Source of the DNA: Thermoanaerobaculia bacterium | GTDB taxonomy: Bacteria; Acidobacteriota; Thermoanaerobaculia; Gp7-AA8 | Reading direction: 5' to 3' | DNA length: 64,000 nt | Assembly (NCBI GenBank): GCA_035629395.1 | Contig: DASPHZ010000030.1 | Coordinates: 25,440-89,439 of the forward strand | Shown: piece after piece, positions 1 through 64,000 of the stretch | Layout: every line of letters begins with the position of its first letter | How positions within the stretch are numbered: the first letter of the stretch is position 1 | Program-made: the position numbers and the translations under genes | The notes under the pieces: generated by a model | Told to the model about the DNA's origin: nothing | What the model saw: the letters and a program-made list of their open reading frames with translations, nothing else | Database searches by the model: none

Positions 1-1
1 C

Positions 2-1990
2 AACATCCATTACGCGGTCACGGAGCTGCTCGAAGGAGAGACGCTGCGCTCGCGCCTTTCGCGCGGGAGGATGCCGTCGCGTGAGGCACTCGCGCTGCTT
101 CTCGAAGTGGCGGACGGCGTTGCCGCGGCGCATGCGCGCGGCATCGTGCATCGCGATCTCAAACCGGAGAACATCTTCATCACGCGCAACGGCCGCGTGA
201 AGGTGCTGGACTTCGGACTGGCGCGCAATGCGAGCGGCGTGTTCGCGCGGCGCGACAGCGAGGCGCTGCTGACCGAGCCGGGAATCGTGATCGGCACGGT
301 CGGCTACATCGCGCCGGAGCAGGTCGAGGCGCGACCGTCCACTGCCGCGACGGACGTCTTCGCGCTCGGCTGCACGCTGTTCGAGATGATCGAAGGGCGC
401 GTGCCTTTCGATCGCGGCGCCTCGAGCGCGCAGGCGATGGTCGCGCTGCTGCACGACCCGGCGCCGCATCTCGCGGAGCCCGACGTCGACGCACTTCTGC
501 AGCGCATGCTGCAGAAAGACCCGGCGGACCGGCCGCGCGATGCGGGCGAGGTGGCGGCGGAGATTCGCGCGATCCTCGGCGGCAGCGGGCGTGTCGCCAC
601 CGTCCGGTTGGCGCCGCAGAAGAAAGCGGGCCGCGCCCTCGTGATCGGATTCGCGGTCGTCATCCTCGCCGCGATGACGTTCGCTTACTTCGCCATCCGC
701 AACAGCGGCCAGCTCGACGACGGCTACGACCTGCGCGCGGGCGACATCCGCGGCGACGCCGAAACGCGGCGCCTCATTCGCTTCGCACTGCGCGCCGACG
801 CGGAAGGGAATCGTCCGAAGGCATTTCAACTCCTCGAGGAGGCCGGCCGCCGCAAAGCGGAGACCGCGTTTCCGCCCGCGTTCCTGGCGAGCTTCTCCGA
901 TGCCGCGGGCAATTTCGAGCGCGGACGGTTCTGGGAGCAGGAAGCGCTGCAGCGTCTCGACGGCGCAACGCCGTACGAGTCGCTCCTCGTGCGCTATCTC
1001 GCGACGCCCAGCGCGCGTCCCGATCAGGAGCTCGCCCTCGCCAAGTCCGCGCTCGACCTGCGTCCGAACGCGTGGCGCCTGCGGCTCGCGGCGGCACACA
1101 TCTACCTCGGCTCCCGCGATCGCGAGGCCGCACGGCGCGAGCTCGTGCAGATCGACATCCGCAAGCCCGACGACCGCCGCCTCATGCTCGTCCTCGCCGA
1201 TCGAGCATCGCTCGGTGACGCGGACGGCGCGGAGCGCGATCTCCAGCGCAGCCGTCTCGCGCACAAACCGGCGCTGTTTCACTACACGGCCGGACGCATC
1301 GCGTGGAGCCGCGGCCAGGTCGCACGCGCGGCCGAGCTTTACGATCGTTCCGCGCAGGATGCGGCGAACGAAGGCATCGGCGGGATCGAGGTCGAAGCGA
1401 ACGAGCTCGCCGGATTGGCGATGCTCCGCCTCGGCAAGTTCGAGGAAGCGCAGCGCCGCTTCGCGCGCACGGCGACGCGTGCTCGCGACATCGGTCACGT
1501 CGCGCGGCAGTTTCAGGCAGTCGTGCTCGGTGCGTACACCGCGCATCGCCTCGGAGATGCCGACGGACGCGACCGCATGTTCGAGGAAGCCGTAAAGTTC
1601 GCGTTGCCCTCCGGCCCCCGCGCCGCGTTGCGACTGCTGGCCATTCGCACGCAGTCGCCCTCGTGGCTGACGTGGACCACCGAGGGCTTGACGACGGAAC
1701 AGTCGACGCTGGTGCGGGCGCGGGAGGCGTGGTTCGCGGGCGACCTCGACCGCGCGCGCCGCGAGCTCCAGCGCGCGCGTGCCGAGGGGATCGACGCGTC
1801 CGAGCTGCGCGAAGAAGCGGAGCTTCTCGCGGCAGAGCTCGGGTTGCCGTACACGCTCTTGCCGCCGGATCCTCCCTATCCGAACGTGCTGCGCTACGTG
1901 GCGATCTTCGACCATCCGTCGGAGCGCCGCCGTTCCGCGCCAGCCCGTACGATGTCCTCGTCAGCGCCGAGCCAACCAGCGGTCCGTTAG
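2..1990 (+). CDS. Ser/Thr protein kinase (5'-partial; catalytic domain start lies upstream of window) with long C-terminal TPR-like helical repeat region
   Basis: Frame continues to position 2 (..YAVTELLEGETLRSRLSRGRM..). Catalytic loop HRDLKPENI and DFGLA are present, and APE is present (YIAPEQ). Followed by a TM segment and ~400 aa of helical repeats. Confidence 0.85.
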   Translation, partial: NIHYAVTELLEGETLRSRLSRGRMPSREALALLLEVADGVAAAHARGIVHRDLKPENIFITRNGRVKVLDFGLARNASGVFARRDSEALLTEPGIVIGTVGYIAPEQVEARPSTAATDVFALGCTLFEMIEGRVPFDRGASSAQAMVALLHDPAPHLAEPDVDALLQRMLQKDPADRPRDAGEVAAEIRAILGGSGRVATVRLAPQKKAGRALVIGFAVVILAAMTFAYFAIRNSGQLDDGYDLRAGDIRGDAETRRLIRFALRADAEGNRPKAFQLLEEAGRRKAETAFPPAFLASFSDAAGNFERGRFWEQEALQRLDGATPYESLLVRYLATPSARPDQELALAKSALDLRPNAWRLRLAAAHIYLGSRDREAARRELVQIDIRKPDDRRLMLVLADRASLGDADGAERDLQRSRLAHKPALFHYTAGRIAWSRGQVARAAELYDRSAQDAANEGIGGIEVEANELAGLAMLRLGKFEEAQRRFARTATRARDIGHVARQFQAVVLGAYTAHRLGDADGRDRMFEEAVKFALPSGPRAALRLLAIRTQSPSWLTWTTEGLTTEQSTLVRAREAWFAGDLDRARRELQRARAEGIDASELREEAELLAAELGLPYTLLPPDPPYPNVLRYVAIFDHPSERRRSAPARTMSSSAPSQPAVR

Positions 1991-2523
1991 CCGTTGATCG
2001 CGATCGGCACCGGCGTCTCCAGGAACACCACCTTCGTCGTCTTCCGGCGGAACACCCGCTTGTACCAGGGCTCCGGCATCGGCTTGCCGCCGTGCTCCAT
2101 CACGAGCTGACCGAGGCGCGTCACGTCCGCCTTGTTCATGCGAATGCAGCCGTGCGATTCCGCCTTGCCGAGCGAGTCGTCATCCCCCGTCCCGTGGATG
2201 TAATAGTCCGGTTCCTTGAAGAACATCTTCACGACCTTCATCGGATTTTCCGGATCTCCCGGTGACTTGGCGGACTTGCCGCGAGCCCACTTCGAAGCGG
2301 GCGGATTCCACGACGGATTCCAGATCACCTTCTTGATCGTGAACTCCCCTTCGGGAGTCGGATAGCTGTCTTTTCCGATCGCGACCGGGAACCGCTCGAC
2401 CACCTCACCATCGACCATGACCGCCAGTTCGCGATCCGAAAGGTCGACCTCCAGACGGAGCTCCGCTGCTGCCGGCAGACTCCACAAAATGCACGTAAGT
2501 GTCAGAAAAAGAAGCCGTTTCAC
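1987..2523 (-). CDS. L,D-transpeptidase (YkuD domain), secreted
   Basis: N-terminal signal peptide; catalytic motif YYIHGT...SHGCIRM typical of YkuD/ErfK L,D-transpeptidases. 4-nt convergent overlap with the kinase gene. Confidence 0.8.
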   Translation of the reverse strand: MKRLLFLTLTCILWSLPAAAELRLEVDLSDRELAVMVDGEVVERFPVAIGKDSYPTPEGEFTIKKVIWNPSWNPPASKWARGKSAKSPGDPENPMKVVKMFFKEPDYYIHGTGDDDSLGKAESHGCIRMNKADVTRLGQLVMEHGGKPMPEPWYKRVFRRKTTKVVFLETPVPIAING

Positions 2524-2615
2524 GCTTCCTCACTACTGCAAGCGAGGTTCCATGAATGGGGACTTGCGGGCTGCCCTATTGACGAAACGGAGTCAAGGCG
2601 GCATGATGCGCCGCA

Positions 2616-2632
2616 TTGAGACGCTGTCTCAA
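2616..2632. promoter_or_regulatory. Perfect 7-3-7 palindrome TTGAGAC-GCT-GTCTCAA about 25 nt upstream of bfd start; candidate iron-regulator operator
   Basis: Read directly; near-identical palindrome TTGAGACG-C-CGTCTCA sits upstream of fur at 48875-48890. Confidence 0.45.
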
Positions 2633-2655
2633 ATGCCATCGAAGGACGACGAAGC

Positions 2656-2886
2656 GTGATCATCTGTATCTGCCGCGGCAAAAACGAACGCGACATCGCA
2701 AAAGCGATCGACAACGGCGCGACCACGGTCCGCGACCTGCAGCGCTGCGGCATCGGCAACCAGTGCGGCTCCTGCCACGTCACGCTGCGCGCCATGCTGG
2801 CTGAGTCCGTTGCCGCGCGATCCGCCGCCCAGCCCTGCCCCGCGTGCCCCACGCCGGACGCCGTTCCCGCTGCCGCGATGGCGTGA
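2656..2886 (+). CDS. bfd: Bacterioferritin-associated ferredoxin (Bfd, 2Fe-2S)
   Basis: MIICICRGKNERDI...VRDLQRCGIGNQCGSCH, the classic Bfd four-Cys motif; immediately upstream of bfr. Confidence 0.85.
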   Translation: MIICICRGKNERDIAKAIDNGATTVRDLQRCGIGNQCGSCHVTLRAMLAESVAARSAAQPCPACPTPDAVPAAAMA

Positions 2887-2900
2887 TACCCTCCGCGCCC

Positions 2901-3380
2901 ATGAAGGGCGACGCACGCATCATCGAGATCCTGAACGATGTCCTGACGGCGGAACTGACCGCCATCAACCAATACTTCGTGCATGGCGAAATGTGCGAGA
3001 ACTGGGGCTACGACCGGCTCCATCACATCATCCGCAAGCACTCCATCGGCGAGATGAAACATGCCGAGGAAGTCATCGAGCGGGTGCTGTTCCTCGAGGG
3101 CGTTCCCAACCTCCAGCGCCTCGGCAAGATCACCATCGGCGAGAACGTGCAGGAGATCTTCAAGGCCGATTACGCGCTCGAGCTCGAAGCGCTGCCGCGC
3201 CTCAACCAGGGCATCGAGCTCTGCCGCGAGCTCGGCGACAACAACACCCGCCACCTCCTCGAGGAAATCCTCCACGACGAAGAAGACCACGTCGACTGGA
3301 TCGAGGCGCAGGTCGGCCTCATCGAGCAGGTGGGCATCCAGAACTACCTCGCCCAGCAGATCAACAAAAACGAGAGCTAA
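2901..3380 (+). CDS. bfr: Bacterioferritin
   Basis: MKGDARIIEILNDVLTAELTAINQYFVHGEMCENWGY...EDHVDWIEAQ; ferritin-like di-iron ligands and heme-binding Met present. True ATG at 2901 (the ORF-track start at 2844 is a spurious upstream extension). Confidence 0.9.
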   Translation: MKGDARIIEILNDVLTAELTAINQYFVHGEMCENWGYDRLHHIIRKHSIGEMKHAEEVIERVLFLEGVPNLQRLGKITIGENVQEIFKADYALELEALPRLNQGIELCRELGDNNTRHLLEEILHDEEDHVDWIEAQVGLIEQVGIQNYLAQQINKNES

Positions 3381-3383
3381 CCT

Positions 3384-4946
3384 CTGCTCTTCCTGACGAA
3401 CGGAACGATCTGGACCGGCGACGGTTTCGCGCGCAGCGTGACCGTCGAAGGAAACCGGATATCCGCCGTCGACTGCGAAGCGCCCCACGGCGCAACCACC
3501 ATCGATCTGCGCGGCCGCCTCGCCGTCCCCGGCTTCATCGACAACCACGTCCACTTCATCGCCGGCTGCCTGCAGCTCTCCCGCGTCGATCTGCGCGCGG
3601 CGACGTCGCCGGACGATCTCGCGCAGCGCATCGCGAAACACGCCGCGTCGCTGCAGCGCGATCCATGGATCCTCGGCGGGGAATGGGACGAACAGCAGTG
3701 GACGCCCGTCGCACTGCCCACGCGCGCGCACGTCGACGCGATCGAGAACCCGGTCTTCGTCACGCGCATGGACATGCACATGGCGCTCGCGAACTCGCGC
3801 GCGCTGCAGCTCGCGGGCATCGACCGCAACACGCCCGATCCTCCGGGCGGCGCGATCGTGCGCGACGCGAACGGCGAGCCGACGGGCGTCCTCAAAGACA
3901 CCGCCATGAGCATCCTGCTCGCGGTCGTGCCGCCGCCGAGCGTCGAGGATCGCATCGCCGCCGCACGCGCGGGACTCGCGCTCGCGGCGAGCGTCGGCGT
4001 CACGTCGTTCTGCGACATGGGCATGCGTCCCGACGCGTTCGAGGACTTTCGTGCGTACCAGCGCCTCGATCGCGAAGGCGCGCTCACCGCGCGGGTCGCG
4101 CTCTACACGCCGATCAACCTGTACGAGCGCGTGCGCGACAGCGGCGTCGAGAAACGCTTCGGCAGCGAGCGTCTACGCATCGGCGGGCTCAAAGGCTTTT
4201 CCGACGGCTCCCTCGGCTCGTCGACCGCCGCCTTCTTCGAGCCGTACGAAGACGACTGCTCGCACTGCGGTCTGGTCATGGGCGAGATGGTCGACGGCTC
4301 GATGAAAGAACGCATCCTCGACGCGAACGCGCACGAAATGCAGCTCGCCATCCACGCCATCGGCGATCGCGCGAACGCGGACGTGCTCTCGATCTTCGAG
4401 TCGATCCCGGATCATCGGGAGCGCCGCTTCCGCGTCGAGCACGCGCAGCATCTCAATCCCGAGCTCGTGCAGCGCTTCGCGAAAGGCCGCTTCGTCGCGT
4501 CGATGCAGCCGCATCACGCCATCGACGACGGACGCTGGGCCGAGAAGAAGATCGGACCCGAGCGCGCAAAGTACACGTACGCGATCCGCTCGCTGCTCGA
4601 TGCCGGCGCGATCGTGACGTTCGGCTCAGACTGGACCGTCGCGCCGCTCAATCCCTTGCACACGATCTACGCGGCCGTCACGCGACGCACGCTCGACGGC
4701 AAGCACCCCGATGGCTGGATCCCCGAGCAGCGCATCACCGTGGAAGAAGCGCTGCGCTGCCACACCGTCAACAACGCCTGGGCCACGTTCGCGGAAAACG
4801 ACCACGGTCGCATCGCACCGGGCCTGCTGGCGGACATCGCCGTCCTGTCCGAAGACCTCTTCACCATCGCGCCGGAAACGATCCGGGATGTGCGGGTGGA
4901 TCTGACGATCTTCGATGGGCGAGTGGTGTACGAGGGGAGCTGTTGA
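3384..4946 (+). CDS. Amidohydrolase-family metal-dependent hydrolase (Amidohydro_3-like); start codon uncertain (CTG 3384 or GTG 3438)
   Basis: LTNGTIWTGDG...VPGFIDNHVHF...HAIGDRA...FGSDW motifs of the amidohydrolase superfamily. In the same frame as bfr, separated only by its TAA; no ATG before 3438. Confidence 0.75.
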   Translation: MLFLTNGTIWTGDGFARSVTVEGNRISAVDCEAPHGATTIDLRGRLAVPGFIDNHVHFIAGCLQLSRVDLRAATSPDDLAQRIAKHAASLQRDPWILGGEWDEQQWTPVALPTRAHVDAIENPVFVTRMDMHMALANSRALQLAGIDRNTPDPPGGAIVRDANGEPTGVLKDTAMSILLAVVPPPSVEDRIAAARAGLALAASVGVTSFCDMGMRPDAFEDFRAYQRLDREGALTARVALYTPINLYERVRDSGVEKRFGSERLRIGGLKGFSDGSLGSSTAAFFEPYEDDCSHCGLVMGEMVDGSMKERILDANAHEMQLAIHAIGDRANADVLSIFESIPDHRERRFRVEHAQHLNPELVQRFAKGRFVASMQPHHAIDDGRWAEKKIGPERAKYTYAIRSLLDAGAIVTFGSDWTVAPLNPLHTIYAAVTRRTLDGKHPDGWIPEQRITVEEALRCHTVNNAWATFAENDHGRIAPGLLADIAVLSEDLFTIAPETIRDVRVDLTIFDGRVVYEGSC

Positions 4947-5082
4947 GGGAGCTGTTGAGCTGTTGAGCCGTTGAGCTGTTGAGGCGGCATCTCGCAAGCT
5001 CAATAGCTCAATAGCTCAATAGCTCAATGGCTCAATAGCTCAATAGCTCAACGGCTCCCTCAACAGCTCCCTCAACAGCTCC
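4937..5082. repeat. Hairpin repeat element, (CTGTTGAG)n left arm / (CTCAATAG)n right arm, spanning exactly between the stop codons of two convergent genes
   Basis: ggagctgttgagggagctgttgagctgttgagccgttgagctgttgag-gcggcatctcgcaagc-tcaatagctcaatagctcaatagctcaatggctcaatagctcaatagctcaacggctccctcaacagctccctcaacagctcc. The stop TGA of the amidohydrolase lies inside the first unit. Confidence 0.85.
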
Positions 5083-5645
5083 TACCCTCCGGCAATCACG
5101 TCCAGCTCGTCCACGATCTCGTTGAGCGTGTGGTAACGCAGCTCGTCCGGGTTCGCGATCAATTCGTCGAGCGACGGCGTCTCGAATCCTGCGGCGGCGA
5201 GCTGACGCACGAGCGGGATGGCCTGCTCGCGCAACTCTTCCGGCGGATGCGGCAGCGGCCCGGGCTCCGTGCCTTCGGCGCGGAACTGCGCGCGTTCCAT
5301 CGCCCGTGCGCGCGCTTTCAGCTTCGTCTGCAGATCGCGGATCGTGCCGATGATCTCGTTCGGCAGCGCGGTCGCGTTGCGCAACGCGGCCGCGTCGTTC
5401 TGCAGCAGCGCGACGGCCGTGAAGACGGAGTCCGGCGCGCCCGCATCGTCGATCGCGGCGACGAGATCGTTCAGCGCGAACTCGATGTCGTTCACGCGCG
5501 CGGCATTCACGCCGTTCGTCTTCGCGGCGCTGACCGCATTCGCCAGCACGTCCGCGCTGATGCGGATCGCCAGCAGCGAGGGATCGTCGCCGAGCGCGGC
5601 GCGCAACTGAAACAGCGCCGCCTCCATCATCAGCAGCTCACTCAT
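5082..5645 (-). CDS. Hypothetical all-alpha protein, translationally coupled (ATGA overlap) downstream of SPFH gene
   Basis: Consistent GC3 bias; no recognisable motif. Confidence 0.55.
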
Positions 5646-6388
5646 TTCCGCGCACGCTCCGCGAGTCCCGCCAGGATGTCGACCGGCAGCGGAAAGACGA
5701 TGGTCGTGTTCTTCTCGACGCCGATCTCGGTCAGCGTCTGCAGGTAGCGCAACTGGATCGTGGCCGGTTCGGTGGCGAGGATCTTCGCCGCATCCGCCAG
5801 TCGCTGCGAAGCCGCAAACTCGCCCTCGGCGTGAATGAGCTTCGCGCGCTTCTCACGCTCCGCCTCTGCCTGTTTCGCCATTGCGCGCAGCATCGACTCC
5901 GGGAGATCGACCTGCTTCACCTCGACGTTCACGACCTTCACGCCCCACGGCTCGGTGTGCTGGTCGAGGATCGACTGGATGCGATTGTTGAGCTGCTCGC
6001 GGTGCGCGAGGAGATCGTCCAGCTCCACTTCGCCGAGGACGGAGCGGAGCGTGGTCTGCGCGAACTGCGACGTCTGATAGCGGTAATCGTAGACCTCGAC
6101 GACGGCGCGCCGCGGCTCGATCACGCGCAGGAACACGACCGCGTTCACCTTCAGCGTGACGTTGTCGCGCGTGATGATGTCCTGCGGCGGCACCTCGAAC
6201 GCCTCCTGCCGCAGCGACACGCGCACCATGCGGTCGATGGGCGCGAAGACGAGAAAGATGCCCGGCCCTTTCGCTTCGGGCAGCAGCCGTCCGAGGCGGA
6301 AGATGACGCCGCGCTCGTACTCGGGCAGGATCTTGATCGAGCTGAGAAAGTACAGCGCGACGATGACCGCGATGATGATGGGGATCAT
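5642..6388 (-). CDS. SPFH/band-7 (stomatin/prohibitin-family) membrane protein
   Basis: N-terminal TM ([15 protein letters not shown]), SPFH core (GVIFRLGRL...[18 protein letters not shown]) and C-terminal coiled coil. Confidence 0.85.
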
Positions 6389-6421
6389 GAGGACCTCCGG
6401 ACCGCGGTGATTGTACGCTGC

Positions 6422-6616
6422 CTACTTCGCGCGAGCGGCCGGCGTTGCGTTCTCGAAGTACACGACGACGTCGAACGCCCGCGCCAGTGGCAGCATCAGG
6501 TGTCCGGCCTGGAAGCGCATCGGACGCCCCTCCGACAGCCACGCGCTCATCTCCCCGCGAAGCGACAGCAGAAACGGCGCCTTCCCGACTGTCGCCAGCA
6601 CAGCGTCGAAGCGCAT
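6422..6616 (-). CDS. Possible small hypothetical ORF (64 aa) upstream of SPFH gene
   Basis: High GC3 in frame (MRFDAVLATVGKAPFLL...); no recognisable domain and not NfeD-like. Confidence 0.25.
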   Translation of the reverse strand: MRFDAVLATVGKAPFLLSLRGEMSAWLSEGRPMRFQAGHLMLPLARAFDVVVYFENATPAARAK

Positions 6617-6737
6617 GCCCGATCCCGGAAAACTCCCGGGCGGCAGAGCCGTGCCCTGGACCGGCGCGCGCTGCACGTGCGCGATTGCGATCCGAAACAC
6701 GTAGCCAGTTACGCGGCGCCCACCGCACGGTCGCGTG

Positions 6738-8099
6738 TCATTTGCGACGGCGCGGTTTCGGTTGTGTGGGCGTTTCGACACTCCCCAGAGCTTCGGCGAT
6801 CTGCGCGGGAACGTTCGCGCGCATCGTGTCGATGTGGCGGAACTTGATGCCGCCGTCGAAGCGCCATTCGTGTTGCGGGCGATACACGCCGATGTCGTGC
6901 ACGCGCGAGCCGACGACGATGCGGATCACGTTGCGGCGATAGTCGAATGCGCGGCCGTTGCGCGTGTGCACGGCGACGTCGATGCGATACGTCCCCGCGA
7001 CGAGATCGAGCGACGCGACGACGAAGCGCACGCGCGACGTGCCTTCGATGCGCTCGGCCGCGAAGCCTTCGACGTCCGTGTTCGTGCCGTACACGCACGT
7101 GCCGTCGGCGTGGTAGATGCCGAGGCCGAAGACGAAGTCGTCCTGCGGGACGCGAACTTCCACGTCGACGTCCACGACGACAGGCGTGCCGGCGCCGAGG
7201 GCGACGAGCTCGCGGCCGTCGTGATCGGTGAGCGAGACGCGCTTGATGAGGATCTCGCCGGAGCCCCAGCGTTCTTCGTCGTGGTCGGATTTTTTCGGCT
7301 CTTCCGGGGCCGCCGGTGCGGACGCCGCCGGATCCGCCGGCGAGGGCGCCGGCGTGCCGCTGACTTCCTGCAGGTACGCGTCGACCACGCGAAGCGGGTC
7401 GCCGATCGCTTCGACCTGGCCGTGGTCGAGCCACAACGCGCGGTCGCAGAGGTTGCGCACCTGGTCGAGCTGGTGCGTGACGAAGAGGAGCGTTACGCCG
7501 CGGTACTTCATCTCCTGAATCTTCGCGATGCATCTCGCGGAGAACTCTTCGTCGCCGACGGCGAGCACTTCGTCGATCAACAGCACGTCCGGATCGACGT
7601 GCACGGCGACCGCGAATCCGAGGCGCACGTACATCCCCGAGGAGTACGTCTTCACCGGCTGGTCGAGAAAATCGGCGATCCCGGAGAACTCCACGATGCG
7701 ATCGAAGCGCTGGTCGATCTCGCGCCGCGAGAGCCCCAGCATGATCCCGTTGATGTAGATGTTCTCGCGGCCGGTGATCTCCGGATGAAAGCCCGCGCCC
7801 AGCTCGATCAGCGCGGCGATGCGACCGTTCACGACGACTTTGCCGCGCGTCGGTTTGAGGATCCCGGAGACGAGCTTGAGCAGCGTCGACTTGCCCGAGC
7901 CGTTGCGTCCGATCACGCCGAACGCTTCACCGCGGTCGACGGCGAACGACACGTTCTTCAAGGCAGCAACCGCGGCGTCGGGAGCGAGCTTCAGCTCGCG
8001 CTTGAGCAACGCGCTCTTGAGCGTCGCGAACTGCGAGCTGCGTCCCCACAGGCGATAGTCCTTGGAAACGTTCTCGAGCGAGATCGAAAAGTCAGGCAC
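6738..8099 (-). CDS. ABC transporter ATP-binding protein, polysaccharide/O-antigen export type (Wzt/TagH-like) with C-terminal extension domain
   Basis: Walker A GRNGSGKST, signature SSGMYVRLGF, Walker B LLIDEVLAVGD, H-loop THQ; about 180-aa C-terminal domain as in Wzt carbohydrate-binding domains. Confidence 0.85.
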   Translation of the reverse strand: MPDFSISLENVSKDYRLWGRSSQFATLKSALLKRELKLAPDAAVAALKNVSFAVDRGEAFGVIGRNGSGKSTLLKLVSGILKPTRGKVVVNGRIAALIELGAGFHPEITGRENIYINGIMLGLSRREIDQRFDRIVEFSGIADFLDQPVKTYSSGMYVRLGFAVAVHVDPDVLLIDEVLAVGDEEFSARCIAKIQEMKYRGVTLLFVTHQLDQVRNLCDRALWLDHGQVEAIGDPLRVVDAYLQEVSGTPAPSPADPAASAPAAPEEPKKSDHDEERWGSGEILIKRVSLTDHDGRELVALGAGTPVVVDVDVEVRVPQDDFVFGLGIYHADGTCVYGTNTDVEGFAAERIEGTSRVRFVVASLDLVAGTYRIDVAVHTRNGRAFDYRRNVIRIVVGSRVHDIGVYRPQHEWRFDGGIKFRHIDTMRANVPAQIAEALGSVETPTQPKPRRRK

Positions 8100-8142
8100 G
8101 TGTCGCGGATTGTAATCGCGTCGCGGAGATGGAGCTGCGGCG

Positions 8143-8934
8143 CTAGATCGCTTCGGCCAGCGTGTCGCGCAGGCGATCGAACACGAACATCCCGGCGATG
8201 ATCGACGTCCCCGCGTACGCGATCATCAGCAGCGTGTCCGAGAGGTTCGGCAGGCGTCCGAAGAAGAAGATGTCCTGATAGGCGATGACGAACGGCGTCA
8301 TCGGATTGAGGCGCAGCATCGCGCGCAGACCGCGCGATTCGATGCGCTCGACGAGATACAGGATCGGCGTGACGAAGAACCCGAGCTGCAGCAGGTTCGC
8401 CACGATGTCGCGCAGGTCGCGGAACAGCACCGACGCGGACGAAACGATCATCGCGATCCCCGCGACGAAGATCGCCTGCAGCAGCATGACCGCCGGCGCG
8501 AGGACGATCGTCCAGTTCGGATCGAAGCTGCCCATGAGCGTGAAGCCGAGGATCGCGGCGAGCATGATCGGGATCGCCGCTAGAAAGTGCACGAGGTGCG
8601 AGAGCACGACCACCAGAGGCAACGCCTCCGCCGGAAACATCACCTTCTTGATCAGGCCCGCGTTCGAGGAGATCGACGCCGTCGACTCGAGCACCGCCGC
8701 GGCGAAGAACGTCCACGGCAGGATGCCGGCGAAGAGAAACAGCGGGTACGGCTGCACGACCTGCTGCGGGAAAAACTTCGTGAAGACGAGGGTGTAGACC
8801 GCGAGCAGCAGCAGCGGATTGGCGAGCGACCAGAAGAAGCCGAGGATCGAGCCGCGGTAACGCGCCTTGAGGTCTCGCGCGGTCAGGGCCGCGATGAGTT
8901 GCCTGTGCCGGTAGAGATTGGAGAGCTCGGCCAT
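8143..8934 (-). CDS. ABC-2 type transporter permease (Wzm/TagG-like)
   Basis: Six TM segments, ABC-2 permease signature; start at MAELSN (ATG 8934) immediately upstream of the ATPase gene. Confidence 0.8.
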   Translation of the reverse strand: MAELSNLYRHRQLIAALTARDLKARYRGSILGFFWSLANPLLLLAVYTLVFTKFFPQQVVQPYPLFLFAGILPWTFFAAAVLESTASISSNAGLIKKVMFPAEALPLVVVLSHLVHFLAAIPIMLAAILGFTLMGSFDPNWTIVLAPAVMLLQAIFVAGIAMIVSSASVLFRDLRDIVANLLQLGFFVTPILYLVERIESRGLRAMLRLNPMTPFVIAYQDIFFFGRLPNLSDTLLMIAYAGTSIIAGMFVFDRLRDTLAEAI

Positions 8935-9000
8935 GGTTGTCGGTTGTCCGTCGTCGGTTGTCTGTGATGCAGCGGCCGGCACAGACATCAGACGGCGGAC
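8935..9000. repeat. Imperfect hairpin repeat with (GGTTGTC)n-type left arm between permease start and FHA gene stop
   Basis: ggttgtcggttgtccgtcgtcggttgtctgtgatgcagcggccggcacagacatcagacggcggacgacatc. Confidence 0.6.
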
Positions 9001-9004
9001 GACA

Positions 9005-9613
9005 TCAGTGATCGTCCGTAACGATCAGCATCAACGTGGTCGCGCCCACCTGAAACTCCGCCTTGTCACTCAGCTCGACCGGGCCGTCGATCTTCGAGCC
9101 GCTGACGAGCGTGCCGTTCGTCGAGCCGAGATCGTGGAGGTTGTAAGTCGTATCGCGGATCTCGAGCGCCGCATGCTGCCGCGAAGCCTCGGTGTCGTTG
9201 AGCGTCAGGTCGGCGTTCGAGCGGCCGATCGTCACACGCGGCTTCTCGATGCGAAAGACGCTCCCCGCGTCGGGACCGTCGAGGATGGCCAGTGAGAGGC
9301 GCTTGCCGGGCGGCAGATGCAGCGAGGTCTCCGGCTTCGGCAACTGCGACTGCTCGGTCGTATCCGGCGGCGTCGTCGGCAACGCGGAGGTGCGCGTCTG
9401 CTCGCGCGAGGTGTACGTGGAATCGCGGGCGTCGACCGCGACCGGCTCACGCGCCGCGAAGGCGGGATTGTGGATCTCGAAGATCTGCTGGCAGCGCGCG
9501 CACTTGATCTTCTTCGACGGCTTCCGCTCGAAGCGCTCCTCGTCGTATTGATACTTCGAATGGCATTGAGGGCATTCGATGATCACGTCGGCGGGACGAT
9601 AACATGATTTCAT
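9005..9613 (-). CDS. FHA-domain protein with N-terminal zinc ribbon
   Basis: CPQCHSKYQY...KCARCQQIF zinc ribbon; C-terminal FHA (TIGRSNADLTLNDTEASRQHAALEIRDTTYNLHDLGSTNGTLV). Start at MKSCY (ATG 9613..9611). Confidence 0.75.
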   Translation of the reverse strand: MKSCYRPADVIIECPQCHSKYQYDEERFERKPSKKIKCARCQQIFEIHNPAFAAREPVAVDARDSTYTSREQTRTSALPTTPPDTTEQSQLPKPETSLHLPPGKRLSLAILDGPDAGSVFRIEKPRVTIGRSNADLTLNDTEASRQHAALEIRDTTYNLHDLGSTNGTLVSGSKIDGPVELSDKAEFQVGATTLMLIVTDDH

Positions 9614-11297
9614 GAAGAGACTTCTCTGTGCCGCGGCACTGCTTTCGCTCGCCTGCACTTCGACCATGCCGACCACTGAATCGCAAAGCCACCTCGCCGC
9701 CAAACCCGACGTTCCGCAACGTCTCGCGCAACTGCCGAAGACGGTCATCGACTACGACCGCTCGCTTCTCGACGAGAACGAGCGCCGCGTCGTGCAGAAG
9801 CTGATCGAAGCGTCGAAGTTCATCGACGAGATCTACTGGCTGCAGGTGGCGGAGGAGAATCCGGAGTACCGCGCGCGCCTCGCGGCGCAGGCGAACAATT
9901 CGCCGCTCGACCGCGCCGCGTACGACTACTTCATGGCTCATCGCGGCCGGTACGACCGGCTGGCCGAGGATGAGCCTTTCATCGAGCCTTTCGACAAACA
10001 CAAGCCGGCGGGCGCGAACTTTTATCCCGCCGACATCACAAAGGAAGAGCTCGAGCGATACGTGGCCGCACATCCCGGCCAGAAGGAAGCACTGCAGGGA
10101 CTCTTCACCGTCGTGCGCCGCCAGGGCTCCGAGCTCGTGGCCATTCCGTATTCGCGTCAGTACGCGGACCTGCTCACGAAAGCCGCGGCATCGCTGCGCG
10201 AAGCGGCGGCGATCAGCGAAAACGCGTCGATGCGCGACTACCTGACGAAGCTCGCCGACGCGTTCTTCAAGGACAACTATCGCGAGAGCGACATGGCCTG
10301 GATGGATCTCGACGGACCGATCGAGGTGGTGATCGGACCGTACGAGGTCTACGAGGACAACCTCTTCAACTTCAAGGCGGCGTTCGAGTCGTTCGTGAAC
10401 GTGGTCGATCGCCCGGAGACGGAGAAGCTCTCCATCTACGCGCAGCATCTGCCGGCGATGGAGCGCAATCTGCCGATTCCGGACGAGCACAAGAACCCGA
10501 ATCGCGGCACCGAGTCGCCGATCCGCGTCGTGCAGGAGCTCTACACCGCCGGCGATGCGCGCCGGGGCGTGCAGACGGCCGCGTTCAATCTGCCGAACGA
10601 CGAATACGTGCGCGAAGTGAAGGGCTCGAAGAAGGTCCTGCTCAAGAACGTGATGGACGCGAAGTACCGCATGAGCGGCGCGCCGATCGCGAACCGCGTC
10701 CTCGAGCCGTCGCAGCGTGCACTGCTCAACTTCGACGCGTATTTCAACTTCGTGCTGTTCCACGAGCTCTCGCACGGCCTCGGGCCGGGTCTCATCACGC
10801 CCCCGGGCGGCGGCGAACGCACGGACGTGCGTCTGCTGCTGAAGGAAACGTATTCTTCGATCGAAGAGTGCAAGGCGGACGTCCTCGGCGTGTGGAACAT
10901 CCTCTACGCGATGCGCAACAACCTCCTCTCCTCGTTCAACGAGCAGCAGCTCTACGCGACGTACGCGGGCCTGCACTTCCGCTCGATGCGCTTCGGCATC
11001 GACGAGGCGCATGGCCGCGGCACGGCAGTGCAGTGGAACTGGCTGCGCGAGGGCGGCGCGATCGTGCCCGCGGCGGACGGGACGTTCTCGGTCGATTTCA
11101 CGAAGATGCGCACCGGCATCGAGTCGCTCGCGACCGAGCTGCTGATGATCGAGGCGACCGGCGATTACGCGCGGGCGCAGCGCTTGCTGGCAAAGTACGG
11201 CGTGTCGACGCCCGAGATCGAGTCGGTGACCGCGCGATTGAAGGACATCCCCGTCGACATCACGCCGGTGTTCCCGGCGGCGGGTGAGACGGAGTAG
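9612..11297 (+). CDS. M49-like (dipeptidyl-peptidase III family) zinc metallopeptidase, probable lipoprotein
   Basis: Signal peptide with lipobox LSLAC|T; zinc motifs HELSH (HEXXH) and EECKAD (compare DPP III EECRAE). Confidence 0.7.
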   Translation: MKRLLCAAALLSLACTSTMPTTESQSHLAAKPDVPQRLAQLPKTVIDYDRSLLDENERRVVQKLIEASKFIDEIYWLQVAEENPEYRARLAAQANNSPLDRAAYDYFMAHRGRYDRLAEDEPFIEPFDKHKPAGANFYPADITKEELERYVAAHPGQKEALQGLFTVVRRQGSELVAIPYSRQYADLLTKAAASLREAAAISENASMRDYLTKLADAFFKDNYRESDMAWMDLDGPIEVVIGPYEVYEDNLFNFKAAFESFVNVVDRPETEKLSIYAQHLPAMERNLPIPDEHKNPNRGTESPIRVVQELYTAGDARRGVQTAAFNLPNDEYVREVKGSKKVLLKNVMDAKYRMSGAPIANRVLEPSQRALLNFDAYFNFVLFHELSHGLGPGLITPPGGGERTDVRLLLKETYSSIEECKADVLGVWNILYAMRNNLLSSFNEQQLYATYAGLHFRSMRFGIDEAHGRGTAVQWNWLREGGAIVPAADGTFSVDFTKMRTGIESLATELLMIEATGDYARAQRLLAKYGVSTPEIESVTARLKDIPVDITPVFPAAGETE

Positions 11298-11300
11298 TCG

Positions 11301-11543
11301 ATGGAAGGACGCGTATTACTGAAGTGCGGTGAGTGCGAGCTCACTCGCGAGATCGTCGGCGAGATCCCGGAGGAGTTCACGAAGTGCTTCGATGACGCCG
11401 TCCATCAGGACGGCTGGGTGCCGCGCCCCGGCGCGAATTACTCGTCGCTCATCTGCCGCGACTGCCTCGTGAAGTACAGCGGCCACGAGACCGTGGACGA
11501 CGAGGAGAAGGTGCAGGGGCGGAAGGATCCGATGGAGCCGTGA
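11301..11543 (+). CDS. Small zinc-ribbon protein (CxxC...C...CxxC), hypothetical
   Basis: KCGECEL...KCF...CRDC; 4 nt after the upstream gene stop. Confidence 0.5.
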   Translation: MEGRVLLKCGECELTREIVGEIPEEFTKCFDDAVHQDGWVPRPGANYSSLICRDCLVKYSGHETVDDEEKVQGRKDPMEP

Positions 11544-11546
11544 ACG

Positions 11547-11625
11547 ATGTTGCCGGTTGTCGGTTGTCGGTTGTCGGTGCCGTCTCGCAAGGCAGCACAG
11601 ACAACTGACCGACAACCGACAACGG
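11547..11625. repeat. Hairpin repeat element, (GGTTGTC)n left arm / (CGACAAC)n right arm, between convergent genes
   Basis: ccggttgtcggttgtcggttgtcggtg-ccgtctcgcaaggcagcacagacaactga-ccgacaaccgacaacgg. Confidence 0.8.
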
Positions 11626-11629
11626 ACGT

Positions 11630-13522
11630 CTACGCGAGCTTCCGAATCGCTTCTTCCACCTGCTCCGCGGTCGGGACCACCGGCTGCACCAGCGATCCCT
11701 CGAGCCATTCGTACTCGCCCTTCATGAACTTCTGGACGACCTTGTACGCGAGCTCGTCGTGGTTATCGAAGAGCGTGCGGAAGTTCTGGTCGACGCGCAC
11801 GCGCGCTTCGCGGCAGAAGAGATCCGCCAGCTCGAGCGCGTTCTTGTCGCCCTTTTTCGCGAGCATCGTGGCGTAGCTGATCGTCGCCGACATCGCGAAG
11901 AGGTCCGTGCCGATGTCGACGATGCGGAACAGCACCATCTGCTTCCGCTCCAGCTTCGCCTGGAAGCGCATCATGGCGTGGAAGATCGAGCGCGAGAGAT
12001 GACGCGACTGGCGCTCGAGGTAGCCGACATGCGTCTGCAGGCGCCCGAACTCGGAATGTTTCGGGAAACGGCTCCACCCCACATAACGCGTCGGGTACCA
12101 GGTCGCGTAGAACGCGCCCGCCTTCGCGGCCGCGGAGAGCTTCTCGCCCGTCGGCGTCTCCGGCAGCAGGATCTTGTAGCCGCGCTTCATGTGCGGATCG
12201 ACCGCCTCGCGCGCGATGAAGAGATGCTGGATCTCGCTCGTCCCTTCGAAGATGCGGTTGATGCGCATGTCGCGCATGATCCGCTCGACCGGATGCGCCT
12301 TCTCGCCGCGCGCCTTGAGTGACGCCGACGTCTCGAATCCGCGTCCGCCGCGGATCTGCACGAGATGATCGACGCACTGCCACGCCACTTCCGTGTTGAA
12401 CAGCTTCGCCATCGCCGCTTCGAGGCGCAGGTCGACGTCGCCGCGATCGGCGAGGCCGGACGTCAGCCACACGATCGCTTCCATCGCCAGCGTGTGCGAG
12501 GCCATCCAGGCGATCTTCGACGCGACGCCTTCGTGCTTGCCGATCGCCGCGCCCCACTGCACGCGCTCGTTCGCCCACTCGCGTGCGATCTCGAGCATGC
12601 GGCGCGCGCCGGCCGCGCAGCCCGCGGGGATCGTGAGGCGTCCCGTGTTCAGCGTGATGAGCGCGAGCTTCAGGCCGAGGCCTTCACCCCAGAGGAGATT
12701 CTCTTTCGGGACGAAGACGTCCTTGAACTTGATCAGCACGTTGCCGATGCCGCGCAGGCCCATGAACTGGCAGCGGTGCGCGATCTCGACGCCCGGCGTG
12801 TCCATCTCCAGGATGAACGCGGAGATCTGCTTCTTCTCCTTGCCGTTCACGACCTTCGGCGGCGTCTGCGCCATGACCACGATGAGCTCGGCCTTGAGGC
12901 CGTTCGTGCACCACAGCTTCTCGCCGTTGAGGATCCATCCCTTGCCGTCCGGAGTGGGCGTCGCGCGCGTCTCCATCTTGGCGGGATCCGATCCGACGCC
13001 CGGTTCGGTGAGCGCGAACGCGGAGATCGCGCCGTTCGCCAGCCGCGGCAGGTACTTTTTCTTCTGCTCCTCGGTGCCGAAGAGCTTGAGCGGCTGCGGC
13101 ACGCCGATGGACTGATGCGCGGAGAGCCAGGCCACGCTCGACGCGCACCATGTCGCGACGAGGCCGATGGCGCGGTTGTAGTTCGTGGCGGAGAATCCGA
13201 GGCCGCCGTACTCCTTGGGGATCTTCATGCCCCAGGCGCCGAGCTTGTTGAAGCCTTCGAAGAGGCTGTAGTCGTACTCGCCCTTCGCGTCGATCTCCTC
13301 GGCGTCCACGTTCTCGGCGAGGAAGCGCTCGAGGTTCTGGAGGAACGGGTCCGCCTCGGCTTTGTCGGCCGCCGGCTGCTCGGGGAAGGGGTGGATCAGG
13401 TCGAGATTGAGCTTGCCGAGGAACAGATCGCCGACGAATGAGGGCTTTTCCCATTCGGTTTCGCGCGAGGCCTCGGCGACTTCCATCGCCTCGACGGCGC
13501 CCTGCGTTTTGACTTCCGCCAT
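11630..13522 (-). CDS. Acyl-CoA dehydrogenase family protein (long form with C-terminal extension)
   Basis: ACAD N-terminal, middle and C-terminal domain motifs (FALTEPGVGSD...WCTNG...RIFEGTSEIQ). Confidence 0.85.
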   Translation of the reverse strand: MAEVKTQGAVEAMEVAEASRETEWEKPSFVGDLFLGKLNLDLIHPFPEQPAADKAEADPFLQNLERFLAENVDAEEIDAKGEYDYSLFEGFNKLGAWGMKIPKEYGGLGFSATNYNRAIGLVATWCASSVAWLSAHQSIGVPQPLKLFGTEEQKKKYLPRLANGAISAFALTEPGVGSDPAKMETRATPTPDGKGWILNGEKLWCTNGLKAELIVVMAQTPPKVVNGKEKKQISAFILEMDTPGVEIAHRCQFMGLRGIGNVLIKFKDVFVPKENLLWGEGLGLKLALITLNTGRLTIPAGCAAGARRMLEIAREWANERVQWGAAIGKHEGVASKIAWMASHTLAMEAIVWLTSGLADRGDVDLRLEAAMAKLFNTEVAWQCVDHLVQIRGGRGFETSASLKARGEKAHPVERIMRDMRINRIFEGTSEIQHLFIAREAVDPHMKRGYKILLPETPTGEKLSAAAKAGAFYATWYPTRYVGWSRFPKHSEFGRLQTHVGYLERQSRHLSRSIFHAMMRFQAKLERKQMVLFRIVDIGTDLFAMSATISYATMLAKKGDKNALELADLFCREARVRVDQNFRTLFDNHDELAYKVVQKFMKGEYEWLEGSLVQPVVPTAEQVEEAIRKLA

Positions 13523-13641
13523 ACGTGACTCCTTAGAGCTCGGGATTTACAGATTTCGTACCGGGGAGCGCGAGTATGAATGAATCACCATTCAGTCGTC
13601 AATTTGCCAGATTCGAGCCATGGAAATGGGATGATGCCGCC

Positions 13642-13932
13642 ATGCCTGCACTCGTCATCGTCGACATCGAAGTGACCGACCCCGTTCGCTACGAGGACTA
13701 CAAGCGCCTCGCCTCCGCGTCCATCGCCGCGCACGGAGGGCGTTATCTCGTCCGCGGCGGACAAAGCGAAGTGCTGGACGGCACGTGGACGCCGCGCCGC
13801 CTCGTGGTGCTGGAGTTCGACTCGGTCGAAAAAGCGAAGGCGTGGCGCGAGTCGCCGGAGTACGCCGAGGCGAAGCAGGTGCGCGCGAGTTGCGCGCGCG
13901 CGAACATGGTGGTCGTGGAGGGAGTGTCGTAA
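13642..13932 (+). CDS. DUF1330-family small protein
   Basis: MPALVIVDIEVTDPVRYEDYKRLA...LVVLEFDSVEKAKAWRESPEY is characteristic of DUF1330. Confidence 0.65.
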   Translation: MPALVIVDIEVTDPVRYEDYKRLASASIAAHGGRYLVRGGQSEVLDGTWTPRRLVVLEFDSVEKAKAWRESPEYAEAKQVRASCARANMVVVEGVS

Positions 13933-14035
13933 AGAGCCACGACCGGCGATACGGCTCGCGAGAGGATCGTGTCGCGCCTGCCACCGTGGCAGCATCAGGC
14001 TAAAACCGGCGCACCGCAGGCAAGGGTCGCCCGCC

Positions 14036-15892
14036 CTACCGCCGCCCGCCCACGATCGCCCGCAGCGTTCGCAGGCGCACGTCCAGCTCCTCGGGGGTCA
14101 CGTTCGCGTACTTGGCCGGGAGGAGGCGGCGGCTCGAAGCTTCGAACACGGCCAGCAGCTCCATGTACTCGAGCAGCTCGGTGTCGCGGCTCGGGAAGTA
14201 ATCCGCGGCCGCGCGGATGAAGCGCTCCTCGCTCACTTCCGTGAGTCCCTCGCGCGCCGCGTCGTCGAGCGCCATCAACACCACCGCTTCGATGTCCGCG
14301 TTGCTGTAGCCGACGAGCTTCTTCGAAAACCCATCGCGGATCGCGGCAAAGTCGACGCTCGTCTTCACGCGGTTCTTGCGCACCAGTGCGCGGGCGATGT
14401 TCTCCACTTCCTCCGGCGTCTGGCAGTAGAGGAACGGGATCTTGCGGTCGAGACGGCCGGCGCGTTTGAGATCGACGTCGAGCTTGTCCGGACGGTTCGT
14501 CATCACGAGGAAGAGGATCCGTCCGCGATTGCTCGTATCGGACATGAACTCCTTGATCCGTGCGATCACGCGCGACGACGTGCCGCCGTCGCCTTCTCCA
14601 TCCGTGTTGCCGAAGGCGCGGTCGCCTTCGTCGATGATCACCACGACCTGCCCGATCGCGCGGATCACGTTCAGGATCTTCTCGAGGTTTCCTTCCGTCG
14701 CGCCGACCCACTTCGAGCGGAAGTTCTTCAGCTTGATCGTCGTGAGGCCGCACTCCTTCGCAAACGCCTCGGCCACGAACGTTTTCCCCGTGCCCATCGG
14801 ACCGGTGAACAGCACGCCCATCGGCACGCGCGCGGTCTGGCCGTCGCGGATGCTCGCGGCGATCACGGAGAGATCCTTCTTCACTTCCTCCATCCCGCCG
14901 ACGACGTCGAACCCGTGCTGCGGCTCGACGAATTCGACGAGGCCGAAGCACTCGCGCTCCAGGATCTCGCGCTTGCGGCGCGCGATCAGACGATCGACCT
15001 CCTGGCGCGCCGCTTCGGCACGATCGGCCTGCACTTTTTCGGCCGCCGAGTCGACTGCCGAAGCCCCCGGCGCGAGCAGCTTCGCGATCTCCTCGCGGCC
15101 CATTCCGGCGGTGAGCTGCGCGAGCTTCCGCGCGCGCTCCGGCACATCCGTGCCGCTGCCGAGGATTCCGGAGATGAAGGCCTCGCGATCGTGGGATTCG
15201 GTCTCGCTCACCGGCGGAGGCGTGAGGATCGTCAGGACCTGGATCGCCTTGAGCCCCGCGGTGATCTCCGCGTAGCGCGCGACCTCCTTCTCCGTCAGCG
15301 AGCGATCCGCCAGCGCGGCCGCGGCCTTGCGCGTCTCGCGATCCGGCATCGGCACATCCACCACCGCCACTTTCGGGTTCGACACCAGCTTCGGCGCGAG
15401 CTCCGCCAGGTTTTCGGAGATGAGGATGACGACGTTGTCGCTCCGTTCGATCTGCGGCAGGAACGACCAGCGATGCAGCGTGACGACCGCGGCGCGATCG
15501 GCCTCGCTCTGGAAATTCGGGTCGCCCGCGGGCGCGACGACTTCCGCGTATTCGACGATCACCGCCGTGCGCGTGTTGGCCATGAGCAGGCGCTCGACCG
15601 CCGCGAGCACGCGCGGCTTCTCCACCGACGACAGCATCTGGTCCGTCTCGGCGGCGAGTCCCGGCGGCTGCTTCAGAAAACGCACGCCGGTGGCGACGTT
15701 GTAGACGGCGACGATCTCTTTCGAGTCGCGGAGCAGCACGTTGCCCAGGAATTCCGTGAGCGTCAGCGTGCGGCCGCCGCTCAGGACGACGTCGTAGACG
15801 TTGCCGTGCAGGACGAAGATCGACGCCTCGCCGCGCAGGTAGCGCCGCCGCAGGTCGTCGGCCCAGGGAGGAAGAATGCGAGCCTCGGCCAA
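14036..15892 (-). CDS. AAA+ ATPase (classic clade: Walker A/B plus second region of homology) with about 330-aa uncharacterised N-terminal domain; TTG start abutting upstream stop
   Basis: [14 protein letters not shown] (Walker A), VVIIDEGD (Walker B), SRH ([27 protein letters not shown]). N-terminal region has no recognisable motif. Start codon TTG directly follows TAG of the upstream gene. Confidence 0.8.
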
Positions 15893-16798
15893 CTAAACCC
15901 CCATCGTGCTCAGAATTTTTTCCGTGTCGAGCGCCGTCTGGCGGATCGACTCCACGCCGTCCAGCAGATCGTCGAGTTGTCCGGTCAGCTCCGCCGGCGA
16001 CTGCATCATCACGATCTGGTCCGCGATGAGCTGGAACGAGTTCTCGATCAGATCGAGCTGTCCGCGGGCGACGCGCAGATAGTCGCGCAGCTCGCTCAGC
16101 TTCTCGAGCCGCTTGCGGATCACGGCGAGATTCTTCTTCGCGATGTCGCTTTCCTGCGGAGAGATCTCACCCGATTCGATGCGCCGCTCCCAATGCGCGC
16201 GGTCGTGCTCGAGCTCCCGGAAATCGATCGTCTCGAGATACGCCTCGTAGCGCGCGCACGTGATGGCCATCTCCACGAACGCGTCGACGAGCCGGCGCGT
16301 CTTGATCAGCTCACTGCGCAGCAGCTCGCCCGTGAACGACGGGTTCTGCGAAGCCAGACGATGAATGTCGGCCTGTCTGCCGACGAGCTGGTAGACGCGC
16401 TCGCGGTCCTCCTGCGGCAACGCCTTCAGCCGCTCCTCGCGCTCGCGCGCCTCGAGGGCGAGACGCACCTTCTCGAAACGCGGATCCCAGAGCAGCCGGC
16501 GGAGCGTCTTCGACTCCGACCCGTGCATCAGCCAGAGCAGCTCGCCGCCGATCGCCGCGGCCGCGAGGATCGGATTCATCGTCGCCGCGGCAGCGGCCAG
16601 CGTGCCGAGGAAGAGGGAGAGGTTGTACGGATTGGCGAACGCCATCTTCAGATACGGACGCTTCTCGAAGACGGCATCGGTGACGACGTCTTTCGCGGTC
16701 TCGCGAATCGCCTTCTGCAGGTCCGGCTTCGCGGGTCTCTGCTGCGCGTCGCGTTTCCGCGGCGGCATCTGCGTCGTCTTGGTGGACACCGGCGTCAT
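15893..16798 (-). CDS. Membrane-associated coiled-coil protein of unknown function (about 301 aa), translationally coupled to the AAA ATPase
   Basis: Basic N-terminus, hydrophobic segment NLSLFLGTLAAAAATMNPILAAAAIGGELLWLM, then about 200 aa of predicted coiled coil. The 571-aa ORF-track extension overlaps the opposite-strand SBP gene and is rejected. Confidence 0.6.
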   Translation of the reverse strand: MTPVSTKTTQMPPRKRDAQQRPAKPDLQKAIRETAKDVVTDAVFEKRPYLKMAFANPYNLSLFLGTLAAAAATMNPILAAAAIGGELLWLMHGSESKTLRRLLWDPRFEKVRLALEAREREERLKALPQEDRERVYQLVGRQADIHRLASQNPSFTGELLRSELIKTRRLVDAFVEMAITCARYEAYLETIDFRELEHDRAHWERRIESGEISPQESDIAKKNLAVIRKRLEKLSELRDYLRVARGQLDLIENSFQLIADQIVMMQSPAELTGQLDDLLDGVESIRQTALDTEKILSTMGV

Positions 16799-16870
16799 TC
16801 TACGTGAGCCTCTCGTTTGCGAGCCCGGCGGGCACTCCGTATCATGCCGCCACATTCGGAGCGTGCATTC

Positions 16871-17959
16871 ATGAGACTGACCCCTTTCGCCAAGGTCTTC
16901 ATCACCATTGTGATCCTCGGGATCATCGGCTACATCGGCTGGCATTACCGCGACAAGCTGCCGAAGGGCGGCCAGAAGCAGGACGCGTCCACCGCGACGT
17001 CGGGCACGACCACGACCGCCGCGGCCACGAGCACCGCACCCGGCGCCACGCCGGCGTCGACCCAGCCCAGCCCCACCGGCGTGCTCGCGAAGATCCGCCG
17101 CGACAAAGTCCTGCGCGTCGGGATGGAGCCGGATGCGCCGCCGCTGCATTTCATCAACGAAAACCAGCAGGAAGACGGCTTCGACTTTCAGATGGCCGCG
17201 CGGATCGGAAAGCATCTCGGCACCGAGCGCGTGCGCGTCGTCGAGGCCGACTACGGCGAGCTGCCCGCGCTGCTGCAGCGCGGCGACATCGACATCATCA
17301 TGGCAGGCTACGTCCCCGATCCCGCGGTCCAGGGCGTCGACTGGAGCAACGGCTATCTCGACTTCGGCCTCTGCATGATCGTGCAGGAGGGGATGCTCTC
17401 GAGCTACCGCGACGTCTCCGACCTCGCCGGAAAAGTCGTCGCCATCTACGACGACCCTGCCGCCGAAAAGTGGGTGCGGGCGAACATCCCCAACGCCACG
17501 ATCCGCAAATTCTCCGGCGACTCCGGATGGTTCGAAGCCGTCGAGAACGGCCAGGCCGATGCGCTGATCTACGACTATCCGTTCGCGGCGGTCGAGATCA
17601 AGGAGCATCCGCGGACCGTCATCGCCAAGTACAACCTCAACAAATCAAAATACGCCGTCGGCGTCCCCTCCGGAAATTACGACCTGGTCTACGAGATCAA
17701 CCAGGCGCTCGACCGGATCAAGGAATCCGACCAGTACGCGACGCTCATGAAGACCTACCTGGCGAGCAAATCCGAAGCGTTCATGCAGCCGGTGGCCGGA
17801 CGCAGGACGCATCGCGTGGTGGCCGGCGACACACTCGGCAAGATCGCGCGCCAGGAGCTCGGCAGCTCGGAGCGCTGGGAAGACATCTGGAAGCTCAACA
17901 CCGAGCGCGTCGCCGATCCCAACCTCATCTACCCCGGACTGGTGTTGATCCTGCCGTAA
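16871..17959 (+). CDS. Membrane-anchored solute-binding protein (SBP_bac_3, amino-acid-binding type) fused to C-terminal LysM domain
   Basis: N-terminal TM, Thr/Ala-rich linker, periplasmic binding fold, C-terminal LysM (HRVVAGDTLGKIARQELGSSERWEDIWKLN...LIYPGLVLILP). Confidence 0.75.
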   Translation: MRLTPFAKVFITIVILGIIGYIGWHYRDKLPKGGQKQDASTATSGTTTTAAATSTAPGATPASTQPSPTGVLAKIRRDKVLRVGMEPDAPPLHFINENQQEDGFDFQMAARIGKHLGTERVRVVEADYGELPALLQRGDIDIIMAGYVPDPAVQGVDWSNGYLDFGLCMIVQEGMLSSYRDVSDLAGKVVAIYDDPAAEKWVRANIPNATIRKFSGDSGWFEAVENGQADALIYDYPFAAVEIKEHPRTVIAKYNLNKSKYAVGVPSGNYDLVYEINQALDRIKESDQYATLMKTYLASKSEAFMQPVAGRRTHRVVAGDTLGKIARQELGSSERWEDIWKLNTERVADPNLIYPGLVLILP

Positions 17960-17973
17960 CGCGAGGACCCTCA

Positions 17974-19599
17974 ATGGCAAGAACCCCACTCTTCTCTCTC
18001 GTCCAACGTTCCCTCCGTCTCGCCGCCTTCGCCTCCAAATCGGAAGGGCTGCCGGCCGATGAAATCGTCGACCGCGTGCTCGAAGGCGAAATGCCCGGCG
18101 TGTCCCGCCGCCAGTTCTTCCGGACGGCGGCCGCCGCGGGCGTCGTCGCCTCGACGCCGGATCTCTTCAGCGCCTTCGGCCAGACGGGCGGCCTCAAGCC
18201 GCGTACGGCCATCGTCGGCGCCGGCATCGCCGGTCTGAACTGCGCGTACAAGCTCCGCAAAGCGGGAGTGCCGGTGCACGTCTTCGAAGCATCGAGCCGC
18301 TCCGGCGGGCGCATGTTCACCGCCAACAACCTGCTCGCGCCCGGTATCACGACGGAGCTGGGCGGGGAGTTCATCGACAGCGGCCACGAAGAGCTGCTCA
18401 GCCTCGTCAAAGAGTTCAAGCTCGGGATGTACGACTTCCGGAAGCCGAGCAAGATCAAGGCGGAGGCGTTCTTCTTCGACGGCCGCCACTACAGCGAGAA
18501 GGACGTGGTCAAGGCCTTCATCCCGCTGGCCCGCAAGATCGCGAAAGACTACGACTCCCTCGGCGAAGAGGTCAGTTATCGCGACCACGGAAACGGCAAA
18601 GAGCTCGACAACACCTCGATCGCCGAATACCTCGACAAGATCGGCGCACGCGGCTGGGTCCGCGAGCTCCTGCACGTCGCCTACGTCACCGAATACGGCC
18701 TCGAAGCGGAGCAGCAGTCGTCACTGAATCTCATTCAGATGATCGGCACCGACACGAGCGAAGGTTTCAAACCGTTCGGCGACAGCGACGAGCGGTTCAC
18801 GGTCAAGGGTGGCAACGAGCGGGTGGTCGTGGAGCTCGCGAACCGTCTCGACCAAGGGATCGTCTCCCTCCGCCACCGGCTGACCGCCATCTCGGCCAAA
18901 GGCAAAGGCTACGTCCTCACCTTCGAAGGCCCGAACGGCACGCCGTTCGATCGCGACTTCGACACGGTCGTCCTCACACTCCCGTTCACCATGCTGCGCG
19001 AAGTCGACATCCGCGTTCCGCTTCCCGCCGTGAAGCTCAAGGCGATCAAGGAGCTCGGCTACGGCACGAACGCGAAAGTGCTCGCGGGCTTCCACGCGCG
19101 GCAGTGGAAGAATCTCGGCTACCGCGGCAACACCCTGAGCGACGAACGCTTCCAGCTCTGCTGGGACAACGCCGCGCTGCAGCCGGGCACGAGCAGCGGC
19201 ATCACGTTCTATTCGGGCGGCAAGCTCGGCATCGAAGCGGGCGAGGGCACCGCGCAGGAAGCCGTGGCGCGGCTGATGCCGGGGCTCGAGCGCGCGTATC
19301 CCGGCTCGGCGAAACAGCACAACGGAAACGTGTCGCGGTTCCACTGGCCGACGCACCCGTTCACGAAAGGGTCCTACGCCGCGTATCTGCCGGGGCAGTG
19401 GACCTCCATCGGCGGCGCGGAAGGGGAGTCCGTCGGCAACCTCCATTTCGCCGGCGAGCACACGAGCGTCGACTTCCAGGGCTACATGAACGGCGGCGCG
19501 CAATCGGGCGCGGATGCCGCGAAAGCGGTGCTGGCGTCGGTGAGTGAGAAGGCGGCGCGCCTGTTCGTGCGGCGCTCCTCCGCCCGTCTCTGGGCCTGA
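17974..19599 (+). CDS. Flavin-containing amine oxidase family protein with Tat signal peptide
   Basis: Twin-arginine motif SRRQFFRTAAAAG; FAD dinucleotide-binding motif AIVGAGIAGLNCAYKL...VFEASSRSGGR. Confidence 0.8.
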   Translation: MARTPLFSLVQRSLRLAAFASKSEGLPADEIVDRVLEGEMPGVSRRQFFRTAAAAGVVASTPDLFSAFGQTGGLKPRTAIVGAGIAGLNCAYKLRKAGVPVHVFEASSRSGGRMFTANNLLAPGITTELGGEFIDSGHEELLSLVKEFKLGMYDFRKPSKIKAEAFFFDGRHYSEKDVVKAFIPLARKIAKDYDSLGEEVSYRDHGNGKELDNTSIAEYLDKIGARGWVRELLHVAYVTEYGLEAEQQSSLNLIQMIGTDTSEGFKPFGDSDERFTVKGGNERVVVELANRLDQGIVSLRHRLTAISAKGKGYVLTFEGPNGTPFDRDFDTVVLTLPFTMLREVDIRVPLPAVKLKAIKELGYGTNAKVLAGFHARQWKNLGYRGNTLSDERFQLCWDNAALQPGTSSGITFYSGGKLGIEAGEGTAQEAVARLMPGLERAYPGSAKQHNGNVSRFHWPTHPFTKGSYAAYLPGQWTSIGGAEGESVGNLHFAGEHTSVDFQGYMNGGAQSGADAAKAVLASVSEKAARLFVRRSSARLWA

Positions 19600-19606
19600 C
19601 GATTCA

Positions 19607-19637
19607 CGGAGTGCGGAGGCAGCGCCTCCGCACTCCG
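19607..19637. terminator. Perfect 14-bp stem / 3-nt loop hairpin between convergent amine oxidase and pspA genes (no U tract)
   Basis: cggagtgcggaggc-agc-gcctccgcactccg. Confidence 0.45.
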
Positions 19638-19639
19638 GA

Positions 19640-20344
19640 TCACATCGTCTTCTGTCCCTGGGCCGCCTGTTGCGCGGCCTTGCGTGCCTTCAGCTCCGCC
19701 AGCTCCTGCTTGGCCTGCACGTCGCCGACCTGATTGCGCAGGTTCGCGAGGCGGCCGTCGAGCGACGTATCGGAGAGCTCCTTGCCGAGGTTCGCTTCGG
19801 CGATCGTGTTGCGGATGTGCGTGCGGACGTTGTCGAGCGCGCGCACCTCGTCGTCGACGGAGAGCCCGTCGAGCTGCTCCTGGATGCGCATGCGCGCCTG
19901 CGCCGACTGCATCTTCGCCAGCATCGAATCGCGCTCCGCTTTCAGCTTGCGGATCTCTCCCTGCACCGACAGCAGCGACGACTTCGCGGAGTCCGCGTCG
20001 CCGCGCGCCGCTTCGAGGTCGGCCTTCAGTTCCTCGATCTGGCCGAGGAGCTGGTTCTTCTTCTGGATCAGCACGACCGCGAGATCGTCCTGGCTCGTCT
20101 CCACCGCGGTGTTGAGCTCCGCTTCGGTCTGCTGCAGCTCGCCGGTGGCGTGTTTGAAGCGCTCCTCGAGATCCTCGCGGCGGCGGATGATCGCGGCCGT
20201 CGCGCTCTTGAGCTTCGCGTACTTGCCGACCATCGAGTTGATGGCGTTCTCGTACGCGATCTCCGGATGCTCCTTCTCGATGCCCGAGATCCACAACGAA
20301 AGGAACCCTCTCCACAAATTGCGGACACGCGATATCAGGCCCAT
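19640..20344 (-). CDS. pspA: PspA/IM30 (Vipp1) family protein
   Basis: [35 protein letters not shown]..., long coiled coil, typical PspA N-terminus. Confidence 0.9.
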
Positions 20345-20352
20345 GACTCTCC

Positions 20353-21009
20353 TCAGTTCCCGCTCTTCGGTTCGTGCAGCTTCGGAGACTCGCGCACGAC
20401 CTTGGCGACGGCGTCCTGCCCGAAGAACTCGAGGACTTTCTGCACCTCGAGCTTCTTCGCGTTGCAGGCACGCATGACTTTGTGTTGTTCGTCGACGCGC
20501 TGCTGCATCGCCCTGCGCAACAGCGCGATCTGCTCCTCGAGGGCGCGGATGTCGGTCTCGCCCTGGGCGGTCACCTGCTCGGTATCGCGCGCGCTGCCGC
20601 GGATGTAGGCCTCGAGCGCCTGGAGCTGCTCCGCGCCCGACTCGATGATCTTCTCGATCGGCACACCGAACGCGCGCAGCGACGCCATGACGATCTGCCG
20701 CTTGACGGCGTCGTCGGTGTCGGGTGGGAGAGAATTCAGCAGCTCGAGGGTCCGCGACACGCGCTCGTGCTCCTCGGCCGTGATGCCCGCGGCTTCGTAC
20801 ACGCTCCCGAAGTCGACTTCCCCCGCGGGCGCGGGGGGCGGCTCGGAGGTGAAGACCGGCAGATCGTCCGGCTCCGCCTGCGCGGCCTGCCGGATCAGCT
20901 CATCCTCATCGGCCGCGGCGACCGGTTCCGGGACCTCGCCCTCACCCGCCGCATCCTGGACGATGAACCACCCCTTGACCGTGGCTCCCCAACCCTTTTT
21001 GTCGGACAT
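20353..21009 (-). CDS. Hypothetical acidic protein encoded immediately upstream of pspA (likely co-transcribed)
   Basis: 8-nt spacing to pspA; no recognisable motif. Confidence 0.55.
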
Positions 21010-21233
21010 GAGGCCGCGAATATAGCAGGGGTGGGAGTGGGAAAAACAGATGAGGCGAAGGCGTCGTGCGCGGCAGGAATCACTTTGCCGGCAGTGACTG
21101 CACCGGGTTGCCGGCGACGTCCTGCTGGTTGTTCAGCACGGCGTTGTTCGTAAAGCCGATCACCGTGCCTCCCGGGTGCGGCGTTCCCCTCCGCGGCCTC
21201 TGTGCGGCGCGACAGTTGCTCCGGGGAGCGGGC

Positions 21234-21431
21234 ATGAACAGCACGCTTCGCGGCATCGGCATTCGCGCGATGATCCTCGTCATCGGCATCGTTCTCGTCG
21301 GGATCTGGCTCGCGTCGCTGGCGCTGAAGATTGCCGGAGCGGCGATTCATTTCCTGCTCGTCGTCGGTCTGCTGCTCGTCGTCGCGGCCGTGCTGAGCTA
21401 CCTTGTGCACCGCTTCAAGCGACGCGCATAG
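21234..21431 (+). CDS. Possible small two-TM membrane protein (65 aa)
   Basis: MNSTLRGIGIRAMILVIGIVLVGIWLASLALKIAGAAIHFLLVVGLLLVVAAVLSYLV. Confidence 0.35.
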   Translation: MNSTLRGIGIRAMILVIGIVLVGIWLASLALKIAGAAIHFLLVVGLLLVVAAVLSYLVHRFKRRA

Positions 21432-21615
21432 GGAGCAACTCGACGCTGCGACGTCAGCAGGATCGGCCGCGTGCAGCAGTGGAGTCGGCCGATCGACGTC
21501 GATGGCGCAGCTCTCCTCCGTCGCGGAACCGCAGCCTCGGCCGTACTCGACGAAAAGCTGGAACCGAAGTGGAATACCACCAACATCCGGTTGCGGATCA
21601 TGGAGGGGTGAATCG

Positions 21616-22443
21616 ATGAAAGACGAACACGAAGACGAGACCTCCGAGGTCGAGCTGAGTGAGGATGAGAAAGCGCTGCTCGAGGAAATGCCGGCGCTGA
21701 CCGGCGTCGGCCACACCCGCCGCGCCTTCCTCGGCACGTCGATCGCGGGCGGGCTCGGGTTTTTTGCGCTCGACCTTCTTGCGCGGGAGGAGGCGCTCGC
21801 GGCGCTGCAGGCCGCGCCCGACGCGGTGCTCGCGCCCGATGCCATGGCGCAGAACCTCGTGAAGGTGGCGTTTCGGGTCAACGGCGCGACGAAGACGCTC
21901 GAGCTCGACTCGCGCGTCGTGCTGCTCGATGCATTGCGCGAGCGTCTCGCCCTGACCGGCTCCAAGAAAGGCTGCGATCAGGGACAGTGCGGCGCATGCA
22001 CGGTCATCGTCGACGGCCGCCGCGTCCTCTCCTGCCTCACGCTCACCGCCACGGTCGAGGGGAAGGAAGTCACCACCGTCGAAGGCCTCGTGAAAGGCGA
22101 TCAGCTTCATCCGATGCAGGCCGCGTTCATCAAGTACGACGCCTTCCAGTGCGGCTACTGCACGCCCGGCCAGCTCTGCTCTGCCGTTGCGCTCCTCGAC
22201 GAAGCCAGGCGTGGCGACGTGAGCCACGTGACCGAGGACGTCACGGTGACGGCCACGACGCTCACCGACGACCAGATCCGCGAGCGGATGAGCGGCAACA
22301 TCTGCCGCTGCGGCGCCTATCCCGGCATCGTCGCCGCGATTCAGGAAGTGCACTCCGGCAGACAGACGCAGCACACGTGGCGCTTCGTCGATGAAGAGCA
22401 GTTGGCGCGTATCCGGGAGGAGGACGGCATTGAGACCGTTTAA
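21616..22443 (+). CDS. Periplasmic aldehyde oxidoreductase (2Fe-2S)-binding subunit, PaoA-like, with Tat signal
   Basis: Tat motif TRRAFLGTSIAGG; two [2Fe-2S] motifs (CDQGQCGACTV and CGYCTPG...CRCGAY). Confidence 0.85.
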   Translation: MKDEHEDETSEVELSEDEKALLEEMPALTGVGHTRRAFLGTSIAGGLGFFALDLLAREEALAALQAAPDAVLAPDAMAQNLVKVAFRVNGATKTLELDSRVVLLDALRERLALTGSKKGCDQGQCGACTVIVDGRRVLSCLTLTATVEGKEVTTVEGLVKGDQLHPMQAAFIKYDAFQCGYCTPGQLCSAVALLDEARRGDVSHVTEDVTVTATTLTDDQIRERMSGNICRCGAYPGIVAAIQEVHSGRQTQHTWRFVDEEQLARIREEDGIETV

Positions 22444-23416
22444 ATACGTCCGCGCTGGAAATCCGAATGGCGCCGCGCGCGCCGTCGGCGCGAACCCGAA
22501 CGCGAAGTTCCTCGCGGGCGGGACGAACATCCTCGACCTCATGAAAGAGGACGTCGAACGTCCGAACGAGCTGGTGGACGTCACGCGCCTCGCGCTCAAA
22601 GAGATCAAGCCGTTGCGCGGCGGCGTCTCGATCGGTGCACTGGCGACGAACACCGAGACCGCGAACAACGCGCTGATCCGCAACAACTATCCGCTGCTGT
22701 CGCAGGCGATCGTGGCGGGTGCGTCGGCGCAGCTCCGCAACATGGCCACGAACGGCGGCAACCTCCTGCAGCGCACGCGTTGCCAGTACTTCTACGACAC
22801 GGCCATGCCGTGCAACAAACGCGAGCCCGGCACGGGTTGCGGCGCGCTGCAGGGACTGAACCGCTATCACGCGATCTTCGGCTGGAGCGAGGCGTGTGTC
22901 GCGACGTATCCGGGAGACATGGCCACGGCGCTGTACGCGCTCGAAGCAGTCGTGCGCGTGCGCGCCGCGGACGGACGCGAGCGCGCGATTCCGATCCACG
23001 ACTTCCATCGCCTTCCCGGCGATGCACCGCAGAAAGACACGAACCTCGAGCATGGGGAGCTGATCGTCGCGATCGAGCTGCCGAAGTCGAATTTCGCCGC
23101 GAACTCGTACTACCTCAAAGTGCGCGAGCGTGCGTCGTACGCGTTCGCGCTCGTCTCCGTGGCCGCGGCAGTGGAGCTCGCAGGCGGCACGATCCGGCAG
23201 GCCCGCGTCGTCCTCGGCAGCGTCGCGCACAAACCGTGGCGCAGCGCGGAGGCCGAGGCGGCGCTCGCCGGACGGCCCGCCACGGAAGAGAGCTTCCGCG
23301 CCGCGGCCGAAGCGGCCATGCAGGGCGCGAAGCCGCTCACGCACAACGCCTACAAAGTCGAGCTGGGGAGACGGGCCATCGTCCGCGCGCTGATGCGTGC
23401 GAGCCGGCTCGCGTGA
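22430..23416 (+). CDS. Xanthine dehydrogenase-family FAD-binding subunit (PaoB-like); probable TTG start after GGAGGA
   Basis: FKYVRAG...FLAGGTNILDLMK FAD-binding fold; four spaced Cys (RCQ, PCN, GCG, ACV) compatible with a PaoB-type [4Fe-4S]. Confidence 0.8.
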   Translation: MRPFKYVRAGNPNGAARAVGANPNAKFLAGGTNILDLMKEDVERPNELVDVTRLALKEIKPLRGGVSIGALATNTETANNALIRNNYPLLSQAIVAGASAQLRNMATNGGNLLQRTRCQYFYDTAMPCNKREPGTGCGALQGLNRYHAIFGWSEACVATYPGDMATALYALEAVVRVRAADGRERAIPIHDFHRLPGDAPQKDTNLEHGELIVAIELPKSNFAANSYYLKVRERASYAFALVSVAAAVELAGGTIRQARVVLGSVAHKPWRSAEAEAALAGRPATEESFRAAAEAAMQGAKPLTHNAYKVELGRRAIVRALMRASRLA

Positions 23417-23427
23417 CGGAGGACCGC

Positions 23428-25641
23428 ATGCCGAGATACATCGGAAAAGAGATGAGCCGCGTCGACGGCGTGGCGAAAGTAACGGGAAAAGCCAAGTACG
23501 CGGCCGAGTTTCAGGTGCCGAACCTCGCCCACGGATTCATCGTGCTGGGCACCATCACCAAAGGCACGATCGCGTCGATCGACACACGCGAAGCGGAACG
23601 CGCACCCGGCGTCGTGCGCGTCTTCACTCACCTCAACACGCCGCGCATGGGACCGGGGTCGCACGAGGACGCGCCGCCGCGCGGCACGCAGCCGGAAGAA
23701 GACAAGTCGTTCCGCCCGCTGCAGTCGGCGCGGATCTACTTCAACCGGCAGCCGGTCGCGCTCGTGGTCGCCGAGACCTTCGAGCAGGCGCGGCACGCGG
23801 CGCGGCTCGTCAAGATCACGTACAACGCGGAGCGGCACGAGACGAATACCGAGGCGGTGCGCGATCGCGCACGCGTCGCCGCGCGTACGCCTCCCCCGGT
23901 GCGCGGAAACCCCGAGGAGGCGATGCGGAGCGCGCCGGTGAAGGTCGAGGCGGAGTACCGCATCCCGATCGAGCACCACAACCCGATGGAGCCGCACGCC
24001 GCCATCGCCGTGTGGCAGGGCGACAAGCTCACGATCTTCGACAAGACGCAGGAGGTCTACAACGTTCGCGCGCATCTCGCGAACCGGCTCGGTGTCCCGG
24101 AGGAGAACATCACCGTCATCTCGCCATTCGTCGGCGGCGCGTTCGGCTCCTCGCTGCGCCCGAACTACTACCCCGCCCTGACCGCGATGGCGGCGCGCGA
24201 GCTGAAGCGCCCCGTGAAAGTCGTCTACACGCGCACGCACATGTACAGCGGCCATGGCTACCGGCCGTACACGATCCAGCACATCGCGCTGGGCGCGGAT
24301 CAGTCGGGGAAGCTCGCTTCGATGATTCACGAGGTCGTGCACAACACGTCGTCGTTCGAAGACTTCAACGACGGCACGACCAATTTCACGCGTCAGGTGT
24401 ACGCGTGCCCGAATCTCAACGCGCCGCTGAAGATCACGAACACGGACCTCAACACGCCCACGTGGATGCGCGCGCCGGGTGCGGTCAGCGGCATGTTCGC
24501 GCTCGAATGCGCGATGGACGAGCTGGCGTACGCGCTGAAGATGGACCCGCTCGAACTGCGGCTCGTCAATTACGCGGAAGTCGATCCGCAGAGCGGCAAG
24601 CCGTGGTCGAGCAAAGCGCTGCGCGAGTGCTATCGCCTCGGCGCGGAGAAGTTCGGGTGGAAGAACCGCAAGTACGAACCGCGGTCGATGCGCGACGGAC
24701 GGCTGCTCGTCGGCTGGGGCATGGCCACCGGCGTCTGGGGCGCGTTCCAGCGCGAGGCGAGTGCGCAGATCACGCTGCGCGCGGACGGCACGGCGCACGT
24801 CACGAGCGCAACCAGCGACATCGGTCCCGGCACTTACACCGTCATGACGATGATCGCCGCCGAGTACCTCGGCATCCCGCCGGAACGCGTGACGTTCGAG
24901 CTCGGCGACACGCGCTTCCCGCGCGCACCGTCGCAGGGCGGCTCGCAGACGACGTCCAGCGTCGGCTCGGCGGTGATGGGCGCTTCGCTGGCGGTCGGCG
25001 CGAAGCTGCTGTCGCTCGCGAGAAAAGATCTGAGCTCCCCGCTGAGCGGCGCCGTCGGAGCGGACGTGGAGATGCTCGACGGCCGGCTGCAGCTCAAAGC
25101 CGACCCGTCGCGCTTCGTCGACATCGCGGAGGTGATGCGGCGCAACGGCCTCACTGAGATTACCGAGACCTTCCGCTCGCAGCCGTCGCCCGAGCGCAAC
25201 AACTACGCGCTCCTCGCGCACGGCGCGCAGTTCATCGAGGTGAAGGTCGACCCCGACATCGGCCAGGTGCGCGTCACGCGCGCGATCGAGGTGACGGCCT
25301 GCGGCAAGATCATCAACCCGAAGGCCTCGCACAGCCAGGAGATCGGCGGCGTCGTCTGGGGCATCGGCATGGCACTGCAGGAGGCGACGGAGATCGATCA
25401 CCGCTTCGGCCGGATCATGAACCCGAACCTGCAGCACTACCACGTACCGGTCAACGCGGACATCCACCAGATCGAGACGATGTTCGTCGAAGAGGATGAC
25501 CGCATCGTGAATCCGCTCGGCGTGAAAGGCATGGGCGAGCTGGGGATGGTGGGCATTCCGGCGGCGATCGCGAATGCGGTCTTTCACGCGACGGGCAAAC
25601 GCGTGCGCGACCTGCCGATCACACCCGACAAGCTGTTGTGA
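23428..25641 (+). CDS. Xanthine dehydrogenase-family molybdopterin-binding large subunit (PaoC-like)
   Basis: MPRYIGKEMSRVDGVAKVTGKAKYAAEF... Ald_Xan_dh_C / Mo-binding motifs throughout (about 737 aa). Confidence 0.85.
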   Translation: MPRYIGKEMSRVDGVAKVTGKAKYAAEFQVPNLAHGFIVLGTITKGTIASIDTREAERAPGVVRVFTHLNTPRMGPGSHEDAPPRGTQPEEDKSFRPLQSARIYFNRQPVALVVAETFEQARHAARLVKITYNAERHETNTEAVRDRARVAARTPPPVRGNPEEAMRSAPVKVEAEYRIPIEHHNPMEPHAAIAVWQGDKLTIFDKTQEVYNVRAHLANRLGVPEENITVISPFVGGAFGSSLRPNYYPALTAMAARELKRPVKVVYTRTHMYSGHGYRPYTIQHIALGADQSGKLASMIHEVVHNTSSFEDFNDGTTNFTRQVYACPNLNAPLKITNTDLNTPTWMRAPGAVSGMFALECAMDELAYALKMDPLELRLVNYAEVDPQSGKPWSSKALRECYRLGAEKFGWKNRKYEPRSMRDGRLLVGWGMATGVWGAFQREASAQITLRADGTAHVTSATSDIGPGTYTVMTMIAAEYLGIPPERVTFELGDTRFPRAPSQGGSQTTSSVGSAVMGASLAVGAKLLSLARKDLSSPLSGAVGADVEMLDGRLQLKADPSRFVDIAEVMRRNGLTEITETFRSQPSPERNNYALLAHGAQFIEVKVDPDIGQVRVTRAIEVTACGKIINPKASHSQEIGGVVWGIGMALQEATEIDHRFGRIMNPNLQHYHVPVNADIHQIETMFVEEDDRIVNPLGVKGMGELGMVGIPAAIANAVFHATGKRVRDLPITPDKLL

Positions 25642-25665
25642 ATCGTGCAGTAAGCTTCGTCCTGC

Positions 25666-26328
25666 ATGAAGAACGACGAATCGACTCAGTACGACGCGCT
25701 CGTCCATGACCGCGGGCTGCTCACCGGCCCGCGGCCGACGGTCGATCGCGAGCAGCTGCAGCACCATCTCCGCGAGGCGCTGCGCCTGCTGCACGTCGAC
25801 CTCGAGGACGAGAACGTGCTCGACACGCCGCGCCGCTGGGCGGAATCGCTCGTGACGATGACGAGCGGCTACGACTACACGGACGTCAAGAAGTTGACGA
25901 CCCTGTTCCGCAAGGCGTGTTCGACGGCGGACGAAAAGTGCCAGAACCTGGTCGTCATCGGCGGCACGTACAAGACCCTCTGCGCGCACCACATCCTGCC
26001 GTTCTTCGGCCGCTTCATCATCGGTTACATCCCCGAAAAGATGATCATCGGCGCGTCGAAGATCCCGCGCATCGTGGAAGTGCACATGCGCCGGCTGCAG
26101 TCGCAGGAGCACCTCGCGCACGACGTCGCGGACACGATCGAGAAGATCCTCGAGCCGCGCGGCATCGCCGTGTGGATGGGGGGCGTGCACCTCTGCATGG
26201 TCATGCGCGGCGTGGAGCAGGAATCGTCGTTCATGGAGACCAACGTCCTGCGCGGCGAGTTCCTCAACGACGAACGCACGCGGCAGGAGTTCATGTCGAT
26301 CGTGAACCGGCGCGGCTCGAAAGACTAG
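25666..26328 (+). CDS. folE: GTP cyclohydrolase I
   Basis: CAHHILPFFG...VHLCMVMRGV catalytic motifs. Confidence 0.85.
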   Translation: MKNDESTQYDALVHDRGLLTGPRPTVDREQLQHHLREALRLLHVDLEDENVLDTPRRWAESLVTMTSGYDYTDVKKLTTLFRKACSTADEKCQNLVVIGGTYKTLCAHHILPFFGRFIIGYIPEKMIIGASKIPRIVEVHMRRLQSQEHLAHDVADTIEKILEPRGIAVWMGGVHLCMVMRGVEQESSFMETNVLRGEFLNDERTRQEFMSIVNRRGSKD

Positions 26329-26386
26329 GCGCAAGGACTCGCGGAAAACCCGCGCGTCCCTTCGCCGTACAACAGGAGACGACTCC

Positions 26387-29173
26387 ATGTCGCCGCAAAC
26401 CCGCCTCCTGACGCTCTTTGCCATCACCCTCGCTGTCGTCGGCGCAGGGTTCGGCTACACGGCCGGGCGCGCGCACAAGTGGCACCAGCGTGGCTGGGTG
26501 GGGATCGCGTTCTATCCGGCGGTGCTGAACGATGCGCCGGCCACCGAGAAGGCGAAGCCTCCGTTCGGGATCGACCCGAAGAAGACTGCCGGCGAGGTGA
26601 TGTTCGGCTACGCTGCGGTGCCCGCGGCGCTGCTGCAGCCGAAGGACCGCATCGTCGCCGTCGAAGGAATCCCGATCGAGAAGACGTTCGAGCTGCGCGC
26701 CCTCGACCGGCGCATCCGCAAAGGCGACTCGGTCACGTACACGATCGACCGCGCCGGCAGACAGCTCGACGTGGAACTGCCGGTCGTCTCGCCCCTTCGC
26801 TCCGGTTACATCGTCCTGCGGATGGTGATCGCGGTCCTCGTCGCGCTCGTGTTCATCGCCGTGGCGATCGCCGTCGTGATGCGGCGCCCCGAGGACCGGC
26901 GGGTCGTGGTTTTCTACGCTTTTGCGCTCGTTTCGGCGATGGCGCTGCTGGGGAAGGCCGCCACAGGATTCGAGATCGCCGGAGGGCGGGGCATCGAGCC
27001 GGCGTTCGGCGTCGGCGGCGTGGGGCCGCTGCTCTTCTTCGTCTTCACCATCCTCTACGCGCCGCTGATCCTTCATTTCGCACTGATCTTTCCGCGCGAG
27101 CGTCCGCTCGTGCAGAAGCATCCGCACACCGTGCGTTGGGTGTACGCGGGCGCGCTGCTTTCCGGCCTGCTGTGTTTCAGCCTTTTCGTGCTGCTCTTTC
27201 GGTTCCTCGAAAACACCGGTGACGCGCAGCGCGCCGCGTACCACCTCGGCAGGCTGATCTCGACCTCCACGCGCGCCGCTGCGATCGGCGGGCTGCTGCT
27301 CGCGCTCAGCGTTTTGTGGGCCGGACGCCGCGAAGGCGTGAGCCGCGCGTTCGCACGACGGCCGCTCCGCGCCGCGATCTCCCTTTTCGCGGTCTTCCTC
27401 GGCACGACCACGGTGATCGCGAATCTCGGCTCGTCGAAGCTCGGGTTCATCGCCGGCGTCGCGCTCGTCGGCGTGCCGCTGCTCTTTCTGGCGATCTATC
27501 CGGTCCTCGCCGTCATCGCGCTCGTGCGCAGCTATCGTGAGGCGGGCGTCGAGGAAAAACGCCAGGTCCAGTGGCCGGTGTGGGGCCTCTCCATCGCACT
27601 CGCGGCACGCATTCTCTGCTCGGGGACGACCCTGGGTCTCACCGTCGGACTGCAGACGCTCGACATCTCGATGTTCGGCTACTGGCGCCTCTTCCAGACG
27701 CTCGACATCGCGCCGACGCTGGTCTCGCTGATCGTGCCGCTGTCGTTCGCGGCGGCGATCCTCAAGTACCGGCTGATGAACATCGACGTCATCATCCGCA
27801 AGACCGTCGTCTACGCGATCCTCAGCACGGCCATCCTCGTCTTCTACCTCGCGCTCGTGGGCGGACTGGGCACGCTGCTCATCACCGTGGCGCACGTGGA
27901 GAACCAGACGCTCGTCATCGCCTCGACACTCGTCGTCGCGCTGCTGTTCGTGCCGGTTCGTAACAAGCTGCAGACGCTCGTCGACCGCAACCTCTTCCGC
28001 CACAAGTACGACTATCCGGAGGCGCTGCGTGCCCTCTCGAACGACGCCCGCATGGCCACCGATACGGGAGAATTTCTCCGCTCCGCCGCGGAGAAACTGC
28101 AGCAGGCGCTGCAGAACCGCGCGGTGGTGATCTTCCTCGAGCGCCAGGAGGACTTCGTCGCCGCCGGAAAAGTCGGCGTCTCGGACACGCTCCTCGGGCG
28201 GCTCCGCGTGCCGCAGCACTTCGCCGACATGCTCGACCGTCCGTTCGATCCGCGCCGCCGCAATCTGCCCGAGGCGGCGACGGCGGCGCTGGCCCGCATC
28301 GAGGCCGTCCTCGTCGTACCGGCGGGACATCGCGCGTTCATCGCCGTCGCGCCGAAGCTCACCGGCGGTGAGCTCGACGTCGAAGACATCGACTTTCTGC
28401 AATCGGCCGCGGAAGCGATCGACATGGCGCTCGACCGCATCCGCATGCAGGTCGAAGAGGCGGACTTTGCGCAGGCGCGCGCGATCCAGCAGACGCTCCT
28501 CCCGCGTGAGATTCCGCAGCTCGAACGCCTCGACATCGCCGGCGTGTGGCTCCCCGCCCGGGCCATGGCCGGCGACTACTACGACGTGCTCAAGCTCGGC
28601 GAGAGCGAGCTGGCGTTCTGCATCGGCGACGTGGCCGGCAAAGGGATGCCCGCGGCGCTGCTGATGTCGGGATTGCAGGCGGCGGTGCGCGCGTCGGCGA
28701 GCAGCTCGCCGCGCGATCTGTGCGAGCGCGTACGCCGCGTCGTCGTCTCCAGTCTCTCCGGCGGCCGCTTCGTCACCTTCTTCTACGCAACGATCGACAC
28801 CGCGTCGATGAAGCTGCGCTGGTGCAACGCCGGACACAACGCGCCCGTGCTCGCCCGCGCGGACGGTTCGATCGTGCGCCTCAGCGAAGGGGGACCGGCG
28901 TTCTCGCGCCTCTTCCGCGACGGGCGTTACGAGGAGCGCGAGGTCGACATCGCCGCGGGCGACCGGCTCGTGCTCTTCACGGACGGCGTGTCCGAGGCGC
29001 AGGATGCGAGCGGCGAGCTGTTCGGGGAACAGCGGATCGAGGAGCTCGTGGCGGACAGCCGCGACCTCGACGCGAACAGCCTGCAGCACACGATCGTCGA
29101 CGCCTCGACGTCCTTCGGCGGTGGCGAGCTCGAGGACGACGTCACGCTCGTGGTCGTCCGCGTCCTCCAATAG
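26387..29173 (+). CDS. Membrane sensor PP2C/SpoIIE-family Ser/Thr phosphatase with periplasmic PDZ-like domain and multi-TM region
   Basis: PDZ-like (RIVAVEGIPIEKTFEL), about 8 TM helices, C-terminal PPM fold (CIGDVAGKGMPAALLM...FTDGVSEA...DDVTLVVVRV). Confidence 0.8.
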   Translation: MSPQTRLLTLFAITLAVVGAGFGYTAGRAHKWHQRGWVGIAFYPAVLNDAPATEKAKPPFGIDPKKTAGEVMFGYAAVPAALLQPKDRIVAVEGIPIEKTFELRALDRRIRKGDSVTYTIDRAGRQLDVELPVVSPLRSGYIVLRMVIAVLVALVFIAVAIAVVMRRPEDRRVVVFYAFALVSAMALLGKAATGFEIAGGRGIEPAFGVGGVGPLLFFVFTILYAPLILHFALIFPRERPLVQKHPHTVRWVYAGALLSGLLCFSLFVLLFRFLENTGDAQRAAYHLGRLISTSTRAAAIGGLLLALSVLWAGRREGVSRAFARRPLRAAISLFAVFLGTTTVIANLGSSKLGFIAGVALVGVPLLFLAIYPVLAVIALVRSYREAGVEEKRQVQWPVWGLSIALAARILCSGTTLGLTVGLQTLDISMFGYWRLFQTLDIAPTLVSLIVPLSFAAAILKYRLMNIDVIIRKTVVYAILSTAILVFYLALVGGLGTLLITVAHVENQTLVIASTLVVALLFVPVRNKLQTLVDRNLFRHKYDYPEALRALSNDARMATDTGEFLRSAAEKLQQALQNRAVVIFLERQEDFVAAGKVGVSDTLLGRLRVPQHFADMLDRPFDPRRRNLPEAATAALARIEAVLVVPAGHRAFIAVAPKLTGGELDVEDIDFLQSAAEAIDMALDRIRMQVEEADFAQARAIQQTLLPREIPQLERLDIAGVWLPARAMAGDYYDVLKLGESELAFCIGDVAGKGMPAALLMSGLQAAVRASASSSPRDLCERVRRVVVSSLSGGRFVTFFYATIDTASMKLRWCNAGHNAPVLARADGSIVRLSEGGPAFSRLFRDGRYEEREVDIAAGDRLVLFTDGVSEAQDASGELFGEQRIEELVADSRDLDANSLQHTIVDASTSFGGGELEDDVTLVVVRVLQ

Positions 29174-29208
29174 TGTTATCCTGACTTACACACGTCCGGA
29201 GACCTCTC

Positions 29209-29655
29209 ATGCGGAAACTCTGCTGCATCACGCTGCTCGTCGTCGTATTCGCCACCACCTTCGCTTTCGCGAAGCCGACCAGCTCCACGGGAGAGGTCGT
29301 GGTGCGCAGCATCGACGACAACCGCATCGCGGTGTTTCTCGACACGAACGGCGACCACCTCGTCGACCAGGGATTCCTCCTGACCACGGACATCCCCGTG
29401 CACAGCCGCTACGCCGTCCATCTCCGCGAGGCGCGCCTCTCGTTCACGGACGGTTACGTGCGCGTGACCAGCGCGAACAAGGTGTACGACCTTCAGGTCG
29501 CCGGCTACCCCGACCCCCCCGCCGCGCCGAAAGACAGCGTGGTCGTGACGTTGATCGGCTCCGCGCTGCACCACAGCAAGGGCGACAGCGGCTGCGACAT
29601 CCAGCGCGCGCACGAGAAAGACGCCGGCGCGTGCTTCTCGTACGGCAAGCAGTAG
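29209..29655 (+). CDS. Secreted hypothetical protein
   Basis: Signal peptide MRKLCCITLLVVVFATTFAFA; no motif. Confidence 0.55.
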   Translation: MRKLCCITLLVVVFATTFAFAKPTSSTGEVVVRSIDDNRIAVFLDTNGDHLVDQGFLLTTDIPVHSRYAVHLREARLSFTDGYVRVTSANKVYDLQVAGYPDPPAAPKDSVVVTLIGSALHHSKGDSGCDIQRAHEKDAGACFSYGKQ

Positions 29656-29749
29656 CCGGATCGGGCGCCGGGCTCCCGCGAATCGGTCGCGACAAAACCG
29701 TCGCTGGACTACATCGGCGTTTCGAAACGTTCCCACGGCTGTCTTCGTA

Positions 29750-30430
29750 TTGAGAACAGCCATGGCACTTGACAAGAAGAAGGTCCTGAACGAGATCCGG
29801 GTGTTCCTGCTGATGATCCTGATCGTCAGCTCGCTGCGGTCGGCGCTCGCCGACTGGAACGACGTCCCCACGGGCTCGATGAAGCCCACCATCCAGGAAG
29901 GCGACCGCGTGGTCGTCAACAAGCTCGCCTACGACCTCAAGGTCCCCTTCACCACGATCAAGATCTTCGGGTGGGGCGATCCGGATCGCGGCGACATCGT
30001 CGTCCTCTTCTCGCCCGTCGACGGCATCCGCCTCGTCAAGCGCGTCGTGGCCATTCCGGGCGACCAGGTCGAGCTCCGCGAGAACCAGCTCTACATCAAC
30101 GGCAAGCTGGCCGAGCAGTCGCTGATCGCGACCCAGCAGCTCGCCGACTACGGCCGCGCGTACGTGATGGCCGAGAACCTCGCCGGGCACAGCCATCAGA
30201 TGATGGTCACGCCGGACATCTCGGCCACACGCTCGTTCGGCCCCGTGGTCGTCCCCGCCGGCAATTACTTCGTCCTCGGCGACAACCGCGACAACAGCAA
30301 CGACAGCCGCTTCATCGGCTTCATCGAGCGCCGCCGGATCGTCGGCAAGGCCGTGGCCGTCGCGTTCTCGCTCGACCGTTCCAACTATTTCGTCCCACGC
30401 TTCGACCGATTCTTCGAAGGGCTCGAGTAG
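29750..30430 (+). CDS. lepB: Signal peptidase I
   Basis: Catalytic Ser box GSMKPT, Lys box VKRVVAIPGD, and GDNRDNSNDSR. Confidence 0.85.
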   Translation: MRTAMALDKKKVLNEIRVFLLMILIVSSLRSALADWNDVPTGSMKPTIQEGDRVVVNKLAYDLKVPFTTIKIFGWGDPDRGDIVVLFSPVDGIRLVKRVVAIPGDQVELRENQLYINGKLAEQSLIATQQLADYGRAYVMAENLAGHSHQMMVTPDISATRSFGPVVVPAGNYFVLGDNRDNSNDSRFIGFIERRRIVGKAVAVAFSLDRSNYFVPRFDRFFEGLE

Positions 30431-30457
30431 CCCGACCCGACTCCTGGAGGAACCTTC

Positions 30458-30925
30458 ATGCGGAAAGCAGTCGCCACCGCCATCGCCCTGACGATGGCCA
30501 CCATCGCCAGCGCGCAGTACAAGCCGAAGCCGAAACCGGCGCCCGGGCAGACCTCGCCGGTCGTCGTCTCCGGCGCGCGCAGCACGAGCGGCGCGCCGAT
30601 GTTCTCGCGCATCAGCCAGGCCGACGCGTACAAGCTCTACAAGGAAGGCAAAGCCGTATTCGTCGACGTGCGCTCGCAGACGCAGTTCGAGCTCGGCCAC
30701 ATCAAGGGTGCGATGAGCATCCCGGGCAGCCAGCTCATCAAGCGCTTCGCGGAAGTGCCGCCGCGCAAAACCGTCATCACCTACTGCGCCTGCTCGGCCG
30801 AGCAGTCGAGCGGCCGCGCGGCATCCGACCTCGCCGCGCACGGCGTGAAGAACGTCTTCGCGCTCAAGGGTGGCTGGAGCGAGTGGAAAGCGAACAAATA
30901 TCCGGCGCAGGCCGGGCCGAAGTAG
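30458..30925 (+). CDS. Secreted rhodanese-domain protein
   Basis: Signal peptide; rhodanese active-site loop CACSAEQSSGRA. Confidence 0.75.
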   Translation: MRKAVATAIALTMATIASAQYKPKPKPAPGQTSPVVVSGARSTSGAPMFSRISQADAYKLYKEGKAVFVDVRSQTQFELGHIKGAMSIPGSQLIKRFAEVPPRKTVITYCACSAEQSSGRAASDLAAHGVKNVFALKGGWSEWKANKYPAQAGPK

Positions 30926-30953
30926 GCGGCGCGCGCCGCAGGGCAGAGGGTAG

Positions 30954-32339
<1,386 letters not shown>

Positions 32340-32343
32340 GGAA

Positions 32344-32808
32344 TTGACAACCGCGCCCGCCTTGGTCAAGATGTTGACCATGGCGGGCGAACGCGACCTG
32401 GTCTCCGGCGTCATTCAGCTCGCGAACCTTCTCACGCGGCGCCTCGCGCCGGTGTTCGAGAAAGCGAAGATCACCCCTCAGCAATGGTCCGTGCTGTCTG
32501 CGCTCTCCGAGGCGGACGCTCCGGTCACCCTCGTCGCTTTGTCGCGCCGTCTCGCCGTCACGAAGCAGAACATGACCGGCATGATCACGCGCCTCGAACA
32601 GCTCGGCGTCGCCGAGCGTCAGGGCGATCCGAACGACCTGCGGTCGTCGCGCGTCTCCCTCACGCGCCGCGGGAAAACGCTCGTCGACAAAGTGCGCCCC
32701 GCGTACGACGAGTGGGTGCAGTCGCTCGCGACCGGCGACGTCTCCGAGCGCGACCTGCAGACGCTCACGCGGACCGTGGAGCGGTTGATCGGGCAGCTGG
32801 AGGGGTAA
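32344..32808 (+). CDS. MarR-family transcriptional regulator
   Basis: Winged-HTH (ITPQQWSVLSALSE...LVALSRRLAVTKQNMTGMITRLEQLGV). Confidence 0.8.
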   Translation: MTTAPALVKMLTMAGERDLVSGVIQLANLLTRRLAPVFEKAKITPQQWSVLSALSEADAPVTLVALSRRLAVTKQNMTGMITRLEQLGVAERQGDPNDLRSSRVSLTRRGKTLVDKVRPAYDEWVQSLATGDVSERDLQTLTRTVERLIGQLEG

Positions 32809-32926
32809 ACACCCCTTCACCGCGATCTTCGAAGAAGCGCCCGAAGGCGCTACACCGCATTCATCGAAGAACTGCCCTGATTGGCGAGACCATCACGGTC
32901 TTCGAATGGGCCATCGCGCTGCCGGA

Positions 32927-34117
32927 TCAGCCGGCGAGGACGCCGGCGTTCCGCAACGCGACGACGCGGTTGCGGCCGAGCTCTTTCGCTTCGTAGAGGC
33001 GGGCGTCCGCGGTTTTGAAAAGTGCTTCGCGGTCGCGGGCGTCGTGGGGGTAGAGGGCGGCGCCGATGCTCACGGTGACGCGCGCACCGTCCGGTGGGGC
33101 GGGGAGGGATTCGATGTTCGTGCGAATGCGTTCGGCGATCACGATGAGTGCGCTCGCGTCGACCTGCGGGACGATCACCGCGAATTCTTCGCCGCCGTAG
33201 CGCGCGGGGAAATCGACGGCGCGCACGGTCTCGCGAATGGTGAGCGCCACGCGGCGCAAGGCCTCGTTGCCGGCAGCGTGACCGAACGTGTCGTTGTATT
33301 TCTTGAAGCGATCGAGATCCATGACCAGAACGCCGAACGATTCCGGATAGCGGTCCGCGCGCTCGAGCTCCGCGTCGATCCGCTCGCGGAACGCGCGAAA
33401 GTTCGGAAGGTTCGTGAGCTCGTCGGTGCGCGCGCGTGCCTTCAGTTCATCGGCCATGCGGTTGAACGCGATCCCGAGCGTGGCGATCTCGTGATCGCCG
33501 GCGACGGGTGCACGCGCGCTGAGGTCACCCGCGGCAATGCGGTCCGCGGCCGCGGAGAGCTCTTCGATCGGATGCACGACTTTGCGCAGCGTCGTCTGCA
33601 CCGCGGCGAAGGAGAGCAGCACGAGGATCCACGCCACCGCCAGTCCGCTCGACATCATCGCGCTGGTCTCGCGTTCGAGCGCGGGCAGTTGCTGCGCGAT
33701 CTCTTTTTTGCGTGCGTCGATGATCTGCTGCGCATCCGCCACGACCGCAAGCGAAGTCGCGTCGACATCCGTGCGCCGCGGCGACGTTTCGGAGATGACG
33801 GTCCGGAACGCGTTCATGCGCGCCTGCACGATGCCGAGATCGACGCCGGTCAGCGAGTCATCGCGCAGCAATTGCGCGACGAGGCGATAGCGCGTGGCGG
33901 TTTCCTGTCCTGCGACATAGCGCGCGTGAAAGCCGTTCTGCGCGCGGATCAGCTCTTCCAGTCCGGACACCACCCGCGACTCGACGGCGATGAGTCGCGT
34001 CCAGCGCGCCTGCGCCTGTTTCGCGCGCCAGCTCAAGCCGAAGGCGATGGCGAACAGCGCTACCGCGAACGCTCCGGTGAGGAGCAGGACTCGCGTTCGC
34101 AGATGCCGTCGCCGCAC
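32927..34117 (-). CDS. Membrane sensor diguanylate cyclase (TM - HAMP - GGDEF)
   Basis: HAMP (IEELSAAADRIAAGDLSARA) and GGDEF active site RYGGEEF. Confidence 0.85.
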   Translation of the reverse strand: MRRRHLRTRVLLLTGAFAVALFAIAFGLSWRAKQAQARWTRLIAVESRVVSGLEELIRAQNGFHARYVAGQETATRYRLVAQLLRDDSLTGVDLGIVQARMNAFRTVISETSPRRTDVDATSLAVVADAQQIIDARKKEIAQQLPALERETSAMMSSGLAVAWILVLLSFAAVQTTLRKVVHPIEELSAAADRIAAGDLSARAPVAGDHEIATLGIAFNRMADELKARARTDELTNLPNFRAFRERIDAELERADRYPESFGVLVMDLDRFKKYNDTFGHAAGNEALRRVALTIRETVRAVDFPARYGGEEFAVIVPQVDASALIVIAERIRTNIESLPAPPDGARVTVSIGAALYPHDARDREALFKTADARLYEAKELGRNRVVALRNAGVLAG

Positions 34118-34140
34118 GCGACGAGGATAATCGGCACGCG

Positions 34141-35184
34141 GTGGACTTGAAAGCGATCTACCTCACAACGCTCGAACGCTGCACACCGGAAGTGCTCGTG
34201 CAGAAATGCGTCGACGCGTCGATGCCGCGCAACGCCGTGGCCATCGGCAAGTGCGCGGGTGCATTGCTCGATGGCGTGGCGCGCGTGCATGCGATCGACA
34301 GCGCGTTCGTCGCCGTTCCGGAGGGATATCGCCTGCCGCGCACCGCTGCAGAACTGCACGTGGGCGGACATCCGCACATGACGAAAGCGTCCTTCGACGC
34401 GGGCCGCGCGTTGCTGCGCTTCGTGGAAGCGCATGCGGACATCCTCTTCCTCGTTTCAGGAGGCGGCAGCGCATGTGTCGAAGTCGCCTTGCGCGACGAA
34501 GACGAAACCGCGTCCGCCAACGCGAAGCTCATCGCCTCGGGACTGCCGATCGGCGCGATCAACGCGGAGCGACGCAAACACTCCGCGATCAAAGGCGGCA
34601 AGCTGCGCGAGCGCGTCCGCGGCCGCTGCGTCACGCTCGTTTACTCCGACGTCAGCACGGGTGCGCTGACCGACGTCGCCTCGGGTCCCACGATCACGAC
34701 GAACGAAGAAGCCACGCTCATCGCCGACAACACGACGCTCGTGCAGACCGCAAGGCAAATCATTGGTGACAAGGCCGTCGTGATCGAAGAGCAGATCGAG
34801 ATGGATGTGTTGGACGCCGCAGCGATGCTTGCGCGCCATGAAATCCGAAGCGGTCAGGTGCTGGTGGCAGGAGGAGAGCCGACCGTGCAGGTGCGAGGGA
34901 GGGGGAAGGGCGGGAGGTGCAGCGAGATGGCCGTGCGGTTTGCGCTCGAAAGCCGGTGTGAGGCGCTGTTCGGGAGCAGCGATGGCGTGGATGGGAACAG
35001 TGGCGTTGCGGGGTTCTGGATGCCGAGCCGGGCGGAGGCTGGCGGCCCGCTCGACCGTACGTTGGCGCTCCGGGCGCTCGCGCGGTCCGACTCCTACGCG
35101 ATCGCGGCGCAAATTGGTGAGCCGATTATGATTGCGCCGACAGGAAACAACCTGCGCGACCTCTTTCTCGTGGCTCGTGATTAG
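34141..35184 (+). CDS. Glycerate kinase-like protein (MOFRL/DUF4147 family)
   Basis: FLVSGGGSA...LVAGGEPTVQV motifs of glycerate 2-kinase (GckA/TtuD type); GTG start. Confidence 0.65.
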   Translation: MDLKAIYLTTLERCTPEVLVQKCVDASMPRNAVAIGKCAGALLDGVARVHAIDSAFVAVPEGYRLPRTAAELHVGGHPHMTKASFDAGRALLRFVEAHADILFLVSGGGSACVEVALRDEDETASANAKLIASGLPIGAINAERRKHSAIKGGKLRERVRGRCVTLVYSDVSTGALTDVASGPTITTNEEATLIADNTTLVQTARQIIGDKAVVIEEQIEMDVLDAAAMLARHEIRSGQVLVAGGEPTVQVRGRGKGGRCSEMAVRFALESRCEALFGSSDGVDGNSGVAGFWMPSRAEAGGPLDRTLALRALARSDSYAIAAQIGEPIMIAPTGNNLRDLFLVARD

Positions 35185-35216
35185 CAAGCAGGCGCCACGG
35201 TAGTCGCACGCGACGC

Positions 35217-38200
35217 ATGAACGTCTCCGATCCCGCAGATCCGCTGTTGCCGGCTCCTCGCCGAGGACGGCGGAGGACTGCTCGGGAGCGGCAGCGCAAA
35301 GGCCCGATGTTCGGCTGCATCAAGGGCCTCATCTGGGTCTTCGGCGTCGGCTTTCTCGTGCTCCTCATCGGCATCGGCACGGGCTGGTTTCTCCTCGGCT
35401 CGACGAACTTCGCCGATTACGTCCGCAAGCGCATCGAGACCACACTCGAAACCCGTCTCGGACGTGAAGTCACGATCGGAAAAGTGATCTTCGTCCGCAC
35501 GCGCCCGCAGAAGATCATCCTCCAGAATCTGCGCATCGCGAACGCGCCCGGCGGTGCGGCGCCGCAGTTCGCACTCGTGCGCGAAGTCGAGCTCACCGGC
35601 GGCATCCAGTCGTTCTGGGGACGCGCGGTGCAGATCGATCGCATCGACATCCGCGATCCGCAGGTGTGGTTCGAGCTCCTTCCGAACGGTGAGCACAACT
35701 TCCCGAAGTGGAAGACGGGGCCGAAGCGCCGCTTCGAGATCGTGCGCGTCGACTTCCGTCATCTCTTCATCCGCGGCGGCGCGTTCAGCTTCAACGATCG
35801 CAAACACGAGATCGTCGCGGTCGCGCAGAAGATCGCTTCAGACATCACCGTCACTCGCGCCGAGGGGTTGTACGCGGGCCTCATGACCAGCCCGAACGTG
35901 CGCGTGAGCATCCAGGACTACCAGCCGTTCGACGTCACGATGCGCGGCGGCTTCCGCTACACGCCGGGCGTGCTCGCGCTGCAATCGATCGCGCTCGAAG
36001 GCCGCGGCATCCAGGCCTTCCTCACCGGCAAGCTCGATCCGCTCACCGAAGCCGTGTACGACCTCGGACTGCGGGCGCGCCTCGACCTCCCGCGCGTGAA
36101 AGAGATCTTCGCGGTCGAGCCCGTGCTCGAAGGGACGATCGCGCTCGACACGCGCCTCAAAGGAAAGGCCGGCGACTTTACGCTCGCGGGGGGCTGGACG
36201 GCGCCGAAGCTCGTCGCCGACGCGTACGAGCTCGCGAACGCGCGCGGCACGTTGAGCGTTACCGCCGACAACCTCACCATGGACGTGCAGCGCGCCGAAT
36301 ACGGCGGCGGCACGATCGGCGCGAACTACGTCCTCGCAAAGTACGCCGAGCCGTATCCGATGCGCGTCGATCTGCGCTACTACGGCATCTCCATCGAACA
36401 GCTCTTCAGCGACTGGGGCGTCGAAGGGACGGGCCTGCGCGCCGCGGCGACGGGCAATCTCGAGTACCGCTGGAACAAAGAGAAGATCCTCGAAGGCGCC
36501 GGCGAAGGCACCGCGCGGCTGGCGAAGAACGCGGTGGCGTTCTCGAATGCGCGCTACCCGATCGGCGTCACCGGCTCCACGGACTTTGCGCTGAACAACG
36601 GCGTCGTCACGTTCCGCCGCGCGGAGCTCGACACCGACGCGTCGCACATCAGCCTCACCGGCAACCTGAAGATCGAGGACGTCGTCACGGACCTGCGCAT
36701 GGCGATCCGCAGCACCGACTTTGCGGAGCTCGATCGCCTCGCGTTCAACTTCGCGCAATCCGCGGGCAAGAACGATTTCGAGCTGCTCGGATTCGGCGGC
36801 GCGGGCACGATCACCGGCACCGTCAAAGGTCCGATCGAAACGCCGCAGGTCGTCGCTCAGGTGAACGGCTCGCAGGTGCGCTACAGCGAAGTGCTCCTCG
36901 GCGACGCCGACATCGCGCTGCGCTACGACGGCAATCGTTCCACGCTCACGTTCGATCGCGCGATTTTCGTCGACGCCGGCGGACGCCTCACGCTCACCGG
37001 CACGATCGAGTTCCCCGATCGCGGACCCGGTCCCGTGTTCGACATCGCCGTCGAAGCGAACGGCTATCCCGCGCAGCGCGCGATCGACGCGGTCGGACTC
37101 GATCTGAAGATCGGACCGGGCCTGGCGACGGGACGGATGGTCGTCGCCGGCACACCGGAGCAGGGACGCGCGACGTTCGCGGGACTCACCGTCCGCCGCA
37201 ACGACGCCACGCTCGCACTCAACGGCACCATCAACTGGCTGCCGGGCGAAGGCAACGTCGCGTTCGACCTCGACATCGCCGCGACGAACTTCCCCGTGGC
37301 CGACATCGCCGCGTTCCTCGACTTTGCGGACATCCCCATCACGGGCGATCTCACCGGCACGCTGAAGATCGCGGGCCGCAAGGAATCGCTCGAAGGCTCC
37401 GGACGCGTGACCATCGCGCGCGGCGCGGTGATGGGTGAGCCGGTCGATCTCGCGTCGGCGGACATCGTCTTCAGCGAGGGACGCATGCGTGCGACGAATG
37501 TGCTCGTGCGCGCGGCGGCGGGCGAGGTCCGCGGCGAAGCGGAGATCGATCTCGCGAACGAGCGTTTCAGCTACACGATCTCCTCGGCCGCGCTCGATCT
37601 GTCGCGCCTGCAGTTGCTGCAGGGCATGCAGGACCTCTTCGGCGGACGACTCGTGCTCCGCTCGACCGGCGCCGGCACGTTCGAACAGCCGGAGCTCGTG
37701 ATCGAAGCGACGCTGGAAGAAGGGACGCTGCGCGGACTGACGCTGCCCGCGGGCTCCGCGCCGCCGTCGCTCTATCTCGCCATCCGCAACGGTCGCCTGA
37801 TCATCCGCGGCTCCGTCGCGGACATCGTCTCCATCGAAGGCGAAGGGCTCGTCGGCGAGAACCTCGCGGTCGACGGCAACGTGCGCATCGTCATCGCCGA
37901 CATCGCGGGCGCCATGGCCATGGCGCCCGCAACCGCTTCGTTCCCCGCATCCGGCAACATGACGATCGACGTGCGCCTCGGCGGCAGGCTCACGCCGATC
38001 GAAGCGCTCGTCGCCGAAGTCACCGCACCCGTCTTCAACCTTCGCTTTGCCGATCACGAGCTCACGCCCGCGGAGCCGCTGCGCATCTCGCTGCGCAACG
38101 GACGGCTGTCATTCGACTCTTTCGTCGTGCGCCGTCCCGACTCCGAGTTCGCCGTCACCGGCTTCGCGGAGATCACCGGCAACAAACAACTCGACGTCGA

Positions 38201-41200
38201 CGTGCGCGGACGCGCGAACGCCGCGCTCGTGCAGCTCTTCGCGCCCGATATCCGCGCCGAGGGATACGCGAATCTCTCGATCGGCGTGGATGGGACTTTG
38301 AGCGCGCCGCGCGTCCTCGGATCCGCGGAGCTCGTCGACGCGCAGGTGAAGTTCGCGGGATTCCCGCAACTGATCGACGAGATCAACGGCACGCTGCAAT
38401 TCCGCGGCGACCGCATCGAGATCGAATCGGTGCGGGCAACCCTCGGCGGCGGCACCGTCGTCGCGGGCGGCGCGATCGCGCTCAACGGCACGACCCCGCG
38501 CAGCGCGCGCATCACCCTGCAGGGCAACGACGTCGCGTTGCGTTACTACGAAGGGCTCACGCTCGAAGGCAACTTCACGCTGCTGCTCACGGGCGACATG
38601 GATCGCGGCCTGCTGCAGGGCGACATCGACGTCACCCGCGCGCGCTACTTCCGCGACTTCGACATCCAGCAGGCGCTGCTCAACGTCCTCCTCGCGCGCA
38701 ACCGCGTGACGCCGGTGAGCGCGGCCACGTGGCAGGAGCGCGTCGGCCTGCGCCTGCATCTCTCCGCGCCGGGCACGCTCGCGGTCGAGAACAACATCGC
38801 AGACGTCACCGGCAGCGCGGAGCTCGACGTGAACGGCACGATCGCGGCGCCGGTGATCATCGGCGAGGTCACGCTCGACGAAGGCGGCACCGTCACGATC
38901 CAGAACGTCGACTACCGCGTCGCGCGCGGCACCATCGCGTTCCAGAATCCGTTCCGCATCGATCCCTTCTTCGACGTCACCATCGAAGGCACCGTCTCCG
39001 GCTTCGGGTCGTCGGAGACCGAAGGCGGCCCATACGAAGTGAGCGTGAATCTCACCGGTACGCTCGATCGCCTCACGCCGACGGTCACGAGCGATCCTCC
39101 CGCCAGCGACATCACGCTCTTCTCCATCCTCGGCTTCGGCGCACTCGGAAGCCGCCAGCCCGGACAGCAGGCGAGCGGCGTCGGGTTGCTCGGCCAGTCG
39201 CTGCTCTACCAGAGCCTCAGCTCCTTCATCGGCTCGACGGTCTTCCCGTTCGTCGACTCGTTCGCGTACGACCCGGGCACGCTCGACGCGAGCACCGGCG
39301 CGGGCCCGCGCGTAACGTTTGAAAAGCGGCTCTCGAATCGCGTGCGCTTCCTCGTCGTCTACAACCTCGAAGACCAGCGCAGCCGTCAGGTCATCGAGTG
39401 GCTCGTCAATCCGACGTGGACGCTGCAGCTCACGCGCGACGAGGAAGACGAGTACCGCCTCGACGCGCGCTTCCGCCGCCGCTACGAAGCGCACTGGCAG
39501 TGGGGCGACGACGATCGCGCCACGAACATCGCCACGTCGTCGAGTGTAGGGACAGGCGCGGTGCCCGTCGCCACACCGGCTCCGGCATTGACGCTCGTCA
39601 ACACGCGCGCGGCCGACGACCGCCCCATCGCGCGCATCGATTTCCGCGCCGACGCCGGATTCGACACGAACGCGGTCGCGCAGGAAGTGACGCTCGCGCC
39701 GGGCGAAGTGGTGACCATCCGCGAGCTGCAGTCGTCGATCAAGAATCTCTTCGCCACCGGCAACTTCCGCGACGTACGCGTCGACTCCACGCCCGGACCG
39801 GACGGCGTCGTCCTCACGTTCTCGCTCTTCCTGCATTACCGCATCGGCGCCATCGAAGTCGCGGGCGTCGAACGCGGCGACCGCACGCGCGCGCAGCGCG
39901 AGCTCACCGTGCGCGCGGGCGAAGTGCTCTCCCTCGACGACGTCGACGACAGTGCGTCCGCCATCGAAGAGACGCTGCAACAGCACGGCTATCTCGAGGC
40001 GGTCGTCGATCCCGAGACGAACTTCGACCGCGCGCGCAACGTGGCCGACGTCACGTTCCACGTCACGCCGGGACCGCAGGCCACGATCGCGAGCGTGATC
40101 CTCGAAGGCAACACCGCGCCGTTCACGACGGACGACCTCCTCGAGCGCATGAGCCGCCGCGCGGGACGCACGTTCAGCCTCCCCGACGCGCGCGAGGATG
40201 CGGACCGCATCCAGAACTTCCTCGTGCGCCGCAATCACCGCCGCGCCGACGTCGACTTCCTCGGCCACACCTACGACGAAGCGACGCACGGCGTCACGTT
40301 GCGCTATCGCGTGCAGGTGGGACCCACCGTGCAGGTCGCGGTGAGCGGCGTACCGCGAAGCATGGTCCGCCGCTGGCTGCCGTTCGCGCGCAACCAGGAG
40401 TACAGCGAAGACGTCGTCGAGCGCGCCGCGGACCGCATCACCGAGGGGCTGCAGGAGCGCGGCTACTTCCTCGCGACCGTCGACACCGAGAGCTCGCTCG
40501 AGAACAACGTCTGGACGACGACGTTCCACGTCGATCCGGGTGTGCAGTACCGCCTGCAGGAAGTCCGCTTCAGCGGCAACGCGAAGATCGAGGACGGCGA
40601 GCTCGAAGGCGTCGTGGCCACCAATCCGCGCGGCGGCTTCCGCGGCTTCGTCGCGCGCCTCTTCCGCCGCCCGACCGGCGTCACGCGCACGCAGCTCTCC
40701 GACGACCGCGACTCCGTCGAATCGTTCTATCGCCTGCAGGGCTTCTCGCAGGCGACCGTCGGCGAGCCGATCGCGCAGACGCGCGCCGACCAGACGCTCG
40801 TCGTCGACTTCCCGATCACGGAAGGGCCGCAAACGCTGCTCGCCTCGGTCCGTCTCGAAGGGGTGCAACCGGATCACGTCGACGAGATGCCGAACCTGCA
40901 ACTGCGTCCCGGCGAGCCGCTCAATCCGCAGCTCCTCAACGAAGACGTCATCACGCTGCAGACGTTCTACGCGAACCGCGGCCATGTCGAAGTGCAGGTC
41001 TCGCCGCGCGTCGACACGACGGAGGATCAGACGACGGCGACGCTCGTTTACGTGATCGCGGAAGGGCCGCAGGTGAACGTCGACGAGATCACCGTGCGCG
41101 GCAACACGTACACCGATCGCGACGTCGTGCTGCGCCGGTCGGGCCTGGAGGCGGGACGTCCGTTCAGCTACACGTCGATGCTCGAAGCGCAGCGCGAGCT

Positions 41201-42428
41201 CTATCGCCTCGGCATCTTCCAGCGCGTGGAGGTGCAGCCGACGCAGACCGACACGACGGTCGGCGATCGCGACGTCGTCATCCAGGTCGAGGAAGGCCGC
41301 AACCTCACCGTCACCGGTTCGGTCGGTATCCGCGCCGAGCGCGGCACCAACGTCGGCAGCGGCCTCGAAGTGCACGAGCGGATCGCGGCCGCGGTCGCGC
41401 ATCGCAACCTCTTCGGCACCGGCCGCTACCTCGGCCTCGAAGGCGTCTACAGCCGCGAAGAGCAGGAAGCGTTCATCACGTACCGCGAACCGTTCGTCGG
41501 CCGCTGGAACGTGCCCGTGCAGTTGCAGATCTTCCAGTCCGACGACACGACGCGCGGCGCGACCCAGATCCTGCAGAAGGGACTGTCGGTCGAGGCCTCA
41601 CGCGTGGCGCGCCTGCAGACGCGCTGGTCGCTGCGGTACGAGTACAAGATCTCGACGTGCGAAGGCGGCGAGCTGTGCGACGACATCAAGGACGGCGTGA
41701 TCGTCGAGAACCTCGACCGCTCGCTGCTCGACATCCAGATCTCCTCGATCGCACCGACGTTCTTCTGGGACCGCCGCGACGACATCATCGATCCGCACCG
41801 CGGCTTCTTCGCCAGCGCCTCGGTCGAGTACGCGTTCCCGCTGTTCTCCGCCTCGGCCGGATTCACGAAGGAGTTTGTGCAGGGCGCGTATTACATCCCG
41901 CTCACCGAGCGCACGGTGATCGCGCTGTCGGGACGGGCCGGTTTCATCCAGCGTTACGCGAAGCGCTTCGACGAAGACCTCGGACGCGACGTGCTGCGCG
42001 ACACGCCGCTGTCGGAGCGCTTCACCGCCGGCGGCGAGACGACGCATCGCGCGTTCGCGCTGGATCGCCTCGGCGATCCGTGCATGGAGAGGAAGGACGC
42101 GCCGGTCGACGAGACGTGCTCGCGCACGCTGCGCTACGACCCCGACACGGGACGCATCCAGCCGCTCGGCGGCAACGCGCTGCTGCTGTTCAACGCGGAG
42201 TACCGCTTCCCGATCTTCGGCACGCTCGGCGGCGCGGCGTTCGTCGACATCGGCAACGTCTTCCCCGACAGCACGGTGCGCTTCAACGAGCTCCGTTACG
42301 GAGGCGGCCTCGGACTGCGCTACCTCTCGCCAGTAGGTCCGCTGCGGTTCGACGTGGCGATGCCGTACCGGCGCAGATGGTACGAGGACCGCGTGCAGTT
42401 CTTCTTCTCCCTCGGATACGCGTTCTGA
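35217..42428 (+). CDS. Giant fusion protein: TamB/AsmA-like (N-terminal TM anchor through DUF490-like C-terminal region, about aa 1-1420) fused to POTRA repeats plus Omp85/BamA-TamA-type beta-barrel (about aa 1460-2403)
   Basis: Single uninterrupted ORF with coherent GC3 throughout. N-terminal TM (LIWVFGVGFLVLLIGIG) and long beta-rich AsmA/TamB-like region ending in a DUF490-like segment (...VNLTGTLDRLTPTVTSDPPASDITLFSILGFG...VTFEKRLSNRVRFLVVYNLED...WTLQLTRDEEDEYRLDARFRRRYE). Linker, POTRA-like modules (IARIDFRADAGFDTNAVAQEVTLAPGEVVTIRELQSSIKNLFATGNFRDVRVD...), and Omp85 barrel ending ...GGNALLLFNAEYRFPIFGTLGGAAFVDIGNVF...LRYLSPVGPLRFDVAMPY...FFFSLGYAF. Confidence 0.75.
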   Translation: MNVSDPADPLLPAPRRGRRRTARERQRKGPMFGCIKGLIWVFGVGFLVLLIGIGTGWFLLGSTNFADYVRKRIETTLETRLGREVTIGKVIFVRTRPQKIILQNLRIANAPGGAAPQFALVREVELTGGIQSFWGRAVQIDRIDIRDPQVWFELLPNGEHNFPKWKTGPKRRFEIVRVDFRHLFIRGGAFSFNDRKHEIVAVAQKIASDITVTRAEGLYAGLMTSPNVRVSIQDYQPFDVTMRGGFRYTPGVLALQSIALEGRGIQAFLTGKLDPLTEAVYDLGLRARLDLPRVKEIFAVEPVLEGTIALDTRLKGKAGDFTLAGGWTAPKLVADAYELANARGTLSVTADNLTMDVQRAEYGGGTIGANYVLAKYAEPYPMRVDLRYYGISIEQLFSDWGVEGTGLRAAATGNLEYRWNKEKILEGAGEGTARLAKNAVAFSNARYPIGVTGSTDFALNNGVVTFRRAELDTDASHISLTGNLKIEDVVTDLRMAIRSTDFAELDRLAFNFAQSAGKNDFELLGFGGAGTITGTVKGPIETPQVVAQVNGSQVRYSEVLLGDADIALRYDGNRSTLTFDRAIFVDAGGRLTLTGTIEFPDRGPGPVFDIAVEANGYPAQRAIDAVGLDLKIGPGLATGRMVVAGTPEQGRATFAGLTVRRNDATLALNGTINWLPGEGNVAFDLDIAATNFPVADIAAFLDFADIPITGDLTGTLKIAGRKESLEGSGRVTIARGAVMGEPVDLASADIVFSEGRMRATNVLVRAAAGEVRGEAEIDLANERFSYTISSAALDLSRLQLLQGMQDLFGGRLVLRSTGAGTFEQPELVIEATLEEGTLRGLTLPAGSAPPSLYLAIRNGRLIIRGSVADIVSIEGEGLVGENLAVDGNVRIVIADIAGAMAMAPATASFPASGNMTIDVRLGGRLTPIEALVAEVTAPVFNLRFADHELTPAEPLRISLRNGRLSFDSFVVRRPDSEFAVTGFAEITGNKQLDVDVRGRANAALVQLFAPDIRAEGYANLSIGVDGTLSAPRVLGSAELVDAQVKFAGFPQLIDEINGTLQFRGDRIEIESVRATLGGGTVVAGGAIALNGTTPRSARITLQGNDVALRYYEGLTLEGNFTLLLTGDMDRGLLQGDIDVTRARYFRDFDIQQALLNVLLARNRVTPVSAATWQERVGLRLHLSAPGTLAVENNIADVTGSAELDVNGTIAAPVIIGEVTLDEGGTVTIQNVDYRVARGTIAFQNPFRIDPFFDVTIEGTVSGFGSSETEGGPYEVSVNLTGTLDRLTPTVTSDPPASDITLFSILGFGALGSRQPGQQASGVGLLGQSLLYQSLSSFIGSTVFPFVDSFAYDPGTLDASTGAGPRVTFEKRLSNRVRFLVVYNLEDQRSRQVIEWLVNPTWTLQLTRDEEDEYRLDARFRRRYEAHWQWGDDDRATNIATSSSVGTGAVPVATPAPALTLVNTRAADDRPIARIDFRADAGFDTNAVAQEVTLAPGEVVTIRELQSSIKNLFATGNFRDVRVDSTPGPDGVVLTFSLFLHYRIGAIEVAGVERGDRTRAQRELTVRAGEVLSLDDVDDSASAIEETLQQHGYLEAVVDPETNFDRARNVADVTFHVTPGPQATIASVILEGNTAPFTTDDLLERMSRRAGRTFSLPDAREDADRIQNFLVRRNHRRADVDFLGHTYDEATHGVTLRYRVQVGPTVQVAVSGVPRSMVRRWLPFARNQEYSEDVVERAADRITEGLQERGYFLATVDTESSLENNVWTTTFHVDPGVQYRLQEVRFSGNAKIEDGELEGVVATNPRGGFRGFVARLFRRPTGVTRTQLSDDRDSVESFYRLQGFSQATVGEPIAQTRADQTLVVDFPITEGPQTLLASVRLEGVQPDHVDEMPNLQLRPGEPLNPQLLNEDVITLQTFYANRGHVEVQVSPRVDTTEDQTTATLVYVIAEGPQVNVDEITVRGNTYTDRDVVLRRSGLEAGRPFSYTSMLEAQRELYRLGIFQRVEVQPTQTDTTVGDRDVVIQVEEGRNLTVTGSVGIRAERGTNVGSGLEVHERIAAAVAHRNLFGTGRYLGLEGVYSREEQEAFITYREPFVGRWNVPVQLQIFQSDDTTRGATQILQKGLSVEASRVARLQTRWSLRYEYKISTCEGGELCDDIKDGVIVENLDRSLLDIQISSIAPTFFWDRRDDIIDPHRGFFASASVEYAFPLFSASAGFTKEFVQGAYYIPLTERTVIALSGRAGFIQRYAKRFDEDLGRDVLRDTPLSERFTAGGETTHRAFALDRLGDPCMERKDAPVDETCSRTLRYDPDTGRIQPLGGNALLLFNAEYRFPIFGTLGGAAFVDIGNVFPDSTVRFNELRYGGGLGLRYLSPVGPLRFDVAMPYRRRWYEDRVQFFFSLGYAF

Positions 42429-42448
42429 GGCGCCTGCGGTGCGGAGCT

Positions 42449-42681
42449 GGTTACTGGTGCGATGTCGGTTGCTGGCGCGTTGCTGGTTGTTGGTTGCTTG
42501 TCAGTCCGCGACGTAGCGCCCAGCCGATGCCTGATACACGCTCCAGCGCCTGCGGCGCGTTGTCCGTCGCCCGCAATGCCAAGCGTGTCGCCCAGGCGCT
42601 GCCTCACAAGCAACCAGGAACCAGCAACCAGCAACTGAAGCGGCCCGCGCGCGCAACCAGCAACGGCCGCGGAACCGCGGC
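42449..42681. repeat. Long hairpin repeat element, (GGTTGCT)n-type left arm / (AGCAACC)n right arm with about 130-nt loop, between convergent genes
   Basis: ggttactggtgcgatgtcggttgctggcgcgttgctggttgttggttgcttg ... caagcaaccaggaaccagcaaccagcaac ... gcaaccagcaacggccgcggaaccgcggcc. Confidence 0.75.
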
Positions 42682-42924
42682 CTAAAAACTCGTCTCGAGC
42701 GAATCCGCCGCGGCCTGTGCGCGCTCCTGCTCGATGCGTGCGAGGCGGGTGCGCAGCTCGGTGATCTCGTGCTGCATCTTCGTGAAGTCTTCCTTCACGG
42801 CTTCGCGCGCGATCTCCTGGAGACGCGATGTGAGCTTCCCGAGCTGATCGGACTGGAACTGCGTGAGGCGGCTCAGCGGCTCGCCGAAGACGTCTTTCAG
42901 AAGCGATTCGAAATCCTGCGCCAT
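42682..42924 (-). CDS. Small coiled-coil protein (possibly UbiK/YqiC-like), hypothetical
   Basis: MAQDFESLLKDVFGEPLSRL...ITELRTRLARIEQE; resemblance to the UbiK family is weak. Confidence 0.4.
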   Translation of the reverse strand: MAQDFESLLKDVFGEPLSRLTQFQSDQLGKLTSRLQEIAREAVKEDFTKMQHEITELRTRLARIEQERAQAAADSLETSF

Positions 42925-42958
42925 GGCGAAAAGGGTGTGCGAGAATCGGGCCCGTCCC

Positions 42959-43276
42959 ATGGAAATCCGTTCGTTCGCCGAGTTCTGGCCGCACTACGTC
43001 CGGGCCCATTCGCGGCGGCGTACGCGCGTGCTGCACGCGATCGGATCCACGCTCGCGCTTGCCGCCATCGTCGCCTCGATTTTCGTCAGCCCGTGGTTCC
43101 TCCTCGCGGCACCGCTCATCGGCTACTCGTTCGCGTGGTACGGACACTTCTTCGTCGAGCACAACAAGCCGGCGACGTTCGGCCACCCGTTCTATTCGCT
43201 GGCCGCGGATTACGTCATGGTGTGGAAGATGATCACCGGCCGCATGGGCGCCGAAGTCGCCAAACACGTGCGCTGA
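42959..43276 (+). CDS. DUF962 (Mpo1-like) membrane protein
   Basis: FAEFWPHYVRAH...YGHFFVEHNKPATFGHPFYSL is a DUF962 signature. Confidence 0.65.
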   Translation: MEIRSFAEFWPHYVRAHSRRRTRVLHAIGSTLALAAIVASIFVSPWFLLAAPLIGYSFAWYGHFFVEHNKPATFGHPFYSLAADYVMVWKMITGRMGAEVAKHVR

Positions 43277-43289
43277 TATCATCCGGCGC

Positions 43290-44063
43290 ATGGCATTTCT
43301 CGAAGGGCAGACCGGCATCGTCTTCGGCGTGGCGAACAAGCGCTCGATCGCGTGGGCGATCGCGCAGGCGCTCGCACGCGAGGGGATGCGCCTCGCGTTC
43401 ACGTATCAGGGCGAGCGCCTGAAAGACAACGTCGCCGACCTCGCGAATGCGATCCCGAACTCGATCGTCCTTCCCTGCGACGTCACCATCGATGCGGAGA
43501 TCGACGCCGTCTACGAGTCCGTCGAGAAAGAGTTCGGCAGACTCGACGCCGTGCTGCACTCGGTGGCGTTCGCGCCGAAGGAAGAGCTCGAGCGCGATTT
43601 CATCCACACCTCGCGCGACGGTTTCAAGCTCGCACACGACATCTCCGCGTACTCCCTCGTGGCGGTGACGCGCGGCGCGGTGCCGCTGCTCGAGAAAAAC
43701 GGCGGCGGCTCCGTGCTCACGCTCACGTATCACGGCGCGGTGAAAGCGGTCGAAGGCTACAACGTCATGGGCGTCGCGAAGGCCTCGCTCGAATCGACCA
43801 TGCGCTATCTCGCCGCGAACCTCGGGCCGAAGAACATCCGCGTGAATGCGCTCTCCGCGGGTCCGGTGAACACGCTCGCCGCGCGCGGCATCAAAGGCTT
43901 CACGACGATGCTCAAGCATCACGCGGAGAAAGCGCCGCTGCGCCGCAACGTGGAGCTCGACGAAGTCGGCAACGCCGGCATGTTCCTCCTCTCGCCATGG
44001 GCCTCGGGGATCACCGGCGAAGTGACGTACGTCGACTGCGGCTACAACATCGTCGGGTTGTAG
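43290..44063 (+). CDS. fabI: Enoyl-[acyl-carrier-protein] reductase (NADH), FabI
   Basis: GVANKRSIAW...Y..(6)K catalytic dyad region, typical FabI length. Confidence 0.9.
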   Translation: MAFLEGQTGIVFGVANKRSIAWAIAQALAREGMRLAFTYQGERLKDNVADLANAIPNSIVLPCDVTIDAEIDAVYESVEKEFGRLDAVLHSVAFAPKEELERDFIHTSRDGFKLAHDISAYSLVAVTRGAVPLLEKNGGGSVLTLTYHGAVKAVEGYNVMGVAKASLESTMRYLAANLGPKNIRVNALSAGPVNTLAARGIKGFTTMLKHHAEKAPLRRNVELDEVGNAGMFLLSPWASGITGEVTYVDCGYNIVGL

Positions 44064-44386
44064 TCAGCGGAACGGCTCGAGCCGCTCCGCGCAGCGTCTC
44101 ATCCCGCTTTCGGGCCCTGCTTCCGCGCCGGGTCGTCCGGCGGAAATTCGATGTCCGTCCGGATCCCCGTGCGGTCCGGCTTGCGCGTGCCGGGGAAGCC
44201 GCTGGGACGCCCCGCCGACTCACCGTTGCTGCTGTGTCCCGGGGCGCCGCCGTCCCAGAATCCCTTGTTCTTTACATGCTCTCGTGGATTTCCCGCCATG
44301 CTTTCACCTCAACCGTAACTTACTGAATTTCCAGCAGCTTTGGCACCATCATCGCAACTACAAATAACCAAGAAGGAGGATCTTGA

Positions 44387-44674
44387 ATGGTTGACAACGT
44401 GAATCCTACCAGTCAGTTCCACCCGTACACGCCGGAGACTTCGGTCCCGCAGACGGGGAATACCAACGTCGGCGGTGGCAGCGGTCTCTCGGGCATCCTG
44501 AGCAAAGTCGGCCTCGATCAGAGCAAGATCGGTGCGCTGGGCGGCTCGCTGAAGAACATGGATCTGTCGAAGGCGCGCGGCATGGCGCAGAACAACGGCG
44601 GCCTCGTTCTCGGCGGTCTCGCGGCGCTCGCCATCGGCGTCGGCCTGATGCGCAGACGCGGCATGTCGAGGTAA
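44387..44674 (+). CDS. Small Gly-rich protein with C-terminal hydrophobic anchor plus basic tail; own AT-rich promoter region, strong RBS and terminator
   Basis: AAGGAGGA 8 nt upstream of ATG; unusually AT-rich 44290-44386; C-terminus GGLVLGGLAALAIGVGLMRRRGMSR. Confidence 0.5.
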   Translation: MVDNVNPTSQFHPYTPETSVPQTGNTNVGGGSGLSGILSKVGLDQSKIGALGGSLKNMDLSKARGMAQNNGGLVLGGLAALAIGVGLMRRRGMSR

Positions 44675-44689
44675 CGTTTTTTCGTTCGA

Positions 44690-44720
44690 GGTGCGGCCGT
44701 TCCCGGCCGCACCTTTCTTT
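44690..44720 (+). terminator. Rho-independent terminator
   Basis: ggtgcggccg-ttcc-cggccgcacc followed by tttcttt. Confidence 0.8.
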
Positions 44721-45151
44721 CAGTTCGAGTGCATCGTGAAATCGATGTACACCGTGCCGTCGTCCTCGACGCGGCCGATCACCGTCACGGTCGACGTCAC
44801 CTTCACCACCCCTTTGCTCTCCCCTTCGCCGACGAGGCGAAAGTTCTTGCCGGGCTTCATGAGCTGGCCGCGCATGATGCCGTGCTCATCCTCGACCGTC
44901 AGCGTGGGCATCGACGCCGGACCCAGCGTCGCAATCGAGTACGCCGAGCGTTCCGCCGCGTTTTCCGCGAGCGTCCAGGCGATGACGCGGGCGCGGAATC
45001 GCCGCGCTTCCGCGAGATCGCGTGAAGCGTCGACGAGCAGCAACTGGATCATGCCGAAATAGAGCACGGCCAGGATGATCGCGATCGCCAGCGCGAATCC
45101 GCGCTGACCGTTAGTCCGTCGCGCGCGGCTGATAAATCTGATCGATCGCAA
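44720..45151 (-). CDS. Pseudopilin-like protein with degenerate prepilin leader
   Basis: N-terminus ...NGQRGFALAIAIILAVLYFGMIQ, prepilin-like but lacking Glu+5. Confidence 0.4.
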   Translation of the reverse strand: MRSIRFISRARRTNGQRGFALAIAIILAVLYFGMIQLLLVDASRDLAEARRFRARVIAWTLAENAAERSAYSIATLGPASMPTLTVEDEHGIMRGQLMKPGKNFRLVGEGESKGVVKVTSTVTVIGRVEDDGTVYIDFTMHSN

Positions 45152-45617
45152 TTCGTCCTTCCCCGTCGCGCGCGAGAATGCGCGTCGCCCAGCCGCTCGT
45201 CGAGCCGGTCTTCAAGGCACTGATCTCGACATTCGCCAGATCCTTCGGCAACCCTCGCGCGACCCACTCGCGCTTTTTCCCCACGTCGTACGAGATGCGG
45301 CGCGCTTCGCCCGGCTCGCGAAAGTCCCACACGATGACGTGCACTTCGCCGTTCGGCTGAACCGACTCCACGATCAGCACCTGCTGCGACGACGTGTAGA
45401 CGTCGTGCGTGCGCTCGTACGGGGCCCTGCTGTTCGCGTCGAGCACGTCGCGACGCAGACGCGCCAGCACCGCCATCAGCGATGGATGTTTGTGCATGCT
45501 CACCGGCAGACGCTTGTCCCAGCCGCGCATCTCCGCGGTGAGGATGAAGAAGACGGCGAGGAACAGCGCGAAGACGGCCATCGCGACCATCACTTCCATC
45601 AACGTGTAACCGCGCAT
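45111..45617 (-). CDS. Prepilin-type N-terminal cleavage/methylation domain protein (type II secretion / type IV pilus minor pseudopilin)
   Basis: MRGYTLMEVMVAMAVFALFL (G|YTLMEV motif). Start at ATG 45617; the ORF-track upstream extension is rejected. Confidence 0.7.
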   Translation of the reverse strand: MRGYTLMEVMVAMAVFALFLAVFFILTAEMRGWDKRLPVSMHKHPSLMAVLARLRRDVLDANSRAPYERTHDVYTSSQQVLIVESVQPNGEVHVIVWDFREPGEARRISYDVGKKREWVARGLPKDLANVEISALKTGSTSGWATRILARDGEGRIAIDQIYQPRATD

Positions 45618-45628
45618 GCGGCGGCGCG

Positions 45629-46021
45629 TCACCACAGGTTCGTGCCTCCCGTGTCGACGCGCACGAGCGCGAGCGTGGCCTCGCGCTTTCCTTCGTGCCA
45701 GCGCACCGTCAGCGTCACGTGCTTGACGCCGGGCTCTTTGTGATCGACGCGCACCGCCGTTCCGTACGGCGCGAGCGGCGCGAGGATTTCCGTGTCGGTG
45801 ATGAAGCTCTTCTTGCTCGTGTCGAGCTGATCGAACTCGATGCGGCGCCGGAACTCTGCTTCGTTCGCCAGCGCCTGATAGGCGAGCACGAGCTCCGACG
45901 CCTGGCGCAGACGATTGTTGCGCTCGAGAAACGCGAGCAGCGAAGTCGTCAGCACGATCGTGAGGATCAGAAACGCGGCGAGCACTTCCGCCAGCGAGAA
46001 TCCCCGTTCGGAGCGGCGCAT
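45629..46021 (-). CDS. Prepilin-type N-terminal cleavage/methylation domain protein (pseudopilin)
   Basis: MRRSERGFSLAEVLAAFLILTIVL (G|FSLAEV). Confidence 0.7.
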   Translation of the reverse strand: MRRSERGFSLAEVLAAFLILTIVLTTSLLAFLERNNRLRQASELVLAYQALANEAEFRRRIEFDQLDTSKKSFITDTEILAPLAPYGTAVRVDHKEPGVKHVTLTVRWHEGKREATLALVRVDTGGTNLW

Positions 46022-46056
46022 GGCGGACCATTGTAGTTTGCTAGACTCCGCGCCCG

Positions 46057-47481
46057 ATGAAGCTCCGTTTCGCCCCTTCCCCCACCGGATTCCTGCACGT
46101 CGGAGGCGCGCGCACCGCCATCTTCAATCTGCTGCACGCGCGCCGCTACGGCGGGACGATGCTGCTGCGCATCGAGGACACGGACGTCGAGCGCTCGAAG
46201 CAGCATCACGCGGAGCAGATCGTCAGCTCGCTGCAGTGGCTCGGCGTCGAATGGGACGAGGGTCCGATCTATCAGAGCGATCGGCTGGAACGGTATCGCG
46301 ACCGCGCCGAGGAGCTCGTCGCGAGCGGCAAGGCATATCGCTGCTATTGCACGGTCGAAGAATTGGAAGCGGATCGCACGGCCGCGGAAGCGCGCGGCGA
46401 TTCGTATCGCTACTCGGGCCGCTGCCGCAAACGCGCGGAGAGCGGCCAGGAGCAGCCCGACGACGTGCCGCACGTCATCCGCTGCAAGGTCATGCCGGGG
46501 CCGATCGAGTTCCACGATCTCATCCGCGGCGACGTGCAGTTCGAAGGGGAGCTGATCGACGACTTCGTCCTCATTCGCTCCGACGGCAATCCGACGTATC
46601 ACCTTTCCGTCGTCGTCGACGACGTCGACATGGAGATCACGCACGTCGCGCGCGGCGACGATCACCTCTCGAACACGCCGAAGCACATCGTGCTCTTCCG
46701 CGCGTTCGACGCACCGATCCCCGTTTTCGCGCACCTGCCGCTGATCCTCGGCAGCGATCGGAAGCGGCTGTCGAAGCGCAGCGGCGCCACGTCCGCCGAG
46801 GAGTATCGCGACATGGGCATCGTCCCCGCCGCGCTCTTCAACTTCCTCACGCTCCTCGGCTGGAATCCCGGCGGCGATCGCGAGCTGATCACGCACGACG
46901 AAGCGGTCCAGCTCTTCGATCTCGGCGACGTCAACAAGGCGCCGGCGGTGTTCGATCCGGAGAAGCTGCTCTGGATGAACGGTCAGTACCTGATGCGCAT
47001 GACCGTCGACGAGATCCATCCGCACCTCGTGCCGTTCCTCGGCGAGAACGTGCGGCCGGTCGACGAACTGCGTTCCGTCATTGAACTGAACAAAACGCGC
47101 GCGCGCACGCTGCGCGAGCTCGCGGAGCTGATGACGCCGTTCTTCGCCGACGACGACTCGATCGAGTACGACGCCGACGCGGTGAAGAAACACGTCAAGG
47201 GTGACGAGCTCGCGTCGCGCCTCACCGAACTGCATGACGTGCTCGCGAGCACCGAGCCGTTCGACGTCACCACCACCGAGGCCGCGCTTCGCGCGCTCGC
47301 CGAATCGCGCGGCGTGTCGGCGGCGAAGCTGATTCACCCGCTGCGCCTCGCGTTGACCGGCCGCGGTGCTTCGCCGCCGATCTTCGACGTGGCCGTAGTG
47401 CTCGGCAAAGAAAAAACACTACGGCGCCTGCAACGGCTGATCGCGCGTTTGCCGGAGCTCGCTCAGGCCGCTTCGGCCTGA
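46057..47481 (+). CDS. gltX: Glutamate--tRNA ligase
   Basis: MKLRFAPSPTGFLHVGGARTAIFN (HIGH region), KLSKR-type KMSKS motif (LSKRSGA). Confidence 0.95.
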   Translation: MKLRFAPSPTGFLHVGGARTAIFNLLHARRYGGTMLLRIEDTDVERSKQHHAEQIVSSLQWLGVEWDEGPIYQSDRLERYRDRAEELVASGKAYRCYCTVEELEADRTAAEARGDSYRYSGRCRKRAESGQEQPDDVPHVIRCKVMPGPIEFHDLIRGDVQFEGELIDDFVLIRSDGNPTYHLSVVVDDVDMEITHVARGDDHLSNTPKHIVLFRAFDAPIPVFAHLPLILGSDRKRLSKRSGATSAEEYRDMGIVPAALFNFLTLLGWNPGGDRELITHDEAVQLFDLGDVNKAPAVFDPEKLLWMNGQYLMRMTVDEIHPHLVPFLGENVRPVDELRSVIELNKTRARTLRELAELMTPFFADDDSIEYDADAVKKHVKGDELASRLTELHDVLASTEPFDVTTTEAALRALAESRGVSAAKLIHPLRLALTGRGASPPIFDVAVVLGKEKTLRRLQRLIARLPELAQAASA

Positions 47482-48221
47482 TTCGCGCGCATGCGGTCCA
47501 ACGCGGTCGCGCCGAGGAGCCACAGCGCGCAGATCGCGATCATGCCGCCCATGATCCAGAGGCTGTAACGGCCGTCCGCGGAGTACGGCTCGGTGGCGAG
47601 GTGGATGGCCTCGCTGTTCGGCAGCAGCTCCGCTTCGGAGAATTCGTGAATGGCGTAGAACACGATCTGGACCGTGAACAGGAGCAGGAACAATCCCGTC
47701 ACCTGGAAGAAGCGTTTGACGTTGATGCGGTGGCCGAAGTGCGCCCACAACCACGACATCGCCGCGGCGGCCGCGAGTCCGAGCGCGCAGCCGAGCCAGA
47801 AGCGGCCCTGGCGCACCTGAATCAGCATCAGCGCGGTCTCCATCCCTTCGCGCGTGATCATCAGCAGCGTGAAGCCGAAAACACCGAGCCACGCCCACAC
47901 CGGTGAGCCTTTGGAGGCTTGCATCTCGAGGCGCGTTTCCATCTCGCGCTTCATCGTCGGCGCGACGCGCCAGATGTGGATGACGAAGCTCGCCACGAGG
48001 ACCGCGGCGACGAGGGCGAGGATGCCTTCCCACAGCGGCTGATTGACGCGCTGCAGCCACCAGCCGAGGGCGGCGCTGGCGATGACGGAAACGCCGATGC
48101 CCCACCACACGGCGGGACGCAGCCACGAGCGGCCGGTCTTGCGCAGGTACGCAAAGATGATGGCCACGGTGAGAAAGGCTTCGAAGCCTTCGCGGAAAAC
48201 GATGATCAGAGCCTGGAGCAT
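47463..48221 (-). CDS. FTR1-family high-affinity iron permease (EfeU-like)
   Basis: Two REGxE motifs (REGFEA, REGMET) in TM helices. Confidence 0.85.
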   Translation of the reverse strand: MLQALIIVFREGFEAFLTVAIIFAYLRKTGRSWLRPAVWWGIGVSVIASAALGWWLQRVNQPLWEGILALVAAVLVASFVIHIWRVAPTMKREMETRLEMQASKGSPVWAWLGVFGFTLLMITREGMETALMLIQVRQGRFWLGCALGLAAAAAMSWLWAHFGHRINVKRFFQVTGLFLLLFTVQIVFYAIHEFSEAELLPNSEAIHLATEPYSADGRYSLWIMGGMIAICALWLLGATALDRMRANQAEAA

Positions 48222-48278
48222 GTGGGTTCCTCGTGCACGGCGTCATTCTGCGGCGCGCAGACACCGAAGGATCTCGAG

Positions 48279-48297
48279 CGACGCAACGGTTGCGTCG
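48279..48297. promoter_or_regulatory. Perfect 9-1-9 palindrome CGACGCAAC-G-GTTGCGTCG in fur-FTR1 spacer
   Basis: Read directly; function unknown. Confidence 0.3.
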
Positions 48298-48360
48298 AGC
48301 GAGACCGTTCGCCGTCTGCGCGGCTCAGGGTGACGGGAGCGTGCCTGGTGTGGGATGCGC

Positions 48361-48861
48361 TCATTTCCTCAGTTTCGTGGGCTGGATCATCTTCACGCGA
48401 TCCGGCGCGTCGGGTGTTTGACCCTTGCGGCGGCAGGAGTCGCATACGCCGAGGATCTGGAGGTTGTGGAACGTCGGGGTGAACTTTTTTTTCTCGCAGA
48501 TGGCGATCTGCAGGCGCTCGAGCTGTTCGTCGTGAAACTCGATGACGTTGCCGCAGGTGGTGCAGATGAGATGGTCGTGGTGCGAGTTCCCGCTGACGTG
48601 CTCGTAGTGATAGTGGTCCTCGCCGAGGTGGACGCGGCGGACCATGTTGGACTTTACGAGCAGTTCGAGCGTGCGGTAGACCGTCGCGCGCGAGATCTTG
48701 ACGCTCTTCTCCTTCATCTTTCCGAGGAGCTCGTCCGCCTCGAAGTGGTAATGCGTGGAGAAGATCTCGCGCACGAGCGCAATGCGCTCGGACGTGAGCT
48801 TGAGCCCCTGCTGCTGCAGGTAGTCCTGGAACCGTGTGATCTCGCGTTCGACGCTGGGCAT
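48361..48861 (-). CDS. fur: Ferric uptake regulator family transcriptional regulator
   Basis: RATVYRTLELL HTH, HHDHLIC...C and CxxC metal sites. Confidence 0.9.
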   Translation of the reverse strand: MPSVEREITRFQDYLQQQGLKLTSERIALVREIFSTHYHFEADELLGKMKEKSVKISRATVYRTLELLVKSNMVRRVHLGEDHYHYEHVSGNSHHDHLICTTCGNVIEFHDEQLERLQIAICEKKKFTPTFHNLQILGVCDSCRRKGQTPDAPDRVKMIQPTKLRK

Positions 48862-48874
48862 GAGAGGGTGAGAG

Positions 48875-48890
48875 TTGAGACGCCGTCTCA
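48875..48890. promoter_or_regulatory. Palindrome TTGAGACG-C-CGTCTCA 14-30 nt upstream of fur start codon; candidate autoregulatory operator
   Basis: Same core as the bfd upstream palindrome (2616-2632). Confidence 0.45.
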
Positions 48891-48929
48891 GTTGGCGAGA
48901 GTGTAGCGGGGGGAGGGGGGTGGGTCAAG

Positions 48930-49056
48930 GGAGCTGTTGAGCTGTTGAGCTGTTGAGCCGCTGAGCTGTTGAGCCGTTGAGCTGTTGAGTCGCTGAGCGG
49001 AGGGGCCGGGGGAGCTCAATGGCTCAATAGCTCAACGGCTCAATTAGCGAACAGCT
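48930..49056. repeat. Second copy of (CTGTTGAG)n / (CTCAATAG)n hairpin repeat element, same orientation as copy at 4937-5082
   Basis: ggagctgttgagctgttgagctgttgagccgctgagctgttgagccgttgagctgttgagtcgctgagcgg-aggggccgggggag-ctcaatggctcaatagctcaacggctcaattagcgaacagctccc. Overlaps the 3' end/stop of the GyrI-like gene. Confidence 0.85.
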
Positions 49057-49523
49057 CCCACCACCGGCAGGTACACATCCGTCACCATCTCCTCCTCGCG
49101 CACGTTCGGGCCGACGTTCACGTAGTGGAAGAAGATGGGAAAGTCGGCGAGGCGCTCGCCGCTTTGCGGGAGCCAGACTTCGGCGAGATAGCGCGCGGTC
49201 GTGTTGTTTTCGCGGGAGCCGAGGTGGCGGGCTTTGGCGCAGCGCAGGGCGGGGATGCGTTTGTTGATCACGCCTTGCGGATTCGGCGGGACGTCGGCGT
49301 CGACGGCGATCGCGAAATCGACGCGATGCTCCTCGGGCGCGGTTTTCGCGGGATCGGTGTAGTGGATGCCGTACGTCTTGTAGCGATCGGGCGGATAGCC
49401 GTTCTGGATGCGCCACTGGATCAGGCGGCGCGCCGTCTCGTGCTCGAGCTCCGGCGCGCCGCGATGTTCCACGGCGGCGATCTTCGTTTCGGGAAACGCG
49501 ACGATTTCGACGGCGATCGTCAT
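49044..49523 (-). CDS. GyrI-like small-molecule-binding domain protein
   Basis: About 159 aa; start ATG overlaps upstream gene stop (TGATG). Confidence 0.55.
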   Translation of the reverse strand: MTIAVEIVAFPETKIAAVEHRGAPELEHETARRLIQWRIQNGYPPDRYKTYGIHYTDPAKTAPEEHRVDFAIAVDADVPPNPQGVINKRIPALRCAKARHLGSRENNTTARYLAEVWLPQSGERLADFPIFFHYVNVGPNVREEEMVTDVYLPVVGAVR

Positions 49524-51931
49524 CACAGGTGCGTGCGCGCCGCGTCCACCACTTCGCGGATGCGCGGCTGGCGCGGATCGATGTTCAGCGAACGGTTCCA
49601 GAAATCGAGCGCGCGTGCGTAGTCCTTCTGCCGCGCGTAGTACGTGCCCATGTTGTTGAGAACGAGCGTCGACGACGGCTGCAGTGCCAGCGCGCGGTCG
49701 AGCTCCGGCATGCCTTCGGTGTAGCGCTGCGCCTGGAAGAGCGCCGAGCCGAGGTTGGCGGAGATGAGGTACGACTGCGGGAACACCTGCTTGCCTTTGT
49801 AGAGCAACTGGATCGCGCGCGAGGTCATGTCGCGCGAGCGGTAGAGCGCCGCAAAGTCGACGAACCACTGCTCCGCGTTCGGCAGCCCGCGCTGCACGGC
49901 ACTCATGAAGACGTCGTCCGCGGCGGTGTACTGCTGGCGGTCGAACAGCGTCATGGCCATGTTGAGGTACGGGATCGGGCGCGACGGATTGCGATCGATG
50001 GCGGCCTGGAACGCCTCGATGGCCTCGCGCGTCTTGTTCTGCTTCCGCAGCTCGATGCCCTGATTGTTGTAGTACGCGTACGGACCCCACTGCTCGGGTG
50101 GGATCTGCTGTGCCGCCATCTGCGGTGTGTCGTCGTCGAACACCGGTTGCGCGCGTGTCGGATCGACCATGTGTCCGATGGCCTGCAACCGCTGCGTGTA
50201 CGAGCTGCCGTCGATGCCGCCGCTGCCCATGCTCTGCGTGTTGAAGAACTCGTCGTAGCTGACGACGCGCACGGAAGTCACGGGAGTGATGTTGCTGAAC
50301 ATCCAGTCCGCGTGCTTGCCGGGCATCTCGGTCGATTGCGGCAGCCCGAGGATGGAGAGGACGGAGGGGACGATGTCGTAGAGCGAGATGGTGTGATTGC
50401 TGCGCGACGCGGCGATGTGATTGCCGTACGCGATGAACACGCCGGGATTGCGGTGATCGGCGAGCGCGGCACGGCCGACCGGCGGCACGCGCGGACGCGT
50501 CTTCCCCCAGCGATAGCCGTGCGCGGACATGACGATCACGGTCGTGTCGTCGCTGAGGACGTTCATCCATTCGCCGATGAGGCGATCGACCTCGGAGTAA
50601 TAGTTCGCAACCGCCGGCCAGTAGCGGCGGAACTCGGTCTGGTCGATGCCTTCGCGGTACGGCGGGTGATACGGCGAAAAGAGGTGATTGACGGTGTCGG
50701 TGCCTTCGTAATTCACCATCAGCAGCAGCGGCTCGTGCTGCCGGTAGAGATCGACGGCCACGCGATGATCGGTCCACGTCTTCGACAGCACGCCGCGGAA
50801 GACGTTGACCGGGTGCATCGGCCCGCCGCTCGCCACCGCGCCGTTGTATTCGGCTTCGGTGATGTTGAGGAAGCGGCGCACCTGCGGCCCGGCGATGGTG
50901 TTCAGCGGCACGTCGAGCTGCGAGACGCGCGTGGCGAGATTGCTCGGATAGATCGCGCCGCTGTGCAGACCGACCGGGGAGTCGAATGTGATCGCGCTGT
51001 CGGGACGCGCGGGCCACCCGGCCCACCAGTTCACCGTCACCGCCCGGCGACCGAATGCCTCGGCGATGTCCCAGATGGCGGGACTGCGGCGCGTGGTCGC
51101 GTCGACGGGCTTCTTGCGCGCGCGGTCGAGGAAGTCGATGACGCCATGCCGATCAGGCGAGAGGCCGGTGGCGACGGTGGTCCAGACCATGGGCGAGACG
51201 GTCGGCTGGATCGTCTGCAGCGAAGCGGTCGTGCCGCCCTGCGCGAGCGCACGAAGGTTCGGGATGCGGCCGTCGGTGGAGAGCTCGGAGATGAGCTCCC
51301 AGTCCGCGCCGTCGATGGCGAAGATGGCCACGCGTCCGGCGACGCCGCGCGCTTCGCGGCGCAGCTCGACGCGTTTGTATTCGAGGAGAGCGCGGCGATC
51401 GGGATCGATGCGCGAGATCTCGAATGCGGTGACTTGCAGGCCGCTCTGCGCGAGATGGCGCGACACGACCTGGCGGAGGACGTCGCGCCGCGCGGAGAAT
51501 TGCGAGGTCGGCGAAACGAGCTCTTCGATCGGCACCTGCTGCGTGACCGCGGACACGGCCTCGGCGACGCGCGTGCGGATCCACGCGCTCCAGCCGTCGC
51601 GCACGAGGCGCGGCGCGTCGGGGAAGCGCTCGCCCGGGATGGCGAAGCGCAGGCGGTAGCTGATCGTGACCGGCACGCGCTCCTTCGACATGATGCGCAC
51701 AAAGCCGTCACGCTGCGCATGGCCCTGGCGCTTCTCGAAACTGAGGCGGTAGAACTGATGCGGCGGCAGGAACGTGACGCGGTTCTGCACCAGCCGCACG
51801 CGCCCGTTGCTCTTGTCGACGCCGAAGATCAGCCGCCGCGAAGACGGCAGAAAGAGCGAGATGAGCAGGTACATGACCAGGCCCATCCCGGCGAGGGTCG
51901 CGAGAGCGCGGAGAAACTTCGAGCGGAACAC
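49523..51931 (-). CDS. Membrane-anchored alkaline-phosphatase-superfamily (type I phosphodiesterase/nucleotide pyrophosphatase-like) protein with C-terminal TPR repeats
   Basis: N-terminal TM; AlkP-core motifs (AIFAIDGADWE...SPMVWTTVATG...DHRNPGVF); about 250-aa C-terminal TPR region. Confidence 0.7.
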   Translation of the reverse strand: MFRSKFLRALATLAGMGLVMYLLISLFLPSSRRLIFGVDKSNGRVRLVQNRVTFLPPHQFYRLSFEKRQGHAQRDGFVRIMSKERVPVTISYRLRFAIPGERFPDAPRLVRDGWSAWIRTRVAEAVSAVTQQVPIEELVSPTSQFSARRDVLRQVVSRHLAQSGLQVTAFEISRIDPDRRALLEYKRVELRREARGVAGRVAIFAIDGADWELISELSTDGRIPNLRALAQGGTTASLQTIQPTVSPMVWTTVATGLSPDRHGVIDFLDRARKKPVDATTRRSPAIWDIAEAFGRRAVTVNWWAGWPARPDSAITFDSPVGLHSGAIYPSNLATRVSQLDVPLNTIAGPQVRRFLNITEAEYNGAVASGGPMHPVNVFRGVLSKTWTDHRVAVDLYRQHEPLLLMVNYEGTDTVNHLFSPYHPPYREGIDQTEFRRYWPAVANYYSEVDRLIGEWMNVLSDDTTVIVMSAHGYRWGKTRPRVPPVGRAALADHRNPGVFIAYGNHIAASRSNHTISLYDIVPSVLSILGLPQSTEMPGKHADWMFSNITPVTSVRVVSYDEFFNTQSMGSGGIDGSSYTQRLQAIGHMVDPTRAQPVFDDDTPQMAAQQIPPEQWGPYAYYNNQGIELRKQNKTREAIEAFQAAIDRNPSRPIPYLNMAMTLFDRQQYTAADDVFMSAVQRGLPNAEQWFVDFAALYRSRDMTSRAIQLLYKGKQVFPQSYLISANLGSALFQAQRYTEGMPELDRALALQPSSTLVLNNMGTYYARQKDYARALDFWNRSLNIDPRQPRIREVVDAARTHL

Positions 51932-51954
51932 GGCGGCGAACTATGAAAGAAGGT

Positions 51955-52066
51955 TGCCAGATGGTTGCTGGTGGTTGGTTGCTGGTTGGTAGTTACTGGT
52001 TGCTCGGGATTTGCCCTGAGCCGAAAGCTCACGAGCAACCAGGAACCAGCAACGAGTAACCAGCAA
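51955..52066. repeat. Hairpin repeat element, (GGTTGCT)n left arm / (AGCAACC)n right arm
   Basis: ggttgccagatggttgctggtggttggttgctggttggtagttactggttgctcg-ggatttgccctgagccgaaagctcacg-agcaaccaggaaccagcaacgagtaaccagcaac. Confidence 0.8.
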
Positions 52067-52783
52067 CTACTTCCGCCGCTTCACCAACTGCTTCACCTCA
52101 TCGTTCCCGATCGCGCTCTGCGCGGAAATGATGACCGCCGCGGTGCCGTCGCGGAAGGCGGGGATGGTGCAGCGCACGGTCGCCGTTCCGTCCGCCGCGG
52201 TCTTGCCGCGGAAGATGACGCGCGGCGGTTCCACGGTCGAGATCACTTTCACCTCGATCGCGGCCGCGGGGATCGGTGCCTGGGAGAGGCTCTTGCGGGC
52301 GGCGACGCGCATTTCGATCGGGGCGCCGGCGAAGAAGTCGACCACGTTGAGGAGCGCGAGCTCGAGATGCTCGCTCTCGGCTTCCGAGGCGAGGTAGTCG
52401 ATGATGACCTGATCGAGGGTCTTCTCCTCGTCGATCGCCACCGGTGCCGCCGCGGCTTCCTCGAACACCACGCCCGAGTCCTGCGTGAGCGTCGGCATCG
52501 ACGGGCGCGGCGAGGCTTTCGTCGTATCGGCGGGCTGATCGAAGCGGCCGCGTTTGATGGCCGCGATCATGGTCCGGTGCTGCTGCTCCATGAGGCCGCC
52601 GATCCATTTGTCGTCGACGCCCGTCTTGAGCTGCTCCGCGTACGAAGTCTTCTTCGACGCGAGGATCTCGCCACCCACGTACACGAGCGACTCGATGTAG
52701 GGATTCCCTACACCTTTGTCCTCGGTCTGCACGTGGTAGACCTTCTCGTTGTGCTTGATGTCTGTATTGAAGCCGGTGATCAC
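52067..52783 (-). CDS. Hypothetical protein
   Basis: Good GC3 bias; MITGFNTDIKHNEKVYHVQTEDKGVGNPYIESLVYVGGEIL N-terminus, no motif recognised. Confidence 0.55.
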   Translation of the reverse strand: MITGFNTDIKHNEKVYHVQTEDKGVGNPYIESLVYVGGEILASKKTSYAEQLKTGVDDKWIGGLMEQQHRTMIAAIKRGRFDQPADTTKASPRPSMPTLTQDSGVVFEEAAAAPVAIDEEKTLDQVIIDYLASEAESEHLELALLNVVDFFAGAPIEMRVAARKSLSQAPIPAAAIEVKVISTVEPPRVIFRGKTAADGTATVRCTIPAFRDGTAAVIISAQSAIGNDEVKQLVKRRK

Positions 52784-52802
52784 GGGGTGAGCGAATGGTA
52801 TC

Positions 52803-52884
52803 AGAGGGCTGAGGGGCGAGGGCCGGCCGCTGAGGGAGAAAGGGCGCAGAACCCTTCGGCCCTCGGCCCTCTGCCCTCGGCCCT
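52803..52884. repeat. Hairpin repeat element, (GAGGGCY)n left arm / (CGGCCCT)n right arm
   Basis: cagagggctgaggggcgagggccggccgctgagggag-aaagggcgcagaaccctt-cggccctcggccctctgccctcggccc; same unit as the 30941-31005 element. Confidence 0.7.
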
Positions 52885-53739
52885 TTAATTCTGCTCCAGC
52901 CAGGCTTGCAGATACGCGATCTGCTCCCGCACGCGCGAGCGGTCGTCGGCTGACGGCATGAGGGAGAGGTAACGCTCGAACAGCTCGATGGCCTGAGGGT
53001 ACGCGTGGAGTTGCATCGCCAGCGCCGCGCGATCGCGCATTTCGTACGCGTCGCGGTCGTCGAGGATGAGCAGCCGGTCGATCGACGCCGCCGCGCGCGG
53101 CAGATCGTGTTGCGCGAGATACGCGGCCTTCAGTTGCGCGAGCTCGCGCGCGAGGATCTCCTTCGGCGAAAACGAGCGCAGGTGATGCTCGCGCAGACGC
53201 ACGCCGCCGCCGTACATGCCGTCGAGGATCTTCTGCAGCTCGATCGTCGACAGCACGCGTCCGCCGTCGAACGGATCGACGACGACCACACCGAACGGTC
53301 CCGTGAATTTGACGAGGAAGCGCCCCGGCAGCGATACGCCCGCGGCTTCGACACCGATGCGCCGCGACAATTCGATGTACAGCACCGAAAGCGTGATCGG
53401 CAATCCCGCATGCCGCTCCATCGCCTCGGACAAGAGCGCGCTGCGCGGATCGTAGTAATCCTCGTTCTCGCCGTGGAACCCTTCTTCGTCGAAGAGCAGG
53501 CGATTGATCGTTTCGACGATCCGCTCGACGTCGCGCGAGCCCTGCAGCCGTTCGCGCACGGCGGCGGTCCAGACGCCGACTTCGTCGAGGTAGCGGTCGA
53601 CGTCGAGCCGCGGATCTTCTTCGAGTGCGATGACGAGCGAGCCCTCGACCAGGTCGAGGAGCGGGTCAGGCCGGCCCGCGATCTCCTGGAAGCGGCGCCG
53701 CGCCAGAGCCGGATGCGTCAGAACCCGTCCGCCCGGCAT
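52885..53739 (-). CDS. Transglutaminase-like/TPR protein of the SirB1 (UPF0162) family
   Basis: Domain layout and length typical of SirB1/YchA; 74-nt overlap with the upstream thioesterase gene means the start may be downstream or non-ATG. Confidence 0.55.
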   Translation of the reverse strand: MPGGRVLTHPALARRRFQEIAGRPDPLLDLVEGSLVIALEEDPRLDVDRYLDEVGVWTAAVRERLQGSRDVERIVETINRLLFDEEGFHGENEDYYDPRSALLSEAMERHAGLPITLSVLYIELSRRIGVEAAGVSLPGRFLVKFTGPFGVVVVDPFDGGRVLSTIELQKILDGMYGGGVRLREHHLRSFSPKEILARELAQLKAAYLAQHDLPRAAASIDRLLILDDRDAYEMRDRAALAMQLHAYPQAIELFERYLSLMPSADDRSRVREQIAYLQAWLEQN

Positions 53740-54151
53740 TCGCTATCCTCCTCCGCAGCTCATCGGGAATGGGAGCTTTCGAACGGCGTGCCCAATCGAA
53801 GAGCACGACGACCACGCGGCCCGTGGCGGCCACATCGTTACCGTTGTTTTTGCGGATCTCGCACACGAACTCGATCGAGCTCGTGCCGAGAGTGCCGAAG
53901 CGCGTCCAGATCTCGATCGGCTCCATGCGGAGCTGCGCTTTGAAGTCGCACTCCGCGCGGGCGACGATGAAATCGATGTCCGTCGCCGACCTGCCGCCGC
54001 CGGAGACTTCGAACCAGAGCTGCGTGCGGCCCCACTCGTAGTACGTGAAGAAGACGGCGTTGTTGACGTGACCGAATGCGTCGACGTCGCGAAACAGGAC
54101 GTGATGAGGAACCACGAACCAGCCATCGCGCCAGAATCCCAGCTCGCTCAT
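53666..54151 (-). CDS. Acyl-CoA thioesterase, hotdog fold (YbgC/4HBT family)
   Basis: HVLFRDVDAFGHVNNAVFFTYYEWGRTQ; ATGA overlap with HMG-CoA lyase stop. Confidence 0.7.
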   Translation of the reverse strand: MSELGFWRDGWFVVPHHVLFRDVDAFGHVNNAVFFTYYEWGRTQLWFEVSGGGRSATDIDFIVARAECDFKAQLRMEPIEIWTRFGTLGTSSIEFVCEIRKNNGNDVAATGRVVVVLFDWARRSKAPIPDELRRRIANAGRTGSDASGSGAAPLPGDRGPA

Positions 54152-55083
54152 TGTACGGCCGCGCTCGTCGCGAATGGCATCTGTCCTTTGGTACAAGCCT
54201 GTAAATACCGCCCCGGCAGCGGATGATCGAGATACGGCGCGATGATCGCCGATGCCTGCACGAGGCGGTCGAGACTCACACCCGTCGGGATGGCCATCTT
54301 GTCGAGCATGTACACGAGATCCTCGGTCGCCAGATTGCCCGACGCGCCGGGCGCATACGGACAGCCGCCGAGCCCGCCGGAGGAAGCGTCGAAGGTGGTG
54401 ATGCCCATCTCCAGCGCGGCCAGCGTGTTCGCGAGCGCGGTCCCGCGCGTGTCGTGAAAGTGCATGGCCAGTTTCGAGGCGGGGATGACCTGCAGCAGGA
54501 TGCCGATCACGCCCTGCACCTGCATCGGCGTACCGACGCCGATCGTGTCGCCGACCGAGACTTCGTAGCAGCCGAGATCGAGGAGACGCGCGGAGACTTC
54601 GAGGACCTTCTCCGGCGGAACGTCGCCCTCGTACGGACAACCGAACGCCGTCGAGACGTAGCCGCGCACTTTCATCCCCTCGGCGCGTGCGCGGCCCACG
54701 ACCGGCGCGTAGTTCTCGAACGACTGGTCGATCGTCATGTTGATGTTGCGCTGGTTGAACGTGTCCGAGGAGGCGGTGAAGATCGCGATCGATCGGACGC
54801 CGGCTTCGATGGCGCGCTCGAGTCCGCGCATGTTCGGCACGAGCACCGGGTACTCGACGCCCGGGTCTTTCGGAATCTCCGCGTAGACCTGCGCGGTGTC
54901 CGCCATCTGCGGGACCCACTTCGGCGAGACGAACGCGCCCGCTTCGATGACGCGCAGGCCGGCGTCGCTCAGGGCGGTGACGTAGTCGATCTTGACCTGC
55001 GTCGGGATCGTGACCTTTTCGTTCTGCAGGCCGTCACGCGGGCCGACTTCGACGATGCGAACGGAATCCACTGTGATCTTCAT
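54148..55083 (-). CDS. Hydroxymethylglutaryl-CoA lyase
   Basis: VEVGPRDGLQNE...GDTIGVGTP...HFHDTRGTALAN motifs. Confidence 0.9.
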   Translation of the reverse strand: MKITVDSVRIVEVGPRDGLQNEKVTIPTQVKIDYVTALSDAGLRVIEAGAFVSPKWVPQMADTAQVYAEIPKDPGVEYPVLVPNMRGLERAIEAGVRSIAIFTASSDTFNQRNINMTIDQSFENYAPVVGRARAEGMKVRGYVSTAFGCPYEGDVPPEKVLEVSARLLDLGCYEVSVGDTIGVGTPMQVQGVIGILLQVIPASKLAMHFHDTRGTALANTLAALEMGITTFDASSGGLGGCPYAPGASGNLATEDLVYMLDKMAIPTGVSLDRLVQASAIIAPYLDHPLPGRYLQACTKGQMPFATSAAVQ

Positions 55084-55120
55084 GACTGCGACGTCACCCT
55101 GCGCGGCGCAGCGTGACGGC

Positions 55121-55507
55121 TCATCCCTCCAACGTAACGAGCTCCACTCCAGGCTGCACCAGCTCTCCTTCCGTGCAATTCACGGACGCGATCTTCCCGT
55201 CGCGCGGGGCGACGATCTGGTGCTCCATCTTCATCGCCTCGAGAATCAGGAGCGGTGCGCCTTTCGTGACAACATCGCCTGCCTTCACGAACATTTTCAG
55301 GACCACGCCCGGCATCGGCGCTTCCATCAGATGATCGCGCTGCCGTTTCGCGGTTTTGCGCGTCTTGTCCTCGATCTCGACGAGATACGTCTCGCCGTCG
55401 AAGACGAAATGCACGGCCGCGCCCTGAAGGACGTACGGGACAAAGTACGTGCGTCCGTCGATGCGGATCTCGGCTTCTTCGCCGTCGGTGGAAACGAGCT
55501 CGATCAT
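55121..55507 (-). CDS. Biotin/lipoyl-attachment (biotin carboxyl carrier) domain protein, stand-alone
   Basis: EAMKMEH biotinyl-lysine motif; ATGA overlap with pyrE stop. Confidence 0.7.
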   Translation of the reverse strand: MIELVSTDGEEAEIRIDGRTYFVPYVLQGAAVHFVFDGETYLVEIEDKTRKTAKRQRDHLMEAPMPGVVLKMFVKAGDVVTKGAPLLILEAMKMEHQIVAPRDGKIASVNCTEGELVQPGVELVTLEG

Positions 55508-56082
55508 TTGCTGAACCGCGATCCCGGCGCGTCGAGTGCGATGCCCTGCGCGCACGAGGGGCACGCGCTTTCTTCGTAGGTTTCGAGCGACAGCGCGAGC
55601 AGCGACTCGTAAGGCGCGTCGAACGGATTCTCTTTGCCGCTGCGATTGAGGATGGATGCGAATCCCGCGACCACGCCGCCATGCTGCGCGATGACGTCCG
55701 CGGTCTCGCGCGTCGACTTGCCCGTGGTCACGACGTCTTCGACGATCACCACGCGCTCCCCTTCGCGCAGACGGAAGCCGCGGCGCAGCGTCATCTGTCC
55801 CTCTTTGCGCTCCGTGAACACGAACGGCACGTTCAGAGCCTCGGCCACGGTGTAGCCGATGATCACGCCACCCAACGCGGGCGCGACGACTTTGTCGACT
55901 TTGGCGATGCGCGCGGCCAGCGCTTCGCCGATCGCTTTCGCGTGGTGCGGACGCTCGAGCAGCAGCGCGCACTGCACGTAATTCGGACTGTGCAGCCCGG
56001 AGGAGAGGCGGAAATGACCGGTGAGGAGCGCACCCGTCTCGGCGAGCAGCGCGCGAAGGTCCAGCGACGTTGATGGCGTCAT
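55504..56082 (-). CDS. pyrE: Orotate phosphoribosyltransferase
   Basis: PRPP-binding motif VVIVEDVVTTGKST. Confidence 0.85.
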   Translation of the reverse strand: MTPSTSLDLRALLAETGALLTGHFRLSSGLHSPNYVQCALLLERPHHAKAIGEALAARIAKVDKVVAPALGGVIIGYTVAEALNVPFVFTERKEGQMTLRRGFRLREGERVVIVEDVVTTGKSTRETADVIAQHGGVVAGFASILNRSGKENPFDAPYESLLALSLETYEESACPSCAQGIALDAPGSRFSK

Positions 56083-56120
56083 GGGCGGGCGAGAATAGAA
56101 TGCGCGCCGAGGAGAACGCA

Positions 56121-56567
56121 ATGGCTGGACTGACGGAACAGGTGCGCGCGGACATGACCGCGGCGATGAAAGCGCAGGAGAAAGACCGCCTCTCCACGCT
56201 GCGCATGCTGCAGTCGGCGCTCAAGAACGAACAGATCAACGTCGGGCACGAGCTGTCCGACGAAGAGGCGATGACGGTCATCCGCAAAGCCGTGAAGCAG
56301 CGGCTGGACTCGATCGAGCAGTACGTGAACGCCGGCCGCAACGAGCTCGCCGACAAAGAGCGCGCGGAGATGGCCATCCTGCAGACGTACCTGCCGCCGG
56401 AACTGTCGGCCGAAGAGCTGGAGAGCGGGCTGCGCGAGATCATCGCCTTCACCGGCGCCGCGTCGAAGAAGGACATGGGGAAGGTGATGAAGGAAGCGAC
56501 CGCGCGCTTCAAGGGGCGCGTCGACGGGAAGAAGGTTCAGGAGGCGGTGTCACGTCTCCTTCCCTGA
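56121..56567 (+). CDS. GatB/YqeY domain protein
   Basis: Typical length and sequence of YqeY family. Confidence 0.7.
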   Translation: MAGLTEQVRADMTAAMKAQEKDRLSTLRMLQSALKNEQINVGHELSDEEAMTVIRKAVKQRLDSIEQYVNAGRNELADKERAEMAILQTYLPPELSAEELESGLREIIAFTGAASKKDMGKVMKEATARFKGRVDGKKVQEAVSRLLP

Positions 56568-57649
56568 ACCGTTACCAGCGGCAGATCACGCTGCCGGAGC
56601 TCGGCACTGCCGGTCAGGAGAAACTCGGCCGGGCGTCGGTGCTCGTCATCGGCGCGGGCGGCCTCGGCAGTCCGACGTCGATCTATCTCGCCGCCGCGGG
56701 CGTGGGGCGCATCGGCCTCGTCGACTTCGACCGCGTCGACGAAACGAATCTGCACCGGCAGATCCTCTACGGCACATCGGACGTCGGCCGCCCGAAGCTC
56801 GAAGCGGCGAGCGAGCGTCTGCGCGATCTGAATCCCGACATCACCATCGAGACGCACGAGGAGCGTCTCACCTCGCACAACGCGCTCGAGATCCTCGGCA
56901 ACTACGACGTCATCATCGACGGCACGGACAACTTCGCCGCCCGCTATCTCACGAACGACGCCTCTCTGCTCCTCGGCAAGCCGAACGTCTACGGCTCGAT
57001 CTTCCGTTTCGACGGACAGGTCTCCGTGTTCGCCACGCCCGGGGGACCGTGCTATCGCTGCCTCTATCCCGAACCGCCGCCCGCGCACCTCGTGCCATCG
57101 TGCGCCGAGGGAGGTGTGCTCGGCGTGCTGCCGGGCGTGGTCGGGACGTTGCAGGCCATCGAGGCGATCAAGCTCATCACCGGCATCGGCGAGACACTCG
57201 CCGGACGGCTGTTGCTCTTCGACGCGCTGCGCACGACGTTCCGTACGATGCGTCTGCACAAACGCTGCGACGAGCACGCGCCCGTCACGAAACTCATTGA
57301 TTACGAGGAGTTCTGCAATCCCGTGCAAACCACCGACATCACCCCGCAGGAACTGTCCCAACGCCTTCAGAACGGCGAGGAGCTCGTGCTCATCGACGTC
57401 CGCGAACCATACGAATGGGACGCCGGCCACCTCGAGCAGGCGACGCACATCCCATTAGCGCAAGTACCGCAACGGCTCGCCGAGATTCCGAAGGAGAAGG
57501 AGATCGTGATGATCTGCCGCTCCGGCGGACGCAGCGGCCGCGCGCAGGAGTTCCTCATGAACCAGCACGGGTACACGCGCGTGAAGAATCTGGTCGGGGG
57601 GATGCAGCGGTGGGCTCGGGATGTGGATTCAGGCGTGAAGGTGGTCTGA
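56564..57649 (+). CDS. MoeB/ThiF-type E1-like adenylyltransferase with C-terminal rhodanese domain (MoeZ-type); start codon unresolved
   Basis: RYQRQITLPELGTAGQEKL...VLVIGAGGLGSP, CxxC pairs, rhodanese Cys loop MICRSGGRS. No in-frame ATG/GTG between the upstream stop and the Rossmann motif. Confidence 0.75.
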   Translation: MNRYQRQITLPELGTAGQEKLGRASVLVIGAGGLGSPTSIYLAAAGVGRIGLVDFDRVDETNLHRQILYGTSDVGRPKLEAASERLRDLNPDITIETHEERLTSHNALEILGNYDVIIDGTDNFAARYLTNDASLLLGKPNVYGSIFRFDGQVSVFATPGGPCYRCLYPEPPPAHLVPSCAEGGVLGVLPGVVGTLQAIEAIKLITGIGETLAGRLLLFDALRTTFRTMRLHKRCDEHAPVTKLIDYEEFCNPVQTTDITPQELSQRLQNGEELVLIDVREPYEWDAGHLEQATHIPLAQVPQRLAEIPKEKEIVMICRSGGRSGRAQEFLMNQHGYTRVKNLVGGMQRWARDVDSGVKVV

Positions 57650-57749
57650 GCCGTTCCGCTTCCGGGTCCACCTGCCCAGCCTGTGGCACGTCCGGCGTAC
57701 GTGCGCCGGGAGATTCCGCGTCTGCGCGCGGGATGAACTTCAAGACACG

Positions 57750-58256
57750 CTAGTCGCGCTTCCGCACCAGGACGGGCAACTGGAACTCGGGCTGCTTCTT
57801 CGCGAAGAGCACCACGATCGATTTTCCGCTCGACGGACCGTCGACCGCGCCGTCGATGATCGCGATGCCGCAGTCCTCGTACATGGCCGAGAGGATGTTC
57901 GCGCGGTGGCCCGGCGATTCCATCCACGACGTCACCAGGAGTCGCGCGGTCTCGAAACCCGTGGCGAGATTCTCGCCGGCGGCCTTGAAGTCGTAGTTGC
58001 GGAGGCGCACCCAGACGAACGGCGTGACACCGTCGGGAGACGTGTGACTCCAGTACGCCTCGTCTTCCATGTGCTTCATGCGATCGGCGGCGGCCTTCAT
58101 CAGGCGCTCGTCCGCCTGCAGCGGCGGCAGCCCGTGCTCGGCGCGATGCGCGTTCATCTGCGCGATCACGTTCTCGGTGGTGATCTCGTTCGACGGCTCG
58201 CCGGCGTATGCGGCGACGGCAGAGAGCAGGAGCGCTGCGAAGACGATCTTTCTCAT
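57750..58256 (-). CDS. Secreted CAP (SCP/PR-1-like) domain protein
   Basis: Signal peptide; HRAEHGLPPL...GENLA...SWMESPGHRANIL motifs. Confidence 0.75.
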   Translation of the reverse strand: MRKIVFAALLLSAVAAYAGEPSNEITTENVIAQMNAHRAEHGLPPLQADERLMKAAADRMKHMEDEAYWSHTSPDGVTPFVWVRLRNYDFKAAGENLATGFETARLLVTSWMESPGHRANILSAMYEDCGIAIIDGAVDGPSSGKSIVVLFAKKQPEFQLPVLVRKRD

Positions 58257-58260
58257 GGGA

Positions 58261-59457
58261 TTAGCGGACGCCGTCCGGCCGCACGCGCAGGAAGAACGTG
58301 CATGCCTTACCGGTCTTCGATTCGACCCACACAGAACCGCTGTGCGCGACCGCGAATTCGCGGCACTTGAACAACCCGCGGCCCGCCCGGTCGGGCGAGG
58401 CCGGATTCCACGCGAACGAAGGCTCGAAGATCGCCTGCCGCATCGACTCGGGGACGACGGGGCCGTTGTCCATCACGAAGAACAGCAGCAGCGGCTTCCC
58501 CTTGTGCTCCATCCAGCGGACGCCGAGGACGACCTGGCCGCCGCCGGGGACGTAGTGCAGCGCGTTCTCCATCAGGATCGCCAGCGCGTCGCCGAGCTGC
58601 TCGTGATCGACGAAACGCTCTTCGAGATCCTGCGCGTCGACGTCGAGGCGGATGCCTTTGAGGTCCGCGTACGCGCGGAAGCGCTCGGCCGTGCGGCGGA
58701 TCACGTCCGTCACCGTCGGCACCGGCCGCGCGGCGAACGACGGCTCCTCCACTTCCGGCGCCATCTCGAGCGACGACAGCACCTGGTCGATGCCCGCGGC
58801 CGAATCGGCGAGGAAGTGATCGTGATGCGTTTGCGACGCGGCCTGCAGCGACTCGCGAATCGCGCGAAGCGGGCCGAAGACCGTTTCGCGGACATACGTG
58901 ACGAACGAGGCGTGCGCTTCGTTCATTGGATCGGCGTGGCGGAAGATCAGGACCGCACCGCTGGCGCCGCCCGACATCGGCACGAGTGTGTAGATGAAGT
59001 TGCGGCTGCCGATGCGCACGCCGCTCGACGACGGCACCGAGAGATCGTTCACGCGGATGCCCGCTTTCGCTTCGATGGCGGCGATGTTCGCGAGCTCGGA
59101 CTGGGTGCCGTCGAACAGCTTCTTCGCCTCGTCGGAGACGAACTTCACGCTGCGATCGGGGCCGACCATGACGGACGGCACGCCCGCGGCGACGAGCAGA
59201 TTGACGACGCTGGTGATGGCGGGAGATGCGGATTCGACGGGGAACGTGAGCACAGGGGCTTTGGGGAACGGGTCTTCTTGGGGCTGCGGTGCGGTGGCGG
59301 CGGCGTTGTGGCGGCCGGAGTCCGACGTGACGCGCGGCGCGGGCGAAGCCTGCTGCTGCGCGAGGTCGGGGGTCGATTTGCGGCGCGGCTTGTCGCACTT
59401 TTCACAGAGGATTCCCTCCGTGACTTCGCGACCACACATGAAGCATTTGCGCGCCAT
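58261..59457 (-). CDS. Cytoplasmic histidine-kinase-like ATPase (HATPase_c) protein with N-terminal zinc ribbon
   Basis: CFMCG...CEKC ribbon; N, G1, G2 boxes (LMENALHY, DNG, GRGLF). Confidence 0.65.
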   Translation of the reverse strand: MARKCFMCGREVTEGILCEKCDKPRRKSTPDLAQQQASPAPRVTSDSGRHNAAATAPQPQEDPFPKAPVLTFPVESASPAITSVVNLLVAAGVPSVMVGPDRSVKFVSDEAKKLFDGTQSELANIAAIEAKAGIRVNDLSVPSSSGVRIGSRNFIYTLVPMSGGASGAVLIFRHADPMNEAHASFVTYVRETVFGPLRAIRESLQAASQTHHDHFLADSAAGIDQVLSSLEMAPEVEEPSFAARPVPTVTDVIRRTAERFRAYADLKGIRLDVDAQDLEERFVDHEQLGDALAILMENALHYVPGGGQVVLGVRWMEHKGKPLLLFFVMDNGPVVPESMRQAIFEPSFAWNPASPDRAGRGLFKCREFAVAHSGSVWVESKTGKACTFFLRVRPDGVR

Positions 59458-59536
59458 ATCCGGGCTCCGAAAGGATTTGATCTTACGTCAGGTGAGATAG
59501 AGTCTGCCCGATTTTGCAGATCAGGAGCGAAACCGA

Positions 59537-60385
59537 ATGAAAAACATCGTCGTCATCGGCGGCGGCACCATGGGCAACGGCATCGCCCACACGGCCGCCG
59601 CGAGCGGGTTCGACGTGATGCTCGTCGACGTCAACGAAGCGATCCTCCAGCGCGCGGTCTCCACCATCACCGCGAACCTGCAGCGCGGCGTCGACAAGGG
59701 AAAGATGACGGCCGAGGAGCGCGATGCGGTCGTCGGACGGATCAAGCCCGTTACGAGCATGGATGCGATCGCCGAGGCGGACATCGTCATCGAGGCGATC
59801 ATCGAGAACCTCGAAGCGAAGACGCAGCTCTTCGCGAAGCTCGATCAGGTCACGAAACCGGAGTGCATCCTCGCGTCGAACACGTCTTCGATCTCCATTA
59901 CGAAGATCGCGGCGGCCACGCAGCGTCCGGACAAAGTCATCGGCATGCACTTCATGAATCCAGTGCCGGTGATGACGCTCGTCGAAGTCATTCGCGGCAT
60001 CGCCACGGGCGACGACACGTGGATGAAAGTCGAGAACCTCGCCAAGCGCATGGGCAAGACGCCCATCGAGGTGAACGACTATCCCGGCTTCATCTCCAAT
60101 CGCGTGCTGATGCCGATGATCAACGAGGCGATCTTCGCGCTGTACGAAGGTGTGGCCACGCGCGAGTCGATCGACGGCGTGATGAAGCTGGGGATGAATC
60201 ACCCGATGGGACCGCTCACACTGGCGGATTTCATCGGTCTCGACGTCTGCCTGGCGATCCTGCGCGTGCTCGAGCAGGGATTCGGCGATCCGAAATACCG
60301 GCCGTGTCCGCTGCTCGTGAAAATGGTCGACGCCGGATGGCTCGGCCGCAAGTCGGGACGAGGCTTTTACGACTATCGGAAGTGA
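59537..60385 (+). CDS. hbd: 3-hydroxybutyryl-CoA / 3-hydroxyacyl-CoA dehydrogenase
   Basis: NAD motif VIGGGTMGNGIA; 3HCDH_N and 3HCDH C-terminal domains. Confidence 0.85.
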   Translation: MKNIVVIGGGTMGNGIAHTAAASGFDVMLVDVNEAILQRAVSTITANLQRGVDKGKMTAEERDAVVGRIKPVTSMDAIAEADIVIEAIIENLEAKTQLFAKLDQVTKPECILASNTSSISITKIAAATQRPDKVIGMHFMNPVPVMTLVEVIRGIATGDDTWMKVENLAKRMGKTPIEVNDYPGFISNRVLMPMINEAIFALYEGVATRESIDGVMKLGMNHPMGPLTLADFIGLDVCLAILRVLEQGFGDPKYRPCPLLVKMVDAGWLGRKSGRGFYDYRK

Positions 60386-60443
60386 CGCCAGTTCCGCGGG
60401 ATGACACCCCGCGGAAATGCTGTTCTAATCCGCCGAAACCAAC

Positions 60444-62297
60444 ATGCTTTGTCAGACCTGCAGCGCGTACAACGATGACGAGCGCGAGTTCTGCTTTCGC
60501 TGCCAGAACAAGCTCCTCGTCCTCTCCGGCGTCAACTCGTTCGAGGAAGACGACCTCGAGGAATACGAGGAAGAAGAAGATCTCTCGTTAGACGAGCATC
60601 TGCTCGAGCGCGTCTCCGCGATCGAAGAGATCGTGAAGCGCTCCGCCGAGACCATTCGCTCCCTCGTCGACGCCGTGCAGAAGCACGAGCGCGCGATCTT
60701 CATCAATCAAACCGGTCTGCTCTCGGTCAAAGAGCTGCTCGAGAAGAAGAACGTTCTCACCTCGGACGAAGTCGTCGAGCTGTGGGAATCGAAGATGGGC
60801 GAGCAGATGCTCGCGCTCGAAAAGAAGCAGCGCTTCACCGAGCGCAAGGACCGCATGGTCTCGCTCTTCCGCGGCGACAAACGCGAGCGCTTCCTGCTGC
60901 TCGTCGCCGACTCGGAGGCGGCGTTCGACGGCTTCGATCCCGATCGCGGGATGAAGCATCTCGAAGAAGCGTTCCGCCTCGATCGCGACAATTACGAGCT
61001 CTCGTTCTTCCTCGGCGAGATGTTCTTCAACGACGGCAATCTCGACCGGGCGAAGTCGTATCTCGAGCGCACGCTCGAAGTGCAGCCCGATCATTTCGAC
61101 GCCGCCGTGTTCTACGGCGTGCTGCTGCACGAGCGTCAGGATCTCAAGGGCGCGGAGCGCTGGCTCCGCCGCGCCATCCAGATCTCTCAGGAATCGTTCC
61201 TCCCTTACTTCTCCCTCGGCGCGATTTACGCGCGCAAAGGGAAGCTGCTGCGCGCGCAGAAGTTCCTCGAGAAAGCGATCCAGCTCGAGGCCATCCCGCA
61301 GGCCTACTTCCTCCTCGGAACGATCTTCTACGAGAAGGGGCAGCTCGAACGCGCCATCCGCTCGTTCCAGGCCGCGCTGAAGCTCGATCCCGATTACGAA
61401 GAGGCGATCTATCACCTCGGCCTCTGCTACCTCGACCGCAACTGGAACCGCAAAGCGATCGATTGCTTCCAGGAGGCGCTGGAGCTCAATCCGAACAAGA
61501 TGGAGTACCAGCAGGCGGTCAAGATCTACGAGGGGATCTCCGGCCACATGCCGGTCGAAGGTCCGGCCGCGCAGGTCGTCAGTGAAGCCGACACGCTGGC
61601 CTCTGAAGGCAAGTACTCCGAGGCGCTGGATCACTACCGCCGGGCGGCGGAAGAGGAGCCGGACAACGTCAACATCCTCCTCCCCTACGCGCTGCTCTGC
61701 TCGCACCTCGACATGAACGGCGAAGCGATCGCGGTCGCTCGCCGCATCCTCAAGCATCGTCCGGCGGAGGTCGTCGCCGCGGCCGCGTACACGACGCTCG
61801 TCGAAGCGTTGCGCGCCGAGGGGAACTTCAAGGAAGCGAACCGCGCGCTCGAAGAGATGCTGCGCGACTACACCTCGAATTACGCGAAATCGATCGCGTA
61901 CTTCGAGAAGGCGTACACGCTCGCCGACATGGAAGAGAACCTCGACGAGGCCCTCGAATCCGCGCAACTCGCACTGCGCTACTCACCGAAAGAGCTCAAG
62001 CAGTTCCCGCTCGCGGCATTAGGCTGGGTGTACTTCAAACGCCGCGATTTCAAATCAGCCGTCGACTTTCTGACCAAGTCCGCCGACCTCGGCCCCACCG
62101 CCACAAACCTCATGCACCTCGGCATGGCCCTCCTGGAAAGCGGCGACAAAGACCGCGCCCGCCAGGTCTTCCGCCGCGCGAAGACGTTCAAGACGAAGGG
62201 CGCGGGCCTCGAGGAAAAGATCCTCGAACAGGTGCGCACAGCGACCAAGCTGATCGACCGGTTGCACGCGCGCCGGCGGAAGGTGGCGAAGGGGTGA
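60444..62297 (+). CDS. TPR-repeat protein with N-terminal zinc ribbon
   Basis: CQTCSAYN...CFRCQ; multiple TPR units through the C-terminal two thirds. Confidence 0.7.
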   Translation: MLCQTCSAYNDDEREFCFRCQNKLLVLSGVNSFEEDDLEEYEEEEDLSLDEHLLERVSAIEEIVKRSAETIRSLVDAVQKHERAIFINQTGLLSVKELLEKKNVLTSDEVVELWESKMGEQMLALEKKQRFTERKDRMVSLFRGDKRERFLLLVADSEAAFDGFDPDRGMKHLEEAFRLDRDNYELSFFLGEMFFNDGNLDRAKSYLERTLEVQPDHFDAAVFYGVLLHERQDLKGAERWLRRAIQISQESFLPYFSLGAIYARKGKLLRAQKFLEKAIQLEAIPQAYFLLGTIFYEKGQLERAIRSFQAALKLDPDYEEAIYHLGLCYLDRNWNRKAIDCFQEALELNPNKMEYQQAVKIYEGISGHMPVEGPAAQVVSEADTLASEGKYSEALDHYRRAAEEEPDNVNILLPYALLCSHLDMNGEAIAVARRILKHRPAEVVAAAAYTTLVEALRAEGNFKEANRALEEMLRDYTSNYAKSIAYFEKAYTLADMEENLDEALESAQLALRYSPKELKQFPLAALGWVYFKRRDFKSAVDFLTKSADLGPTATNLMHLGMALLESGDKDRARQVFRRAKTFKTKGAGLEEKILEQVRTATKLIDRLHARRRKVAKG

Positions 62298-62760
62298 CCA
62301 GCTGGTGGTGAGCTGTTGAGCGATCAAGCTGTTGAGCTGTTGCGGCCATCCGCCGCTCGAGGGAGCGTTAGAGCTGTAGAGCGATAAAGCTATAGAGGGG
62401 CCACTACCGCTTTACAGCTTTACGACTCTATCACTCTACAGCTTCCTCCCCCGGCCTCAACTCCTGCGGCCATCCGCCGCTCAGCTCAACAGCTGTGGGG
62501 GAGCGGTAGAGCTGTAGAGCGATAAGCTATAGAGGGGCTGCTACCCCCTTTACAGCTTTACAGCTCTATCACTCTACAGCTCCCTCCCCGCCCTCACTCC
62601 TGCGACCATCCGCCGCTCAGCTCAATAGCTTAACGGCTCAACAGCTCAATAGCTCTGTGGGGGGAGCTATCGCGGGGCTACCCCTTTACAGCTTTACAGC
62701 TCTACCACTTTCCAGCTCCCATCACTCTACAGCTCCGCCCCTCACTCCCCCGTCTGCCGC
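62298..62760. repeat. Composite repeat array: about 125-135-bp unit in 3 tandem copies (third degenerate), flanked/interspersed with CTGTTGAG/CTCAATAG-family arms
   Basis: ccatccgccgctc recurs at 62346, 62470, 62606; each unit contains tagagctgtagagcgata(a)agctatagagggg...ctttacagctttac(g/a)(a/g)ctctatcactctacagct. Also gagctgttgagcgatcaagctgttgagctgttg at 62304 and cagctcaatagcttaacggctcaacagctcaatagctc at 62618. Confidence 0.85.
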
Positions 62761-62988
62761 TCCCGCTCCTCGCGCTGCGCGCGTTCGTGCACGCGGGGGG
62801 ACACTTCGTCGCCCGCTTCCTCGCGCACGGCGGGTATCTGCGCTGCCGGATCCTCTCCCGGTTCGGGTTGGGCGGGGCGGTTCTCGTTGTGGATGATGCG
62901 CTTCTCGGTCATGGCACCGATGAGGTGCGACGAGAATGCCACTCCGTGATCATCCGTACACGGTGAAGAGTGGTGCGCGCGTGAGCGA

Positions 62989-64000
62989 TCACGCGCGCGT
63001 CAGCTTCGCGAACTTGGCCACGAACTTTTTCGAGCCGAAGCGTTCGAAGTACACCGTCAGCTTCGCGTCCGGACCGCTGCCTTCCATCGTCAGGATCGTC
63101 CCGACGCCGAACTGCTCGTGCTTCACGCGCTGGCCGCGCTTCAGATCGGCCGCCCCCGACGCTGCTTCCGGCGCCTGCGATTTCGCGGCGCGGATGGCAT
63201 TGGGATCGAACTGCACCGGCGCGTTCTGGAAGAACGACAGCACTCCGTTGACCGAGTTGTTCTTCGGCGGCGGCGGTGCAGCAGGACGCGAGGGCGGCGG
63301 CATCGACGGCCGCCGTTGCGGCAGCGGCTGCTCGCGCCAGTTGTTCTGCGGCGCCGAGTACGCCCGCGCCAGGCGCAGCGGCTCTTTCGCTTCCTCCGGG
63401 ATCTCCTCGAGGAACGGCGACGCGCTCTGCTCGCGGAACTTCCCATGCACGCGGCGCTCGTACGCGTGCGTGCAGAACAGCAGCTCCCGCGCCCGCGTCA
63501 TGCCGACGTAGCAGAGACGCCGCTCCTCCTCGAGATCCTCGCTGTGCTCGGCCGAATTCGCGTGCGGAAGAATCCCCTCTTCCATCCCGGCCAGAAAGAC
63601 CACCTTGTACTCGAGCCCCTTCGCCGAGTGCAGCGTCATGAGCGTGACACCCTTCTGCGACTCGTAGCGATCGAGATCCGAGATCAGCGTGAGTGAATCG
63701 AGATAGTCGGCGAGCGTCGACTGCGGATTCTGCTCCGTATAGTCACGCGCGGAGTTGAGCAGTTCTTCGAGATTTTCCAGGCGCGACTCGTCCTGCAGAT
63801 CGCGCGACTCCTGCAGCATGCGCCGGTAGCCGGTGCGCAGGAGCACGTAGTCGACGAACTCCGGGATCGGATTCGTCGAGGCACGCTGCAGGTCGTGGAT
63901 GATCTCGCGGAACTCCTTCACCGCCTTCGCGGCGCGCGCGGGCAGGAACGACAGATCGCCTTCGATGATCGTCCACAGCGACACGTTCTGCGCCGCGGCC
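62989..64000 (-). CDS. UvrD/PcrA/Rep-family DNA helicase (C-terminal part; gene continues beyond window end)
   Basis: Helicase motifs V-VI (VTLMTLHSAKGLEYKVVFLAGMEEGILPH...YVGMTRARELL) and C-terminal Tudor-like tail (GQRVKHEQFGVGTI). Confidence 0.85.
   Translation of the reverse strand, partial: AAAQNVSLWTIIEGDLSFLPARAAKAVKEFREIIHDLQRASTNPIPEFVDYVLLRTGYRRMLQESRDLQDESRLENLEELLNSARDYTEQNPQSTLADYLDSLTLISDLDRYESQKGVTLMTLHSAKGLEYKVVFLAGMEEGILPHANSAEHSEDLEEERRLCYVGMTRARELLFCTHAYERRVHGKFREQSASPFLEEIPEEAKEPLRLARAYSAPQNNWREQPLPQRRPSMPPPSRPAAPPPPKNNSVNGVLSFFQNAPVQFDPNAIRAAKSQAPEAASGAADLKRGQRVKHEQFGVGTILTMEGSGPDAKLTVYFERFGSKKFVAKFAKLTRA

Follow-up and report, generated by a model that had tools for sequence, protein, structure and literature searches.

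The 64-kb window (the whole stretch of DNA analyzed here) contains two copies of one inverted repeat, one in front of bfd-bfr and the other in front of fur, which raises the question of whether they form an operator and, if so, of which regulator. The DNA stems from a metagenome-assembled genome of Thermoanaerobaculia (Acidobacteriota), with proteins of which the Fur and Bfr of the window show 100% identity. The first copy, box 1 (TTGAGACGCTGTCTCAA), occupies positions 2616 to 2632, with no strand assigned, and is a predicted operator in the bfd-bfr promoter. It begins 8 nt past the -10 hexamer of a sigma-70-type promoter (TTGACG, 17-nt spacer, CATGAT; 2579 to 2607, plus strand) identified by a promoter scan, in which the interval from 2500 to 2700 gave 2 promoter-like sites against a shuffle mean of 0.0, the bfd-bfr promoter being the one on the plus strand. 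The GTG start codon of bfd follows 23 nt past box 1. This gene (2656 to 2886, plus strand) encodes a bacterioferritin-associated [2Fe-2S] ferredoxin of 76 amino acids (Fer2_BFD; PF04324, 38.9 bits), and 14 nt past its end lies bfr (2901 to 3380, plus strand), encoding a bacterioferritin of 159 amino acids (TIGR00754, 210 bits, for an NCBIfam cutoff of 125.6).

The second copy, box 2 (48875 to 48891, likewise without assigned strand), reads TTGAGACGCCGTCTCAG on the plus strand and CTGAGACGGCGTCTCAA in the orientation of the gene; written as TTGAGACGCCGTCTCA, it covers 48875 to 48890 and lies 13 nt ahead of the ATG of fur (48861, minus strand). It is a predicted operator in the fur-ftr1 promoter, which is also of the sigma-70 type (TTGACC, 17-nt spacer, TACACT; 48900 to 48928, minus strand) and was detected by an independent promoter scan, and its core begins 9 nt past the -10 hexamer. 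Both locations agree with the original prediction, which had placed the palindromes about 25 nt upstream of the bfd start and 14 to 30 nt upstream of the fur start. The fur gene (48361 to 48861, minus strand) encodes a Fur-family repressor of 166 amino acids, the presumed binder of the box, and the second gene of the operon (47463 to 48221, minus strand) encodes an FTR1/EfeU-like iron permease (PF03239, 97.8 bits). An open reading frame of 660 amino acids at 49044 to 51026, considered as the gene upstream of fur, was rejected as an artifact; the gene calls in this region are a 159-amino-acid GyrI-like protein and an 802-amino-acid TPR/sulfatase protein.

We determined how rare the repeat is. 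Exact TGAGACNNNGTCTCA (TGAGAC-N3-GTCTCA) occurred twice in the 64-kb window, whose G+C content is 63 to 68%, against 0.01 expected, and none of 100 shuffled sequences reached 2 copies. The classical Fur core, TGATAATNATTATCA, had no match at up to 3 mismatches anywhere in the window, in line with the earlier observation that a canonical AT-rich Fur box is absent. Searching the window by tblastn with FeoA/B, ApbE, outer membrane protein, ZnuA, ferritin-like and other families that neighbor the box elsewhere returned only bfd, bfr, fur and ftr1.

A different palindrome, CGACGCAAC-G-GTTGCGTCG, had been assigned to an FTR1 promoter. The palindrome is real and lies at 48279 to 48297, but it is not a promoter element, since it lies inside the fur-ftr1 operon, at the tip of a hairpin formed by the fur-ftr1 spacer. 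This spacer of 139 nt (48222 to 48360, minus strand), which carries a REP-like repeat, folded as a single long hairpin (-69.1 kcal/mol, z = -5.5) and was not found in relatives (80 fur loci and L210, see below). A 28-nt core within it was found again in other Thermoanaerobaculia loci, one of which (L046) has four copies about 104 nt apart. Judged by its folding and distribution, the spacer is an inserted REP-like element specific to this strain and not the ancestral FTR1 promoter. A second regulator site in front of ftr1 was thus ruled out, the supposed promoter palindrome being part of an intraoperon hairpin insert that is missing in relatives.

The conservation of the box was examined by scanning GTDB species genomes, which gave 80 fur loci, all from metagenome-assembled genomes of Thermoanaerobaculia/Acidobacteriota and encoding Fur proteins 75 to 89% identical to that of the window. 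Of the 80 species, 74 had the box, with at most one mismatch to TGAGACNNNGTCTCA, in the 130 nt ahead of fur. In 1.23 Mb, comprising the window and the 80 fur loci, there were 64 exact copies, compared to 0.04 expected, and besides the copies at fur and the two in the window we found a single additional one, L058:9080, directly ahead of apbE. A position-weight-matrix scan of the same sequences for weaker boxes, in front of ftr1 or other genes for instance, exceeded 16 bits only at fur, at the two sites of the window and at L058:9080; lower scores stayed at the level of shuffled sequence. The original prediction had been made subject to phylogenetic footprinting in relatives and to the motif not occurring at random positions: the box is kept at fur in these 74 species and at every bfd examined (see below), and the 1.2 Mb of flanks hold almost no further copy.

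The 74 sites define a family consensus, TTGAGACT-n-AGTCTCAA, that is, a 7-1-7 inverted repeat, TGAGACT-n-AGTCTCA, which extends to gcaaYTGAGACT-s-AGTCTCARttgc. Twelve core positions were conserved at 93 to 99% (G4 at 99% and C6 at 97%), and position +/-1 was T/A in 90% of the sites, while the center and the flanks varied. A TTGAC(C/A/G)-N17-TA(G/C/A)ACT promoter was recognizable in 62 of the 74 fur loci, and in 43 of these 62 the core of the box began exactly 12 nt past the -10 hexamer; these promoters are predictions with unmapped starts. Assuming a start site about 7 nt past the -10 hexamer, the box would span about +2 to +20, which is the classical position of a repressor. The distance from the box to the start codon of fur ranged from 0 to 74 nt.

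The genes behind fur were also conserved. In 75 of the 80 related loci ftr1 comes after fur, mostly with a gap of 3 to 20 nt, indicating that fur-ftr1 is one transcription unit under the box, and in about half of the species the unit is extended by apbE and a gene for a coiled-coil outer membrane-like protein. A locus whose Fur is 95% identical to that of the window (L210) has these same four genes, fur-ftr1-apbE-outer membrane protein. Among the six loci devoid of the box, one has a site with 2 mismatches (L040) and one has a truncated upstream region (L061). The remaining four (L022, L023, L046 and L080) are the loci without ftr1 after fur, thus suggesting that the box is tied to control of the permease.

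The bfd site was followed through bacterioferritin homologues (84 to 89% identity) that were traced to their contigs, which gave four independent relatives (L081/L082, L083/L084, L085/L086 and L087). The arrangement of a divergent ykuD followed by bfd-bfr was kept in all of the relatives fetched, and all four independent ones displayed TTGACG-N17-CATGAT/CATCAT with the box 7 to 9 nt further on. The center triplets (GCT, CGC, TGA and TCA) and the surrounding sequence varied among these relatives. In one assembly, DATAJY01, bfd carries the box (L085) and fur does not (L023), showing that the bfd site persists where autoregulation of fur appears to have been lost.

We then looked for the box outside this group. 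Scanning metagenomes for exact TTGAGACTNAGTCTCAA gave at least 120 loci (L088 to L207) on contigs of 30 to 73% GC, whose box neighbors were classed by homology, as greedy open reading frame calls in high-GC contigs gave spurious frames on the wrong strand. In 46 of the 120 listed loci, a gene for Fur, FeoA/FeoB, FTR1, Bfd/Bfr or a ferritin-like protein is transcribed away from the box, and in 45 of these 46 it is the first gene, at no more than 350 nt. A Fur-family gene comes first, within 150 nt, in 28 of the 120 (8 of the Thermoanaerobaculia fur-ftr1 type and 20 not), feoA/feoB lie near the box in 20 of the 120, and bfd-bfr lie downstream of it in L089, L155 and L202. The other box-associated Furs share 25 to 44% identity with the window protein and, for the most part, less than 45% with one another, representing about 10 lineages. 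In these distant fur loci, located on contigs of 30 to 71% G+C, a TTGACA-N16-17-TATAAT-like promoter is followed by the box and then by fur. One group, in which fur and a ferritin-like gene diverge from either side of the box (L112, L138 and L159), is annotated as Candidatus Omnitrophica, and a profile search with the box-associated Furs for named phyla returned almost solely Omnitrophota relatives. The box is thus not specific to one lineage, as had been proposed, but represents a putative Fur-box specificity class that occurs, among named phyla, in at least the Acidobacteriota and Omnitrophota, and probably in others.

The remaining neighbors were informative in two ways. Directly behind the box we found apbE in L093, L094 and L098 and the gene for the coiled-coil outer membrane protein in L095 and L148; since both are partners in the fur-ftr1 operon, their presence alone behind the box elsewhere cross-validates the regulon. 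In L088, L118, L143, L158 and L205 the box-associated Fur is followed by a ZnuA-family binding protein, indicating that not every box-associated Fur need sense iron. Among the matches listed, promoter-like hexamers were found ahead of the box in 28 of the 63 loci having a recognized neighbor but in only 6 of the 57 lacking one, suggesting that many of the remaining matches probably arose by chance; the approximately 57 of the 120 listed matches without a recognized neighbor may be such chance matches.

We compared the box with known operators. The classical Fur box (19 bp, GATAATGATAATCATTATC; core TGATAAT-n-ATTATCA) is likewise a 7-1-7 inverted repeat. The geometry initially proposed, a 7-bp inverted repeat with a spacing of 1 to 3 nt, is best read as 7-1-7, and the box as a variant of the classical box at two positions, not as an unrelated motif. 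Ten of the 14 specified positions are alike (T1, G2, A3, A5 and T7 in each half), the sole differing ones being T4 and A6, which are G4 and C6 here in each half. As the classical box does, the box overlaps the predicted promoters of iron uptake genes and fur, and it precedes fur together with iron uptake and storage genes (fur-ftr1, bfd-bfr, feoAB and ferritin-like genes). Drift in GC content as the origin of G4 and C6 was ruled out, as GAGAC is kept in contigs of 30 to 36% G+C.

The Fur paralogues of Bacillus subtilis offer a parallel. According to Fuangthong and Helmann (2003), their half-sites are reportedly TGATAAT for Fur, TTATAAT for PerR and TCGTAAT for Zur. The principle is the same, namely, one 7-1-7 scaffold on which 1 or 2 base changes per half-site make a specificity class, although the B. 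subtilis paralogue boxes change positions 2 and 3 and the box described here changes positions 4 and 6. The regulons differ as well, iron uptake and storage genes here and peroxide or zinc genes for the B. subtilis paralogues, and the PerR operator TTATAAT-n-ATTATAA is not matched. Since only 1 or 2 bases separate the B. subtilis boxes, a two-base change conserved at 97 to 99% argues for a separate operator class rather than a degenerate Fur box. Searching the literature, with few subscription journals covered, for the motif strings, Acidobacteria Fur boxes and Fur-family operators returned only primers and unrelated papers, and to our knowledge TGAGACT-n-AGTCTCA has not been described as a Fur box.

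The ICE box of Irr, TTTAGAA-N3-TTCTAAA, known from Bradyrhizobium and other alphaproteobacteria, is a further relative; in the same source the Fur core is quoted as AATGATAATnATTATCATT (PMC1698941). Read as 7-3-7 (TTGAGAC-N3-GTCTCAA), the window box matches the ICE box at 10 of 14 positions (T1, T2, A4, G5 and A6 in each half), and both lie upstream of iron genes, including those of the bfr type, and have a Fur-family binder, established for Irr and presumed here. However, the proteins associated with the window-type box are not Irr (40 to 45 bits for thresholds of 150 to 170) and keep a Cys4 zinc site and the full set of metal-sensing ligands. The taxa differ too, alphaproteobacteria for the ICE box and Acidobacteriota and Omnitrophota for the window-type box.

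What the window Fur itself looks like was examined by profile and structure comparison. Its FUR domain (PF01475) scored 111 bits for a gathering threshold of 23.1 over residues 18 to 136, and the closest solved structure is that of Campylobacter jejuni Fur (residues 8 to 145 aligned, 94 bits); a short-fragment comparison with the PDB returned mostly designer repeat proteins, with two useful alignments. Metal ligands are conserved in the alignments (H94, H95, D96 and H97, C100/C103, E108, H132 and C140/C143), and by this measure the protein is an intact Fur with structural Cys4 and regulatory His/Glu ligand sites. C. jejuni Fur (PDB 4ets and 6d57) is alike in its HHDH motif, both CxxC pairs and the TVYRTL helix, but it has Ile at the position of R58 and binds AT-rich boxes. 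All ten NCBIfam equivalog models stayed below their cutoffs for the window Fur, the best being Fur-Bacillus (92.8 bits for a cutoff of 220) and the others including Fur-Helicobacter (86.2), PerR-Clostridium (84.8), IrrA (44.7, cutoff 150) and Irr (40.7, cutoff 170). Ten distant box-associated Furs likewise fell under every Fur, PerR, Zur and Irr equivalog cutoff.

The residues that could read the box were then considered. The recognition pair Y62/R63 lies in ATVYRTL, a stretch also present in the Furs of C. jejuni and of the B. subtilis type, and a Fur of the latter type (PDB 9ire) matches the window protein throughout the recognition helix, ATVYRTLELL. Since the B. subtilis-type Fur binds TGATAAT, the specificity cannot come from those helix residues. 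In the Fur-DNA structures of Magnetospirillum gryphiswaldense, Tyr56 recognizes T and Arg57 recognizes G, the narrow minor groove along the AT tract is read by Lys15, and Ser51 contacts the DNA through its backbone (PMC4506495). By alignment, Y62/R63 correspond to Tyr56/Arg57, which fits the kept TG...CA ends of the box, and R58 corresponds to residue 52. A Fur dimer uses this conserved Tyr/Arg pair to bind the classical box, and the same is presumed for the window box. In the classical box the AT tract has a narrow minor groove that Fur reads by its shape (PMC4506495); here G/C interrupts this tract.

At the R58 position, at the N terminus of the recognition helix, all box-associated Furs have Arg, except for one that has Lys, whereas characterized Furs have Leu (E. 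coli, Vibrio cholerae, Pseudomonas aeruginosa and the B. subtilis type) or Ile (C. jejuni Fur and Nur). Arg or Lys was also found at this position in 106 of 142 among the nearest 150 cluster representatives (50% identity), and the perfect association of the box with R58 is thus no more than suggestive. Going by these alignments, the R58 position marks a large Fur clade, and it is a reasonable hypothesis that R58 is a candidate reader of the new G:C pairs. More tentatively, TGAGACT-n-AGTCTCA might constitute a hitherto unrecognized multiphylum Fur operator class, used by a large Fur clade (Acidobacteriota, Omnitrophota and others) whose extra Arg/Lys directly contacts the bases of the G:C pairs at positions 4 and 6; this would replace shape readout of the AT tract, so far considered the hallmark of how Fur recognizes DNA.

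Taken together, the rarity, position, conservation and gene association of the inverted repeat indicate that it probably serves as operator for the Fur-family repressor of 48361 to 48861. The core of the original prediction, an operator of the organism's own Fur-family regulator common to bfd-bfr and fur, was thus strongly supported by comparison, while its lineage specificity and the FTR1 promoter did not stand. A metal-loaded Fur dimer on a box lying across the transcription start would block RNA polymerase, and by analogy with other Furs its binding would need loading with Fe2+. When iron is scarce, the repressor would be released and fur-ftr1 would be expressed, providing the permease together with negative autoregulation of fur. 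The same would apply to bfd(-bfr), Bfd then freeing iron from bacterioferritin, and, in other genomes, to feoAB, the ferritin-like genes and apbE with the outer membrane protein gene. Mobilization of iron from Bfr by Bfd is established in E. coli and Pseudomonas, and this role agrees with bfd being under Fur repression. Placing bfr and ferritin-like genes behind the same repressor site as uptake genes is less expected and not textbook logic; it could be explained for bfd, less so for the ferritins, and internal promoters may be involved, or the regulation may be of another sign.

Other readings of the same data were weighed. The two palindromes could be unrelated GC-rich sequences that happen to look alike near iron genes, and the window does hold just two copies; with 0.01 expected and the box kept at fur in 74 of 80 species as well as in every bfd promoter inspected, a chance likeness is already refuted. 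Since the box lies past the predicted transcription start and is hence transcribed, with a possible stem of 6 to 7 bp, it could also work at the RNA level, as a hairpin of the 5' untranslated region that influences stability or translation, and not as DNA bound by a protein. This is very improbable: stem positions are 93 to 99% invariant over 74 species, with no compensatory changes, the sequence is identical in contigs of 30 to 71% GC, the distance to the -10 hexamer is fixed but that to the start codon is loose (0 to 74 nt), and in L112, L138 and L159 a single copy is situated between fur and a ferritin-like gene of opposite orientation, all of which are traits of a DNA operator.

If the box is a DNA operator, its ligand could be a non-Fur iron regulator of the DtxR/IdeR, Rrf2/RirA or IscR type controlling fur and the iron genes, as the identity of the binder is inferred from adjacency alone and, in DATAJY01, the presence of the box at bfd and not at fur shows that autoregulation is not obligatory. 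We consider this quite unlikely, given that Fur comes first after the box in 28 of the 120 listed loci, in about 10 lineages less than 45% identical, and that no other transcription factor family recurs beside it. In addition, the 7-1-7 layout with TGA...TCA ends and 10 of 14 positions shared with TGATAAT-n-ATTATCA is a Fur-family format, and the boxes of IdeR and RirA differ from the window box. There is a small chance that the adjacent Fur-family protein does have its operator in the box but senses Mn2+ (Mur-like), Zn2+ (Zur-like), peroxide (PerR-like) or heme (Irr-like). The regulon of B. subtilis PerR typically includes fur and ferritin-type genes, no NCBIfam equivalog could be assigned to the window Fur, ZnuA-family proteins lie behind some box-associated Furs, and the box is as near to the Irr ICE box (10 of 14; PMC1698941) as to the Fur box. 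Against another effector, the recurrent neighbors are the iron genes FTR1 (75 of 80), FeoA/FeoB (20 of 120 listed) and Bfd-Bfr, and no cluster of catalase, peroxiredoxin or heme biosynthesis genes emerged among the recurrent neighbors as classed by general homology. The protein also keeps the Cys4 zinc site together with the complete set of HHDH/E/H regulatory ligands of Fur, scores only 40 to 45 bits with Irr models and carries Arg63 in its recognition helix, where PerR has Asn. We therefore retain the iron-responsive Fur encoded in the window as the probable binder.

Repression by Fur of iron genes and of itself is ordinary biology; what is new is the sequence of the operator, its strictness, its breadth and the single candidate residue. 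For uncultured or little-studied phyla such as Acidobacteriota and Omnitrophota, the usual prediction of Fur regulons relies on the AT-rich box of proteobacteria or Bacillus, which would find nothing here. A defined alternative box would allow the regulon for iron uptake and storage to be predicted from metagenome-assembled genomes alone in these abundant soil and sediment bacteria. The system may also be seen as a natural experiment on Fur specificity, in which ATVYRTLELL is the same, two base pairs per half-site differ and one residue, R58, is the candidate. In the structural view, Fur reads a degenerate AT-rich site largely via the shape of the minor groove (PMC4506495), and a strict box containing G/C would qualify this view of Fur recognition.

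In about half of the related species whose fur loci were collected (L001 to L080), fur was found to head a four-gene operon of fur, ftr1, apbE and a gene for a coiled-coil protein, as exemplified by L210 (positions 3001-6501), the locus whose Fur is 95% identical to that of the window. The fourth protein, of roughly 450 to 500 aa with an N-terminal coiled coil, gave no match in a Pfam search and is probably a porin of the outer membrane. In the window, only fur and ftr1 are present, followed by a convergent gltX. On unrelated metagenome contigs (L093, L094, L098, L095 and L148), the same ApbE and coiled-coil proteins are encoded immediately behind the box, the palindrome TGAGACT-n-AGTCTCA that we consider a putative Fur operator.

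Other genes also adjoin the box in metagenome loci. A gene for a PF12974 ("phosphonate-binding"-type) periplasmic binding protein begins 15 to 47 nt after an exact box on five contigs of 41 to 48% G+C (L114, L179, L186, L197 and L198), which may represent an uncharacterized iron-related ABC transporter from another lineage. On five high-GC contigs (L088, L118, L143, L158 and L205), the Fur homologues associated with the box carry an HHHH(L)xC motif and are linked to genes for ZnuA-family (cluster-9) metal-binding proteins; in these lineages, ABC importers of Mn, Zn or Fe may be controlled from the same putative operator. In three further loci, the box lies 3' of fur, either just past its stop codon and ahead of feoB (L125, box at 374; L144, box at 9761) or between its 3' end and a divergent DUF6662 outer-membrane-type gene (L090, box at 7669), and on this side the putative operator is therefore not autoregulatory.

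The box itself varies among relatives. An asymmetric variant, TTGCGACTGAGTCTCAG, in which A5 of one half-site only is replaced by C, is clade specific and conserved in five species (L060, L062, L065, L067 and L077). In six fur promoters (L010, L012, L013, L017, L021 and L047), the spacer that separates the -35 from the -10 contains an additional half-site (TTGAGAC or TCGAGAC), and the common fur -10, TAGACT, resembles the half-site TGAGACT; these features may indicate a second, overlapping operator or recognition of direct repeats.

Upstream of the window fur, a mechanically called ORF (49044-51026, 660 aa) was rejected as a gene, public gene calls giving instead a GyrI-like protein (49044-49523, 159 aa) and a TPR/sulfatase-domain protein (49523-51931, 802 aa). 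Two inverted tandem 8-mer arrays, (GAGCTGTT)x8 opposite (AGCTCAAC)x4, form an intergenic hairpin (48931-49057; -68.7 kcal/mol, z = -7.4) that separates the GyrI-like stop codon from the fur promoter. This hairpin is not followed by a U-tract and could be a terminator or insulator. Hairpins of the same architecture, built from different 8-mers, occur at two other intergenic places in the window (51971-52067 and 62501-62574) and upstream of fur in the relatives L019, L028, L052, L054 and L210 (2810-2915 in the latter). The 139-nt fur-ftr1 spacer (48222-48360) likewise folds into a single long hairpin (-69.1 kcal/mol, z = -5.5), which relatives lack. Its 28-nt core (about 48308-48336) recurs in the Thermoanaerobaculia loci L081 (three times), L049, L035, L021 and L018, and in four copies spaced about 104 nt in L046. 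The spacer resembles a REP- or MITE-like element that has inserted within the operon.

Finally, in four species (L022, L023, L046 and L080), fur is closely preceded by a GyrI-like gene and has neither ftr1, nor a box, nor a recognizable promoter, yet one of them (assembly DATAJY01) has kept a perfect box at its bfd promoter (L085). Autoregulation and control of the permease have thus been lost jointly, while the regulon persisted.

Follow-up and report, generated by a model that had tools for sequence, protein, structure and literature searches.

The REP and BIME elements of Enterobacteria and Pseudomonas are extragenic imperfect palindromes that occur in many copies per genome, typically after stop codons and between convergent genes, where they are found singly, in tandem arrays or as mosaics. 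REPs are 20-40 nt in length, possess a conserved 5' GTAG and are tied to RAYT transposases, and the hairpins formed upon transcription of these elements protect upstream mRNA.

A second form of extragenic repeat has been described in Xanthomonas campestris and X. citri, where SSRs of the heptamer GGGAATC occur as convergent pairs with the capacity to form stem-loops (Rehm et al., 2015; PMC4692102). Approximately 90% of these arrays are intergenic. They are strongly biased toward the stop codon of the ORF upstream, which they adjoin or overlap, and past the stop the sense strand is the G-rich one; both array length and sequence vary among close relatives and species (PMC4692102). The cyanobacterial STRR heptamers and the TAACTGA repeats of the Beggiatoaceae are almost all one-sided direct arrays located mostly upstream of start codons, with a single inverted case reported from a Beggiatoa genome (PMC4679880).

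The hairpin at positions 4935-5082 of the stretch of 64,000 nucleotides analyzed here (hereafter, the window), a metagenome contig from a soil acidobacterium of the class Thermoanaerobaculia, is one of many fast-changing palindromic microsatellites at gene ends, and is not a strand-specific RNA gene. A first-pass annotation had placed long tandem-octamer hairpins at 4937-5082 and 48930-49056; folding and TRF analyses confirmed both as very stable structures with slightly revised limits, 4935-5082 (copy 1) and 48929-49059 (copy 2). The arms of both copies are arrays of 8-nt tandem units, (GAGCTGTT)n and (AGCTCAAY)n. The coordinates of these and related features are collected in Table 1.

Table 1. 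Tandem-unit hairpins and their parts, in window coordinates (a full stop denotes a feature assigned to neither strand).
Feature	Position	Strand	Description
Copy 1, 5' arm	4935-4983	.	GGGAGCTGTTGA x2, then GAGCTGTT/GAGCCGTT octamers; contains amidohydrolase TGA (4944-4946)
Copy 1, loop	4984-4996	.	GCGGCATCTCGCA; its 9-mer TCTCGCAAG also occurs in the loop of the 11549 hairpin
Copy 1, 3' arm	4997-5082	.	AGCTCAAT/AGCTCAAC octamers x7, then CTCAACAGCTCC x3
(GGTTGTC)n/(GACRxC)n heptamer hairpin	8935-9003	.	Fills gap between two minus-strand genes
(GGTTGTC)n/(GACAACC)n heptamer hairpin	11549-11627	.	Fills 86-nt gap between convergent stops at 11543 and 11630
Degenerate (AGAGGGC/GAGGGCC)n hairpin	30937-31030	.	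Directly past stop of rhodanese gene
(GGTTGCT)n/(AGCAACC)n hairpin	42446-42660	.	Large loop; after stop of 2404-aa TamB-like gene
Copy 2, fur-proximal arm	48929-48998	.	GGGAGCTGTT, then approximately 8 octamers (GAGCTGTT/GAGCCGTT/GAGCCGCT)
Copy 2, loop	48999-49012	.	G/C-rich; unrelated to copy 1 loop
Copy 2, GyrI-proximal arm	49013-49059	.	AGCTCAAT/AGCTCAAC units plus one irregular unit
(TGGTTGC)n/(AGCAACC)n hairpin	51955-52070	.	Between two minus-strand genes
(GAGGGCY)n/(RGCCCTC)n hairpin	52803-52886	.	Begins at TAA of upstream minus-strand gene
Copy 3, outer 5' arm	62309-62342	.	GAGCTGTTGAG units of nested composite
Two inner hairpins	62359-62592	.	Related GAGCTGTAGAG/GCTATAGAG family; spacers, 136-bp period
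Copy 3, outer 3' arm	62618-62655	.	CTCAAYAGC units; pairs with 62309-62342
Third, degenerate hairpin	62655-62745	.	GCTGTAGAG-type

Within copy 1, TRF resolved 2.1 copies of GGGAGCTGTTGA (4935-4959) and 4.4 of GAGCTGTT (4949-4983) on one side, with 6.9 copies of AGCTCAAT (4997-5051) and 3.0 of CTCAACAGCTCC (5047-5082) on the other, while an inverted-repeat finder returned 49-nt arms of 88% complementarity in addition to a perfect 24-nt outer pair. The arms are thus tandem octamers as first described, but the unit counts given at that time, 5-6 and 6-7, require amendment to approximately five and nine, an inequality that leaves many CTCAATAG units unpaired. The 10-mer GCTGTTGAGC, allowing at most one mismatch, occurs 36 times, compared with 5.2 +/- 2.2 times in shuffled sequences. 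Copy 1 touches stop codons on both sides, as had been noted: the amidohydrolase TGA lies within its first unit, and its final base is also part of the TAG with which the convergent 187-aa gene ends (5082-5084, minus strand). A position between convergent stops holds for copy 1 but not for copy 2, which is flanked by two minus-strand genes and lies between the stop of a GyrI-like gene and a fur promoter-like site (TTGACC-17-TACACT, 48928-48900), the -35 hexamer of which (48923-48928) is abutted by the base of the fur-proximal arm. The expected overlap of copy 2 with the GyrI-like stop was borne out, bases 49044-49058 (minus strand) comprising the last four codons (GAVR) and the TAA of that gene. 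A further fragment pair suspected in the array at 62298-62760 was also verified: when 62295-62760 is folded, (GAGCTGTTGAG)n at 62309-62342 pairs with (CTCAAYAGC)n at 62618-62655 around two inner hairpins, such that an interrupted third copy provides the outer arms of the array. Copies 1-3 have only the octamers and a GGGAGC/GCTCCC clamp in common, with no loop core. Both the GAGCTGTAGAG/GCTATAGAG and the GCTGTAGAG hairpin families, present at 62.3 kb of the window, also occur upstream of fur in a relative (L153).

These octamer hairpins are not alone. The 64-kb window contains at least nine tandem-unit hairpins belonging to four or more unit families, and TRF arrays that pair with their own reverse complements were detected at 4935-5082, 11549-11627, 42479-42635, 48931-49044 and 51962-52067. 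Across the window and related loci, 44 hairpins representing 19 unit families were counted, with periods of 7, 8 and 9 nt, distances from stop codons mostly between -12 and +20 nt, and a G+T-rich 5' arm in 17 of 18 unit families. Runs of GGG are confined to the GAGGGCC family and are missing from the GAGCTGTT, GGTTGTC and GGTTGCT units. In one Thermoanaerobaculia MAG (SMAG_U3429, for which genes were called with a crude GC3-based caller), the same octamer hairpin is found on at least 12 contigs, and these hairpins have in common a non-repetitive core, GAGCGAGAAGTG...CTTCYTCGCTC, that is absent from the window copies. A genome-wide pattern scan returned mostly one-sided arrays outside of the Thermoanaerobaculia, and these are uninformative on hairpin form; a two-arm pattern scan of IMG/VR for a viral origin yielded 0 matches.

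Of the systems outlined above, the inverted GGGAATC heptamer arrays of Xanthomonas are the closest precedent (PMC4692102). In both cases convergent arrays of short units share one intergenic region, adjoin or overlap a stop codon, present the G-rich strand as sense, and differ in length and sequence among close relatives. Differences include the period, here 8 nt (also 7 and 9), the many unrelated units per genome, the nesting of elements, some with a common non-repeat core, and the phylum, here the Acidobacteriota; additionally, the GAGCTGTT unit is devoid of G-tracts and so has no quadruplex potential. As in REP/BIME elements, extragenic copy number is high (at least nine in 64 kb) and copies occur singly as well as in arrays and mosaics. 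Consistent with the initial view of REP-like extragenic palindromes that are built of tandem octamers and differ from classical REP/BIME, the elements described here are palindromes of 70-150 nt composed of tandem units rather than short palindromes with GTAG, their 5' flanks (GGTAG, CGAGG, GGTG, TCAAG) have nothing in common, and no RAYT gene was seen among the proteins scanned. More broadly, neither a transposase nor an integrase nor a RAYT was identified in the window by Pfam scans of 19 proteins, and over the 64 kb and the scattered loci covered Y1_Tnp had no match among the scanned proteins or the precomputed Pfam calls of syntenic loci. The elements also resemble STRR and TAACTGA repeats, being intergenic, abundant, lineage-specific arrays with tandem 7-nt units. 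Like Correia-type elements and the MITEs with internal minisatellites of Porphyromonas gingivalis (PMC4596501), they are small, palindromic and non-autonomous, insert at gene ends, are able to provide stop codons and vary in repeat number. They differ from MITEs in that neither a target-site duplication nor a common target was seen at two filled/empty sites (4935 and 52803), and in that there are no IS-related terminal inverted repeats distinct from the units: the repeats are the arms.

Orthologous sites show clear presence/absence polymorphism. Loci with homologs of the 187-aa gene number roughly 700. When the window is aligned by blastn to orthologous loci, the alignment breaks exactly at the element, with 4935-5081 represented by 2 nt in L105 and L106, where the convergent stops overlap as CTAG; relative to these closest syntenic relatives, copy 1 is a 147-nt insertion. 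At the same junction the genes of L111 overlap and the element is absent, while L110 and L109 carry unrelated REP-like palindromes. Similarly, 52794-52885 of the window corresponds to an empty site of 10-16 nt in L153, L154 and L155. Other sites are occupied by different elements in different lineages. Specifically, at the 8935 junction L109 has a (GGTGCCTC)n hairpin and L105 a REP-like array of five copies, and the 51955 site holds tandem-unit hairpins of other units in L153 and L154 and direct repeats in L155. The array in L105 had been called as an extra 187-aa gene seemingly replacing the 8935 hairpin; this call, and with it a supposed paralogue of the 187-aa gene of the window, was rejected upon recognition of five tandem REP-like hairpins.

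Insertion is accompanied by changes to the flanking genes. The amidohydrolase ends in ..RVVYEGSC* in the window and in ..RVIYER* in relatives, and the GyrI-like protein in ..YLPVVGAVR* as opposed to ..YLPL[x]*; copies 1 and 2 therefore each replace the last codons, and provide the stop, of one flanking gene, which explains their "exact" placement at gene ends. Consistent with this, every reading frame of (GAGCTGTT)n encounters a TGA within 24 nt. Unit number is variable also: L002, a locus from another sample encoding an identical 187-aa protein, has at least 12 octamers, differently ordered, compared with 7 in the window. Beside copy 2 is a slot in which gene content varies between a GyrI-like gene, a 161-aa gene, DinB plus a 94-aa gene, and nothing; of the three lineages in which the slot is occupied, two have a hairpin after the cassette gene.

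Together these data lead us, with moderate confidence, to regard the element as a REP/BIME-like dispersed palindromic microsatellite that grew by slippage and for which a role as a 3'-end hairpin is secondary. It would belong to a lineage-specific class of dispersed extragenic palindromes, the arms of which are microsatellites of tandem 7-9-nt units. As the comparisons above show, the element arrives at, or arises in, the handful of bases that genes can spare at their ends, overwriting the last codons of a flanking gene while its G/T-rich arm gives a new stop; unit number differs between samples, and elements can be nested inside or beside others of the kind. The arms presumably expand and contract by replication slippage, which in the octamers may be aided by the self-complementary AGCT of each unit, through which neighboring units could form mini-hairpins. 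Arm complementarity, in favor of which the arms of the orthologous L153 and L154 hairpin have co-evolved (see below), would be kept by template switching within the palindrome, by selection on pairing, or by both, and growth would halt at essential sequence such as stop codons or the fur -35 box. Transcribed from either side as an mRNA tail, the element is predicted to form a very stable hairpin without strand specificity that, as in REP/BIME, can serve as a barrier to 3' exonucleases or as an insulator against read-through, probably as a side effect, perhaps co-opted on occasion, rather than as the reason for the element.

A possible, though rather less probable, explanation is that these hairpins are selected bidirectional terminators, 3'-end stabilizers or insulators in which sequence drifts while pairing is kept, the tandem units being a by-product of slippage. 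Like intrinsic terminators, they are stable G+C-containing hairpins directly downstream of stop codons, most copies lying within 0-20 nt of a stop, and folding is strong on both strands (z of about -8.5 to -13 for copies 1 and 2). The window contains no excess of canonical hairpin-plus-U terminators (12, versus 11.7 expected), and a long hairpin of differing sequence occurs at 42446 in all three lineages and at 51955 in three of four. At the former site, moreover, the hairpins of L153 and L154 differ by changes that are compensatory at four of six variable pairs and break none. Recurrence of hairpins at 42446 and 51955 together with compensatory change would also be expected under selection for a structural function. 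Set against this explanation is the lack of a U-tract: no T-run follows either arm on either strand of copies 1 and 2, and a consensus terminator scan returned nothing at the elements. The stems, at approximately 50 pairs, are about 5x the usual length and far exceed the needs of termination. Furthermore, at the junctions of copy 1 and 52803 the closest relatives have overlapping stops and lack a hairpin, and several convergent junctions in the window likewise overlap or have no strong structure. Finally, canonical terminators are used in this genome (e.g., 44689-44719), and three of the SMAG_U3429 copies adjoin ordinary GC-hairpin-plus-T-run terminators, indicating that the hairpins are unneeded for termination there.

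Since copies 1-3 have so little in common, their independent origin in situ may also be compatible with the data. A separate idea, which we consider unlikely, is that in the Thermoanaerobaculia self-complementary microsatellites are seeded and grow exactly at stop codons independently of any transposase, and share a function as bidirectional terminators or insulators that are evolvable and need no U-tract. Synthesis, hairpin-primed or by template switching, could begin from very small palindromes, of which the AGC|GCT of overlapping stops is an example, and the consistent polarity of the dyads, in which the G/T-rich arm comes first on whichever strand is read, might reflect the terminator/insulator function. 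If true, such growth would constitute a new class of "grown" regulatory structure as opposed to ordinary selfish DNA.

Less plausible still is an element acting at the level of DNA, either as a protein-binding array (BIME-like, for IHF or gyrase) or as a cruciform or recombination hot spot driving cassette turnover. The variable gene slot beside copy 2, with its hairpins after cassette genes, fits such a role, as does folding as single-stranded DNA, which is also strongly favored (-57.7 kcal/mol, z = -11.8). The unit sequences, however, number at least 19, are unrelated and have periods of 7, 8 and 9 nt, which is difficult to reconcile with one sequence-specific binder, and an 8-nt period is out of step with the DNA helical repeat. 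In integron attC sites RYYYAAC lies 5' and GTTRRRY 3'. Although strings of the octamer unit fit these motifs, their polarity is opposite (GTTGAGC in the 5' arm, GCTCAAC in the 3' arm), the heptamer families fail to fit the motifs, and no integrase was found nearby; an attC identity was therefore rejected.

The first-pass annotation had interpreted a systematic C-to-T change between arms, yielding G.U pairs on the plus strand and A.C mismatches on the minus strand, as the mark of an RNA element or small RNA produced from the plus strand; this is now very improbable. In all three octamer copies of the window the plus strand is the more wobble-tolerant, and it is the stabler strand in copy 2 (-89.1 versus -73.4 kcal/mol, a difference of 15.7) as well as in copy 1 (-102.6, z = -13.4, versus -98.3, z = -11.4), though in the latter the gain is only 4.3 of some 100 kcal/mol. 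Three of three copies favoring one strand has a two-sided chance probability of 0.25. For the 28 tandem-unit hairpins compared from Thermoanaerobaculia loci, subtracting MFE(-) from MFE(+) gives values between -18 and +17 kcal/mol, G.U pairs total 35 on the sense and 41 on the antisense strand, and in co-directional contexts the sense strand is favored in 5 cases and the antisense strand in 8. The stabler strand is thus arbitrary relative to gene direction, and strand asymmetry is not a property of the family. The context of copy 2 further opposes the claim, as the element is antisense to both neighbors, such that its likely transcript is the strand with A.C mismatches, and no promoter-like site was detected on the plus strand. 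The loops show no conservation from copy to copy, and in a sister genome the G and A unit variants both occur in both arms. Rfam returned no match at the gathering score in the whole window, and at an E-value threshold only sub-threshold matches of copies 1 and 2 to miRNA precursors, that is, to generic long hairpins, on both strands. The C-to-T change in copy 1 is located in the arm with about four surplus units, and amplification by slippage of one mutated unit would account for its systematic appearance. A leading-strand C-to-T bias was also considered as the source of the plus-strand preference of the three copies and found no support in the GC skew of that strand (-0.014).

An artefact of short-read metagenome assembly (k = 141) across a low-complexity palindrome is the least credible reading of all since, although contigs from other samples end within elements (L002, L112, L157, L158) and exact unit counts may consequently be unreliable, every arm is shorter than a read, the architecture recurs in many independent MAGs and assemblies, and copy 2 is base-for-base the same in L112, an independent assembly from JGI, and in L158, a second sample from ENA.

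Regarded as dispersed palindromic microsatellites, these elements indicate that such structures are not limited to the GGGAATC arrays of Xanthomonas, and that a soil lineage which has received little study contains a whole class comprising many units. They reshape gene ends by creating new C-termini and new stops, sit directly against promoters, and mark junctions of gene-content turnover. They also break short-read assemblies, and related REP-like arrays are mis-called as genes, as in L105. The filled and empty sites, the compensatory changes between arms and the G/T-first polarity provide handles with which to address how inverted SSR arrays originate and how their complementarity is kept.

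The tandem-octamer hairpins described in the first-pass annotation were seen directly in positions 4800-5220 (copy 1) and 48800-49200 (copy 2) of the window, where tandem arrays were called with Tandem Repeats Finder, arms with an inverted-repeat finder, and RNA folding was scored against shuffles. The arms of copy 1 are 49 nt long with 88% complementarity and a perfect 24-nt outer clamp, and a core 10-mer, allowing one mismatch, occurs 36 times versus 5.2 +/- 2.2 in shuffles. Each strand of both copies yields RNA that folds far more strongly than shuffles: -102.6 kcal/mol (z = -13.4) on the plus and -98.3 (z = -11.4) on the minus strand for copy 1, and -89.1 (z = -8.5) and -73.4 (z = -8.6) for copy 2. 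The reported position of copy 1 between stop codons was likewise upheld, as the TGA of the amidohydrolase ORF lies within the first unit and the final base of the element is the first base of the TAG of the convergent 187-aa ORF. So too was the fragment pair in the 62298-62760 array (copy 3), which pairs on folding and whose outer arms enclose two inner hairpins of unit GAGCTGTAGAG, one base different. Through its 187-aa protein the window is placed on contig k141_872186 (126,863 bp) of ENA assembly ERZ27257310, and homologues of the 187-aa and Fur proteins are assigned to Thermoanaerobaculia, phylum Acidobacteriota.

Coordinates of hairpin arrays and associated features
Feature	Unit or detail	Locus	Position	Called by
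Copy 1 array	GGGAGCTGTTGA x2.1	window	4935-4959	Tandem Repeats Finder
Copy 1 array	GAGCTGTT x4.4	window	4949-4983	Tandem Repeats Finder
Copy 1 array	AGCTCAAT x6.9	window	4997-5051	Tandem Repeats Finder
Copy 1 array	CTCAACAGCTCC x3.0	window	5047-5082	Tandem Repeats Finder
Copy 2 arrays, either side	8-nt units	window	48931-48998 and 49013-49057	Tandem Repeats Finder
Copy 3 pair	(GAGCTGTTGAG)n and (CTCAAYAGC)n	window	62309-62342 and 62618-62655	
Hairpins	(GGTTGTC)n	window	8935-9003 and 11549-11627	
Hairpins	(GGTTGCT)n	window	42446-42660 and 51955-52070	
Hairpins	(GAGGGCY)n	window	30937-31030 and 52803-52886	
Amidohydrolase ORF		window	3438-4946	
187-aa ORF	minus strand	window	5082-5645	
About 2404-aa ORF		window	35217-42428	
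Intrinsic terminator	AGGTGCGGCCG-TTCC-CGGCCGCACCT then TTTCTTTC	window	44675-44719	
fur promoter-like site	TTGACC-17-TACACT, minus strand	window	48928-48900	
Palindrome	TGAGAC-N3-GTCTCA	window	48876-48890	
TPR/sulfatase-fur slot		window	49044-49520	
TPR/sulfatase-fur slot		L153	9328-9813	
TPR/sulfatase-fur slot		L154	9174-9931	
TPR/sulfatase-fur slot		L155	9926-10001	
Shared loop 9-mer	TCTCGCAAG	window	4987-4995 and 11587-11595	
Non-tandem palindrome	GTCATCCCGAGCG...GGATC...CGCGGCTCGGGATGAC	window	48241-48335	
Non-tandem palindrome	five tandem copies	L105	2576-3139	
Non-tandem palindrome	one copy	L153	4585-4758	
Spacer palindromes	GACGGCCGCCCTCGGCCGTC, two copies	L110	6565-6686	
Palindrome array	GCCGGCTTCCAGCCGGC-type	L109	10562-11727	

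The sequence of copy 2 recurs without a single base change in L112, an independent JGI metagenome contig, and in L158, from a second ENA sample, and is therefore real; both contigs terminate within it, and such palindromes cause short-read assemblies to break. Unit number and order vary between two samples, since contig L002, from a second sample encoding an identical 187-aa protein, carries at least 12 octamers in changed order where the window has 7.

The octamer elements belong to a wider class. The window and related loci together hold 44 elements of 19 unit families, the further units including ATAGGACCT, GGTATGA, GGTGCCTC, AGGATTG, GATGAGA, GGTTCCTCG, CCAGTTG and GGCGTCG. A scan for three consecutive GAGCYRTT units in one genome per species matched many phyla, nearly always as one-sided arrays, with the two-armed form concentrated on at least 12 contigs of one Thermoanaerobaculia MAG (SMAG_U3429). 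The architecture there is (CAGCTGYT)n (GAGCTRTT)n GAGCGAGAAGTG-loop-CTTCYTCGCTC (AAYAGCTC)n (AGCAGCTG)n, and the non-repetitive core is kept among copies on separate contigs, showing dispersal by copying. The loops of copy 1 and of one GGTTGTC hairpin, from different unit families, have a 9-mer in common (chance estimated at roughly 5e-4 for two 20-nt loops). A second, non-tandem REP-like palindrome family occurs once in the window, flanked by FTR1 and fur, in tandem in L105, where it is annotated as a 187-aa protein, and once in L153, nested within a (CCAGTTG)n hairpin loop.

Comparison by blastn of the window with orthologous loci revealed alignments that break precisely at the elements. Specifically, in place of window positions 4935-5081 (147 nt), L105 and L106 (187-aa protein 89% identical) have 2 nt, with both stop codons overlapping as CTAG, and L111 (90%) has a 17-nt gene overlap. 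At the same junction, L110 (88%) has an unrelated duplicated palindrome within its spacer and L109 (79%) a 1.1-kb palindrome array of about 240-bp period, both being further REP-like families of the lineage. Similarly, the 52803 hairpin has a counterpart of no more than 10-16 nt in L153, L154 and L155, and the conserved fur promoter is immediately preceded by a GCTGTTGAG hairpin in the window, by a GCTGTAGAG hairpin in L153, and by none in L154 and L155. At the 8935, 51955 and 42446 junctions a palindrome is present in most lineages, each with a different one: at 8935, (GGTTGTC)n in the window, (GGTGCCTC)n in L109 and five tandem REP-like hairpins in L105, mis-called as a gene; at 51955, four sequences in four lineages, three being tandem-unit hairpins and that of L155 direct repeats; and at 42446, long hairpins in L153 and L154 that differ from that of the window. 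The window hairpin at 42446 is directly preceded by the stop of an ORF whose orthologues have TamB/DUF748/POTRA/Omp85 Pfam matches.

The elements have overwritten gene ends, which explains their "exact" placement. The amidohydrolase of relatives ends ..DGRVIYER* and that of the window ..DGRVVYEGSC*, with GSC* encoded by copy 1; GyrI-like proteins of relatives stop two residues past YLP, while in the window copy 2 supplies GAVR* to a protein ending ..YLPVVGAVR*. The sequence itself shows that TGA is present in all three frames of (GAGCTGTT)n within 24 nt and that the complementary arm reads without stop codons. At its other end copy 2 stops one base short of the -35 hexamer of the sole promoter-like site around it, and the element thus fills every dispensable base between essential features. 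Such a fit could arise by insertion into a zero-length spacer or by growth halted at the flanks by purifying selection. The promoter-like site is followed by a perfect palindrome, a candidate autoregulatory operator for this Fur-family repressor, and the pair is conserved ahead of fur in L153, L154 and L155. Between the 802-aa TPR/sulfatase-like gene and fur lies a slot whose content varies by lineage: a GyrI-like gene, a 161-aa unknown, a DinB-like gene with a 94-aa gene, or nothing. Of the three occupied lineages, two have a tandem-unit hairpin after the cassette gene.

The first-pass annotation had taken the asymmetry of the arms as the mark of a plus-strand RNA element. In register, GCTGTTGAG and CTCAATAGC do give G.U pairs on the plus strand and A.C on the minus, yet several observations count against an RNA signature. 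Firstly, the arms of copy 1 are unequal (about 5 versus about 9 units), leaving most CTCAATAG units in excess; slippage amplifying a single mutated unit would account for them, and L002 has 32-nt higher-order blocks of similar kind. Secondly, the strands of copy 1 differ by only 4 kcal/mol of 100, and copy 2 has a minus-strand gene on either side, following the GyrI-like gene and preceding the fur promoter, which makes its likely transcript the weaker-folding strand. Thirdly, among 28 hairpins the plus-minus difference in minimum free energy spans -18 to +17 kcal/mol and, with gene contexts approximated by our own GC3-based caller, co-directional cases favour sense in 5 and antisense in 8 (35 versus 41 G.U pairs); the octamer family by itself favours plus in 7 and minus in 6. 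Additionally, each unit variant is found in either arm in SMAG_U3429, and for the three window copies all on one strand p = 0.25. A replication-strand mutational cause found no pointer in the GC skew of the window (-0.014 on the plus strand).

A different polarity is apparent among the tandem-unit hairpins of the window and loci L003-L155: on either strand, the first-read arm is G+T-rich and the second C+A-rich in 17 of 18 non-tied unit families (p = 1.4e-4, the families being not fully independent). Similarly, Xanthomonas repeats place a G-rich sense strand immediately past the stop (PMC4692102). Candidate causes are that only the G/T/A-rich arm can supply stop codons, that C-rich RNA resembling a Rho-loading (rut) site is not exposed, or that a G-rich non-template strand favours pausing.

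On balance, the elements appear to be palindromic microsatellites of the REP/BIME type that are dispersed and prone to slippage; they may act secondarily as a 3'-end barrier or insulator. That they are primarily selected as terminators or insulators seems less likely, although among the 37 pairs of the orthologous hairpin of L153 and L154, 4 changes are compensatory, 2 give wobbles and no pair is broken, and hairpins persist at some junctions despite complete sequence turnover. These observations fit selection on pairing; intra-palindrome template switching would equally give retained pairing. Neither U-tract nor terminator-like match was found at the elements, an Rfam search of the window and both copies returned no family, and the loops are unconserved between window copies. 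A required terminator role is argued against by some convergent window junctions, which overlap or show weak structure, and by the ordinary terminators that serve elsewhere: one stands between convergent genes at 44675-44719, so the lineage uses canonical terminators at some junctions, and three SMAG_U3429 copies adjoin others.

Extragenic location and mosaic organisation are shared with REP/BIME elements, which differ in size, GTAG signature and RAYT link. The hairpins do not qualify as MITEs, no target-site duplication being seen at the copy 1 and 52803 sites, and depart in polarity from integron attC sites. The closest published case is that of Xanthomonas, in which 70-75 convergent GGGAATC heptamer array pairs per genome are intergenic, abut or overlap stop codons, and differ between species (PMC4692102). 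New here are the 8-nt unit, the nesting, the many unit families that coexist in a single lineage, a documented insertion where stop codons overlapped, which gave the genes new C-termini, and the co-evolution of the arms.

Follow-up and report, generated by a model that had tools for sequence, protein, structure and literature searches.

The window, the whole 64-kb stretch of DNA analysed here, carries an ATPase gene directly after a gene for a membrane coiled-coil protein, in the neighbourhood of pspA. The locus comprises the following genes:

14036..15892, minus strand, gene B (618 aa, TTG start), tandem AAA ATPase
15893..16798, minus strand, gene A (301 aa, ATG start), membrane-hairpin coiled-coil protein
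16871..17959, plus strand, solute-binding protein (SBP) with LysM domain, between gene A and pspA
17974..19599, plus strand, flavin amine oxidase, likewise between gene A and pspA and in the same direction as the SBP + LysM gene
19640..20344, minus strand, PspA/IM30 (PF04012)
20353..21009, minus strand, X (218 aa), no family match

X, PspA, A and B all lie inside 14036-21009. The A/B junction reads ...GGG GTT TAG TTG GCC..., and both the open reading frames and this sequence confirm the initial annotation that the TAG stop of A (15893-15895) is followed without a gap by the TTG start of B. Homologues begin at equivalent residues, which supports both starts. PspA was correctly placed at 19640-20344 and is a true PF04012 member (aa 3-222; 67.9 bits against a cut-off of 33.9; E = 1.3e-18), and the upstream partner of PspA at 20353-21009, described as uncharacterised, indeed matches no family. 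PspA/IM30 belongs to the ESCRT-III superfamily. The only feature returned by a promoter and terminator scan was a promoter-like site ahead of the SBP gene.

Gene B encodes a tandem (type II-like) AAA protein with an inactive first domain, divided as follows:

15218..15892, minus strand, aa 1-225, degenerate AAA-like domain (D1) without nucleotide-binding motifs
14927..15217, minus strand, aa 226-322, helical linker, delimited by alignment
14198..14926, minus strand, aa 323-565, classic-clade AAA module plus lid (D2)

The canonical AAA domain previously assigned to the C-terminal half was recovered as PF00004 at aa 360-487 (E = 1.7e-26; 93.6 bits against a cut-off of 21.2) with a full motif set: Walker A (GPMGTGKT, 364-371), Walker B (VVIIDE, 417-422), pore loop (KWVG, 394-397), sensor-1 (MTNRP, 464-468), both arginine fingers intact (RAGRLD, 477-482) and lid (GYSNAD, 528-533). 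Across a homologue alignment, the module is nearly invariant between orders and all motifs are invariant in the family; as judged from these residues, no motif of an active, substrate-threading classic AAA is missing from D2. Its best sequence matches among solved structures were p97/Cdc48 D2 (E ~1e-44), and the single-ring proteins FtsH, Msp1 and ATAD1 were good structural matches. The linker includes a variable insert of ~55 aa that is missing from many homologues. The N-terminal part, at first considered of unrecognised type, turned out to hold a degenerate AAA-like domain (aa 1 to ~225), in which a loop at aa 114-128 is conserved. Of the two possibilities that the initial annotation had proposed to check there, an inactive P-loop domain was found and an MIT-like domain was not. 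A Pfam search of B revealed neither MIT nor any other recognised substrate-recognition domain, and hhalign comparison of the N-domain with the C-domain gave no signal. Protease domains and transmembrane segments are likewise absent from B. Membership in the Vps4/CdvC family was rejected; the N-terminus is alpha/beta AAA-like rather than a three-helix MIT, and the CdvC model NF041006 (NCBIfam) scored 59.9 bits against a cut-off of 650, over the AAA core only.

Gene A follows the architecture outlined in the initial annotation, with a basic N-terminus, a hydrophobic segment and about 200 aa of coiled coil, which we could delimit as follows:

16523..16630, minus strand, aa 57-92, two-armed hydrophobic block
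15899..16486, minus strand, aa 105-300, cytoplasmic bundle of long helices (~200 aa; pLDDT ~90 in the AF2 model)

The basic N-terminus is variable. The block, predicted to form a helical hairpin with both ends cytoplasmic, has a length of 28-36 aa among 55 diverse members and of 33 aa in almost every one, with arms of 13-14 aa each and a central polar/aromatic turn that reads T-x-N-P in the window and T-G-N-W-W in many other members. Both flanks have a conserved net positive charge, and N59, E86 (53 of the 55 members) and W89 are near-invariant. Searches with gene A against Pfam, NCBIfam, PADLOC and PDB sequences yielded no match; its homologues number >2,200, every one annotated ‘hypothetical’, and the A profile matches 696 clusters at 50% identity.

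Proteins of the A type were classified by Ravi et al. 2024 (mSystems 9:e00847-23, PMC11237479) as ‘SIG+TM+Snf7’, a “divergent membrane-anchored Snf7”. A Pfam scan at E ≤ 1 assigned Snf7 (PF03357) or PspA (PF04012) to 0 of the 55 diverse members, and the A-family profile retrieved nothing relevant from PDB sequences. With hhalign, A reached a probability of ≤2% against the cluster PspA and 2.7% against Snf7+Shrub, a small profile built from PDB sequences, while the positive control, true PspA against Snf7, likewise reached only 5.3%, so the Snf7+Shrub comparison has no power. The best-probability match of A among solved structures was Chlamydia IncA, at E = 0.37 and among many generic helical bundles. 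The ESCRT-III/PspA/Snf7 check suggested with the initial annotation was thus carried out, and no ESCRT-III similarity was demonstrable by sequence-profile, profile-profile or structure comparison; the only controlled comparison was powerless, and these tests neither confirm nor exclude the Snf7 assignment.

The locus belongs to an operon type known from comparative genomics. Ravi et al. 2024 (PMC11237479) described it earlier with the example OGG56892.1 from Candidatus Handelsmanbacteria and the gene string X(s), PspA, PBPB+OmpA, TM permease, ABC ATPase, TM+Snf7 and inactive-AAA+AAA, and proposed ATP-dependent membrane remodelling comparable to Snf7/Vps4. The remodelling idea is therefore not new; experimental work on the operon was absent from the literature searched. 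Among 62 related genomes, 53 proved to carry the same seven-gene cluster. Its occurrence extends over Vicinamibacterales, Thermoanaerobaculia, Pyrinomonadaceae and one metagenome-assembled genome labelled Steroidobacteraceae. In this usual form, all genes run in one direction in the order X, PspA, peptidoglycan-tethered SBP, ABC permease, ABC ATPase, A and B. B directly follows A in all 70 related Acidobacteriota loci, and X and PspA lie just upstream of the pair in 60/62, the exceptions (L014 and L017) having A-B without X and PspA within 10 kb upstream. Together with a metagenomic locus, L143, in which only 2 nt separate the PspA stop from the B start and B is separated from A, these counts bear out the earlier expectation that the pair is conserved and syntenic with pspA. 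The conserved synteny also supports the initial suggestion that the pair forms a module for membrane stress or remodelling, with a possible link to PspA.

The window represents a transporter-less variant, in which the SBP + LysM and amine oxidase genes are inverted between PspA and A and orthologues of the permease and ABC ATPase occur nowhere in the 64 kb. Four-gene clusters (L052, L059 and L080) similarly keep X, PspA, A and B and have lost the permease and ABC ATPase, which indicates, as does the window, that A-B works without the transporter. Metagenomes additionally contained shuffled orders, namely PspA-A-B, SBP-PspA-A-B and B after PspA divergent from X-SBP-permease-ABC-A. In every metagenomic locus with an upstream flank (n = 7), B was accompanied by PspA. 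PspA was also found in clusters without B (L091, L094 and L098), which makes B dispensable for PspA in some lineages. Wherever flanks were visible, PspA and B occurred together or PspA occurred alone, with L014 and L017 as the exceptions among genome loci. More distant relatives (L085-L088, L106 and L109) have X, SBP + OmpA, permease, ABC ATPase and A, and neither PspA nor the AAA gene, and in L138 and L141 A is divergent from transporter genes alone. Within Acidobacteriota, B keeps closer to A than it ever does to PspA. The versions without PspA and AAA gene and the PspA-then-AAA locus are new relative to Ravi et al. 2024. The five-gene set of X, transporter and A looks like the common core, and its presence in distant relatives without PspA or B suggests that the primary partner of A may be the transporter rather than PspA.

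X itself bears the motif KKGWGxxVxGWFVV at its N-terminus, followed by a disordered linker and then by a helical domain at the C-terminus. Neither the family search nor a search of PDB sequences with the X-family profile gave a match, a Pfam scan of 14 X members detected no Snf7 and no PspA, and hhalign of X with PspA and with A gave no signal. True X homologues (hmmsearch ~1e-26; hhalign 99.5%) also head the clusters without PspA and AAA gene. An assignment of X to Mod_r/Vps37C was not trusted; it reflects sub-threshold coiled-coil noise in 5/14 members (best E = 0.0075), with 14.1 bits against a cut-off of 30.1 for the window X.

The SBP + LysM and amine oxidase genes, which separate the pair from pspA, are relevant to the locus despite their opposite strand. 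The first combines an SBP_bac_3 domain (1.8e-18) with a C-terminal LysM domain (4.7e-07). It probably starts at the conserved ATG at 16871, from which its signal anchor is conserved, the mechanical ORF start at 16817 being likely wrong. It occupies the same position in the closest relatives, and its product aligns with the SBP-OmpA family (hhalign probability 98%, E = 1e-13); it is a periplasmic protein that corresponds to the SBP + OmpA protein found in the canonical cluster. The amine oxidase (PF01593, 1.1e-52) recurs in L001, L005, L007, L008 and L011 and is specific to the window-type variant; whether it is part of the system is uncertain.

We favour, at a probability of roughly 55%, the reading that A and B are the distal genes of a PspA-centred envelope cluster in which B acts as a Vps4-like motor on PspA. 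In its favour count the synteny of A-B with X and PspA, the recurrence of these genes in shuffled orders, the intact motifs of D2, the conserved hydrophobic block and confidently modelled helices of A and the genuine PF04012 membership of PspA; Ravi et al. 2024 also arrived independently at a remodelling motor. Against it stand the clusters that have A, X and the transporter without PspA or B, those with PspA but no B, the two A-B loci lacking X and PspA (L014 and L017), the absence of a recognised substrate-recognition domain in B and the lack of a demonstrable ESCRT-III similarity of A. A is predicted to combine a 33-residue helical hairpin, which would sit in the inner membrane, with a ~200-aa bundle of long helices in the cytoplasm. 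B would be a soluble two-domain AAA protein with a D1 unable to bind nucleotide and a D2 bearing active-type motifs. The stop-start junction may ensure that B is made stoichiometrically with A, on which it most likely docks as a hexamer at the membrane. B would then use ATP to dismantle coiled-coil assemblies, chiefly PspA polymers but perhaps also A or X. In this role it would resemble Vps4, as a motor that recycles or activates an ESCRT-III-superfamily protein of bacteria. Through the peptidoglycan-bound periplasmic SBP, the module could be coupled to conditions in the cell wall or periplasm. The more specific proposal, that the cluster is a bacterial counterpart of the ESCRT-III/Vps4 cycle in which A-docked B disassembles or activates PspA polymers and is wired to the tethered SBP, is tentative, and we hold it to be somewhat doubtful.

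Other readings place the emphasis on different partners. A, together with X, might assist or regulate the peptidoglycan-tethered ABC transport system as one of its subunits. B would then act on A, X or the transporter for their regulated unfolding or turnover, and PspA would be a co-regulated stress effector and not the substrate of B. The five-gene clusters without PspA or AAA gene, the loci where A is divergent from transporter genes alone and the tightness of A-B relative to PspA-B all speak for this arrangement. We nevertheless consider it unlikely, because B is nearly always confined to loci with PspA and in L143 follows PspA apart from A, while X, PspA, A and B persist together in the window and in the four-gene clusters, where the permease and ABC ATPase have been lost. 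The structural resemblance of D2 to FtsH, Msp1 and ATAD1, together with the two loci that have A-B with no pspA nearby, would suit a stand-alone system for membrane protein quality control, in which an Msp1- or FtsH-type extraction ATPase works with a membrane adaptor and proximity to pspA reflects a shared envelope-stress response. The synteny in 60/62 loci, the recurrence of the same partners in shuffled orders and the PspA-then-B locus make this quite improbable, as does the lack of a protease domain or transmembrane segment in B.

The IncA match raises the idea that A is a SNARE- or IncA-like fusion or tethering protein and B its NSF-like disassembly ATPase. We give it little credence, since the match has E = 0.37, lies among generic bundles and comes with no sequence similarity, and the gene context carries no hint of fusion and is dominated by the PspA linkage. 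An anti-phage defence module, suggested by weak PADLOC matches (IetA and TRIP13 models, E = 3e-11 at best) in the AAA module, is barely credible. We rejected this reading because the matches are limited to the core common to AAA proteins; no defence family was hit by A, X or PspA, no mobile-element or defence-island context was seen, and the cluster is widespread in the phylum with a stable order rather than patchy.

How bacterial PspA/Vipp1 polymers are disassembled or recycled is an open question, and a 2025 review states that a Vps4-like ATPase “appears absent in bacteria”. The cluster offers a concrete candidate for ATP-driven PspA remodelling, and B could be the motor commonly described as missing for PspA in bacteria. 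The proteins at issue, X, PspA, A and B, are four in number, small, and soluble or membrane-bound; for reconstitution, the transporter-less window and the four-gene versions provide the simplest starting points. As X, A and the tethered ABC transporter may constitute an older core, PspA may have been recruited later to an existing envelope-sensing or transport device.

Comparison with known systems places the locus among several partial relatives. In both A and Chlamydia IncA, a hydrophobic hairpin of two arms precedes a bundle of cytosolic helices, whereas IncA is a type III secreted inclusion-membrane protein and its non-significant match to A involves no sequence similarity. Escherichia coli PspF-PspA likewise couples an AAA+ protein to PspA, in that case genetically and functionally; however, PspF, which PspA inhibits, is an NtrC-type enhancer-binding AAA+ protein with an HTH domain, while B belongs to the classic clade, is of the unfoldase type and lacks a DNA-binding domain. 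B differs from p97/Cdc48, NVL/Rix7 and Pex1/Pex6 in having no N-terminal double-psi-barrel or other cofactor-binding domain, in a D1 that lacks all nucleotide-binding motifs and not merely catalytic residues, and in the much shorter length of its family (~560-620 aa). Compared with the operon of Ravi et al. 2024, the window lacks the permease and ABC ATPase, and its SBP has LysM instead of OmpA and is inverted beside an amine oxidase, but X, PspA, an A-type protein and a tandem AAA again share one neighbourhood. Lastly, B departs from Vps4 by its degenerate D1 and missing MIT domain, and A from ESCRT-III by its integral hydrophobic hairpin and the lack of a demonstrable ESCRT-III fold, yet the locus shares with archaeal CdvB/CdvC and eukaryotic Snf7/Vps4 a classic-clade AAA with an aromatic pore loop encoded directly after a membrane coiled-coil gene, and an ESCRT-III-superfamily protein, PspA, in the same cluster.

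The conserved unit studied here is a pair of adjacent genes, A (coiled-coil protein) and B (AAA ATPase), found near PspA and X, the partner encoded upstream of PspA:

15893-16798, minus strand: gene A, 301 aa, ATG start, TAG stop
14036-15892, minus strand: gene B, 618 aa, TTG start
16871-17959, plus strand: binding protein with a LysM domain
17974-19599, plus strand: flavin amine oxidase
19640-20344, minus strand: PspA
20353-21009, minus strand: X, 218 aa

The stop-start coupling reported in the initial annotation was borne out, the TTG of B lying immediately 3' of the TAG of A, and homologue alignments placed both start sites at equivalent residues. Pfam identified the PspA gene as a bona fide PF04012 member and returned no family match for X. 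Downstream of B lie genes for a DUF1330 protein (13576-13932, plus strand) and a 630-aa ACAD9/VLCAD-type acyl-CoA dehydrogenase (11630-13522, minus strand), neither of which is kept beside the cluster in relatives.

Scanning one genome per species, we detected relatives of A in 221 genomes and took synteny from the best 80, all from labelled Acidobacteriota lineages. B directly followed A at all 70 loci with sufficient flank, and X and PspA lay upstream of the pair at 60 of 62 loci, distributed as follows:

53 loci: seven-gene cluster of X, PspA, binding protein + OmpA, ABC permease, ABC ATPase, A and B
3 loci: the arrangement of the window
3 loci: four-gene cluster of X, PspA, A and B
1 locus: X and PspA upstream, with other genes between them and A-B
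2 loci (L014, L017): PspA absent within 10 kb upstream

The binding protein of the seven-gene cluster is NMT1-type and fused to an OmpA peptidoglycan-binding domain; this cluster also occurs in a metagenome-assembled genome (MAG) labelled Steroidobacteraceae. Gene linkage of A-B to the PspA cluster is thus established by computation, the pair almost certainly belongs to that cluster, and the linkage with X-PspA supports the earlier reading of a membrane-remodelling or stress module with a possible link to PspA. In some Thermoanaerobaculia (L017 and L018, ~6500-9300, minus strand), another ABC system, distantly related (25-38% identity), lies upstream of A and on the strand opposite to it, a further independent replacement of the transporter segment; it is placed between X-PspA and A in L018, and X and PspA were not found in L017. 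In L067 (10909-12751), from a long-read MAG, the B orthologue is broken into four frames, apparently through assembly indels and not by pseudogenization.

In the window's lineage, two opposite-strand genes replace the three transporter genes, and the whole 64 kb contain no orthologue of the permease or of the ABC ATPase. The N-terminal part of the OmpA-type binding protein has its homologue in the LysM protein (hhalign probability 98%, E 1e-13), whose signal anchor is conserved; a peptidoglycan-tethered periplasmic binding protein has therefore been kept despite loss of the importer. Its mechanical start (TTG 16817) is probably wrong and the conserved ATG 16871 (MRLTPFAKVF..., signal anchor) right, which leaves 72 bp between this gene and the divergent gene A, with a promoter-like site at 16817-16845 (TTGCGA-17-TATCAT). 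About 45 residues in from the N-terminus of the amine oxidase, SRRQFFRTAAAAG reads as a twin-arginine-like motif, so the protein may be periplasmic; its gene is co-directional with the LysM gene and found only in window-type clusters. The genes at 21403-25641 (plus strand) have counterparts in just 1 of 160 fetched loci, where they are non-adjacent, and their closeness to the cluster is probably coincidental.

Gene A had no match in Pfam, NCBIfam, PADLOC or PDB sequences; its nearest database match, 100% identical, comes from a MAG of Thermoanaerobaculia (Acidobacteriota). The family is large, with >2200 proteins matched in the first search and 696 clusters (50% identity clustering) matched by its profile. 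In 55 diverse members (23-55% identity), a constant architecture begins with a short variable N-terminus and includes a nearly invariant Asn (N59) and a hydrophobic block, almost always 33 residues long (range 28-36), flanked by net-positive charge on both sides. Within the block, two arms of 13-14 residues are parted by a polar/aromatic turn (T-x-N-P in the window, T-G-N-W-W in many other members), the second arm bearing nearly invariant Glu E86 (53/55) and Trp W89. Neither arm is long enough to span a membrane in the normal way, and we therefore infer that the two form a helical hairpin whose ends both lie in the cytoplasm, either re-entrant or across a thinned bilayer. AlphaFold2 modelled residues 105-300 as confident long helices (pLDDT ~90; 106-124, 129-151, 158-190, 193-209, 214-261, 268-298), and conservation of the hairpin and helical bundle is established by computation. 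Several distant members (such as P0293, P0300, P0272, P0379 and P0384 in alignment A4) add a disordered stretch and a short basic C-terminal tail (for example, ...RGRLR, ...RQRQRG, ...RVRN, ...RVKN), absent from the window's clade.

Ravi et al. 2024 (PMC11237479) labelled the A-type protein TM+Snf7. At E<=1, neither the Snf7 nor the PspA model was hit by any of the 55 members, no ESCRT-III was found among PDB sequences with the family profile, and hhalign gave no signal between A and the co-resident PspA profile; as a control, a small real-sequence Snf7 profile failed to recover even the accepted PspA-Snf7 relationship (probability 5.3%). The top Foldseek probability fell on Chlamydia IncA (0.96, E 0.37, TM 0.52 normalised to target), in a type of search that long-helix proteins such as A defeat.

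Residues 360-487 of B match PF00004 AAA (E 1.7e-26), and the canonical classic-clade domain recognised initially carries its full motif set:

aa 364-371: Walker A, GPMGTGKT
aa 394-397: pore loop, KWVG
aa 417-422: Walker B, VVIIDE
aa 464-468: sensor-1, MTNRP
aa 477-482: arginine fingers, RAGRLD
aa 528-533: lid motif, GYSNAD

That the motor motifs are intact is established by computation; the closest solved sequence relatives are p97/Cdc48 D2 domains (E ~1e-44), and the module hardly varies from one acidobacterial order to the next. In the AlphaFold2 model (mean pLDDT 74), alternating strands and helices up to residue ~225 form a domain; next come a helical linker bearing a variable ~55-aa insert, then the AAA module and C-terminal helices. 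The N-terminal part, initially called unknown and suspected to be possibly an inactive P-loop type, is thus a degenerate first AAA domain (D1), as established by computation, upholding the suspicion and not the label. A highly conserved, poorly modelled D1 loop (aa 114-128) is a candidate contact for a partner or substrate.

Members of the A family at ~25% identity occur in five-gene clusters of X-like gene, binding protein + OmpA, permease, ABC ATPase and A (L085-L088), with neither PspA nor an AAA gene, the first gene being a true X homologue (hmmsearch ~1e-26, hhalign 99.5%). A metagenome scan with a mid-distance A subfamily, its loci analysed with HMMs, added further arrangements:

L090, L119, L120, L124: seven-gene form including B
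L091, L094, L098: same cluster with PspA, B absent
L106, L109: five-gene core
L138, L141: A divergent from the transporter genes
L149: PspA-A-B
L158: binding protein-PspA-A-B
L143: PspA, then B after 2 nt on one strand; X-binding protein-permease-ABC-A divergent on the other

From these arrangements it follows that the common core is X, A and a tethered transporter, that B accompanies PspA in sampled loci (exceptions L014 and L017), PspA sometimes occurring without B, and that the gene directly coupled to B can be A or PspA. The pattern fits a functional system, not a chance neighbourhood, and makes PspA the most likely client of B.

X forms a family of its own (window 20353-21009, minus strand; L085:6015-6650; L086:5984-6652; L087:6046-6696; L088:5939-6556), with an N-terminal aromatic/basic motif (KKGWGxxVxGWFVV), a disordered Ala/Pro/acidic linker, a VDFxxVYEAAGI motif and a helical C-terminal domain. 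Among the few members aligned, PspA-linked X has an extra C-terminal tail absent from PspA-less X. Weak sub-threshold Pfam matches to Mod_r (Vps37 C-terminal) in 5 of 14 members are probably coiled-coil noise.

We propose that A is held in the inner membrane, its bundle facing the cytoplasm, and that B, co-produced through the stop-start junction, would form a hexamer on A. Pore loops of the active second AAA domain (D2) would thread and take apart coiled-coil assemblies, with PspA polymers as prime candidates and A or X as alternatives, so that B would recycle or activate PspA under envelope stress; the peptidoglycan-bound periplasmic binding protein would connect the module with the condition of the wall or periplasm. 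We give this mechanism as a whole a probability of roughly 55%. Its main rival, in which A-B works for the transporter core and PspA is merely co-regulated, would suit the five-gene clusters that have neither PspA nor an AAA gene; against it stand the window and the four-gene clusters, which keep A-B but lack the permease and ABC ATPase, and L143, where B directly follows PspA, and we consider it unlikely. Readings of A-B as SNARE/NSF-like, as stand-alone quality control or as defence are minor.

The operon has already been described by comparative genomics, which limits novelty: Ravi et al. 2024 (PMC11237479) gave the string for OGG56892.1 as X(s), PspA, PBPB+OmpA, TM(s), ABC ATPase, TM+Snf7, inactive-AAA+AAA and proposed the same Snf7/Vps4-like role, and the window holds a transporter-less LysM variant. 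Literature searches found no experimental study. We found no earlier description of the invariable coupling of A to B, of a core made up of X, the transporter and A that lacks PspA and B, of the L143 order with B directly after PspA, or of a hairpin constant at 33 residues and bearing a nearly invariant Glu. Compared with known systems, B is not a member of the Vps4 family: it lacks the MIT domain and scores 59.9 bits against the NCBIfam model of CdvC, the archaeal Vps4-type ATPase (cut-off 650). B could still work like Vps4. According to a recent review, a Vps4-like ATPase "appears absent in bacteria"; the cluster makes ATP-driven PspA remodelling in bacteria a directly testable question.

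Follow-up and report, generated by a model that had tools for sequence, protein, structure and literature searches.

The fusion gene and its genomic setting

A single open reading frame of 2403 codons plus stop occupies positions 35217..42428 of the forward strand of the window (the whole 64-kb stretch of DNA analysed here), and its 2403-aa product joins a TamB-like part to POTRA repeats and an Omp85 barrel exactly as had been proposed for one uninterrupted frame. Pfam domains of both the TamB type (PF04357) and the Omp85 type (PF01103) are found in it, together with POTRA (PF07244), and on the basis of the reading frame and of homologues covering 99-100% of the protein we regard it as a complete fusion gene. 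The GC content at codon positions 1/2/3 is 0.67/0.46/0.89, which matches the neighbouring genes and bears out the consistent GC3 bias remarked on earlier. The hosts of the gene are soil Acidobacteriota of the class Thermoanaerobaculia.

Public annotation places the start of the protein at M31. However, the start at 35217 has better support, since dozens of loci show in-frame conservation of aa 1-30 and a stop codon ahead of them. These residues (35217..35306, forward strand) form a basic, cytoplasmic N-terminal tail running into ...HRSARERQRKGP. The gene lying 32 nt upstream (34141..35184, forward strand) carries DUF4147 and MOFRL and is thus glycerate-kinase-like, as the original prediction had it; its position is kept in relatives, including a locus at which the two halves are not fused. 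A promoter and terminator scan gave no signal exceeding shuffled expectation. No second TamB or Omp85 was detected by tblastn in the 64-kb window, in agreement with the earlier statement that a separate tamA is not found nearby.

The TamB half

The only transmembrane-like segment of the whole protein is at its N-terminus, where Kyte-Doolittle values exceed 1.8 (19-aa window) at aa 31-62 and nowhere else. A single hydrophobic helix at aa ~36-60 (35322..35396, forward strand), placed behind the basic tail, is hence predicted to be a signal anchor of the TamB kind. It leads into a region resembling AsmA, DUF748 and YhdP (aa 37-212; 35325..35852, forward strand), for which the Pfam E-values are 2.6e-11, 2.4e-6 and 6.5e-6, respectively, each of them under the gathering score. 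The TamB body extends over ~1390 aa and has at its end a TamB/DUF490 domain (PF04357, aa 1073-1423; 38433..39485, forward strand) with 140.1 bits and E = 1.5e-40 against a gathering cut-off of 22.4, so that the expected arrangement of an anchor and about 1400 aa of TamB-like sequence ending in DUF490 is recovered. Membership in the TamB family does not extend to the proteobacterial autotransporter-assembly equivalog (NF047952; 31.7 bits, cut-off 825), and DUF490 does not form the C-terminus of the polypeptide as it does in TamB, since 976 further residues (linker, POTRA repeats and barrel) follow it. The TamB half found no match among PDB sequences.

An AlphaFold2 model was computed for the protein minus its N-terminal 1237 aa, from a 60-sequence alignment with divergent fusions included (pLDDT 81, pTM 0.63), and runs from helices through six strands and seven POTRA units to the barrel. 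It supersedes an earlier run with 13 close homologues (pLDDT 57, pTM 0.35), which served for secondary structure only. Helices are predicted for aa ~1298-1342, followed by six strands (aa 1348-1423), and pLDDT is ~71-86 for blocks 131-190, the terminal TamB segment. This segment (39258..39497, forward strand) ends in ...ARFRRRYEAHW (W1427), of which RFRRRYEAHW is invariant in the aligned homologues and corresponds to the C-terminal end of TamBs that are not fused; the latter terminate precisely at the RFRRRY..W/F motif. According to the model, the TamB docking segment, that is, the helices and six strands up to W1427, is therefore intact in the fusion. Its periplasmic end is where the two halves are joined.

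The POTRA repeats and the barrel

Seven POTRA repeats are found at aa ~1471-2026 (39627..41294, forward strand), both as seven stretches of PF07244 (199.5 bits) and as seven beta-alpha-alpha-beta-beta units in the model, with pLDDT mostly above 85. The remainder of the protein (aa ~2030-2403; 41304..42425, forward strand) is a beta-barrel that ends in the beta-signal-like ...FFFSLGYAF and is assigned to PF01103 (aa 2064-2403, 155.5 bits). It also scores as a BamA equivalog (TIGR03303, aa 1695-2403; 374.8 bits, cut-off 297.15), whereas the TamA equivalog gives only 91.5 bits against a cut-off of 625 (NF047950), and the seven units differ from the three POTRA repeats of TamA. A profile search of the PDB ranks BamA (4k3b, E = 1.9e-40) before TamA (5e-17), and the top 50 Foldseek matches of the model are BamA chains throughout (best E = 9e-47). 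Foldseek TM-scores were slightly higher to substrate-engaged states of BAM; we set this aside, as the scores are confounded by target length.

By repeat number, profile scores and predicted structure, the Omp85 half is thus BamA-type and not TamA-type, with a barrel of the 16-strand type and the BamA fold. The original prediction of a POTRA and Omp85 barrel that is TamA- or BamA-like holds for the repeats, the barrel and the BamA alternative, but not for TamA. The protein also departs from canonical proteobacterial BamA, which has five POTRA repeats and its own cleavable signal peptide, in having seven repeats preceded by a non-hydrophobic linker.

The linker and the origin of the fusion

Alignment of homologues and hydropathy define an interdomain linker of 43 aa (aa 1428-1470; 39498..39626, forward strand), in close agreement with the ~40-aa low-complexity stretch expected, which lies at aa 1426-1468. 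It is non-hydrophobic (Kyte-Doolittle), and it varies in length and sequence among homologues, the spacing between W1427 and D1479 being 50-77 aa across 74 aligned sequences. Its position corresponds to the ancestral overlap of the tamB stop and the bamA start, together with the BamA signal peptide.

This arrangement is seen at an orthologous locus of a sister lineage (L017, CAAGKR010238031.1), where a homologous glycerate kinase gene is followed by tamB and bamA as two separate genes, the TGA of tamB overlapping the ATG of bamA (ATGA). The two products are 54% (TamB) and 50% (BamA, compared with aa 1469-2403) identical to the fusion protein. The 966-aa BamA is of seven-POTRA size and scores 362 bits on the BamA equivalog (cut-off 297); it differs in keeping a real, cleavable signal peptide (KD 2.49) at the very position taken by the linker in the fusion. 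A signal peptide ahead of the POTRA1 motif is likewise found at the start of unfused BamAs of ~950 aa. Because of the separate genes, their ATGA overlap and the signal peptide at the linker position, the sequences indicate that the fusion is derived from an adjacent tamB-bamA gene pair. A change of frame made one gene of the pair, and what had been the signal peptide of BamA decayed into the linker.

With close relatives carrying two genes that overlap by 4 nt, a single indel error might mimic such a fusion, and the frame in this contig could in principle be a tamB and a bamA run together through a frameshift or an overlooked stop codon. We consider this extremely improbable. Independent assemblies from NCBI, ENA, Logan and JGI contain the identical protein, and the fusion is also present on a long-read contig of 5.08 Mb (ENA ERZ25039559, contig_10975). 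Database searches across the junction returned more than 120 protein clusters at 64-100% identity, full length throughout, and the junction is open in all 74 aligned homologues. Across 16 genome loci it is free of stops, the gene being complete in 12 of them, and 68 of the 80 metagenome loci likewise continue through it, with the frame remaining open for 954-1017 codons beyond the end of TamB. (Used alone as the metagenome query, the unfused TamB P0132 gave no match, but an alignment-based rescan did find loci.) Moreover, indels in the linker of homologues are whole codons without exception, and the fused forms lack the hydrophobic core of a signal peptide. The fusion gene is real and conserved, and no assembly error.

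The same linker raises the question of whether the chain stays in one piece. If a periplasmic protease cut it, the product would be a polyprotein that yields an ordinary complex of two proteins, TamB and BamA, and the fusion would serve only co-export and stoichiometry. The linker is long and of low complexity, it is predicted to be disordered at aa ~1429-1435 (pLDDT < 50), and it stems from a former signal-peptide region, all of which would suit such processing. However, a conserved cleavage motif is absent from the homologues, the central linker being hypervariable in sequence and length alike; the hydrophobic core for signal peptidase is gone; and the short conserved elements look structural, such as a strand predicted at aa 1438-1444 (pLDDT ~77). 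We therefore hold cleavage to be improbable.

Distribution and a second fusion family

The architecture is common in databases: fusions make up 63 of the best 150 cluster representatives at 50% identity, and hundreds of entries bear Pfam labels for TamB, POTRA and Omp85. Their routine names, 'TamB domain-containing protein' or 'BamA', conceal the fusion. A published TamB-Omp85 or TamB-BamA fusion was not found in the literature searched, which comprised papers available without subscription, and such a fusion is unmentioned in the Heinz papers (PMC4494059; Heinz and Lithgow 2014). The proposed novelty hence applies to the description of these proteins but not to their presence in databases.

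Besides the family of the window protein, a second family of TamB-POTRA-Omp85 fusions of ~1.9-2.3 kaa (e.g. P0302 and P0161) is found in Thermoanaerobaculia and Vicinamibacteria, going by those matches that carry NCBI labels. It has the same three parts in identical order but is merely 20-33% identical to the window protein; its POTRA region is shorter (~410-540 aa vs ~590), as are most of its linkers, and its barrel falls below the BamA equivalog cut-off (175 vs 297). In a neighbour-joining tree of the TamB domain the second family is a separate clade, which suggests an independent fusion. Since this family is far more divergent and has its own clade, the sequences indicate that the architecture arose at least twice. 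Among the matches, no contig is common to both families, which is weak evidence against their co-occurrence.

When two proteins occur fused in nature, this is classic 'Rosetta stone' evidence of their acting as one unit. The present ones point to a BamA-type Omp85 as the cognate partner of TamB, at 1:1, in a deep-branching diderm lineage. Fixation of the fusion at least twice also supports the descent of TAM, the translocation and assembly module, from a pair of BamA and TamB. Such an original combination has been argued for before, along with mimicry of outer-membrane protein strands by the TamB C-terminus (PMC4494059).

A proposed single-chain machine across the envelope

Judging from the sequence, the model and the analogy with known systems, we suggest, with a probability of about 0.7, that the protein is a natural covalent TamB-BamA fusion working as a single-chain TamB-Omp85 machine that spans the envelope. 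The periplasmic and outer-membrane parts would be exported via Sec behind the lone N-terminal anchor, and the barrel would be inserted into the outer membrane. The terminal TamB strands may then dock in cis at the barrel seam and form a hybrid barrel, as in TamA-TamB of E. coli and in the model of BamA-TamB from Borrelia. An even number of strands would bring the chain back to the periplasm, from where the linker would run to POTRA1. The product would be one chain anchored in both membranes, with a fixed 1:1 stoichiometry, and its activity may be that of the two-protein machine, namely delivery of phospholipid to the outer membrane by way of the TamB groove, help in the assembly of beta-barrel proteins, or both.

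The docking mode is modelled on published structural work. TamA and TamB of E. coli are reported to form a stable hybrid barrel, for which DUF490 has been called an Omp85-docking domain (PMC13119328), and in Borrelia a helix and six strands of TamB are modelled to complete the BamA barrel (PMC13382580). The idea that the fusion hard-wires a contact between DUF490 and the POTRA domains conflicts with both, because they have the C-terminal strands of TamB docking into the barrel. A permanent tether between the end of TamB and POTRA1 would have to be compatible with function.

General insertion of outer-membrane proteins by this barrel would be hard to explain if its seam were permanently occupied; it would need another BamA or a dynamic disengagement of the strands. 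One possibility is that the Omp85 half is a diverged paralogue analogous to TamA, dedicated to lipid transport or a TAM-like device, and that general insertion is left to a canonical BamA encoded at another place in the genome. Acidobacteria with a canonical BamA and a duplicated, TamB-linked BamA have been reported (Heinz et al.), a stably occupied seam sits poorly with the role of a general insertase (PMC13119328), and the second fusion family, as shown above, fails on the BamA equivalog. On the other hand, both the fusion protein and its unfused orthologue score above the BamA cut-off. The gene order tamB-bamA is also that of spirochaetes, whose linked BamA is their only one (PMC4494059), and tblastn detected no further Omp85 in the window or in ~100 flanking loci, which together cover a small part of each genome. 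We give the paralogue slightly better than even odds. That the fused protein is instead the only BamA-grade Omp85 of these Thermoanaerobaculia, the essential barrel insertase then sharing one polypeptide with an inner-membrane-anchored lipid bridge, seems rather doubtful to us. If it were true, insertion of outer-membrane proteins and delivery of phospholipid would be one trans-envelope machine, and a living example of the ancestral combination of BamA and TamB that has been proposed.

The proposed single-chain machine resembles the TAM of E. coli in its signal-anchored inner-membrane TamB, in the C-terminal DUF490 strands that would dock on an Omp85 barrel, and in a complex that spans the periplasm and is tied to phospholipid transport and outer-membrane protein assembly. 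The E. coli module, however, consists of two polypeptides, and its TamA has three POTRA repeats and its own signal peptide, whereas the fusion is one chain with seven repeats and a BamA-grade barrel that scores below both the TamA and TamB equivalogs. In the hybrid BAM-TAM of Borrelia burgdorferi (TamB BB0794 and BamA BB0795), BamA itself partners TamB and the gene order is the same, but the proteins are separate, their contact is non-covalent, and BamA has five POTRA repeats. The chloroplast TIC236-TOC75 system likewise links an inner-envelope TamB homologue to an outer-envelope Omp85; it differs in having separate proteins, in a eukaryotic organelle and in the context of protein import (10.1101/2021.04.25.441383). 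Omp85-WD40 proteins (Heinz and Lithgow 2014) are fusions of another kind, in which a lipoprotein-like domain in the periplasm takes the place of a membrane-spanning bridge, so that they have no inner-membrane anchor. The protein described here is a ready-made single-chain construct for structural study of the full bridge from the inner to the outer membrane.

Domain architecture and predicted structure

The 2403 codons at 35217..42428 (+) form one uninterrupted reading frame, as in the original prediction, and its GC content at codon positions 1/2/3 (0.67/0.46/0.89) is similar to that of neighbouring genes, in line with the consistent GC3 bias noticed earlier. Pfam recovers a TamB/DUF490 domain at aa 1073-1423 (140 bits against a cut-off of 22.4), seven POTRA stretches (199.5 bits) and an Omp85 barrel at aa 2064-2403 (155.5 bits), with only sub-threshold matches for the AsmA/DUF748/YhdP-like region at aa 37-212. 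The Omp85 half passes the NCBIfam BamA equivalog TIGR03303 (374.8; cut-off 297.15), whereas scores for the TamA, TamL and TamB equivalogs fall far under their cut-offs; the barrel proposed as TamA/BamA-like is hence of BamA type, not of TamA type. By sequence the protein belongs to both TamB (Pfam) and BamA (TIGR03303), but its DUF490 is not C-terminal, the BamA signal peptide is missing and there are seven POTRA domains instead of the canonical five. The TamB half terminates in ARFRRRYEAHW (W1427), which is invariant among aligned homologues, and the barrel closes with a typical OMP beta-signal, ...FFFSLGYAF.

The only transmembrane-like hydrophobic stretch in the whole protein, aa 31-62, is preceded by a basic tail (...HRSARERQRKGP) and matches the N-terminal anchor predicted earlier. 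Residue C34, just ahead of the anchor, is invariant. The identical protein P0001 is publicly annotated from M31 (2373 aa). We nevertheless place the true start at 35217, because in-frame conservation of aa 1-30 (35217-35306; especially ...HRSARERQRKGPMWGC) extends to distant sublineages and a stop codon precedes them.

According to a second AlphaFold2 run on a 60-sequence alignment including divergent fusions (pLDDT 81, pTM 0.63), the TamB half closes with two helices (aa ~1298-1342) and six beta-strands (aa 1348-1423), followed by a disordered stretch, seven beta-alpha-alpha-beta-beta POTRA units (aa ~1471-2026) and the barrel, an order that agrees with the low-complexity linker, POTRA modules and barrel first proposed. 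The top 50 Foldseek matches in the PDB are all BamA chains (best E 9e-47), and sequence profiles likewise favour BamA (4k3b, 1.9e-40) over TamA (5e-17). A short strand predicted within the linker (aa 1438-1444, nt 39528-39548; pLDDT ~77) carries the motif hydrophobic-A-T/S-x-A/S-T/S-hydrophobic (e.g. NIATSSS, DFATAAT), conserved amid variable linker sequence; its pairing partner might be a POTRA domain or the TamB sheet. Four barrel cysteines (aa 2148, 2154, 2289 and 2301; nt ~41658-42119), invariant in 74 homologues, could form two loop disulfides, which are unusual for a BamA barrel. At aa 2266-2280 (PLSERFTAGGETTHRAF), members of the 7-POTRA clade, the family of this fusion, have HRAF at the Omp85 loop-6 (V/I)RG(F/Y) site; H2277 and R2278 are invariant in this clade, whereas the divergent fusion family retains RGF.

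The fusion is not an assembly artefact

An artificial merger of two genes is rejected, as the junction is in frame across independent homologues, loci and assemblies. A search of 5.8 billion proteins listed at least 120 clusters (64-100% identity, 2207-2461 aa), all 120 with TamB, POTRA and Omp85 Pfam labels and, where an organism is named, from Thermoanaerobaculia or Acidobacteriota MAGs. All 74 aligned homologues cross the junction in frame, with 50-77 aa between the invariant W1427 and D1479. The linker centre is hypervariable and A/T/S/G/P-rich in these 74 sequences; the linker may be cut post-translationally, but a conserved site is absent from it. No stop occurs at the junction in 16/16 species-representative genome loci (12 contain the complete gene), and 68/80 metagenome loci keep an open frame over 954-1017 codons beyond the TamB end. 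The identical protein was assembled independently at NCBI (184 kb), ENA (127 kb), Logan (10 kb) and JGI. A 5.08 Mb long-read contig (ENA ERZ25039559 contig_10975) holds an unbroken 2414-aa fusion ORF, near which the enolase and DNA polymerase I genes are fragments, a pattern typical of indel errors. In three metagenome loci (L029, L086 and L094) the fused frame ends prematurely, after 263-419 codons of the Omp85 half; sequencing errors, pseudogenes and truncated variants are all possible explanations.

Origin and distribution

An exhaustive search over 1.84 billion cluster representatives retrieved fused relatives down to 43% identity together with unfused ones. TamB-only proteins (1405-1495 aa) end precisely at the RFRRRY..(W/F) motif, and BamA-only proteins (~950 aa) carry a cleavable signal peptide at their start, after which comes the POTRA1 motif. 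Judged from sequence, locus L017 of a sister lineage (CAAGKR010238031.1) occupies the orthologous position and is unfused. It keeps the upstream glycerate-kinase-like gene (44% identity); its tamB (54% identical over the best aligned segment to P0132, the unfused TamB used as scan query, a value that does not refer to the TamB half studied here) has a TGA stop overlapping the bamA ATG (ATGA). The 966-aa BamA is 50% identical to aa 1469-2403, has five scored POTRA stretches and a barrel, and passes the BamA equivalog (362 bits). This BamA has a strongly hydrophobic signal peptide (KD 2.49 over 15 aa), whereas fused linkers reach 0.4-1.6 only. From this difference and the ATGA overlap we infer that tamB and bamA were joined when the frame changed at their 4-nt overlap, and that the signal-peptide coding region decayed into linker. 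In several fused sublineages a short basic-then-hydrophobic relic opens the linker, e.g. WGSRGRNPFEVFSF.

The TamB C-terminal domain, POTRA and barrel share one chain in 63 of the 150 best representatives, eight of the 7-POTRA type and 55 of a far more divergent type whose POTRA region spans ~410-540 aa and whose linkers are mostly shorter (22 members confirmed by Pfam). More than 100 members of this second type are listed (1.9-2.3 kaa), those named being Thermoanaerobaculia, Acidobacteriota and Vicinamibacteria, and its barrel fails the BamA equivalog (175 bits). When TamB C-terminal domains are placed on a rough neighbour-joining tree, the second type forms one clade with unfused outgroups, and the 7-POTRA clade interleaves fused and unfused forms; this tree, which carries no support values, indicates a minimum of two independent fusions, with more being probable. 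No contig carrying both types was found among the matches listed.

Proposed function

In E. coli, TamB's DUF490 binds POTRA domains and its C-terminus is embedded in the outer membrane, forming a stable hybrid barrel with TamA, and DUF490 has been termed the domain by which a lipid-transfer bridge docks on an Omp85 (PMC13119328). Borrelia TamB pairs with BamA itself, and in a model the BamA barrel is completed by the terminal helix and six strands of TamB (PMC13382580). Heinz et al. put forward an original BamA and TamB combination as the ancestor of TAM and suggested that OMP strands are mimicked by the C-terminus of TamB (PMC4494059). The TamB terminal module is intact and invariant in the fusion, which by analogy most likely works like TAM or the Borrelia BAM-TAM complex. 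The single signal anchor would lead export of the whole chain, the barrel would enter the outer membrane and the six TamB strands would dock on it in cis; because the strand number is even, the chain would re-enter the periplasm, where a 43-70-aa linker would span to POTRA1. The outcome would be one polypeptide anchored in both membranes, with TamB-Omp85 function at fixed 1:1 stoichiometry.

The protein may be the only BamA of the cell, consistent with its BamA-grade score (TIGR03303) and with the tamB-then-bamA order of spirochaetes, whose linked BamA is the sole one; however, both a canonical BamA and a TamB-linked duplicate are reported from Acidobacteria (PMC4494059), and a stably occupied barrel seam (PMC13119328) would impede general insertion. 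The fusion is a real, recurrent variant of a known system and not a new kind of machine. The original suggestion that it was undescribed apparently holds for the literature, where our searches found no published description of TamB-Omp85 fusions, but databases contain them in abundance under routine names. It should be informative to the TAM/BAM/AsmA field.

Gene neighbourhood

The upstream glycerate-kinase-like gene (DUF4147+MOFRL; 34141-35184) is present as first noticed, and the absence of an adjacent tamA extends to the whole 64-kb window, where no second TamB or Omp85 was found. The kinase-like gene ends 32 nt before the fusion gene; a sequence scan of this gap found neither a promoter-like nor a convincing terminator-like site, and co-transcription is possible. 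Downstream follow a small ORF (42682-42960, (-); 80-92 aa), Mpo1-like and FabI-like genes, with skp and lpxD absent, and this order from the kinase to FabI is common to the species-representative genome loci. The small ORF has no confident Pfam family and is syntenic across related loci (67-89% identity). At locus L016, a homologous one, a 33-aa copy (16948-17046; 70% identical) of the barrel's extreme C-terminus lies ~5 kb downstream of the fusion and may be a duplication remnant.
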